The notes beneath the pieces were generated by a model. That model saw only the letters and a program-made list of their open reading frames with translations, was not told the DNA's origin and did no database searches. Shown here piece by piece: positions 1-32,000 of a stretch of 32,000 nucleotides of DNA; position 1 is the first letter of the stretch, and each line of letters begins with the position of its first letter. The stretch is taken from positions 1,680,001 through 1,712,000 of the forward strand of contig NZ_CP179200.1 of assembly GCF_051201565.1 (NCBI RefSeq), read 5' to 3'. The position numbers were made by a program, and so were the translations under genes. This DNA is from Pseudothioglobus sp. nBUS_23 (GTDB lineage: Bacteria > Pseudomonadota > Gammaproteobacteria > PS1 > Pseudothioglobaceae).

Positions 1-345
1 AGCTTTCAACTCGTCCGCCAAAACGTGGGAAAGTTTATTAATAATTCCAACATGATTTTGCCCAATAAGCTCGATGCTATAACTTTTAACATTACTCAGC
101 TCATCAATTGGCAGAGTTTCCTCACAAGCAATTTGAAGACCTAAAGATGCGGAAGTTAAATCTTTTTTTAGTTTAGAAGCGTCACTTGATGGCACGTTGA
201 CTTTAAGAATTCCAGCGAATTTGCCTTCAAAACTAGACATATTGCTCTCAATCCAGTCACCATTGTTTGAAACAATAATCTTTGACAGGCCGTCAACAAG
301 CCCAGGCTTATCGTCTCCCAAAACGCTAATCAAAAATGATTTCAT
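1..345 (-). CDS. gcvR: GcvR-like glycine cleavage system regulatory protein (ACT-domain family), N-terminal 115 aa; 3' end runs off the window
   Basis: Absent from the ORF track because it is truncated. The reverse complement of 1-345 starts at ATG (345-343) and stays open to the window edge: MKSFLISVLGDDKPGLVDGLSKIIVSNNGDWIESNMSSFEGKFAGILKVNVP... The pattern V.G.D.PG.V...S..I....G.W.ES.M....G.FAGI is the GcvR/ACT N-terminal signature as I recall it. A second ACT-like repeat begins at YSIELIGQNHVGIINKLSHVLA. The start lies 6 nt after the gcvP stop. Confidence 0.7.
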   Translation of the reverse strand, partial: MKSFLISVLGDDKPGLVDGLSKIIVSNNGDWIESNMSSFEGKFAGILKVNVPSSDASKLKKDLTSASLGLQIACEETLPIDELSNVKSYSIELIGQNHVGIINKLSHVLADELKA

Positions 346-351
346 AAAAGT

Positions 352-3204
352 CTACTTATAATCTTCAATACTTGGACAAGAACAAACTAAATTCTTATCA
401 CCATAGACATTATCCACTCTAGAAACTGGCGGCCAGTACTTCACTCGCCTTAAACTCTCGACAGGATATGCTGCCTCTTCCCTGGAATACGAAAACTCCC
501 ATTGGGTTGATGTTACCATTTCTAAAGTGTGTGGCGAATTAATTAATGGATTATCTTCTGTAGAATATTCACCCGACTCAACCTTCTTGATTTCTTTTCT
601 TATTTGAATCATTGCCTCACAGAACCGATCAAGCTCATCCAAAGACTCAGACTCTGTTGGCTCAATCATCAACGTTCCAGCAACTGGAAAAGACATTGTA
701 GGGGCATGAAAACCAAAATCTATTAGACGCTTAGCGACATCATCAACGCTTATTCCTACTGAGTCTTTAATCGGTCTAATATCAATAATACACTCGTGTG
801 CGATCCGTCCATTCTCATCACTATAAAGAATCGGATAGTGCTCCCCGAGTCGCTTAGCGATATAGTTTGCATTTAGGATAGCGTTGCATGTTGACTCATA
901 AAGGCCATCTTTTCCGAGCATTGCGATGTACATCCAACTTATAGGGAGGATACTGCCTGATCCCCAAGGGGCACCTGAAATACTACCAACATCAGTATTA
1001 TTGAGTGGCGTTCTTGGTAAAAAATCTATAAGATGTTCTTTCACTCCAATTGGGCCGACACCCGGACCCCCTCCACCGTGAGGTATAGCAAACGTTTTGT
1101 GAAGATTCAGGTGAGAAACATCCCCGCCAAACTCCCCTGGAGCAGAGAGCCCAACCATAGCATTCATATTCGCGCCGTCAATATATACTTGGCCGCCTGC
1201 ATCATGAACAATATCACATACCTCTCTCACATCTTTTTCAAAAACACCATGAGTAGAAGGATATGTAATCATTATTGCAGCTAGATTTTCTTCATGCTCT
1301 TTCGTTTTTGCTCTTAAATCATCAAGATCAATATTGCCATCATCTGTACTATCAATCACTATAACTTTCATTCCAGCCATCTGAGCAGAAGCAGGATTTG
1401 TGCCATGAGCTGATGATGGAATCAAACAGATATTTCGATTTTCATCACCCCTGCTTCGATGATATCCTCTTATTGCAATTAATCCAGCATACTCTCCTTG
1501 CGCACCAGAGTTGGGCTGAAGTGAAATTGCTGAATAACCAGTCGCCTCACACAACATCTCCTCAAGCTCACTAATCATTTGCTGGTAACCAATCACCTGG
1601 TTCATAGGAACAGCGGGATGAATTTGAGAAAATTCTGGCCAACTCACTGGAATCAATTCTGCTGCTGCGTTCAGTTTCATTGTGCAAGAGCCCAACGGAA
1701 TCATAGAACGATCGAGTGCGATATCTTTATCTCCCAGATAACGAATATATCTCATCATGTTGGTTTCCGAGCGATAAGTATTAAAAACATCATGCGTCAG
1801 AAAATCAGATTCCCTCTTTAAATTCTTTTTGATTTTTGATTTATTTTTTTCAAATAATAACTGTGCGCTCAATTCAGACTCAGTATTGAAAATTCTCCAT
1901 AAGAACTCTATGTCTTCAGGAGTACTGAGCTCATCAAATGAAACTGAGACAAGGGTTTTACTGAATACATTAATGTTGTAGCCATTTTTTTCAGCTTGCA
2001 TCACTACTGCATCTGAATTTTTAACTTCAATAGAGAGGGTGTCGAAATAAGAGTCATTAATGACATTAAATCCCATATCTTTCATGCCATCAGCAAAAAC
2101 ACTGGCATATTTATAAATACGACGCGCTATGTTTCTAAGTCCCTCTGGACCATGATAGACTGCATACATACTAGCCATAATAGCTAATAGTGCTTGAGCA
2201 GTACAAATGTTACTTGTCGCTTTCTCTCGGCGTATATGTTGCTCTCTAGTTTGCAGTGCCAATCGATAAGCAAGCCTTCCCTTTGTATCAACTGACGCAC
2301 CAATAATTCTGCCTGGCATAGAACGTTTGAATTTGTCTCTAGTCGACATATAAGCAGCATGAGGGCCGCCATACCCAATTGGAACTCCAAACCTCTGAGT
2401 ATTCCCAACCACAATATCTGCGCCCATTTCACCAGGTGGTTTAAGCAGAGTTAATGCAAGCAGATCCGCACTCACAGTAACAAGTGCCTTTTTTTCATGA
2501 ATAGAGTCTATCAATTTTGAATAGTCACTAAAAGCCCCATAGGTATTTGGATACTGAAGCAGAACACCAAAACAATCAAGACCTTTTAAATCAACTAGAG
2601 GATCACCAAAAACTATTTCAATGTTCAATGGCTCTGCTCTTGTCTTAATAACCTCAAGGTTCTGGGCGTAACAATCATTTGCAACAAAAAAAACATTACT
2701 TTTTGACTTGCTAACGCGATGACTCAATGTCATTGCTTCAGCGCAAGCAGTCGCCTCATCAAGCATGGAGGCGTTGGCTAAATCCATACCAGTTAAATCT
2801 GAAACCATGGTTTGATAGTTCATTAATGCCTCAAGACGGCCTTGAGAAATCTCAGGCTGATAGGGCGTATAAGAAGTGTACCAAGCTGGATTTTCTTCAA
2901 CATTTCGCTGAATGACTGGAGGGGTGATTGAATTGTAATAGCCCTGACCGATGAAAGACTTGTATCGAATATTCATTCTTGCTAGATTTCTTAGCTGTTT
3001 AAGTGCAGCAAGCTCTGACATCCCATCAGCAATATTCATTGGCTCTTTTCGACGAATAACATCTGGCACTATTTCATCAATTAATTTATCTAAGTTATCA
3101 AAACCAAGATAATCGAGCATTTGATTTTTTTGTGCGCTTGATGATCCAATATGCCTATTGGTAAAAGCGTCATTATTCAATAAATCTTCAATCTTATCCT
3201 TCAT
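352..3204 (-). CDS. gcvP: Glycine dehydrogenase (decarboxylating), single-chain P-protein of the glycine cleavage system
   Basis: ORF of about 950 aa. It has the PLP-lysine motif [19 protein letters not shown] and the N-terminal FTNRHIG. Length is typical of a fused alpha/beta P-protein. I moved the start from the ORF-track ATG at 3261 to the ATG at 3204 ([20 protein letters not shown]). This matches the usual GcvP N-terminus and removes the 35-nt overlap with gcvH. Confidence 0.95.
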
Positions 3205-3226
3205 TAACTTCTCTCTTTCAGTTCTT

Positions 3227-3598
3227 CTATTCTTCAATAAATGCGTTGTATGCCTCTTCATCCATCAACTCATCAAGCTCTGCTGGGTCTGATAACTTAA
3301 CCTTAATAAACCAACCTTCGCCCATTGAATCCTCAGTCACAATCTCTGGCTCATCCTCTAATCTGCTGTTCACCTCAATAATTGAGCCAGAAACAGGTGC
3401 AACCAGATCAGAAGCAGCTTTCACTGATTCAATGACAGATATATTTTCACCCTTTGTGCACTCATCACCAACCTCAGGCAGCTCAACATAAACCAAATCA
3501 CCTAATTGCTCTTGAGCAAAATCCGTGATTCCAATTACTACTAAATCATCTTCTTTAGCATCAACCCATTCATGATCTTTAGAATACTTAATACTCAT
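3227..3598 (-). CDS. gcvH: Glycine cleavage system H protein (lipoyl carrier)
   Basis: 123 aa, with the lipoyl-lysine motif ESVKAASD. A strong Shine-Dalgarno AGGAGAGG lies just upstream of the ATG at 3598. It sits between gcvT and gcvP. Confidence 0.95.
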
Positions 3599-3617
3599 TA
3601 CCTCTCCTTATTAATGT

Positions 3618-4742
3618 TTAAACTCTGTAATAGTTGTGTTTAACAAATGGCAGTTTTATAATCTCGACTGCTATTTTCTTCTCTCTGACCAGCGCAAAAA
3701 GTTTGGACTGGCTATTTGATACTTTTGTCTCTAGTCTTGCTATAGATATTGGCTTATTTAAAGTTGGGCCAAAACCCCCACTTGTGACATATCCAACTTG
3801 AGTTCCATTTTCATCTTGAATTATTGCTCCATCTCTAACCGGCATCCTTCCTTCTGGTAGTAAGCCAACTACTTTTGTATCAGAACCATTTTCAAGTTGC
3901 TTTAAAATAATATTATCACCTAAATAATTACCCTCGCGCTCTTCACCTAGCCTTCTTACTTTTGAAAGCGCCCAATTTAAGGAGGACTCAACTGGACTGT
4001 GGTTAGTATCAAGTTCATGCCCATAGAGAGATAAGCCTGCTTCAAGACGTAATGAATCTCTTGCACCCAATCCTATCCATTCAACCTCTTCACTTGACAA
4101 TAAAATATCTGCAAGGCTTTCAGCATCTTGATTTGACACTGAGATTTCAAAACCATCCTCTCCTGTATATCCAGAGCGCGTAATGAAACAATCGATTTCA
4201 TTAATCTTCACCTGCTTAGCAGTCATAAATGTCATCTCTTTGACCGAAGGAGCAAGCTCACTTAAAACCTTATTAGCTTTTGGACCTTGCAAGGCCAACA
4301 AAGCTAAATCATCATGTAAATCTAATTCACAGCTTGAACCCAGGTGGCGCTTTAAATGCTCATAGTCATCATATTTACATGCGGCATTGACAACTAGAAA
4401 TAAAGTGTTATCTCCAAGATTTGTAACCATGAGATCATCCAATACGCCGCCATTTTCACTTGTGAAAAGGGCGTAGCGCGTCTTCATTAAGGGCAAATCA
4501 ATAATGTCAACTGGAACTAATGACTCCAAGGCACTCATTGCATGCTCACCAGATAATCTAATTTGTCCCATGTGGGATACGTCAAACAGCCCAGCCCTTT
4601 CTCTTGTGTGATTGTGCTCTTTTTTTATTCCAAGGGGGTAACTCACAGGCATTTCATAGCCCGCAAAAGGAACCATTTTTGCTCCTGCATCAACATGCAT
4701 TTGATGGAATGGAGTTATTCTTATTTCACTTCCAATAGACAT
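3618..4742 (-). CDS. gcvT: Aminomethyltransferase, T-protein of the glycine cleavage system
   Basis: Motifs LFDVSHMG and GYTGEDGFEI, with length of about 374 aa. The ORF-track start at 4757 is a TTG codon. The ATG at 4742 (MSIGSEIRITPFHQMH...) aligns with typical GcvT N-termini. Confidence 0.93.
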   Translation of the reverse strand: MSIGSEIRITPFHQMHVDAGAKMVPFAGYEMPVSYPLGIKKEHNHTRERAGLFDVSHMGQIRLSGEHAMSALESLVPVDIIDLPLMKTRYALFTSENGGVLDDLMVTNLGDNTLFLVVNAACKYDDYEHLKRHLGSSCELDLHDDLALLALQGPKANKVLSELAPSVKEMTFMTAKQVKINEIDCFITRSGYTGEDGFEISVSNQDAESLADILLSSEEVEWIGLGARDSLRLEAGLSLYGHELDTNHSPVESSLNWALSKVRRLGEEREGNYLGDNIILKQLENGSDTKVVGLLPEGRMPVRDGAIIQDENGTQVGYVTSGGFGPTLNKPISIARLETKVSNSQSKLFALVREKKIAVEIIKLPFVKHNYYRV

Positions 4743-4852
4743 TAGATTTTGTCTCAAAAAAACAATATTATATAAGATTAGTCTTTTTAGTTGAATTCAA
4801 TTGCCCATGAATTCATATAAATAAATTGATTACTAGAAACTAAATGTAAATC

Positions 4853-4865
4853 TTCTAATTTAGAA
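4853..4865. promoter_or_regulatory. Perfect 13-bp palindrome TTCTAATTTAGAA (T-N11-A, contains CTAAT); candidate LysR/GcvA-type operator upstream of gcvT
   Basis: Read directly from the sequence, about 110 nt upstream of the gcvT ATG. It has the T-N11-A architecture of LysR-type boxes. CTAAT is the GcvA core as I recall it from E. coli. Two further EcoRI-centred palindromes sit nearby: TTGAATTCAA (4791-4800) and ATGAATTCAT (4807-4816). The background is AT-rich, so a chance match is possible. Confidence 0.3.
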
Positions 4866-4904
4866 TCAAATTTTGTCAAGTAATTTAGCTAAATGCAGAT
4901 TTGA

Positions 4905-5843
4905 TTAATACCCACTATTCAAGCTATAGATGGGATAGGGGTCTTGACCCTTTTCTAAAAGTCGAATATTTTCAGCAATTGTTTTTGCCGCAGAGCTAGG
5001 GTTGCTTTGACCCGCTATGTGAGGAGTCACATAGACAGAAGGATGATTCCAAAGTGAATTATTTTCAGGGAGTGGCTCTTCTGCAAAAACATCCAAAGCT
5101 GCAGCAGCTATGTGCCCTGTATCTAATATAGATAACAGGTCATTCTCATTAATAATACCGCCCCTTCCGATGTTAATGATGAACGAGCCTTTAGGAAGAT
5201 AACTAAGCTCAGATTTGGTCAATATATCTTTAGTATTTTCAGTTAATGGCAAAACATTAATGAGTATATCAGTTTGACTAAGAAACCCAGATAGCTGCTC
5301 CTGGGCATAATAATATTCAATAGCCCCAAGTGAACTTTTTGGACTTGCGCCCCAACCAATAACCTTAAAGTCTAAATTAATAAGTGAGTCGCCAATTGCT
5401 TTGCCAATGTTGCCTAGACCCATGATTCCAATAGTACGATCTTCTGATTGCACTGAGCTTTGCTGAATCCATTCACGACTTTGTTGCTGAATTCTATAAA
5501 GATACTGGTCACTATGAAAATGCAAAACCCAGTGCAGAGAATGAAGGATCATTTCATGGGTTAATTTTTTATCGACCAGGCGAACTATAGGAAGCCCATC
5601 GGGCAATTCAGGATCACTAATGACATGGTCCACTCCTGCACCTAATGATAGGATTGCTTTTAAATTCGGGTATCTTGTGAGAATTCCTCTTGGATGTTTC
5701 CAGACGACTGCATACTCGATATCATTAACGTCCCCCTCATCCGGATAGACTCTAACATCCATCTCTGGCATAGCATCTTGAAGGCCACTAGACCAAACCT
5801 CCATATCTTCCCAGAAATCAGTAGATGCTAATAATATTGCCAT
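4905..5843 (-). CDS. ghrA: D-isomer-specific 2-hydroxyacid dehydrogenase, GhrA-like glyoxylate/hydroxypyruvate reductase
   Basis: 312 aa, the same length as E. coli GhrA/YcdW. It is collinear with that protein as I remember it: YA.VW.P...L......LKA...LGAGVD, then the NAD fold GIMGLGNIGKAIG, then NIGRGG, DVF..EPLP and TPHIAG. Confidence 0.7.
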   Translation of the reverse strand: MAILLASTDFWEDMEVWSSGLQDAMPEMDVRVYPDEGDVNDIEYAVVWKHPRGILTRYPNLKAILSLGAGVDHVISDPELPDGLPIVRLVDKKLTHEMILHSLHWVLHFHSDQYLYRIQQQSREWIQQSSVQSEDRTIGIMGLGNIGKAIGDSLINLDFKVIGWGASPKSSLGAIEYYYAQEQLSGFLSQTDILINVLPLTENTKDILTKSELSYLPKGSFIINIGRGGIINENDLLSILDTGHIAAAALDVFAEEPLPENNSLWNHPSVYVTPHIAGQSNPSSAAKTIAENIRLLEKGQDPYPIYSLNSGY

Positions 5844-5874
5844 TGTAGATGCTAATTAAATAGTTAATTAATTA

Positions 5875-6879
5875 TTATATATTTGAGTTTGTTCTAAGAT
5901 AATCAAGAATGTTATCCACAAGATCATCAATATTTGAGTCACTATTTTGAAGAACAATTTCTGACATCTCAGGTTCCTCATAATTGGAGTCAATACCTGT
6001 GAAATTTTTTAATTGTCCAGCTCTTGCTTTTTTATAGAGTCCTTTAGAGTCTCTAGCTTCACAAACTTCAATTGTAGTATCAATAAAAATTTCAATAAAC
6101 TCGCCATCGTTAAATAATTTCCTCGCCATTAAACGCTCAGAACGAAATGGTGATATAAATGAAACTATAGTAATTAATCCAGAAGAAACCATGAGTTTTG
6201 AAACTTCTGCAATTCTGCGAATATTCTCAACTCTATCTTGGTCTGTAAATCCTAAATCTTTATTCAAGCCATGACGAACATTATCACCATCGAGAAGCAT
6301 TGTATGCTTCCCAAGCTCATGGAGTTTTTTCTCAAGTTCGTCGGCAATAGTTGATTTTCCTGAACCTGAAAGCCCTGTAAACCATAAAACGCATGGCTTT
6401 TGCTGTTTATTTTTAGAACGAATCTCTTGTGTAATATTTGTTTTATGCCAGCTGATATTTTGAGCGCGCCTTAAAGAAAAATCAATTAATCCTACGCCAA
6501 TAATCGAATTGTTAAATGTATCCAAAACTGTAAAAAAGCCTGTTTTTTGATTGCTAGAGTATGTATCAAAAGAAACCCTCTGACCCAGGGACAGCTTACA
6601 ATAACCAATCTCATCTTGCTCCAACTTTTTGGCTGCAAGCTGACTTAGTGAATTGACATCAATTTTAAAGCTAAGATCAGTTACTTGGACAGTTGTAGTC
6701 TCAGTCTGAAAATCAATACTATAAGTTCGCTCGGGTATCATTGGTTCAATATCAAGCCAAACGATATAAGCTGCTAACTGATCTGATTCACTAGGCTGAG
6801 CCTCAGGATGACTAGCTTTTTCATTTCCAGCATGAAATCTATCAAGAAGGCTATGAAGTCGATTTAAATGGTCATTCAT
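5875..6879 (-). CDS. cysC: Adenylylsulfate (APS) kinase with an N-terminal CysN-domain-III-like extension and no GTPase domain
   Basis: The C-terminal roughly 180 aa carry the P-loop WFTGLSGSGKSTIA, then LLDGDNVRHGLNKDLGF and the FISPF motif. N-terminal residues of about 35-145 (AAYIVWLDIEPMIPERTYSIDFQTE...GFFTVLD..NNSIIGVGLI) resemble the C-terminal beta-barrel of CysN/NodQ. No G1-G4 GTPase motifs are present. Confidence 0.85.
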   Translation of the reverse strand: MNDHLNRLHSLLDRFHAGNEKASHPEAQPSESDQLAAYIVWLDIEPMIPERTYSIDFQTETTTVQVTDLSFKIDVNSLSQLAAKKLEQDEIGYCKLSLGQRVSFDTYSSNQKTGFFTVLDTFNNSIIGVGLIDFSLRRAQNISWHKTNITQEIRSKNKQQKPCVLWFTGLSGSGKSTIADELEKKLHELGKHTMLLDGDNVRHGLNKDLGFTDQDRVENIRRIAEVSKLMVSSGLITIVSFISPFRSERLMARKLFNDGEFIEIFIDTTIEVCEARDSKGLYKKARAGQLKNFTGIDSNYEEPEMSEIVLQNSDSNIDDLVDNILDYLRTNSNI

Positions 6880-7043
6880 TTTGTAGCTTATTTGTCAATA
6901 AAATATGGAGTTAGTGTTTGTATTATAGTTAATTACTTGATGATAAAAGTGCTCTAAAACAATTCAACATTTAGTGAATTTTTTAATGGCTAGAGTTTAT
7001 TTCATAATGTAGAATGGCAATTTTTTGTGTCATTAAATTTACC

Positions 7044-8423
7044 ATGTTTATCAGTGTTTTAGACCTATTTAAAGTTGGCATTGGTCCCTCCAGTTCTCAT
7101 ACTATGGGTCCTATGGTTGCGGCTAATGCATTTCTGAGTGATGTGCGTCATTTTATTGAGACAAATCCTAGCAACAATGGCTATCATGTTAGATGCACTT
7201 TAAAAGATTCATTAGCCTATACTGGTGTCGGTCATGCTACCGATAGGGCAGTCGTATTAGGCCTTAATGGCTTCCTCCCAAATACCATAATTGATGAGAA
7301 TATGGATGAGGTCATTGACCGAACATGGAATTCAAAGACTATAGAAATTACTGATGACATGCAAGCAAACTTCTTTGCTGGAGAGGATATTATTTTCGAT
7401 ACTCGCAACTCATTAAAGCAACACCCAAATGGCATTGTTTTTGAACTACTCGATAAATCTGATAACTTGCTAATTTCAAATACCTATTTTTCAATAGGAG
7501 GTGGTTTTATATCTACGTTAGAAGAAATTGATAATGTTGAAGCACCAATTGCTGCAGAGCCAAGTTCAGCTTATCCATTCCCATTTGACAATTCAGATCA
7601 AATGCTTGAAATGTCAAAAGAACATAACAAAACGATTTGGGAAATGAAGCAAGCCAATGAGCTAGAAAATATTCCAGAAAAGATACTGAATCAAGAGCTA
7701 GACAAAATTTGGAATGCAATGAAAACCTGTGTTGAGAGAGGCCTAACAACTGAGGGGATTTTGCCTGGAGGACTGAATACCAAAAGGCGAGCAAAGCAAT
7801 TACATGAGAGCCTTCAAAATGATAAAGAAAATGCTGGCTCTAGCGATTGGCTGTGCGCATATGCCATGGCTGTTAATGAAGAAAATGCTGCTGGACATAT
7901 GGTTGTTACAGCTCCTACTAATGGTGCTGCAGGGGTTGTACCGGCGACTTTATACTATTACTACAAGCACAAGGCAGCTACGCCAGAGCAAATCAGGCAA
8001 TTCCTTTTATCAGCCTCTGCTATTGGTGGCCTAATCAAACATAATAGTTCAATTTCTGGAGCGGAAGTTGGATGTCAGGGTGAGGTTGGCTCTGCATCAT
8101 CTATGGCAGCCGCAGGGTTGTGCGCTGCAAGAGGTGGCACAAGTGAACAAATTGAAAATGCTGCTGAGATGGCTCTTGAACATCATATCGGTATGACTTG
8201 TGATCCAGTAAAGGGACTTGTTCAGGTTCCATGTATTGAAAGAAATGGCTTTGGAGCGGTTAAAGCCTATACAGCAAGCTCACTCTCCTTAAGAGAGAGC
8301 GGTGAGCACTTAATATCCCTGGATCAATGCATTGCAGCCATGAAGAGGACAGGCCTTGATATGTCTAACAAGTATAAAGAAACCTCTCTCGGCGGTTTAG
8401 CAGTAAGCTTTATTGAGTGCTAA
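7044..8423 (+). CDS. sdaA: L-serine dehydratase, single-chain iron-sulfur type
   Basis: The N-terminus MFISVLDLFKVGIGPSSSHTMGP matches the SdaA/SdaB signature, and length is about 459 aa. The ORF-track ATG at 7014 adds 10 residues not seen in homolog N-termini, so I chose the ATG at 7044. Neither candidate start has an obvious SD. Confidence 0.9.
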   Translation: MFISVLDLFKVGIGPSSSHTMGPMVAANAFLSDVRHFIETNPSNNGYHVRCTLKDSLAYTGVGHATDRAVVLGLNGFLPNTIIDENMDEVIDRTWNSKTIEITDDMQANFFAGEDIIFDTRNSLKQHPNGIVFELLDKSDNLLISNTYFSIGGGFISTLEEIDNVEAPIAAEPSSAYPFPFDNSDQMLEMSKEHNKTIWEMKQANELENIPEKILNQELDKIWNAMKTCVERGLTTEGILPGGLNTKRRAKQLHESLQNDKENAGSSDWLCAYAMAVNEENAAGHMVVTAPTNGAAGVVPATLYYYYKHKAATPEQIRQFLLSASAIGGLIKHNSSISGAEVGCQGEVGSASSMAAAGLCAARGGTSEQIENAAEMALEHHIGMTCDPVKGLVQVPCIERNGFGAVKAYTASSLSLRESGEHLISLDQCIAAMKRTGLDMSNKYKETSLGGLAVSFIEC

Positions 8424-8424
8424 T

Positions 8425-9156
8425 TTAGTCAGTATCGACTAGACCTGCGCCTGCACCAGAAGCTCTTGATTCAGCGCTTGATTTAACGAGACATCGAGAA
8501 AAATACTCATAGATTTCTGGCCATTTTTCTCCAACTTTGACTCCATTGTTCAGGACTTTTAGCTTTTCATTTTCAAGATTAAATGTTTTGTTTTTTCCAT
8601 TTTGAATCTTAGATTTAACAGCATCCAAAGAGGAAATATAAACATCAGCATAATGGCTCAACTCTATTGAAGTCTCTGATGAAGAGATCATTTCCCATTT
8701 ACTATCATCAATGAAATTTACTTCAAAACTGTTGTTATATTGATCTGTCCAAGACGCCTTGACCCCTGAACACTGGCTCGCTCCAAGAGAGGCAATAATG
8801 AGAAAAGGGCAGTCGACATTGGAAATTTTTAACTCACCATCAAGGCCATTGAATTCAATCCAGTCAACACAGCTTACTGAAGCCTCTAAAGATGACAATA
8901 CCTTTTCTTCTGTGCAAAAAAGATGACTACTCTTACTATTTTTTTCAAATTTGATTGAGAGACTACTTTTTTTTAGATCAAGATTATCCAGCGCTAGAAT
9001 ACTGCACTCGGATGGATCAAAGCCATTTTGTGCAGCCCAAATATTACTTCTTGCAAAATCTTCTGAAACACCAATAGGTGCTTTAACACCAAACCCGGCA
9101 CGAGTGAAATAAAACAGAACTTCGTTTAACGAAATCGTTAAATCGCTTTTTGGCAT
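8425..9156 (-). CDS. Hypothetical protein (243 aa), no recognisable catalytic motif; last gene of the ALDH/M19 module
   Basis: Long open frame on the same strand as the upstream genes. The ORF-track start at 9162 is TTG, and the first ATG is at 9156 (MPKSDLTISLNEVLFYF...). It overlaps the upstream ORF by 19 nt. It has a Gly/Ala-rich acidic C-terminus, SRASGAGAGLVDTD. I cannot assign a family from memory. Confidence 0.6.
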   Translation of the reverse strand: MPKSDLTISLNEVLFYFTRAGFGVKAPIGVSEDFARSNIWAAQNGFDPSECSILALDNLDLKKSSLSIKFEKNSKSSHLFCTEEKVLSSLEASVSCVDWIEFNGLDGELKISNVDCPFLIIASLGASQCSGVKASWTDQYNNSFEVNFIDDSKWEMISSSETSIELSHYADVYISSLDAVKSKIQNGKNKTFNLENEKLKVLNNGVKVGEKWPEIYEYFSRCLVKSSAESRASGAGAGLVDTD

Positions 9157-10880
9157 GAACAACTAATGCATGGGTAAGACTGAGAACGCCCAGCAATTGG
9201 AAAAGACCAGCAGTCATGGTTTGGATCTTGAATTTGCTCTGGTAGTGGAGCGCCCTGATACATCGAAATGCGAGTCCAGAGATCAGACTTTGGATCAAAC
9301 TTTGAGGCACCAAAGAATGCCAATTTGAATCGCAATAAGTCTAACGGCCTCATAGACTCACTGAGTAAATTATCTTGAACTTCAGAATAAGGTCTTTCAA
9401 AAGTATTCTGAATTCGGCGAATAATATGTCTGAACTGAGGATAATTCATTGCAAATTCACCTATCGGCATATCTTCATCAGTGGTTGCTAATACCTCATT
9501 TAAGTCATGAACATCACGACCAATTGCAAGCGGCATTTCTTGATCAACGCCATCATCAACACCCTTCGATCCAAATCTTGGCTCTAATTTATCCTCTGAG
9601 TAATACCAAAAGTGGTGCTGGGATTCTTCTAAACTAAAATCAATAGTTGTTGCCCATTTGTATGCATCAGCAACAACTTCCTTAAGTTGAGCCAAGCTCA
9701 TAGCTGCCTTAAATTTGGGTATTGTAGTTGTCGACATTGTGTCTGCAAGGTCATCCACAATTGAGCCATGAGGCTCAATTATTAATGAAACAATCATCTC
9801 TTGGCACTCCAGAGAAAAGTTGTCCTCAACGAACTGATAAATTCCATTCCATGGGTAAGGTCTAAAAATATTTGACTCATCTTCACACCACATTCTGAGC
9901 GATTGTATTTCATCAGTCAGGCAAGTAATTCTTGCTGTTTGAACTTCGTCGGCAACACTCCATTCATCAATATGTTGACTCGCCTGAAGCAGAGACTTTA
10001 GGAAAACCTCGAGGGTTCCTGGTAATGCAGTTTCAATAGACCTGACTCTTGCTAATGCTGTTTCTTTTGCAACAACCCAGTTGTGAATGAGGGTTGGATG
10101 CTTCAGTAAAAAAGGTGCCATACCGAGCCCAGTTGAGTTTCCAACACCAATGAACCTACTAATGTTTTGATCCAAACGAACTGCCTGCTTTCCGCCTCTT
10201 TCCTTAGCAAGCTCTTCAACCAAATCAATAGTAAACCATCGAATCAAATAGACTGCCAATAATTCAATTTGAAATGGTGCTCTGCACTCAGGTCGATCCG
10301 CAATCTTTGCTCTATCGGCACAACCAAATTTGCCGCTGCCATAGACCGCAGTCGTTCTCATTAGGTAGCCAACCGAAGATATCAACTCAATATCAGGTTG
10401 ATTACCTGAAGCCAGAGCACTAATTATATTTTCAAAGACTCTTAGACTTTTATTTGCTCTTGCCAAAACAAGCTCACTCGGCCTGTATCTTCCGCCTTCT
10501 TGAAGGGGGGTATTTTCAGCTAAATAATCAATATCCTCTTGCGTCGGCACACCGTCAAAGAGACTGAATGTCGCATCCCATACCTCAGCAATAACCCTGT
10601 CTGTTCTCATGTCAGCAGGTATCTCTTGAGTGAATGCGATTAATGAATAAGTTCTTTTTGGCGTAATGGCAGAATAAACACTGACGCCATATCCATCTTT
10701 ATCAACCTTACGAAGCGTCCTCTTAAACTGCCAATTCTCCTTCGACATCCGCCTAATGAGAGTTCTCATGAAGCTCAGCCGAGTAGGAAATGAAGAACCC
10801 ATTCTATCAAGGCGCATAACCTTTTCGGGTGATCTCATAAAATCAGATTCGATATCAATTAATACAGATTCACTAGACAT
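9138..10880 (-). CDS. Hypothetical protein (580 aa), soluble, with no motif I can assign to a known family
   Basis: Uninterrupted 1.7-kb frame. The ORF-track start at 10901 is TTG. The ATG at 10880 (MSSESVLIDIESDF...) lies 7 nt after the stop of the M19-like gene. I saw no TM segments, P-loop, Rossmann fold or obvious metal-binding motif. The C-terminus is Cys-rich: YPCISCSCQKAI. Confidence 0.7.
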   Translation of the reverse strand: MSSESVLIDIESDFMRSPEKVMRLDRMGSSFPTRLSFMRTLIRRMSKENWQFKRTLRKVDKDGYGVSVYSAITPKRTYSLIAFTQEIPADMRTDRVIAEVWDATFSLFDGVPTQEDIDYLAENTPLQEGGRYRPSELVLARANKSLRVFENIISALASGNQPDIELISSVGYLMRTTAVYGSGKFGCADRAKIADRPECRAPFQIELLAVYLIRWFTIDLVEELAKERGGKQAVRLDQNISRFIGVGNSTGLGMAPFLLKHPTLIHNWVVAKETALARVRSIETALPGTLEVFLKSLLQASQHIDEWSVADEVQTARITCLTDEIQSLRMWCEDESNIFRPYPWNGIYQFVEDNFSLECQEMIVSLIIEPHGSIVDDLADTMSTTTIPKFKAAMSLAQLKEVVADAYKWATTIDFSLEESQHHFWYYSEDKLEPRFGSKGVDDGVDQEMPLAIGRDVHDLNEVLATTDEDMPIGEFAMNYPQFRHIIRRIQNTFERPYSEVQDNLLSESMRPLDLLRFKLAFFGASKFDPKSDLWTRISMYQGAPLPEQIQDPNHDCWSFPIAGRSQSYPCISCSCQKAI

Positions 10881-10887
10881 AAATTTA

Positions 10888-11874
10888 TTATAAAGGTTCA
10901 AAAGAAGATTCGAAAAAATTTAACCAGTTTTTGCCCATCACTAAATCAACATCATCATTTGAAAAACCGACAGAACGAAGTCCTGTTGCAATATTTACAA
11001 AATCACGATTGTCTCTGAACCACTCAGGCTGGTCTGGAAAGCCAGCAAAACTTGCTGACCCTTCACCATAATCACGATCGTTGGTCCACGTGCCATTTCT
11101 CATCCACTCAACTACGCTGTCAGGCTGATTTTGACAAAGGTCGGTACCAATTCCAATATTTTTAATGCCCATAATATCAGCTGTATCAGCAATCATATTA
11201 CAAAAACTTTCTAATGTGCAATCAGATCCATCCTTGAGATGATGTGGATAGACGGAAAATCCAAGCATACTTCCACTCTCTCCAAGCGCTTTAAGAACCT
11301 CATTTGACTTATTTCTTAAAGCAGGGTGCCAAAAAGTTGGGTTGGCGTGAGTGATTGCAATTGGACGTTCTGAAATGTCTATTGCCTCGAGAGTTGACCT
11401 CTCGGCAGAGTGACTCATATCAACCACCAAACCAACACGATTCATTTCTTTGATGACCTGTTTACCCATTCTAGTAATTCCAGGATCATTCTCTTCGTAG
11501 CAGCCAGTCCCCAGAAGGCTTTGATTGTTATAGGTTAGCTGCATGAATCTTGCACCAAGCTGGTGACACACTTCGACTAGACCAATATCATCCTCAATCG
11601 GTGAGCAGTTCTGAAAACCAAAAAATATAGCTGTTCTTCCTTCTTTCTGGGCCTTGACTACATCGGCCGCTGTTCGACCCAGGAAAATCAAATTCGAGAA
11701 GTCTTCAAAACGACGATTCCAATCAATCACATTTTGCACCATCTCTTGAAAGTCTTCGTGGTAACAAATTGTAACGTGAACAGCGCTTAGACCACCTTGG
11801 TTAATTTGCTTAAATATTTCCTCACTCCAATTATTGTATTGAAGCGCATCAATAAATAATGAAGGATGAGACAT
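10888..11874 (-). CDS. M19 (renal dipeptidase) family protein, non-canonical: Zn1 ligands and the bridging Glu are replaced
   Basis: 328 aa. It aligns by eye to DPEP1/Sco3058 along its whole length: KEGRTAIFFGFQNCSPI...HQLGARFMQLTY, VVDMSHSA, PIAITHANP, RNKSNEVL and IGIGTDL. The canonical VIDGHNDL is FIDALQYN here, and GVEGGH is GFQNCS. Confidence 0.8.
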   Translation of the reverse strand: MSHPSLFIDALQYNNWSEEIFKQINQGGLSAVHVTICYHEDFQEMVQNVIDWNRRFEDFSNLIFLGRTAADVVKAQKEGRTAIFFGFQNCSPIEDDIGLVEVCHQLGARFMQLTYNNQSLLGTGCYEENDPGITRMGKQVIKEMNRVGLVVDMSHSAERSTLEAIDISERPIAITHANPTFWHPALRNKSNEVLKALGESGSMLGFSVYPHHLKDGSDCTLESFCNMIADTADIMGIKNIGIGTDLCQNQPDSVVEWMRNGTWTNDRDYGEGSASFAGFPDQPEWFRDNRDFVNIATGLRSVGFSNDDVDLVMGKNWLNFFESSFEPL

Positions 11875-13322
11875 TATGGATTACCGCTAAAAATATAAGA
11901 GGTTTTGACCTGTGTATAAAGCTCTTTAGCATATGAACCTTGCTCTCTAGGACCAAAACTTGAATTTTTTCTACCACCAAACGGGACATGATAGTCTGTG
12001 CCAGCAGTTGGAAGATTAACCATAACGCATCCACTCTCTGCATTTCTTCTGAAGTGGCTTGCTGTAGACAATGACTGGGTGATAATCCCTGAAACCAGTC
12101 CAAAGTCAGTATCATTTGCAACTGATAGTGCTTCATCATAGTCCGCAACCTTAATGACACATGCCATAGGCGCAAAAAGCTCTTCCCGATTAACCCTCAT
12201 TGAGTTGTTTCCACCAATTAATAAGGCTGGCTGCATATAGAAACCTGGATTATCTAGTTCGAGTTTTTCTCCACCACAGACGACTTCGCATCCTTCTTCT
12301 TTAGCTAGTGCCATATATTTAAGGTTAGAGTCAAGTTGTTGCTGACTTGCAGCTGGACCGATTTGAGTTCCCTCTTGAAGAGCGTCCCCCACCTTGAGAG
12401 CAGAAGTTGATTCTTTCATACGATCCACAAACTCATCATGAATGGAGGCATGAACGACCAGCCTTGATGACGCGGTACACTTTTGTCCAGTAGATCCAAA
12501 AGCACCCGCTGTTGCTGCTGCAACTGCAACATCCATATCCGCATCATCCATTACAACGAGAGGGTTCTTAGAGCCCAACTCTAACTGAAACTTTGTTAAA
12601 TTTTTTGACGCCGCACTCGCAATCTGAAGACCTACGTCGTAAGAACCAGTAAAGCTTATTGCGTGCACCTTAGGGCTCTCAGCTAATGATTGACCGATTG
12701 ATGATCCAGACCCCATGACCAAGCTGAATAAACCTTTTGGAATGTCTTGCTTTGAGATAATTTCAGTTAATGCTACCGCACTTGCAGGTGTTAGGTTCGC
12801 AGGCTTCCATATAACAGCATTGCCAAAGGCTAGTGCTGGCGCAATTTTCCAGCTCGCTGTTGCAGTTGGAAAGTTCCATGGTGAGATAATTGCAACAGTC
12901 CCCATAGGCTCACGACGAACATCAATTTCAATATTCGGTCTGACTGAATCAGCTGTATCACCACCCTGTCTTAAAACTTCAGCTGCGTAGTAAGTAAAAA
13001 ATTGGCCTGCCCTGTAAACTTCTCCTTTGCCCTCTGCTACAGGCTTGCCTTCCTCTCTAGAAAGGAGCTCACCGAGCTCAGCACTGCGAGCCATCATCTC
13101 TTCACCAATCTTCATTAATACGGCTTGACGCTGCTCCAGGCCTGTTGCAGCCCATTGTCTTTGTGCAACCTGCGCCGAATTGAGAGCATCCTCTAATTGA
13201 GCACTGCTAGCTTGAGCAAATTCTCCAATAATATCATTTGTATTGGATGGATTAATATTCGAGATTGAACTTGCGCCTTTTACCCAGTCGCCCGCTATGT
13301 AGTTATTAGAAAGATTAGACAT
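11874..13322 (-). CDS. NAD(P)+-dependent aldehyde dehydrogenase, alpha-ketoglutarate-semialdehyde-dehydrogenase-like subgroup
   Basis: 482 aa. It has the catalytic Glu motif ELGSKNP and the catalytic Cys motif GQKCTASSR. The N-terminal NPSNTNDIIGEFAQAS resembles KGSADH/YcbD-type ALDHs as I recall them. Its stop overlaps the ATG of the next gene by 1 nt (TAATG). Confidence 0.88.
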   Translation of the reverse strand: MSNLSNNYIAGDWVKGASSISNINPSNTNDIIGEFAQASSAQLEDALNSAQVAQRQWAATGLEQRQAVLMKIGEEMMARSAELGELLSREEGKPVAEGKGEVYRAGQFFTYYAAEVLRQGGDTADSVRPNIEIDVRREPMGTVAIISPWNFPTATASWKIAPALAFGNAVIWKPANLTPASAVALTEIISKQDIPKGLFSLVMGSGSSIGQSLAESPKVHAISFTGSYDVGLQIASAASKNLTKFQLELGSKNPLVVMDDADMDVAVAAATAGAFGSTGQKCTASSRLVVHASIHDEFVDRMKESTSALKVGDALQEGTQIGPAASQQQLDSNLKYMALAKEEGCEVVCGGEKLELDNPGFYMQPALLIGGNNSMRVNREELFAPMACVIKVADYDEALSVANDTDFGLVSGIITQSLSTASHFRRNAESGCVMVNLPTAGTDYHVPFGGRKNSSFGPREQGSYAKELYTQVKTSYIFSGNP

Positions 13323-13492
13323 TATTTTAATTCATTTTTCAAAATGGCAAATTTTACTCTTAATTATTGATATATCAAGAATATAAGCATTTTAGTTGAT
13401 ATAGTATTTTTCACCTTTCTATGAAAAAAAACTGTTGCATCAACTAAATAATTAATCTACGATACCTATATTAAATATAGTCTAATAACGAT
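13323..13492. promoter_or_regulatory. Divergent promoter/operator region between the ALDH module (-) and the mttB-family operon (+)
   Basis: 170-bp AT-rich spacer between two divergent start codons. It contains the perfect palindromes TTGATATATCAA (13367-13378) and CTATATTAAATATAG (13466-13480). The latter ends 12 nt before the ATG. A further GTTGATAT repeat sits at about 13395-13402. Confidence 0.4.
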
Positions 13493-15034
13493 ATGTCAAC
13501 CTCTGCAGAAAGACTCGGTCGAGCAGCAAGAAGATCTGACCGTCTGAAAGTAAAAATTGAAATGCTCCCTACTCTGAAGAGAAATATCCCTCTTACTGAG
13601 CCGATGAATGAAGAGCAGATTGAGAAAATGGATGATGCTTCATTATCCATTCTGGAAGAGGTTGGTGTAGAATTTCATGATCCTATTGCACTAGAACAAT
13701 GGAAGGAAGCTGGAGCTAATGTAGAGGGTGAGAGGGTGCGCTTCGATAGAGGCCTGATTCGTGAACTAATAGCGTCTATTCCAGAAAGCATCACAATGCA
13801 TGCGCGAGATCCAGAGAAGTCACTAGAAATTGGTGGTAATAACTCTATATTTGTCCCAATGACAGGGGCGCCTTTCCTTACCGACCTTGAAAATAATAGG
13901 CGCATGCCTACGCTGGATGATCTTGCTAATTTTCATAAGCTTTCTCACATGCTCCCTGCTATTCATTCAAGCGCCCATCACATCGTAGAACCCATGGATC
14001 ATGCAATTTCTCATAGGCATCTAAGAATCACTTATTCATCCATGAAACACTCTGATAAAACCTTTATGGGGATGACTAGTAGTGGCAAGAATGCTGAAGA
14101 TGTAATTGAGATGTGCAAGATTCTCTTTGGTGAAAAGTTCATAGATAGTCATGCCGTTGTTACTGGAAATATTAATGGAAACTCTCCACTGGTATGGGAT
14201 CAAACTATGCTCTCTGCACTGAGAGTTTTTTCTGCCCACAATCAGCCAGTGCTCTGCTCTCCTTTTGTTCTTGGTGGCGCTAACACTCCAGCCAGTGTTG
14301 CTCCAACTGTGGCACAAGTCAATGCGGAGGCTTTATCAGCACTCGCATACACTCAGGTTATCCGAAAAGGAGCACCTGCGATCTATGGTCATTATTTAGC
14401 TACAGTATCAATGCAGTCTGGTGCTCCAATGGCAGGGACGCCCGAAATCTCTCTAATGAACTTTATGATTGGTCAAATGGCAAGACATTATAAAGTTCCC
14501 TGGAGAAGCTCAAATACTTTGGGTGGCTCAAAAGTATTCGATGCTCAATCAGGATATGAGAGTGCATCAACAATGATGGCTGTTCTTTTATCTGGTGCAA
14601 ACTATATTTGGCATTCTGCAGGATGGAATGAGGCAGGAATGCACTGCTCAATGGCAAAATTTGTGGTGGATGCAGAGCAGTGTGAAATGGGATATAGAAT
14701 GGCTGAAGGAGTTCGATGGGACGACTTTGAGGAGGGTCTAGCTGCGATTAGAGATGTAGGTCCTGGTGGTCATTACCTGGGTCATCAGCACACAATGGAG
14801 AACTTTCAAAGGGCCTTTTTTATGCCTAAACTATTTGACAATAATTCTGTTGAGCAATGGCAGGCTGATGGAAGCAAAGATACAATTCAAAGAGGACTTG
14901 AAGGAGCAAAAAAACTACTTGAAGATTATCAAGAACCAAAGCTGGATGAAGCAAAAGATGAAGAGCTCTTGGATTACATCGCTAAAAGGGAAACAACAAT
15001 TCCTAAAATGGAGGCGCTGAATCAGGAGCATTAG
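13493..15034 (+). CDS. Non-pyrrolysine MttB-superfamily methyltransferase (quaternary amine/betaine methyltransferase-like), paralog 1
   Basis: 513 aa, the length of the trimethylamine methyltransferase family. It has a basic N-terminus (GRAARRSDR) and blocks shared with paralog 2: NSPLVWD, HNQPV, GAPAIYG, GAPMAGTPE and LLEDYQEPKL. There is no in-frame TAG. Confidence 0.82.
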   Translation: MSTSAERLGRAARRSDRLKVKIEMLPTLKRNIPLTEPMNEEQIEKMDDASLSILEEVGVEFHDPIALEQWKEAGANVEGERVRFDRGLIRELIASIPESITMHARDPEKSLEIGGNNSIFVPMTGAPFLTDLENNRRMPTLDDLANFHKLSHMLPAIHSSAHHIVEPMDHAISHRHLRITYSSMKHSDKTFMGMTSSGKNAEDVIEMCKILFGEKFIDSHAVVTGNINGNSPLVWDQTMLSALRVFSAHNQPVLCSPFVLGGANTPASVAPTVAQVNAEALSALAYTQVIRKGAPAIYGHYLATVSMQSGAPMAGTPEISLMNFMIGQMARHYKVPWRSSNTLGGSKVFDAQSGYESASTMMAVLLSGANYIWHSAGWNEAGMHCSMAKFVVDAEQCEMGYRMAEGVRWDDFEEGLAAIRDVGPGGHYLGHQHTMENFQRAFFMPKLFDNNSVEQWQADGSKDTIQRGLEGAKKLLEDYQEPKLDEAKDEELLDYIAKRETTIPKMEALNQEH

Positions 15035-15037
15035 ACT

Positions 15038-15805
15038 ATGGACAAAGATAAATCAAATGTTGTTCTTGTGACCGGAGCCAATGGCGGCATTGGAAAAGCT
15101 ATAGTAAATAAATATTCACGGCAAGGTTTGACACTAGCAATTGCTGATAAGGACGAAGAACAGGCTAACAAACTTGTGCATGAAATCAATCGCGGCAATG
15201 GAAAGGCAATGGCATTCCCTGGAGACCTACTGGATCAAAATTATTCTGATAACCTTGCTACTGAGGTCAAAGAAAAACTGGGTAGCATTGACATACTCAT
15301 TAATAATGCTGGCTTAATGAGGCGTGGTGATATTACTCAAACCAGTGATGAGGATTATGAGCTTTCTATGAAGATTAACGTTGAGGCTCCATTTAGATTA
15401 ATTCGAGCATCGATTCCCCTTATGGTTGAGTCTGGTGGAGGCTCTATCGTGAATATTTCATCATGCTGGGGAATTAACCCAGGACCAAATCATCTAATTT
15501 ACTGTACGACAAAAGCAGCCTTGGCAGCAATGACAAAATGCTTGGGCAGAGATCACGCACATCAAAACATTCGAATTAATGCAGTATGCCCTAATGAAGT
15601 CAATACGCCAATGCTGAGAACGGGCTTTGAGATCAGAGGATTAAATCCTGATGATGCTATTAGAGAATTAAATCAATCAGTTCCAATTGGCCATATTGCT
15701 GAGCCGGAGGAGATTGCTGATGTTGTGGCTTTTCTCAGTTCAGATGAAGCTCGATATATTTGTGGATCCTTAGTGGAGATCAATGGTGGAAAAGCGGTTT
15801 ACTAA
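15038..15805 (+). CDS. Short-chain dehydrogenase/reductase (classical SDR)
   Basis: TGANGGIGKAIV cofactor motif, NNAG, Ser in NISS, and catalytic YCTTKAALAAMTK (Y-x3-K). SD AGGAG lies 9 nt upstream, and the gene starts 3 nt after the mttB-family stop. Confidence 0.88.
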   Translation: MDKDKSNVVLVTGANGGIGKAIVNKYSRQGLTLAIADKDEEQANKLVHEINRGNGKAMAFPGDLLDQNYSDNLATEVKEKLGSIDILINNAGLMRRGDITQTSDEDYELSMKINVEAPFRLIRASIPLMVESGGGSIVNISSCWGINPGPNHLIYCTTKAALAAMTKCLGRDHAHQNIRINAVCPNEVNTPMLRTGFEIRGLNPDDAIRELNQSVPIGHIAEPEEIADVVAFLSSDEARYICGSLVEINGGKAVY

Positions 15806-16529
15806 TAAAGTTGTCGTTGTTACAGGAGCCACAAAAGGGATTGGTTTGGCCTGCGCAGAACGACTGAAAAAGGAAGGTGCAATCGTGTGTGTTATTCAAA
15901 GAGGTCACTCAAGTCTCTTTGATTCTTTTGAGTTTGATTTAAGTAAAGAACAAGACTGCTCTGTGAGCATTGATGCCATTATTAAAAAGCATGGTCGTAT
16001 TGATGTTTTAGTTAATAATGCTGGAATGATGAAAGAGTCATCAATTCTTGATACTTCTCTTGAAGAATGGAATAAAACTTTGGCGGTAAATCTTACAGCT
16101 CCTTTTTTGCTTACGAAGGTTTGCATGCCTTTTCTGATCAGGTCAAAAGGCTCTATTGTGAATATTGGTTCAATTGAAGGTATTGGCGCTAATCCGAATC
16201 ACGCATCCTACTGTGCAAGTAAGGCAGGGCTTCATGGTCTTACGCGCGCCATAGCGGTTGACCATGGGAAGGATGATGTGAGATGCAACGCAGTAGCGCC
16301 GGGATGGATAGATACCGAGTTGAACGAAGAATTTATTAATTCGATGCCAGATTCAGAGCAATTTAGAAATAATATTGGAAGTATCCACCCAGTAAATAGA
16401 ACAGGCAAAACAGAAGAAGTTGCCTCTTTAGTTGCTTGGCTTGCATCAACAGAATCAAGTTTTGTAACAGGGCAGGTATATACTATTGATGGAGGCAGGA
16501 TGGCAAAAATTAGCCTGCCAACTCTTTAG
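15783..16529 (+). CDS. Short-chain dehydrogenase/reductase (classical SDR), second copy
   Basis: TGATKGIGLACA, NNAG, NIGS and YCASKAGLHGLTR. The ATG at 15783 is preceded by GTGGAG and overlaps the preceding SDR by 23 nt. Confidence 0.86.
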   Translation: MVEKRFTNKVVVVTGATKGIGLACAERLKKEGAIVCVIQRGHSSLFDSFEFDLSKEQDCSVSIDAIIKKHGRIDVLVNNAGMMKESSILDTSLEEWNKTLAVNLTAPFLLTKVCMPFLIRSKGSIVNIGSIEGIGANPNHASYCASKAGLHGLTRAIAVDHGKDDVRCNAVAPGWIDTELNEEFINSMPDSEQFRNNIGSIHPVNRTGKTEEVASLVAWLASTESSFVTGQVYTIDGGRMAKISLPTL

Positions 16530-16566
16530 GAGAATTTATGAACTTTGTCGGTAGATTAAATTAGAA

Positions 16567-17919
16567 ATGGGTCAGATTAAGCTTCCTAAAAATCCTGGTG
16601 ATACAGGCTGGAAAGAAATCCTTCCTGAGAGGAAGGTCAATCCAAAGCTTTCAGATCATCTCAATGCAGACTTCTTGATTATTGGCGGAGGCTTTGCTGG
16701 CCTCTCTGCAGCTAGGCGTTTAATTCAAATCGATTATAAAGCAAAAATTGCTCTGCTCGAAGCCTGTGAAATTGCGGAAGGCCCCGCTGGTAGAAACTCG
16801 GGCTTTATGATTGACTTACCACACAACTTAGCTTCAGATGATTACGTAGGAAGCCTAGATAAAGATCGTGAACAAACTCTCATTAATCGCTCTGCAATTG
16901 AATTTGCTAAAAGCGCCTCTGAAGAATACGAAATGCCTACTGAGGCAATTCAGCTGGTTGGAAAAACGAACGCAGCAGCCACCCCAAAAGGAATGAATTT
17001 CAATACAGAGTATGCAAAGCATCTGGACAAGACAAGTGAAAGCTATAAGATGCTAGACTCTCAAGAAATGAAAGACCTGACTGGAATAGATTATTATCTA
17101 AACGGTCTATGGACACCAGGGACTGCAATGCTACAACCAGCGCTTTATATTCAGTCACTAGCAGATGGCGTCTCTAAGAGTCCCAATACAACGATTTATG
17201 AAAACTCTCCGGTCATTTCTCTTGAAGAGGAAGGAATGCATGATGGACAAAAAGTATGGAAAGCTAAAACCAGTCTTGGATCAATATCAAGCCCAAAAGT
17301 TATTTTAGCAGTCAACGGATTAGTTGAAAAATTTGGATACTTTCAGAATAGGTTAATGACTATTTTTACCTACTCATCCCTATCAAGAGAGCTAACTTCT
17401 GAAGAGTCAAATATGCTGGGCGGCACTCAAGATTGGGGATTAACTTCAGCTGACGCTATGGGCTCTTCAGTAAGGCGCATTTCTGGAATCGGCGGTAATA
17501 GAATCCTGGTTCGAAATAGATGGTCATACAATCCAAGCATGGAAGCCTCAGATTCATTTATGAGTGCAGCTGCTAATAGTCATAATGAATCATTTAAAGC
17601 ACGCTTTCCAATGCTTGATAAAGTGTCTATGAACTACTCATGGGGAGGACGTCTTTGCCTGAGTCTCAACAACGTCTTTGCTCAGGGTGAGGTTGACGAA
17701 GGCATCTACTCTGCGTGCTGTCAAAATGGTCTTGGGACTGCCAAAGGAACTGCGATTGGTGTCATTACAGCTGAAAAAATAACTGGAACCGTCAATAGCC
17801 TTATTCCCGACTTTGTTGACGAAGAAGGGCCAAAAAAATTAATGCCGAAACCATTCATGTGGTTTGGTGTTAATAGCTATATGCGTTGGAAAGAGCTTAT
17901 GGCAGGAAAAGAAAAATAA
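16567..17919 (+). CDS. FAD-dependent oxidoreductase, DAO family (amine/amino-acid oxidase or dehydrogenase-like)
   Basis: 450 aa. It has the N-terminal dinucleotide fold DFLIIGGGFAGLSAARRL followed by GRNSGF. Overall it resembles PuuB/OrdL-type flavoproteins. Confidence 0.78.
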   Translation: MGQIKLPKNPGDTGWKEILPERKVNPKLSDHLNADFLIIGGGFAGLSAARRLIQIDYKAKIALLEACEIAEGPAGRNSGFMIDLPHNLASDDYVGSLDKDREQTLINRSAIEFAKSASEEYEMPTEAIQLVGKTNAAATPKGMNFNTEYAKHLDKTSESYKMLDSQEMKDLTGIDYYLNGLWTPGTAMLQPALYIQSLADGVSKSPNTTIYENSPVISLEEEGMHDGQKVWKAKTSLGSISSPKVILAVNGLVEKFGYFQNRLMTIFTYSSLSRELTSEESNMLGGTQDWGLTSADAMGSSVRRISGIGGNRILVRNRWSYNPSMEASDSFMSAAANSHNESFKARFPMLDKVSMNYSWGGRLCLSLNNVFAQGEVDEGIYSACCQNGLGTAKGTAIGVITAEKITGTVNSLIPDFVDEEGPKKLMPKPFMWFGVNSYMRWKELMAGKEK

Positions 17920-17939
17920 CTTATTCTAATAACTCTTCA

Positions 17940-19016
17940 TTATGGCAAGAGAACCAACTTACCCACATACTTCTTTGATACAAAGTCTTTTTGAGCAGCA
18001 ATAATATCTTTTAAAGGATAAGTCTTAGAAACGAGGGGTGTTATTTCGTTTCTTTCGATATATCCAATTAAATTTTCAAAAACTTTTCGATCTTGAAAAG
18101 TACACCCTATCAAAACCAAGTCTTTTAAGTAAAGTGTTCTAATATCAAGTTCAACAATTGGTCCTGCGATAGCCCCAGCTGCTGCATACCTTCCACCTTT
18201 TTTTAATACATCTAGCAAATCTCCCCAGCGCTCCCCTGCAACTAGATCAATAACCACATCAATACTCTCATTTTCTATAGAGTCTGTTAATTTATCCTCT
18301 CTATTAACAACGGCATTTGCACCGATCTCTTGTACTAAATCTGACTTCGCTTTACTTGAAACCGCAACAACACTAGCGCCCCGTCTCTTAGCCAGCTTTA
18401 TAGCAGCTGACCCAACACCTCCAGAAGCTCCAGTTATAAGAACAACTTCACCCTCTTTAACACCTGAACGCTCCATTAGGTTTTCTGCTGTCGAGTATGC
18501 ACAGGGTATAGATGCCAGTTCCGCATTCGACCAATTACTTTCAACCTTGAAACTTTCATCACTAAAAGCGACCATATACTGAGCAAAAGCCCCGTCACAC
18601 TCAGAGCCCATTGTCCAGCACTCATAGGGCCTGTAATCTACTGCATACTGCTGCATTGTCCTAACCAATACTCGCTCACCAATTCGACCAGCATCGACAT
18701 CATCTCCAACAATAACGATTTCTCCATAGCAGTCTGCGCCCTGAATGATTGGAAATTCTAAAGGCTCACCAGACCAACTTCCATCTCCATCTTCCCCTTG
18801 GGAATTACTAGCGTTGGTTTCGCCTTTGACTGACTTTGAATACCAAGCAGTTCGGGTGTTAATATCGGTATTGTTGATACCTGCCCCTAAAACCTTGATC
18901 AAAACTTGATCTGAATTAGGGGTGGGGACTTCAATGTCATTTCGGTACTCAAGCACCTCATAACCACCATGGCCAGTTGTCAAAACTGCGTTCATTGTTT
19001 TTGGGATTATGCTCAT
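17940..19016 (-). CDS. Medium-chain dehydrogenase/reductase (MDR) family oxidoreductase, quinone-oxidoreductase-like
   Basis: 358 aa, with the GroES-like N-domain (VLIKVLGAGINNTD) and the Rossmann motif VLITGASGGVGSAAIKLAKRRGA. I saw no obvious structural-zinc Cys cluster. Confidence 0.8.
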   Translation of the reverse strand: MSIIPKTMNAVLTTGHGGYEVLEYRNDIEVPTPNSDQVLIKVLGAGINNTDINTRTAWYSKSVKGETNASNSQGEDGDGSWSGEPLEFPIIQGADCYGEIVIVGDDVDAGRIGERVLVRTMQQYAVDYRPYECWTMGSECDGAFAQYMVAFSDESFKVESNWSNAELASIPCAYSTAENLMERSGVKEGEVVLITGASGGVGSAAIKLAKRRGASVVAVSSKAKSDLVQEIGANAVVNREDKLTDSIENESIDVVIDLVAGERWGDLLDVLKKGGRYAAAGAIAGPIVELDIRTLYLKDLVLIGCTFQDRKVFENLIGYIERNEITPLVSKTYPLKDIIAAQKDFVSKKYVGKLVLLP

Positions 19017-19020
19017 GCTT

Positions 19021-20070
19021 CTAATTATTATTTGAAAATTTAATTATAGTATTTGAAGTGTAGGTTTCGCCCACTTTTAAAATTGGGCTTTCAAAGTTAT
19101 CCTGATTGATTGCGTCAGGAAAAAATTGAGTTTCCATACAAAGACCATAATTTTTTCCATAAGTTCTCTGATTCTTGCCTTGGTACTCAGGATGCATGTT
19201 GCCACCCGTATAAAACTGAAGTCCAGGTTGGTCACTTGAGTACTGAACCCCCATCCCTGTTAGATTACTCCATACCCTTGCCACTGGCTTCATTTCTTTT
19301 TCGTTATTAACAACATAGTTAATATCAATACCGCCTTGATCTATAAGCTCTTTCGAAATAGGGTTGCTTTCTAGGAAGTCATATTTGGTATTAGCAACAT
19401 TTAAGAGATTGCCATTGGGTATTAGGTCTGACTCTACCTCACAAACCTGATTCCCAAAAATCTGAGCACTATGGTTAAGAATTTTTCCATAATAATCATT
19501 GTGACCATGAAAGTTCCAATAGTTATGATTCGTAATGTTGACAATAGTGTCTTCATCTGTCGTAGCCGAGTAACAAATTGAAAATTCGTTCTTGCTATTG
19601 AACTTATATTGAGTAGTGCAGGATAAATTACCAGGATATTTTTCTTCTAGATGTGAAGATAGATAGGACATTGATACGATGACTTCGTCTTTATTCTCAT
19701 CAATTGAATCTATCGACCAAAGCCTCTTATTAAAGCCTGTGCTTCCTCCATGAAGATGATTATTTCCATTGTTATTATTTAATTTATATTTTTTATTGTT
19801 AAGTGTAAATTTAGCATCCTTCATTCGATTGCAGACTCTTCCAGTAATTACATTGAAAAAGCTTCTATCCGTTATACAACCTAAAGGATCTTCATAGCCG
19901 AGAATTACATCCTCAGTTAATTCTGGATTATTTTCATAAGGAATTAAAACTTGATGGATATAGCCACCGAAATTTGAAAATGAAACACTGAAATTATTTT
20001 CATTTGTAATACTAACAAGATAAATAGCCTGATTATCTATGCTAGAAATTAATTCTTTGGTAATTTTCAT
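19021..20070 (-). CDS. galM: Aldose 1-epimerase (mutarotase) family protein
   Basis: 349 aa with the three catalytic-site motifs: NHLHGG, NITNHNYWNF and CMETQFFPDA. Confidence 0.85.
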   Translation of the reverse strand: MKITKELISSIDNQAIYLVSITNENNFSVSFSNFGGYIHQVLIPYENNPELTEDVILGYEDPLGCITDRSFFNVITGRVCNRMKDAKFTLNNKKYKLNNNNGNNHLHGGSTGFNKRLWSIDSIDENKDEVIVSMSYLSSHLEEKYPGNLSCTTQYKFNSKNEFSICYSATTDEDTIVNITNHNYWNFHGHNDYYGKILNHSAQIFGNQVCEVESDLIPNGNLLNVANTKYDFLESNPISKELIDQGGIDINYVVNNEKEMKPVARVWSNLTGMGVQYSSDQPGLQFYTGGNMHPEYQGKNQRTYGKNYGLCMETQFFPDAINQDNFESPILKVGETYTSNTIIKFSNNN

Positions 20071-20102
20071 ATGTTCTTGAGTAGAAATTAATCTCTTAAA
20101 GT

Positions 20103-21419
20103 TTAGCTTAACAAATCTTTTTCAAATGGATAACTTGTTAATAGTTCATAGCCACTTTCAGTGATTAACACCTGCTCTTCAAGTTTCACACCAGGTCCTC
20201 CGCTATATCTTCCAACATAAGTCTCAACACACATCACCATCCCAGGCTGAAGAACCCCGTCAAAACTGTTCTCATTGAGCTCCCAGCTAAATGGTATTGC
20301 AGGAAACTCATCACACAAACCTACGCCATGAAAAAGGACCGAGTAATGGCGAAACTCATCCTTTGAGTACTCTTTAGAGTTCAGTGTTAACTCTTTAAAT
20401 GTGGTGCCTGGTTTTAACAACTCGATATTGTTTTGAATTTGCTCATAGCCCATGGTATAGATTTCTCTTTGCTCATCATTAGGCTTTTCATCACCACATA
20501 GCCATGTCCGAGACATATCAGTACAGTAGCCGTAAGAGCCAACTAGGTCTGTATCAAAACCCATTAATTCGCCGCTTAATATAGGTCGAGATGAACACTC
20601 CTGATACCAAGGGTTTGCTCTGGGGCCCGAAGCGAGTAATCTAGTCTCAATCCACTCTGCCCCCCTTGAAACTGCCTCCATTTGAAAACGACTCCAAAGC
20701 TCTTGCTCAGTTATGCCTGGCTTAAAATGATGACGCATCAGCTCCATAGACTTTTCACATGAAAAGATTGAGCGCCTCATGGCCATCATCTCGTCATCCG
20801 ACTTAATGAGCCTAGCGAGCTCCATCACCTCTTCACCATTTGCAAGTTCTAGGCCATTTGACTGAAGCTCGTGAATCCCTTCAGGTGCACAGTGATCGAG
20901 AGCCAATCTTTTATTGCCTTTGCCATGCTCCTTGACTATATCAACAATTTCAGATGCCCATATCTTGGCCCTCTCTTTACTCTTATCTCCAGCAGTAAAA
21001 TATAGATACGTGACGGCATGTCTGACTTCAGTAATTAAGGGGTTGTGATTAGAAAGAAACTCATGTGCATCAAACTCAAAAATAATGACAGGGCCTTCAG
21101 TCATAACAAGCGCGTAACGAGCAGCGTTATGGGATGTCCACAAAGACATATTGGTGCTGTCCGTTGCATAGCGAATATTTAATGGGTCATAGAGAAGAAT
21201 ACCGGCACAGTCAAATTCAACAAGTTTTTCTCGAACTCTTTTGAGTCGATAATCCCTAATTTTGGTCATATCTGGATTGGCTAACCCAGCCTTTAGCCAT
21301 TCTGACTCAGCAAGCTCTCCTGGACCGAGTGCATGTTTATTTAGACTGTAAATATCCTCTTCACCTTTTAGGTGAGAGCCTATTTTTGCATGATGTCTTT
21401 TAGCTGCTGTAAAACTCAT
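20103..21419 (-). CDS. dddP: M24 metallopeptidase-fold protein, DddP-like (candidate DMSP lyase)
   Basis: 438 aa. It has the blocks LLYDPLNIRYATDSTNMSLW, EWIETRLLASGPRANPWYQEC, FDTDLVG and KLEEQVLITESGYELLTSYPF. Putative metal ligands are D289/D291/D301/H364/E399/E414, with spacing 2/10/63/35/15. DddP as I recall it has D295/D297/D307/H371/E406/E421. SD GAGGA lies upstream. Confidence 0.55.
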   Translation of the reverse strand: MSFTAAKRHHAKIGSHLKGEEDIYSLNKHALGPGELAESEWLKAGLANPDMTKIRDYRLKRVREKLVEFDCAGILLYDPLNIRYATDSTNMSLWTSHNAARYALVMTEGPVIIFEFDAHEFLSNHNPLITEVRHAVTYLYFTAGDKSKERAKIWASEIVDIVKEHGKGNKRLALDHCAPEGIHELQSNGLELANGEEVMELARLIKSDDEMMAMRRSIFSCEKSMELMRHHFKPGITEQELWSRFQMEAVSRGAEWIETRLLASGPRANPWYQECSSRPILSGELMGFDTDLVGSYGYCTDMSRTWLCGDEKPNDEQREIYTMGYEQIQNNIELLKPGTTFKELTLNSKEYSKDEFRHYSVLFHGVGLCDEFPAIPFSWELNENSFDGVLQPGMVMCVETYVGRYSGGPGVKLEEQVLITESGYELLTSYPFEKDLLS

Positions 21420-21436
21420 TTAATAATCCTCAATCG

Positions 21437-23851
21437 TCACCTCATTTTAGATCCAGACGGATCATAAAGGGGCTCCATAACAATAGATGCCTCTCTGAAC
21501 TCTCCCAATATCTCGACTTCAAGTTTTGCATTGGACTCAATTAATTCAACTGGAAGATAGGTCATGGCAAGAGATTTTTTAACCGAATGTCCATAGCCCC
21601 CTGAAGTAATATAAGAGACACACTCACCATTATGCATTACAGCCTCGTCACCACTGACATCGGTATCAGTATGAATTTGAATTACTGAAAGCTTTTTGCT
21701 TGGTCCATTCTTTTTCTCAGTTAAGGCTGCTTTTTTGCCTATAAAGTCCTTGTCCCAGTCCACAAAAAAATCAAGCCCTGACTCCATTATTGTAAAGTCT
21801 GGCCTAAAGTCCATAGTCCATGCGCCCCAACTCTTCTCAAGCCTCATAGACATCAACGCTCTTCCGCCAAACCACTTGAGATCCAGGTCCGCTCCAGCAT
21901 CTTCTATAGCCTCAAAGAGTTTCAGTTGGTACTGAGGGGCCACATAGATCTCATAGCCAAGCTCTCCTGTAAATGAAATTCTTACGCAGAGTGATGGCAC
22001 GCCTCCAATAAATGTGTCCCTGATATCTCTGAATTTAAATGCTTCAGAGTGCACATCTTCTCGAGTAAGCCTTGATAACAATTCTTGAGAGTTTGGACCC
22101 GATATTGCAATGCCATGAAAGTCATCTGTCATATTTTTATAAACAACATCTTGAACCCCCTCAAGATGCTTCTCAAACCAGCGAAGATGCATATTTTGGG
22201 CGACGCTTGAGCCAAACAAATAGTAGGTTTCTTCATCAATACAGGCGACTGTGAGGTCGCCGTTCAGCTTTCCACTCTCTAAAAGCATAGGTGTCAGATT
22301 CACCCTTCCAGGGCTTGGAATTCGACCCGCTAATACCTTATTCAAAAACGCTTTAGCACCCTTACCCGTAAACTTATGATTAGCAAAGTTCGCTACTTCA
22401 CTTGCTCCAACAGAGGCTCTAACCGCTTCAACTTCCTTAGCCACATAATCATGAGATCTTGACCTTTGAAAGGTTGGCTCTTCATAAGCATCCTCAGGGG
22501 AGTTAGCAAACCAAAGAGCATTTTCAAGTCCAAAAGTATCCTGCCATACTGCACCTTTTTGAGTCAAGCGATCATAGATTGAAGTAGTTTTTTGAAGCCT
22601 TCCTTTAGGCAAGGTTTCGTTAGGGAAAGTCATCACAAAGCGGCGCTCATAATTTTCAGAAGACTTGATTACGCCCCATTCAGGCGTTGCAAAATCTCCA
22701 AATCGCGCAATATCCATAGCCCAAACATCAACTGACGGCTCACCCTCAATCATCCATTCGGCTAATGTTTTACCAACGCCACCTGCTTGGCAGAATCCTG
22801 CCATGACGCCAACAGCTGTCCAGTAGTTTTTCATACCAGGAACAGGACCAATCATCGGGTTTCCATCAGGTGAGAAAACAAATGGGCCATTTATAATATT
22901 CTTAATGCCAGCTGTTCCTAATGCCGGGATTCTCTCAAATGCAAGCTCCAATCGATCGGCAATTCGGTCCAAGTCTGGCTCTAGTAGATCATGTCCAAAG
23001 GTTTGTGGTGTGCCATCCAAAGACCATGGGGTTGATCGAGGTTCATAAGTTCCCAGCAACATGCCAGTGCTCTCTTGACGGGTATAAATATTGGCCTCGA
23101 AGTCAATGCAACTTGGCAGTCTTTGGCCATCCTTTAAGTTAGCAATTTGGTCAATCTCTTCAGTAATTAAGTAGTGATGCTCCATGGGCACCACTGGCAA
23201 ATGTATTCCAGACATACGACCCAGCTCACGAGCCCAAAGACCGCCAGCATTTACAATATGTTCTGCATGGATATTGCCCTTTTCGGTCACAACATCCCAC
23301 GAACCATCTGCTCTTTGATTGGTTTCTATAACTGGTGTATGCGTATAAAACTCTGCGCCATGAACTCTAGCTGATTTGGCATAAGCATAGACAACTCCTG
23401 AAGGATCAATGTCACCATCAGATGGATCCCAAAGGGCAGCAACATAATGATCAGGATCAATTAATGGATGCTTTTCTACAACCTCATCAAGAGAGACAAA
23501 CTCCTGATTTAAACCCAATGATCTTGCATTAGAGCGCTCTCGTTTAAGGTAGTCATGCCAATTTTGATTTGAGGCTAAGTAGTAACCTCCCGTCGTATGC
23601 ATACTAATTGAATGGCCGGAGGTCTCTTCAATTTCTTTATATAGATTGATTGTATAGTCTTGGAGTTTAGAAACATTAGGATCAGAACTGACTGTATGAA
23701 ACGAGCCAGCAGCGTGCCAACTTGAACCCGAAGTTAGCTCATCTCGTTCTAAAAGAATGACATCCTTCCATCCCATTTTTGCAAGGTGAAAAAGGATTGA
23801 GCAGCCAACAACGCCGCCTCCAATTACAACCACTCTTGCCTGATCTTTCAT
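21437..23851 (-). CDS. Dimethylglycine/sarcosine dehydrogenase-type flavoenzyme (FAD DAO domain fused to a GcvT-like folate-binding domain)
   Basis: 804 aa. The N-terminus has VVVIGGGVVGCSILFHL and the covalent-flavin His motif SSWHAAG. The C-terminal roughly 350 aa are aminomethyltransferase-like (FTGELGYEIY). Confidence 0.85.
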   Translation of the reverse strand: MKDQARVVVIGGGVVGCSILFHLAKMGWKDVILLERDELTSGSSWHAAGSFHTVSSDPNVSKLQDYTINLYKEIEETSGHSISMHTTGGYYLASNQNWHDYLKRERSNARSLGLNQEFVSLDEVVEKHPLIDPDHYVAALWDPSDGDIDPSGVVYAYAKSARVHGAEFYTHTPVIETNQRADGSWDVVTEKGNIHAEHIVNAGGLWARELGRMSGIHLPVVPMEHHYLITEEIDQIANLKDGQRLPSCIDFEANIYTRQESTGMLLGTYEPRSTPWSLDGTPQTFGHDLLEPDLDRIADRLELAFERIPALGTAGIKNIINGPFVFSPDGNPMIGPVPGMKNYWTAVGVMAGFCQAGGVGKTLAEWMIEGEPSVDVWAMDIARFGDFATPEWGVIKSSENYERRFVMTFPNETLPKGRLQKTTSIYDRLTQKGAVWQDTFGLENALWFANSPEDAYEEPTFQRSRSHDYVAKEVEAVRASVGASEVANFANHKFTGKGAKAFLNKVLAGRIPSPGRVNLTPMLLESGKLNGDLTVACIDEETYYLFGSSVAQNMHLRWFEKHLEGVQDVVYKNMTDDFHGIAISGPNSQELLSRLTREDVHSEAFKFRDIRDTFIGGVPSLCVRISFTGELGYEIYVAPQYQLKLFEAIEDAGADLDLKWFGGRALMSMRLEKSWGAWTMDFRPDFTIMESGLDFFVDWDKDFIGKKAALTEKKNGPSKKLSVIQIHTDTDVSGDEAVMHNGECVSYITSGGYGHSVKKSLAMTYLPVELIESNAKLEVEILGEFREASIVMEPLYDPSGSKMR

Positions 23852-23946
23852 AATAAATCTATCTAATTAAAATTAAATGTTAATTTAAAAAACAGCGAAA
23901 CTCAAGTTAAAAAATTTAGTCAAAAATATTGAAAAAATTTAGCTCC

Positions 23947-25473
23947 TTATAAAGGTGGTGCGCCGCCTTCTGATACTCTTTTATCTACAAAACTTGAGAG
24001 TTCCTCTTCAACCTCAGATGCAAGTTTAGGTTCTTTGTAATCAGCCAAGAGCTGCTTCCATATTTTATTAGCGCGCTGAGAAGCAGTCTCAGAGCCTGCA
24101 TCTCTCCATGACTCAAAATTTCTCCAATCAGACAATAGAGGGTTGTAGTGTTCTGTTTCATATCGATCCAATGTTTGCTGAGCTGCAAAAAAATGAGCGG
24201 CAGGACCCACTTCCGCAATTGCCTCAACACCAAGCGTGTCTTTATTGACAGGAGAGGGGGTTAAAAAAGCCTCCATCATTTGACTCATCTCTGCATCCAA
24301 AATGACCTTCTCATAAGACGCACAGAGCCCGCCTTCAATCCAACCATGTCCGTGTAGGATAAAATTGACTTGCCCTAAAAGACAGGCCCATAATGACATC
24401 TGAGATTCATAAACGGACTGCTCATCTGCAGCATTCGAGGCATTTGCATTAGAGGCGCGAAGTGGGATTTTATATTTTCTTGCAAGCTGTCCACTTACAA
24501 TTGTGGCCTGTGTATATTCTGGCGTCCCAAAGGCAGGGGAGCCTGATTTCATGTCAACATTAGATGTAAAGCTTCCATAAATTGCCGGAGCACCTGGATT
24601 TACGCATTGATGAAAAGTAAGTCCAGCAAGAGACTCTGCATTCTGCTGGACAAGAGCTCCTGCAACAGTAATAGGCGCCATAGCGCCAGCCAAAGTGAAT
24701 GGGGTATAGATTACTGGCTGATTATGCTCAGCCATTTCGATTGCTCCCTCCATAAGGGCTTTATCATAAACTAGAGGTGAGTTCGCATTGACGACAGTCG
24801 TAATTGAAGGCTCTTTTAAAAGCGTTTCTTGATCAATGCCTCTTGAAATTCGAACTATTTCAATGGCATCTAACATTCTCTCACTGCCAATAGCATAACC
24901 AAATAGAGGTTTTGTGGATAATCGAGCGGCAGCTGATACCGCATGTAAATGGCGCTCTCTGACATCTAAGTCGCATGGCTCAACTGGGTAACCGCCTAGA
25001 GCATGCACAGTATTCAAGATTTCACCAAGCCTGATCAGGTTTGAGTAATCTTCAAAGTTACCCAAGATACGTCCTCTGTCAAGATCAGAAACGTTTGGAG
25101 CACTCGAGACCATGGTATTGATAAAGGACTGACCTCCAACATGAACATGCCTCTCTTTATATCTGCCATGAAGAGTAAATTCACTTGGGGTAGTGGAAAT
25201 TTTTTCCATCACGAAGTCTGGATCAAACCTAACACGTCTTCCATCACCCCCAATCATTGCGCCTTCTCTTTTGAGAATTTCGACTGCACGCGGTGACTGA
25301 ATATCCATCCCTGTGTCGCACAACACTTTCAATGACGCCTGATGAATTGACTCAATCTCATCTTCTGAAAAGATTGACATAGGTTGAAAGGGATTCTTTT
25401 TTTGACCGTAAGGAGCCTGCTGAAAGTTTGTAACTTCTCTAACGTTTTTACTTCTACCTCTTCTCACTGGCAC
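23947..25473 (-). CDS. Non-pyrrolysine MttB-superfamily methyltransferase, paralog 2
   Basis: 508 aa with the same family blocks: NSPLVYD, HNQPV, GAPAIYG, GSPAFGTPE and LLADYKEPKL. There is no in-frame TAG. The start codon at 25473 is GTG (PVRRGRSKN...). The basic N-terminus parallels paralog 1, so I kept it, but the start is uncertain. The next ATG is at residue 32. Confidence 0.8.
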   Translation of the reverse strand: MPVRRGRSKNVREVTNFQQAPYGQKKNPFQPMSIFSEDEIESIHQASLKVLCDTGMDIQSPRAVEILKREGAMIGGDGRRVRFDPDFVMEKISTTPSEFTLHGRYKERHVHVGGQSFINTMVSSAPNVSDLDRGRILGNFEDYSNLIRLGEILNTVHALGGYPVEPCDLDVRERHLHAVSAAARLSTKPLFGYAIGSERMLDAIEIVRISRGIDQETLLKEPSITTVVNANSPLVYDKALMEGAIEMAEHNQPVIYTPFTLAGAMAPITVAGALVQQNAESLAGLTFHQCVNPGAPAIYGSFTSNVDMKSGSPAFGTPEYTQATIVSGQLARKYKIPLRASNANASNAADEQSVYESQMSLWACLLGQVNFILHGHGWIEGGLCASYEKVILDAEMSQMMEAFLTPSPVNKDTLGVEAIAEVGPAAHFFAAQQTLDRYETEHYNPLLSDWRNFESWRDAGSETASQRANKIWKQLLADYKEPKLASEVEEELSSFVDKRVSEGGAPPL

Positions 25474-25535
25474 TCAACCTAATGATGTATAGAATTTGGA
25501 TGTTAAATGAATTTACATCTCAACACAAGAAAAAA

Positions 25536-26549
25536 TTAATTTCTTGGATTTTGAGCCATCCTTTCTAAAATATCAACGCCCTGTTGTTTCCAAAAATGCA
25601 ACAGATCAATAAAGATCCAATTTTCAGCAAGCATGTCTCCTTCCCTCCTGTACATATCTATGACTCTCATATCGCCTGGCTTTCCAGTTGCAGGCATACC
25701 CATAAAGCCACCTGTTGGAGTGAGTGTAAGATTAGGCCATCCAAAAAAGCCACCAAAATGGCCTTCAGCTAATTTGCAAAGATGTCCATTAGATATCCGA
25801 TCTTTAAAAGAAGCTCTAAATGGCCCTGAATGCTGCTCGGCATATCTTTCAATGGTATAGGTTGCTCCAATTCCAGCAGGCCCCCACCAGATCATATCTT
25901 CTTTCCAGCTTCTTCTAAGCTCGTCAACTAGAGGTAATTCATTAGTATGCTTCCAATCTCTCATATCCTCAACCATGAAATTTATTGAGGCAAGAGTTTT
26001 TTCACCCTCAGCGGCATCCTGCGGATCAAAAAGTAAACCTTCGTGAGTCATTGGTCCTGGCTGAACAAGATGTGCTCCAGTTTGAGGCGGGAAAGGAGTT
26101 AAACCAACTTGAATCATCACATGAGGGATATCAAAAAACATGGCTGTTTCAGTAATCTTGCCATCTTGAACTTTATTAAATTCACAGTAACGCAGAAAAG
26201 TCATTTTTCTTGATGGCTGAATGCCAAGCCACTCATTATCAAACAAGCCCATCAAGTGACCCATGGAAACGACCCAAACGGATTCAAATCCATCTATCTG
26301 GTTTCTACCAGCTATAAAAATATCCATTCTTCTTTGCATATTTTTAAGGGCATGGCGTAATGGCTGCCAGAAAACTTTAGATAATTGTTCTACATCAGAT
26401 TGTTCATTAAAAGGGTGAAACCCTCTCCAAAGATAGTCTTTACCAATATGGCTGCTTAAGACTTTTGAAATTTCATCACCCTCAGCCTTATCCAAGGCTT
26501 TGTAATAATCTAAAACTAAGTTTTTTTCTTTTTGAAAATTCTGATTCAT
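25536..26549 (-). CDS. Tandem NTF2/SnoaL-like (ester-cyclase-like) two-domain protein of unknown function
   Basis: About 337 aa. The N-half ends ...ITETAMFFDIPHVMIQVGL and the C-half ends ...LAENWIFIDLLHFWKQQGV, which indicates an internal duplication. The ORF-track start is GTG at 26555, and the ATG at 26549 lies 2 nt after the GMC stop. It is a paralog of the partial ORF at 31596-32000. Confidence 0.6.
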   Translation of the reverse strand: MNQNFQKEKNLVLDYYKALDKAEGDEISKVLSSHIGKDYLWRGFHPFNEQSDVEQLSKVFWQPLRHALKNMQRRMDIFIAGRNQIDGFESVWVVSMGHLMGLFDNEWLGIQPSRKMTFLRYCEFNKVQDGKITETAMFFDIPHVMIQVGLTPFPPQTGAHLVQPGPMTHEGLLFDPQDAAEGEKTLASINFMVEDMRDWKHTNELPLVDELRRSWKEDMIWWGPAGIGATYTIERYAEQHSGPFRASFKDRISNGHLCKLAEGHFGGFFGWPNLTLTPTGGFMGMPATGKPGDMRVIDMYRREGDMLAENWIFIDLLHFWKQQGVDILERMAQNPRN

Positions 26550-26551
26550 AT

Positions 26552-28156
26552 TCACATCCCATTTAATATCATTCTAGCTCCTCGCTCAGCAATCATCATC
26601 GTTGGGGCAGAGGTATTACCACTCACAATGCTTGGCATGACCGAGGCATCGATCACTCTAAGGTTACTCATACCTTTTACTTTTAAATCAATTGGTGAGA
26701 CGACTGCTAAATCATCGGTGCCCATCTTACAGGTTCCAACTGGATGATAAACTGTAAGGGATGTCCGACGAATATAAGCCAATAGCTCCTCATCTGACTG
26801 AACAGATTGTCCTGGAGCCATCTCCTCTCCTCGCACCTCATCAAACTCTTTAGATGACAAAACTTCTCTCGCTTTTTTGATGGCCTCAACAATATTTGCC
26901 TCATCTCTAGAGTCAGATAAAAAGTTGTGATCAATCAGGACTTGATATTTGTTACCATCACTCTTTAACTTAACTGAACCCTTGCTATGAGGCCTCAATA
27001 AACAAGTAAACAATGAGTAGCCATGACCGAACTCAAATTTTCTTCCTCGGTGGCTACGATATATAGGCGTAAAGTGAAACTGGACATCTGGATATTCAGG
27101 TGTTCCTAGTTTTGTAGCTGCAAAACCGCCAGCCTCAACAAAATTACTCGTCCACCAACCCATTCTTCTCAAAAGAAAGCTTAAAGGCGAGGTCATTACT
27201 TGAGGTAAAAATGATCTCCACGAAACTCCAATAGATTCTGCCTTGTTTGAGCGAACCGTTACCATGGTATCCAAATGGTCCTGAAGGTTTTCTCCAACTC
27301 CAGGAACATTATGGTGGCATGTAATTCCTTCCTTTTCAAGCTCCTTCTTATTGCCTATTCCAGAAGACAAAAGTATCCTTGGTGACTCGATAGCGCCAGC
27401 AGATAGCACTACTTCTTTATTACAATACAATTCTTTATCAACACCGTTAACTTGAAGTTTAATGGATTTGGCAGTATCGCCATCAATTTCAATTGATTCT
27501 ACCCTTGCATGAGTCATTGTCGTTAGGTTAGATCTCGAAATAATGGGCTCAATAAAGGCTCTGTAAGAATTTACCCGAGTCCCCTTATCTTGATTTACCT
27601 TATAAATACCGAGGCCTAATTGAGAGGCATCATTGAAATCAGTGTTATGAGAGAGGCCTACATGAGCCGCAGACTTTACAAAGCGTTTAGCAGTCTTATT
27701 AATATCTTGTGGCATAACAACTGGCCACTCTCCATCTTTGGAATGGTACTTTGAATCTCCTCCTGTTTGATCTTTTTCAAGAGATTTAAAGATTGGTAAA
27801 ACATCATTATAAGACCAACCTTTGCATCCAAGTTTTTCCCAATTATCATAATCATTCTTATTGCCTCGGATATAAATCATGCCATTAATAGAGCTTGAAC
27901 CCCCAAGACATCTGCCTCGGTTAACCGTGATGACTCGGTCATTTAAGTGCTTTTGAGGAACGCCCTTGTAGGCATAATCAAGTTTTTTATGATCATAAGC
28001 AACAGAGAGGCCGGCAGGAATTTTGACCCAAGGACTTTTATCACTTCCGCCGCCCTCAATAAGACAAACTGTATTATTAGGATTTTCACTGAGACGATTA
28101 GCCAATACGCAACCAGCAGAACCTGCGCCTATAACAATATAATCGAATGTTTCCAT
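26552..28156 (-). CDS. GMC-family FAD oxidoreductase (choline/alcohol dehydrogenase-like)
   Basis: 534 aa, with N-terminal DYIVIGAGSAGCVLANRL, then GGSSSINGMIYIRG and GVGENLQDH. The C-terminal active-site region is HPVGTCKMG...RVIDASVMP. Confidence 0.88.
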   Translation of the reverse strand: METFDYIVIGAGSAGCVLANRLSENPNNTVCLIEGGGSDKSPWVKIPAGLSVAYDHKKLDYAYKGVPQKHLNDRVITVNRGRCLGGSSSINGMIYIRGNKNDYDNWEKLGCKGWSYNDVLPIFKSLEKDQTGGDSKYHSKDGEWPVVMPQDINKTAKRFVKSAAHVGLSHNTDFNDASQLGLGIYKVNQDKGTRVNSYRAFIEPIISRSNLTTMTHARVESIEIDGDTAKSIKLQVNGVDKELYCNKEVVLSAGAIESPRILLSSGIGNKKELEKEGITCHHNVPGVGENLQDHLDTMVTVRSNKAESIGVSWRSFLPQVMTSPLSFLLRRMGWWTSNFVEAGGFAATKLGTPEYPDVQFHFTPIYRSHRGRKFEFGHGYSLFTCLLRPHSKGSVKLKSDGNKYQVLIDHNFLSDSRDEANIVEAIKKAREVLSSKEFDEVRGEEMAPGQSVQSDEELLAYIRRTSLTVYHPVGTCKMGTDDLAVVSPIDLKVKGMSNLRVIDASVMPSIVSGNTSAPTMMIAERGARMILNGM

Positions 28157-28159
28157 GGT

Positions 28160-29041
28160 TTATCCCTTGACAGCTCCCGCCGTAAGTCCGCTTACTAGTT
28201 GCCTCTGAAAAAATAATACTAGAAGAAATAATGGGATTATAGATGAAACAACTGCTGCTACAGCAAACATCACATTACCCTCTGTTTGAGTTGTACCCAT
28301 AAAACTAGCAATTTTTGGAACCATTGTTTGATTGTCTTGGTTTAAAAGAACAGCTGTGACAGCAAAATCATTATAAGCTAAAAGAAATGAGAAAAGGCCC
28401 GCCGTAATTACTCCAGGCCACATGACAGGAATAATCACATTTTTGAATGCTTGAAACTGTGTGCAACCATCTACTTTAGCACTTTCATCAAGCTCTTTCG
28501 GAATCGTTTGAAAAAATGAGTGAAGCATCCACAGAGTAAATGGCTGATTTATTGCCACTAACACAATGATGGTAGTGGGCAATAAACCCCAAACATTCCA
28601 CGCATAAAATGGAGGAAGATATCCTGAAACCAAAGTTATTGGCGGTAAAGCACGAAAAACAAGAGCTATTATTAGAAGCCAAAATGAATAACGGAAGCCT
28701 GACCTAGAAAGCGCGTACCCTCCCAAAGTAGCAATAGTTAGTGAGGTAAGTACAGTAAAAAAACAGACTATTGCTGTATTAAGAAAAGCGCGCCAAAACT
28801 CTTCCTGAATCCATGCACCCTCATAGCCTGCGCCTGTAAAAGATTCTCCATATACCGCCTGCGTTCTAATCCCTGATATGGCATGTTTCCAGTCTCCCTT
28901 TGAGAAAAAATCTAACTCTACCTTAAAGGATCCCCACATTGTCCAAAAGAATGGAAAGGCGGCCAGAATTAACCAAAGCAACACAAAGCCATAAATCAAT
29001 AACTGAAGTCCCAATGGTCTCTTAATTTGATTAGAAGTCAT
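28160..29041 (-). CDS. ABC transporter permease, CUT1/MalG-like
   Basis: Six predicted hydrophobic segments and the EAA loop ESAKVDGCTQFQAFKNVIIPVMWPG. The ORF-track start at 29065 is GTG. The ATG at 29041 lies 1 nt after the upstream permease stop. Confidence 0.85.
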   Translation of the reverse strand: MTSNQIKRPLGLQLLIYGFVLLWLILAAFPFFWTMWGSFKVELDFFSKGDWKHAISGIRTQAVYGESFTGAGYEGAWIQEEFWRAFLNTAIVCFFTVLTSLTIATLGGYALSRSGFRYSFWLLIIALVFRALPPITLVSGYLPPFYAWNVWGLLPTTIIVLVAINQPFTLWMLHSFFQTIPKELDESAKVDGCTQFQAFKNVIIPVMWPGVITAGLFSFLLAYNDFAVTAVLLNQDNQTMVPKIASFMGTTQTEGNVMFAVAAVVSSIIPLFLLVLFFQRQLVSGLTAGAVKG

Positions 29042-29042
29042 A

Positions 29043-30068
29043 TCATTTGTCCGGATTAAATTCACGCCACGTTCTTATCAAAACTGGCATTAGAAGAATA
29101 ACAACTCCGATGATTGTCAGAACTGATGTCGTTGCTGCAGACGAAAAAAGTCTGATTTCTTGACCAATATCATTCCATATAATCCATGAGAGTGAGGTTG
29201 CATGTGCTGATGCACTAAAACCAACTATTGGCTCAAATACTCGAAAGTTATCCATCAGTTGAATTAATGCCACGAAAGCAACTAGTGGCGACAGATGAGG
29301 AACTACAACATGAATAACTTGTTGAAAACGAGTAGCGCCATCAATCATTGCCGACTCCAAAGTTTCTTTAGGAACCGTTTGAAGACCAGCATAAAAAACA
29401 ATAAACGCGAAAGGTGCGGAATGCCACACGCCATAAACAATCAGCGTTACCCAAGTTAGCCCAGTTGATGCCTTTAATGATAGATTTGGATCTGAAAATA
29501 TCTCTTGGAGTCCTGAGCCAACTATTCCTCTCGCATCAATCATCCAAAATAAAATTAAAGAACCAACAAGGGGGGTTACAATCATTGGAAGCAATGAAAA
29601 GAACACCATAAGCCCTTTAAGGTGTCGATGCAGCGAGTTCACTGCCAGTGCAATTATTAATCCAAACAATATAACCAAAGGGGTTACCACAATGACATAA
29701 GTCAAAGTGAATCCCATTGCCCTATAAAATTGAAGATTATTAAGACTGGAAATAAAACCAGTGAAGCTTGTCCTATTTTCCCAAAACTCGGCAACCTCTT
29801 TAAAGGCTAGATGGTTTCGATCAGTATAGATTTCAAATCCAACCCACTTTCCTAAGGGCTGATCTTTCTTCAGTTGTTCGGTTGCCTGATGGTCAATAGT
29901 CGATTCTGTCTCACAGCCGAATGGATCGCAGATTTCAGAAACAAGCAATACCTCGTCATGGGGGGCATGAAATGACTGGCTCACAACAGAAGTTAGGGGC
30001 AACGCTATGAATAAAATCATCGCAAGCGCTGTAGGTAAAAAGAACCAAAAAAAAGTCTTATGCTTCAT
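29043..30068 (-). CDS. ABC transporter permease, CUT1/MalF-like, with a roughly 90-aa periplasmic insert after TM1
   Basis: EAA loop ESAMIDGATRFQQVIHVVVPHLSP and multiple TM segments. A long hydrophilic loop, SQSFHAPHDEV...NNLQFYR, lies between TM1 and TM2. Confidence 0.85.
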   Translation of the reverse strand: MKHKTFFWFFLPTALAMILFIALPLTSVVSQSFHAPHDEVLLVSEICDPFGCETESTIDHQATEQLKKDQPLGKWVGFEIYTDRNHLAFKEVAEFWENRTSFTGFISSLNNLQFYRAMGFTLTYVIVVTPLVILFGLIIALAVNSLHRHLKGLMVFFSLLPMIVTPLVGSLILFWMIDARGIVGSGLQEIFSDPNLSLKASTGLTWVTLIVYGVWHSAPFAFIVFYAGLQTVPKETLESAMIDGATRFQQVIHVVVPHLSPLVAFVALIQLMDNFRVFEPIVGFSASAHATSLSWIIWNDIGQEIRLFSSAATTSVLTIIGVVILLMPVLIRTWREFNPDK

Positions 30069-30101
30069 ACAAGTTAATTATGGTTTAACACTCTATATTT
30101 C

Positions 30102-30135
30102 ATAAAAAGAAGGGGCACGCTATAAACATGCCCCT
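30102..30135 (-). terminator. Intrinsic terminator/attenuator hairpin between the binding-protein and permease genes
   Basis: The minus-strand RNA reads AGGGGCA-UGUUUAUAGCG-UGCCCCU. This is a 7-bp stem with 5 G:C pairs and an 11-nt loop, followed directly by UCUUUUUAU. It lies 25 nt after the SBP stop. It is the only GC-rich hairpin I found in an intergenic spacer. Confidence 0.65.
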
Positions 30136-30160
30136 ACTTAGGAGATCAAAACATTAAAGT

Positions 30161-31390
30161 TTAGAGATAACCTTTTTCTTTAGCAGCAGTTGTGTAAGCT
30201 GCTTCTAAGTCAGCCAGTGCTTGACTAGCTGTTTCTTTTCCTTGCATGAAATCAACAAGCTCCTTACCTGCTGCTGAATGCATTAGACCAGCATATGGCA
30301 ACATTGGATATGGAGTTGTTCCCATTGCAGCTGCAGCAAATACACCCTTGGCAGCATCTGTTGGCTGATAACCATCAATTAGCCAAACCGCTAACGGAGA
30401 AGTTTCATCGTTTAGCATTTCAGGACGAATTGCATGCATCATAGCCATAAAGGTAGCTTCTGCATCTGCATCCGAAATGTTCTTAGAAACAGTGAATCCA
30501 TCCCACCATAGTGTTGAAGCAGGAGTTGAGCCACCGCCTACTGTCATTGGACCTGCAATATCAGTATTATTTGCAACTGTTGGATCTACTTCATCACTCT
30601 TAAGTGGTCCAACGCGAGAGCCCCACATATTCATAAGCGCAACATTACCTGCTTTCCATTCAGCACTCGTTGCATTTGAGTCGTGAGTCAAGAAGTCTGG
30701 GTTCATGTAATCTGATAACGCTCTCATCATGTGAAGTGCATCTTCACCATGTTGATTGTTAACTGCAATCTCAGCAGAACCAGGCTTAAAGAACTCACCG
30801 CCCTGACCAATGTACATATTGACAAATTCTTCAGCTAAGTTCCAACCAGCAGCATAAGCACCTCCGACTGGATGCTCCATCATTCCACTTGCACGTATAT
30901 TCGCAGCAGCAACTAACATCTCTTCATAAGTTGTTGGCGGCGCAATACCTAACTGATCTAAGACATCTGCTCTGAAAACTAAATGCTGAGCGTTTGCCAT
31001 GAAGGCAATACCCATAATCTTTCCATCAACAGTGATTAGCTGGCTCTTCTTTAGGCCTTGACCATGCTTAGCAACTAGATCATCAAGCGGTCTAATCACA
31101 TCATTATTCATTAGTGCAACAATCGATGAGTTTGCAACAATCGCTGTTGTAAATTCAGCTGGATTACCTTGCATACCTGGCACATTAATTTTTTGGTGAT
31201 CAGCAGTTAAGTTTTTCTCAACTGTAACACCTCCACCAGCACATTCCATAGCGCCTGCACCAACAGTTTGGATCGCTGGGAACTCATTTCCAACAATGCT
31301 TACACGGCCATCGGATGCTCCACATCCTGCCCAGGCACTAGAAGCTAATGTTGTTAACGCTACAACTGTAGCAATTTTTCTTAAAAACAT
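30161..31390 (-). CDS. ABC transporter periplasmic solute-binding protein, family 1 (CUT1-type)
   Basis: About 409 aa, with the signal peptide MFLRKIATVVALTTLASSAWA|GC (AxA cleavage motif). Its position upstream of the two CUT1 permeases fits this role. The ORF-track start at 31414 is TTG. The ATG at 31390 has the SD GGAGAG 5 nt upstream. Confidence 0.8.
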   Translation of the reverse strand: MFLRKIATVVALTTLASSAWAGCGASDGRVSIVGNEFPAIQTVGAGAMECAGGGVTVEKNLTADHQKINVPGMQGNPAEFTTAIVANSSIVALMNNDVIRPLDDLVAKHGQGLKKSQLITVDGKIMGIAFMANAQHLVFRADVLDQLGIAPPTTYEEMLVAAANIRASGMMEHPVGGAYAAGWNLAEEFVNMYIGQGGEFFKPGSAEIAVNNQHGEDALHMMRALSDYMNPDFLTHDSNATSAEWKAGNVALMNMWGSRVGPLKSDEVDPTVANNTDIAGPMTVGGGSTPASTLWWDGFTVSKNISDADAEATFMAMMHAIRPEMLNDETSPLAVWLIDGYQPTDAAKGVFAAAAMGTTPYPMLPYAGLMHSAAGKELVDFMQGKETASQALADLEAAYTTAAKEKGYL

Positions 31391-31595
31391 ATTTACTCTC
31401 CTATTTATACTCAATTAAATACTCTTAGTATCACATCGAATGACCTTAAATCTTCATTTTGCATACGATTGCAATGAATTATAACACAGTCTATATTAAT
31501 ATATAAATAATTTTGCATTCGTATTCAGAATATTCCTTTAGAATTTTTTTAATACTAATTAGCCTCATTATTGAACACTATTTTTCAGAATTCCA
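31391..31595. promoter_or_regulatory. Probable promoter/operator region for the transporter operon
   Basis: 205-bp AT-rich spacer. It contains TTGCA-N6-TGCAA (31459-31474), a second TTTTGCAT copy at 31511-31518, the palindrome TATTCAGAATA (31522-31532) and a second TTCAGAAT at about 31584-31591. I could not identify a clear -35/-10 pair. Confidence 0.3.
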
Positions 31596-32000
31596 CTACT
31601 TTTGCCATTTTGGCAACGGGTCATAGCCGAGCTGCAACAATACATGTGGAACATCGACAAATACCCAATTTTCAACTAAGAGCTCATTTTCACGACGCCA
31701 CCAATCACAAACACGCATAAAAACTCGCTCGTTGGTTGGGCCTTGACCTAGGAATGGTTTAACGTTAACACCGGTCAATGATGGCCAGCCTCCTGAGCAG
31801 GTGTAATTGCCCTCGCCAAATCTTGTGAAGTGTTTTGTAAAGCCATTATTTTTTGTTCCACCTGACCACCCTTCAAACTGGGATTCAAACGGCACTTGAA
31901 ATGAAGCAAACTCCTCAACGCCAATAAAAGAACCGAATGCACCTGGTCCATACCACATCATATTCTTATGCCAATAAGGACGCCAGGCCTCATTCTTAGT
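31596..32000 (-). CDS. NTF2/SnoaL-like protein, C-terminal part; 5' end runs off the window
   Basis: The frame stays open upstream of the ORF-track ATG at 31961 (..TKNEAWRPYWHKNMMWYGPG). It shares MxW(W/Y)GP, GWP(N/S)LT, MRV.D and L(A/V)ENW(I/V)F(I/V)D...H with the C-domain of the 25536-26549 protein. Confidence 0.55.
   Translation of the reverse strand, partial: TKNEAWRPYWHKNMMWYGPGAFGSFIGVEEFASFQVPFESQFEGWSGGTKNNGFTKHFTRFGEGNYTCSGGWPSLTGVNVKPFLGQGPTNERVFMRVCDWWRRENELLVENWVFVDVPHVLLQLGYDPLPKWQK

Follow-up and report, generated by a model that had tools for sequence, protein, structure and literature searches.

The window analysed here, a stretch of 32,000 nucleotides, encodes two MttB-superfamily methyltransferases among genes for oxidative amine catabolism with no corrinoid partner beside them, which raises the questions of where the methyl groups are passed to and which substrates the two enzymes demethylate.

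Two nonpyrrolysine MttB paralogs in an osmolyte catabolic island

MttB1 (13493–15034, plus strand, 513 aa, ATG start) and MttB2 (23947–25473, minus strand, 508 aa, GTG start) are nonpyrrolysine members of the MttB superfamily (PF06253). In the Pfam scan both gave full-length matches to PF06253, with 716 bits (profile positions 3–499 of 500) and 602 bits (positions 2–500 of 500), respectively. In agreement with the initial annotation, neither reading frame contains an in-frame stop; the scores with the pyrrolysine-MttB equivalog TIGR02369 (292 bits for MttB1 and 315 bits for MttB2) were far below the cut-off of 525, and in an alignment MttB2 has an alanine where Methanosarcina barkeri MttB has Pyl334 (X in 7XCL). 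The two paralogs had been described as sharing only short conserved blocks; they are indeed divergent, but their 34% amino acid sequence identity spans the full length. The MttB1 orthogroup is tightly conserved across Alpha- and Gammaproteobacteria (72–78% identity), with still closer relatives in a gammaproteobacterial single-cell genome (99%) and in Ca. Thioglobus/Arctic96BD-19 genomes (90–97%). MttB2 belongs to a diverse clade, the best homologs found being just 44 to 51% identical.

The window lies in the middle of a catabolic island of ~75 kb for methylated osmolytes in an abundant marine Thioglobaceae (SUP05/Arctic96BD-19) bacterium; NCBI assigns neighboring proteins to Pseudothioglobus/Ca. 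Thioglobus. As reconstructed, this island carries three MttB-family paralogs, two of them inside the window, together with a dimethylglycine dehydrogenase (DMGDH)-like enzyme, sarcosine oxidase (soxBDAG), creatinase, the glycine cleavage system, and serine dehydratase. The flavoenzymes and glycine cleavage genes named initially are real, and methyl-amine catabolism genes surround both paralogs, so that the oxidative context was correctly recognized. By Pfam, gcvT/H/P lie at 352–4757 (minus strand) and the L-serine dehydratase gene sdaA at 7014–8423 (plus strand); their products are the downstream sinks for the demethylated products, and Ruegeria pomeroyi, too, induces these functions on N-osmolytes (PMC12478193).

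The corrinoid partner is most likely encoded elsewhere

Pfam scans of the 26 window ORFs of at least 100 aa revealed no B12-binding (PF02310/PF02607), pterin-binding (PF00809), DUF1638, or RamA-type domain; three of these ORFs (8425–9162, 9138–10901, and 30161–31414) had no Pfam match. A six-frame scan of the window for the DxHxxG...SxL...GG motif gave no match, and a search of the window for cobalamin riboswitches found none. The initially reported absence of corrinoid, pterin, and activase genes also extends to the whole ~75 kb island from TrpB to Adk, where no MtgC, MtgD, RamA, or DUF1638 was found.

The question of why an aerobe would have no corrinoid gene next to its MttB genes has already been addressed by Mausz et al. 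(PNAS 2025), who showed that in aerobic marine bacteria the MttB-family protein MtgB works with MtgC, a corrinoid protein, and MtgD, a pterin methyltransferase, both encoded at unlinked sites (PMC12478193). This MtgBCD(E) system acts as glycine betaine demethylase and split methionine synthase (R. pomeroyi SPO2108/2134, SPO2160, and SPO1863; Phaeobacter inhibens mtgB1). In aerobic R. pomeroyi, MttB-family MtgB1/MtgB2 are induced, knockouts of mtgC or mtgD abolish glycine betaine use, and MtgC (SPO2160), MtgD (SPO1863), RamA, and DUF1638 are all unlinked to the MttB genes (PMC12478193). A P. inhibens mtgB1 knockout showed a matching growth defect, and mtgB2–4 of this organism are described as uncharacterized (bioRxiv 10.64898/2025.12.19.695462). 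The statement that all characterized nonpyrrolysine members come from anaerobes is contradicted by these aerobic enzymes. SUP05/Ca. Thioglobus is itself named as an mtgC carrier, and Dataset S2 of that study lists Arctic96BD-19/SUP05 single-cell genomes with MtgC (64–67% identity), MtgD (53–57%), and MttB matches (PMC12478193). Since an unlinked partner is the normal arrangement in aerobic marine bacteria, its absence near the MttB genes is no evidence for a new methyl acceptor, and our analysis indicates that the B12 partner of both paralogs is most likely encoded elsewhere in the genome.

The lack of corrinoid, pterin, and activase genes across ~75 kb could also be read as methyl transfer without a dedicated corrinoid protein, the methyl group being handed straight to tetrahydrofolate, free cobalamin, or a further methyltransferase. 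One example of the latter would be the core-MetE-like Meth_synt_2 protein (375 aa), the gene of which belongs to the same gene cluster and lies on the MttB2 strand a little over 5 kb past the window end. We consider transfer without a dedicated corrinoid protein very improbable: in all family members characterized so far, the methyl acceptor is a corrinoid (PMC13080624, PMC12478193), the homologs of MtgC and MtgD reported for single-cell genomes of the clade and the knockout phenotypes in an aerobe with likewise unlinked MttB genes argue against it, and an Arenicellales genome shows a physical link, with MtgC-DUF1638-MtgD 5 kb from an MttB1 ortholog (76% identity).

The best overall explanation is that the paralogs are probably substrate-specific parts of an MtgBCD-type demethylation within the osmolyte island. 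Each would serve as one part of a modular cobalamin-dependent demethylase, removing one methyl group from an acidic quaternary amine held by a conserved arginine and histidine, and transferring it to Co(I) of a shared MtgC. MtgD would then move the methyl group to tetrahydrofolate for oxidation or assimilation, and the adjacent flavoenzymes would process the tertiary-amine product. The locus resembles MtgBCD(E) in its nonpyrrolysine PF06253 proteins, several of which occur in one aerobe unlinked to corrinoid/pterin modules, and in the placement of MttB genes among DMGDH, sarcosine oxidase, glycine cleavage, and SdaA functions; SUP05/Thioglobus is listed as carrying the system. In contrast, neither MttB1 nor MttB2 is an ortholog of the validated MtgB1/MtgB2, the SUP05 matches reach only ~56% and 47–49%, and the equivalent of Y97 is lost.

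Active sites of the paralogs

The positions Y97/R312/H348/F356 of glycine betaine MtgB, the roles of which have been described (PMC13080624), correspond to T/R/H/G in MttB1, invariant in 74 orthologs, and to S/R/H/G in MttB2. Thus, the carboxylate-binding R312 and H348 are kept in both paralogs and the aromatic pair Y97/F356 is lost. In all proteobacterial sequences compared, F356 is replaced by Gly and position 352 is Trp, including the third paralog, MttB3, and the putative trimethylamine methyltransferase of Sinorhizobium meliloti (4YYC). As the latter two are likely both betaine enzymes, loss of F356 alone is no argument against glycine betaine. 4YYC is the best solved-structure match to both in-window paralogs (502 bits and 47% identity for MttB1, 313 bits and 34% for MttB2); unlike these it retains Tyr97, and it is closer to MttB3 (51%).

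The Desulfitobacterium hafniense MtgB (DSY3156; 2QNE/9YCE), which acts with MtgC and MtgA, shares with both paralogs the superfamily, the predicted TIM-barrel fold (309–339 bits), and R312 and H348; however, identity is just 35 to 38.5%, Y97/F356 are replaced by T/G or S/G, and in D. hafniense, an anaerobe, the gene for the corrinoid protein is linked. The Eubacterium limosum enzymes MtpB (proline betaine), MtcB (carnitine), MtyB (γ-butyrobetaine), and MthB (phosphocholine), compared by description only, are likewise paralogous members in one genome that conserve R312 and not the aromatic pair. Each has its own acidic quaternary amine as substrate, and all share one corrinoid protein, although E. 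limosum, unlike the window organism, is an anaerobic acetogen.

If the locus were a conventional glycine betaine system, MttB1, MttB2, or both would be MtgB, and dimethylglycine would pass via the DMGDH-like enzyme, sarcosine oxidase, and glycine cleavage to serine dehydratase. The conserved R312 and H348, the soxBDAG, gcvTHP, and sdaA genes of the island, a BetA-like GMC oxidoreductase gene (26552–28156, minus strand, NCBIfam score below cut-off) upstream of MttB2, and the scoring of SUP05 MttB homologs by Mausz et al. as matches to MtgB1 (56–58% identity) and MtgB2 (47–49%; PMC12478193) are in line with it. We nevertheless regard it as unlikely, because MttB1 has Thr and MttB2 has Ser in place of Tyr97, and in D. 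hafniense MtgB the Y97A exchange raised the Km about 340-fold (PMC13080624); moreover, the genes of the validated R. pomeroyi enzymes MtgB1 and MtgB2 stand alone, in a different genomic context. MttB3, encoded ~12 kb outside the window, keeps the tyrosine and adjoins the glycine betaine-producing carnitine dehydrogenase and BKACE, and would on these grounds be the glycine betaine enzyme, the best candidate for this role among the paralogs. Hence, of the conventional system considered initially, a corrinoid/pterin pair elsewhere is likely, but neither MttB1 nor MttB2 appears to be an ordinary enzyme for glycine betaine. The two probably act on different substrates, as already proposed.

MttB1 and a hydroxyproline-type gene set

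MttB1 is followed directly by two co-oriented SDR genes (15038–15805 and 15783–16529, plus strand, Pfam adh_short) and, as the final gene of its module, a DAO-type FAD oxidoreductase gene (16567–17919, plus strand, PF01266), the product of which resembles cis-4-hydroxy-D-proline oxidase or N-methyl amino acid oxidase. The DAO ortholog adjoins MttB1 orthologs in 57 to 59 of 80 loci. Conserved neighbors are DAO (57 loci), DHDPS (45–55), ALDH (53), GntR (41–48), and the two SDRs, orthologs of which (56–68% identity) lie 3′ of MttB1 orthologs in ~30 loci, including Cereibacter sphaeroides plasmid pB. In sister Thioglobus lineages the order is MttB1-SDR-SDR-DHDPS-ALDH-DAO; DHDPS and the KGSADH-type ALDH, located there between the second SDR and DAO, are both missing at this place in the window.

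DAAO, DHDPS, and ALDH form the known cis-4-hydroxy-D-proline module (PMC4113996). On C. sphaeroides pB, the MttB1 ortholog abuts hpbD, with a ProVWX-type betaine transporter (hpb transporter genes) in the same cluster, which is also present on a P. inhibens plasmid. The enolase-family gene hpbD (RSP_4007) was experimentally assigned as Pro-betaine racemase/Hyp-betaine epimerase, and the enolase-family gene of the cluster matched the HpbD structure 4J1O with 671 bits. The occurrence of MttB1 orthologs in hydroxyproline-type rather than glycine betaine clusters is a further argument against glycine betaine. MttB1 may use a proline-type betaine (hydroxyproline or proline betaine), a tentative assignment from sequence and gene neighborhood to which we give slightly less than an even chance. 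It would then be the B12-dependent equivalent of HpbB/C, a Rieske demethylase, and its specificity would have arisen in a different, proteobacterial clade from that of E. limosum MtpB.

The published Hpb pathway (Zhao 2013; Kumar 2014) comprises the HpbD epimerase, the Rieske demethylase HpbB1C1, HpbA, c4Hyp oxidase, a DHDPS-type deaminase, and KGSADH. MttB1 orthologs occur inside this gene set, with DAO, DHDPS, ALDH, and the transporter, whereas the published pathway uses the O2-dependent Rieske enzyme and never mentions a methyltransferase. Unlike the Hpb clusters, the window keeps just MttB1, the two SDRs, and DAO. No HpbD, DHDPS, KGSADH-type ALDH, GntR, or ProVWX transporter adjoins MttB1 in the window lineage, and the hydroxyproline-betaine pathway is therefore incomplete there.

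Opposite MttB1, a divergent four-gene operon (8425–13322, minus strand) encodes, according to Pfam, an ALDH (11874–13322) and an M19 dipeptidase-like protein (10888–11874), followed by proteins of 587 aa (9138–10901) and 245 aa (8425–9162) with no Pfam or PDB match. The M19 gene (70–72% identity) and the 587-aa protein (45–49%) likewise flank MttB1 orthologs in two alphaproteobacterial loci, L027 and L052. At L027 the ORF placed like the 245-aa protein carries DUF3726, and BLAST detected no similarity between the two.

MttB2 and the adjacent DMGDH-like gene

Immediately 3′ of MttB2 lies the gene for a DMGDH-like FAD/THF-dependent demethylase (21437–23851, minus strand; Pfam DAO, FAO_M, GCV_T, and GCV_T_C). 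The pairing recurs in four contexts, and a homologous enzyme of ~800 aa (44–45% identity) adjoins MttB2-type genes at L027, L090, and L092. This adjacency would suit glycine betaine, but the DMGDH-like partners are just 44 to 45% identical mutually, suggesting varied substrates. The odds that the MttB2 substrate is something other than glycine betaine appear evenly balanced; MttB2 would in that case act on a different carboxylate onium compound, and the dimethyl product would feed the DMGDH-like enzyme.

A DddP-like M24 protein is encoded 3′ of the DMGDH-like gene (20103–21419, minus strand), two genes from MttB2, with scores of 401 bits against 4RZY/4RZZ, both DddP structures, and 478 bits with NCBIfam DddP. 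An M24 homolog (41% identity) also adjoins the MttB2-type gene at L092, in Parasedimentitalea. Together with the retained Arg/His and the altered cation pocket, this would fit a role of MttB2 in the corrinoid-dependent demethylation of DMSP or of a related sulfonium or β-alanine-type betaine, paired with an alternative enzyme that cleaves the same substrate. We give this reading little probability, since the M24 score is below the DddP cut-off (600), a DMGDH-like partner suggests that the product is an N-methyl amine, and no MttB member acting on sulfonium compounds is known.

Upstream of MttB2, genes on the same strand (25536–31414; Pfam, NCBIfam) are separated by gaps of −4 to 95 nt and encode, besides the GMC oxidoreductase, a double SnoaL protein, two ABC permeases, and a solute-binding protein (30161–31414), which has no Pfam match itself and the homolog of which at L088 carries SBP_bac_1/8.

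Two non-pyrrolysine MttB-family methyltransferases in the window

The window (26 ORFs of at least 100 amino acids, G+C about 40%) encodes two proteins with full-length Pfam matches to PF06253 (497-499 of 500 profile positions): MttB1 (13493-15034, + strand, 513 amino acids, 716 bits) and MttB2 (23947-25473, - strand, 508 amino acids, 602 bits). Both belong to the MttB superfamily and to its non-pyrrolysine branch, as the initial annotation had deduced from uninterrupted reading frames: neither gene contains an in-frame stop, UAG included, both products score far under the cut-off of the pyrrolysine-MttB equivalog model TIGR02369, and an alanine of MttB2 aligns with Pyl334 of M. barkeri MttB (X in 7XCL). 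The two paralogs share 34% amino acid sequence identity across their full length. MttB1 shares 99% identity with a protein from the uncultured gammaproteobacterial single-cell genome AG-390-E17, and 83-97% with proteins from Ca. Thioglobus genomes and from the Arctic96BD-19 single-cell genome (SAG) AAA007-O20. On these matches, together with neighboring proteins that carry the names Pseudothioglobus or Ca. Thioglobus at NCBI, the window belongs to a bacterium of the Thioglobaceae (SUP05/Arctic96BD-19).

The previously named neighbors were recovered by Pfam analysis: gcvTHP plus genes for a dimethylglycine dehydrogenase (DMGDH)-like enzyme, a DAO-type enzyme and a GMC oxidoreductase. Also encoded are SdaA, an aldehyde dehydrogenase (ALDH), an M19 dipeptidase-like protein, a DddP-like M24 protein, two short-chain dehydrogenases (SDRs) and part of an ABC transporter. 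A gene situated between sdaA and the glycine cleavage genes (5875-6879, -) specifies an APS kinase fused to a GTP-eEF1A C-terminal-like domain, which resembles CysN-C/CysC without the GTPase domain.

A third paralog in the surrounding island

The island around the window was traced outward by exact-protein look-ups of neighboring genes until both ends were reached; it comprises approximately 75 kb and contains three MttB paralogs. Beyond gcvP follow genes for an ACT-domain protein, an inositol monophosphatase, a creatinase, a DUF1989 protein and two EamA-family proteins, then N-methylhydantoinase-type HyuA/B, a Fer2/FAD reductase and soxBDAG, and finally housekeeping genes. With creatinase, HyuA/B and soxBDAG on this flank, the island extends to the catabolism of creatine/creatinine and sarcosine as well. 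On the comparison contigs, the creatinase, HyuA/B, DUF1989, Fer2/FAD reductase and soxBDAG genes are found at L081:14244-20995 and L219:1966-16297.

In the other direction, the solute-binding protein gene is followed by genes for an unknown protein, an RraA-like protein, an alpha/beta hydrolase and a 375-amino acid Meth_synt_2 (core-MetE-like) protein (L085:4921-6048), the latter located slightly more than 5 kb past the window end in the same long gene cluster, in the orientation of MttB2. Next come genes for a cupin, SnoaL proteins, LacI, an SDR, an HpsN-like dehydrogenase and an ABC ATPase, then BKACE, carnitine dehydrogenase and MttB3, and the island ends at TrpB. The HpsN-like gene of the histidinol dehydrogenase family (L085:1-1115, L214:10001-11311; JGI name sulfopropanediol 3-dehydrogenase) is grouped with LacI, cupin, SnoaL, GMC, aldose epimerase and sugar-type ABC transporter genes; given this gene content, some of the cluster may be devoted to DHPS or to an osmolyte linked to sugars or polyols instead of choline.

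The MttB-family protein MttB3 (511 amino acids) is encoded at L214:4318-5853 (+), corresponding to ~44.4-45.9 kb in window coordinates (~12.4 kb past the window end). It is 51% identical to the S. meliloti protein of structure 4YYC and adjoins the carnitine dehydrogenase (3HCDH plus 4HBT_2) and BKACE genes. Carnitine dehydrogenase and BKACE together produce glycine betaine. As it also keeps the Tyr97 equivalent, MttB3 is a likely glycine betaine enzyme and the best candidate for one in the island, and it probably accounts for the 'MtgB1 56%' match reported in SUP05 SAGs.

Active-site comparison with glycine betaine methyltransferase

In the glycine betaine:corrinoid methyltransferase MtgB from D. 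hafniense, Y97 and F356 provide cation-π contacts with glycine betaine, and R312 and H348 hold the carboxylate (Picking et al., JBC 2026, PMC13080624). In MtcB, MtpB, MtyB and MthB, R312 is kept and H348 less so, and the aromatic pair is not conserved (PMC13080624). Equivalent residues were read from an alignment to 9YCE, in which the numbering of the paper equals the chain index plus 2; position 352, which is not among the published binding residues, was included because its tryptophan is kept in all proteobacterial sequences compared. At positions 97, 312, 348, 356 and 352, respectively, D. hafniense MtgB has Y, R, H, F and I, MttB1 has T, R, H, G and W (invariant in 74 orthologs), MttB2 has S, R, H, G and W, MttB3 has Y, R, Q, G and W, and 4YYC has Y, R, H, G and W. 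Thus, the aromatic pair of MtgB is replaced by T/G in MttB1 and S/G in MttB2, and the carboxylate-binding arginine and histidine are kept in both. As a caveat, the glycine at 356, like the tryptophan at 352, occurs in all proteobacterial homologs compared; the tyrosine at 97 is kept only in MttB3 and 4YYC among these proteobacterial sequences. With Arg/His kept and Y97/F356 replaced, MttB1 and MttB2 look like demethylases of carboxylate-bearing onium compounds with a remodeled cation pocket.

The two proteins are 35-38.5% identical to D. hafniense MtgB (DSY3156). Relative to SPO2108 and SPO2134 from R. pomeroyi, SUP05 matches reach only about 56% and 47-49% identity (Dataset S2, PMC12478193), and the genomic contexts differ.

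Corrinoid, pterin and activase partners

The initial annotation had noted that no ORF of the 32 kb encodes a B12-binding, pterin-binding or activase protein, and all searches agreed: Pfam analysis detected no B12-binding, pterin-binding, DUF1638 or RamA-type domain in the 26 window ORFs of at least 100 amino acids, a six-frame scan of the window gave no DxHxxG...SxL...GG motif, and an Rfam scan of the window revealed neither a cobalamin riboswitch nor any other RNA family. The corrinoid protein MtgC (PF02607 plus PF02310), the pterin methyltransferase MtgD and the reactivation proteins RamA and DUF1638 are absent from both the window and the ~75 kb island. A role as activase or corrinoid analogues, considered for the ORFs of 587 and 245 amino acids, found no support: neither carries a DxHxxG motif or gave an Fe-S, Pfam or PDB signal.

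This absence of a linked partner is the published norm in aerobes. In aerobic Ruegeria pomeroyi, glycine betaine demethylation depends on unlinked MtgC (SPO2160) and MtgD (SPO1863), which also serve as a split methionine synthase and are induced together with RamA (SPO2041) and DUF1638 (SPO2162); N-osmolytes induce the MttB-family proteins MtgB1 (SPO2108) and MtgB2 (SPO2134) (Mausz et al., PNAS 2025, PMC12478193). The same authors reported up to seven PF06253 paralogs per genome, proposed to serve other methylated substrates, and the presence of mtgC in SUP05/Ca. Thioglobus (PMC12478193). In Phaeobacter inhibens, genetic data link mtgB1 to the utilization of glycine betaine, and mtgB2-4 were described as uncharacterised (bioRxiv 10.64898/2025.12.19.695462). 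The earlier statement that characterized non-pyrrolysine members all derive from anaerobes is out of date in view of these aerobic R. pomeroyi and P. inhibens MtgB systems (PMC12478193), and the view of the methyl acceptor as an open question is largely superseded, since a shared MtgC/MtgD pair encoded at a distance is what would be expected. For Arctic96BD-19 and SUP05 SAGs, which mostly lack MetH, identities of 64-67% (MtgC), 53-57% (MtgD), 56-58% ('MtgB1' match) and 47-49% ('MtgB2' match) are listed (Dataset S2, PMC12478193). On the basis of this published table for the clade, an MtgC/MtgD partner is expected elsewhere in the genome under study. The results extend the model published in 2025 and do not overturn current understanding.

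One MttB1 ortholog, from an Arenicellales genome (L010; 76% identity), is encoded at a distance of 5 kb from MtgC-DUF1638-MtgD; the same three genes adjoin each other in L109. A protein search with the L010 MtgC yielded closer relatives, the matches listed all being at least 88% identical to the query, a codon-biased DNA pattern scan of metagenomes gave nothing Thioglobus-like among the matches listed, and a representative search found no low-GC MtgC seed. Low-GC MtgC-like genes from an IMG/VR scan were rejected as the MtgC of this lineage, as they are phage-borne. These corrinoid-binding proteins, encoded on IMG/VR and metagenome contigs with 33.5-38% G+C (L221-L234, L236-L241), are 72-78% identical to a gammaproteobacterial MtgC, and their genes lie in marine myovirus genomes among tail-sheath, T4 gp13-like and terminase genes. 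It is possible that they represent auxiliary metabolic genes tied to B12-dependent methyl transfer.

Alternatively, a Thioglobaceae lineage without a dedicated corrinoid protein might pass methyl groups from its three MttB paralogs by an undescribed route, either directly to tetrahydrofolate or via free or scavenged cobalamin to the Meth_synt_2 protein of the cluster. Core-MetE-like enzymes can accept methyl groups from methylcobalamin, and the 375-amino acid Meth_synt_2 protein could for this reason act as second methyltransferase; such a route would tie osmolyte demethylation to thiol or homocysteine methylation. Given the MtgC and MtgD matches in SAGs of the clade, we consider this very improbable.

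The three MttB paralogs of this single osmolyte island imply the demethylation of several quaternary amines, beyond glycine betaine, via one B12-dependent hub. Vitamin B12 supply would thereby be linked to the turnover of algal osmolytes and to the liberation of ammonium and C1 units. In the ocean interior and in polar waters, SUP05/Arctic96BD-19 bacteria belong to the most abundant heterotroph/mixotroph lineages.

The MttB1 module and its putative link to proline-type betaines

Many Alpha- and Gammaproteobacteria have MttB1 orthologs (72-78% identity), frequently encoded on plasmids; the orthogroup is very widespread and includes roseobacters, rhizobia, Cereibacter and many marine Gammaproteobacteria. 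Among 80 loci, conserved neighbors are a DAO-type oxidase (57-59 loci), an ALDH (53), a DHDPS-family protein (45-55), a GntR/FCD regulator (41-48) and two SDRs (about 30), sometimes accompanied by an enolase-superfamily gene and a ProVWX transporter. The combination of DAAO, DHDPS and ALDH constitutes the catabolic module for cis-4-hydroxy-D-proline (PMC4113996). On plasmid pB of C. sphaeroides 2.4.1, the gene order is MttB, enolase-family, SDR, SDR, FAD oxidase, ALDH, DHDPS, GntR and ProVWX. The enolase-family member here corresponds to hpbD (RSP_4007), whose product was characterized as proline-betaine racemase/hydroxyproline-betaine 2-epimerase (PMC3950512); its match to the HpbD structure 4J1O has a score of 671 bits. 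In that work, the first demethylation was assigned to the Rieske demethylase HpbB1C1, and the methyltransferase was never mentioned (PMC3950512). A cluster of the same MttB1/hpbD type is located on a P. inhibens plasmid; in total, HpbD adjoins MttB1 orthologs in seven of the 80 loci plus pB, and no HpbD is encoded in the window. MttB1 probably represents an orthogroup other than that of R. pomeroyi MtgB1 and MtgB2, because the latter stand alone in the genome, next to guaA and a gene for an outer-membrane protein.

Of the hydroxyproline module, the window encodes the DAO (45-52% identity) but neither DHDPS nor the KGSADH-type ALDH. In the sister Thioglobus lineages L002, L005 and L006, the genes run MttB1-SDR-SDR-DHDPS-ALDH-DAO, whereas in the window and in L001, L003 and L004 the DHDPS and KGSADH-type ALDH genes are missing between the second SDR and DAO, leaving a gap of only 37 nt in the window (16529-16567). 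This short gap, at the position where the sisters carry both genes, implies a lineage-specific loss of the hydroxyproline end-pathway. The ALDH encoded in the window was rejected as KGSADH, being only 32% identical to the cluster ALDH.

Our best inference is that the substrate of MttB1 is a proline-type betaine. The enzyme would take one methyl group from it, a B12-dependent counterpart to the Rieske route, and would relate to HpbBC as MtgBCD relates to the GbcAB route for glycine betaine. The pathway downstream of it is truncated in this genome. That the whole orthogroup constitutes a widespread, unrecognized B12-dependent hydroxyproline/proline-betaine demethylase paralleling HpbBC is a tentative proposal, to which we give somewhat less than an even chance. 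No published link between an MttB-type methyltransferase and hydroxyproline/proline-betaine demethylation was found in the literature, and preprints on Rhizobiaceae and Arctic genomes contained nothing on MttB paralogs. As MttB1 orthologs occur in tractable organisms beside the characterized hpbD, a new specificity and a cobalt-dependent alternative to the Rieske demethylase are directly testable.

The MttB2 module

MttB2 is separated by 95 nt from the DMGDH-like gene, which in turn lies 17 nt from the M24 gene (20103-21419, -), and the M24 gene appears to be co-transcribed with both. Among the homologs recovered for MttB2, the nearest are only 44-51% identical. In three comparison loci (L027, L090, L092), MttB2 homologs are again found beside an ~800-amino acid DMGDH-like enzyme (44-45% identity), and the L092 locus additionally encodes an M24 protein (41% identity) and sarcosine oxidase next to them. 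The alphaproteobacterial MAG locus L027 has nearly the window architecture, with the order MttB2-type, DMGDH-like, DUF3726, 587-amino acid homolog, M19 and MttB1-type. The M24 protein is a close homolog of the DMSP lyase DddP (401 bits to 4RZY/4RZZ), scoring 478 bits with the NCBIfam DddP model at a cut-off of 600.

MttB2 would likely remove the first methyl group and the THF-dependent DMGDH-like flavoenzyme the next. Its substrate may be glycine betaine or a different carboxylate onium compound; owing to the close DddP homolog in the module, a compound of the DMSP or β-alanine-betaine type is a speculative option. The prediction for MttB1 is specific and testable, and the substrates named for both in-window paralogs are candidates.

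The M19 dipeptidase-like gene and adjacent ORFs

The M19 dipeptidase-like gene and that of the ~580-amino acid (587-amino acid) protein (both within window 8425-11874, -) recur beside MttB1 orthologs in distant Alphaproteobacteria (L027:6232-9676, L052:1611-4311; M19 identity 70-72%). The 587-amino acid protein gave no Pfam or PDB match, and its single-sequence AlphaFold model (pLDDT 38) was discarded. In the window, the M19 and 587-amino acid genes are followed by that of the 245-amino acid protein, at the position where L027 has the DUF3726 protein; BLAST revealed no similarity between these two. Between the window and the single-cell genome L001, identity falls to 75% and 86% for the two ORFs at 8425-10901, against 99% for M19 and MttB1 on either side; window 8425-10901 is a local hypervariable spot.
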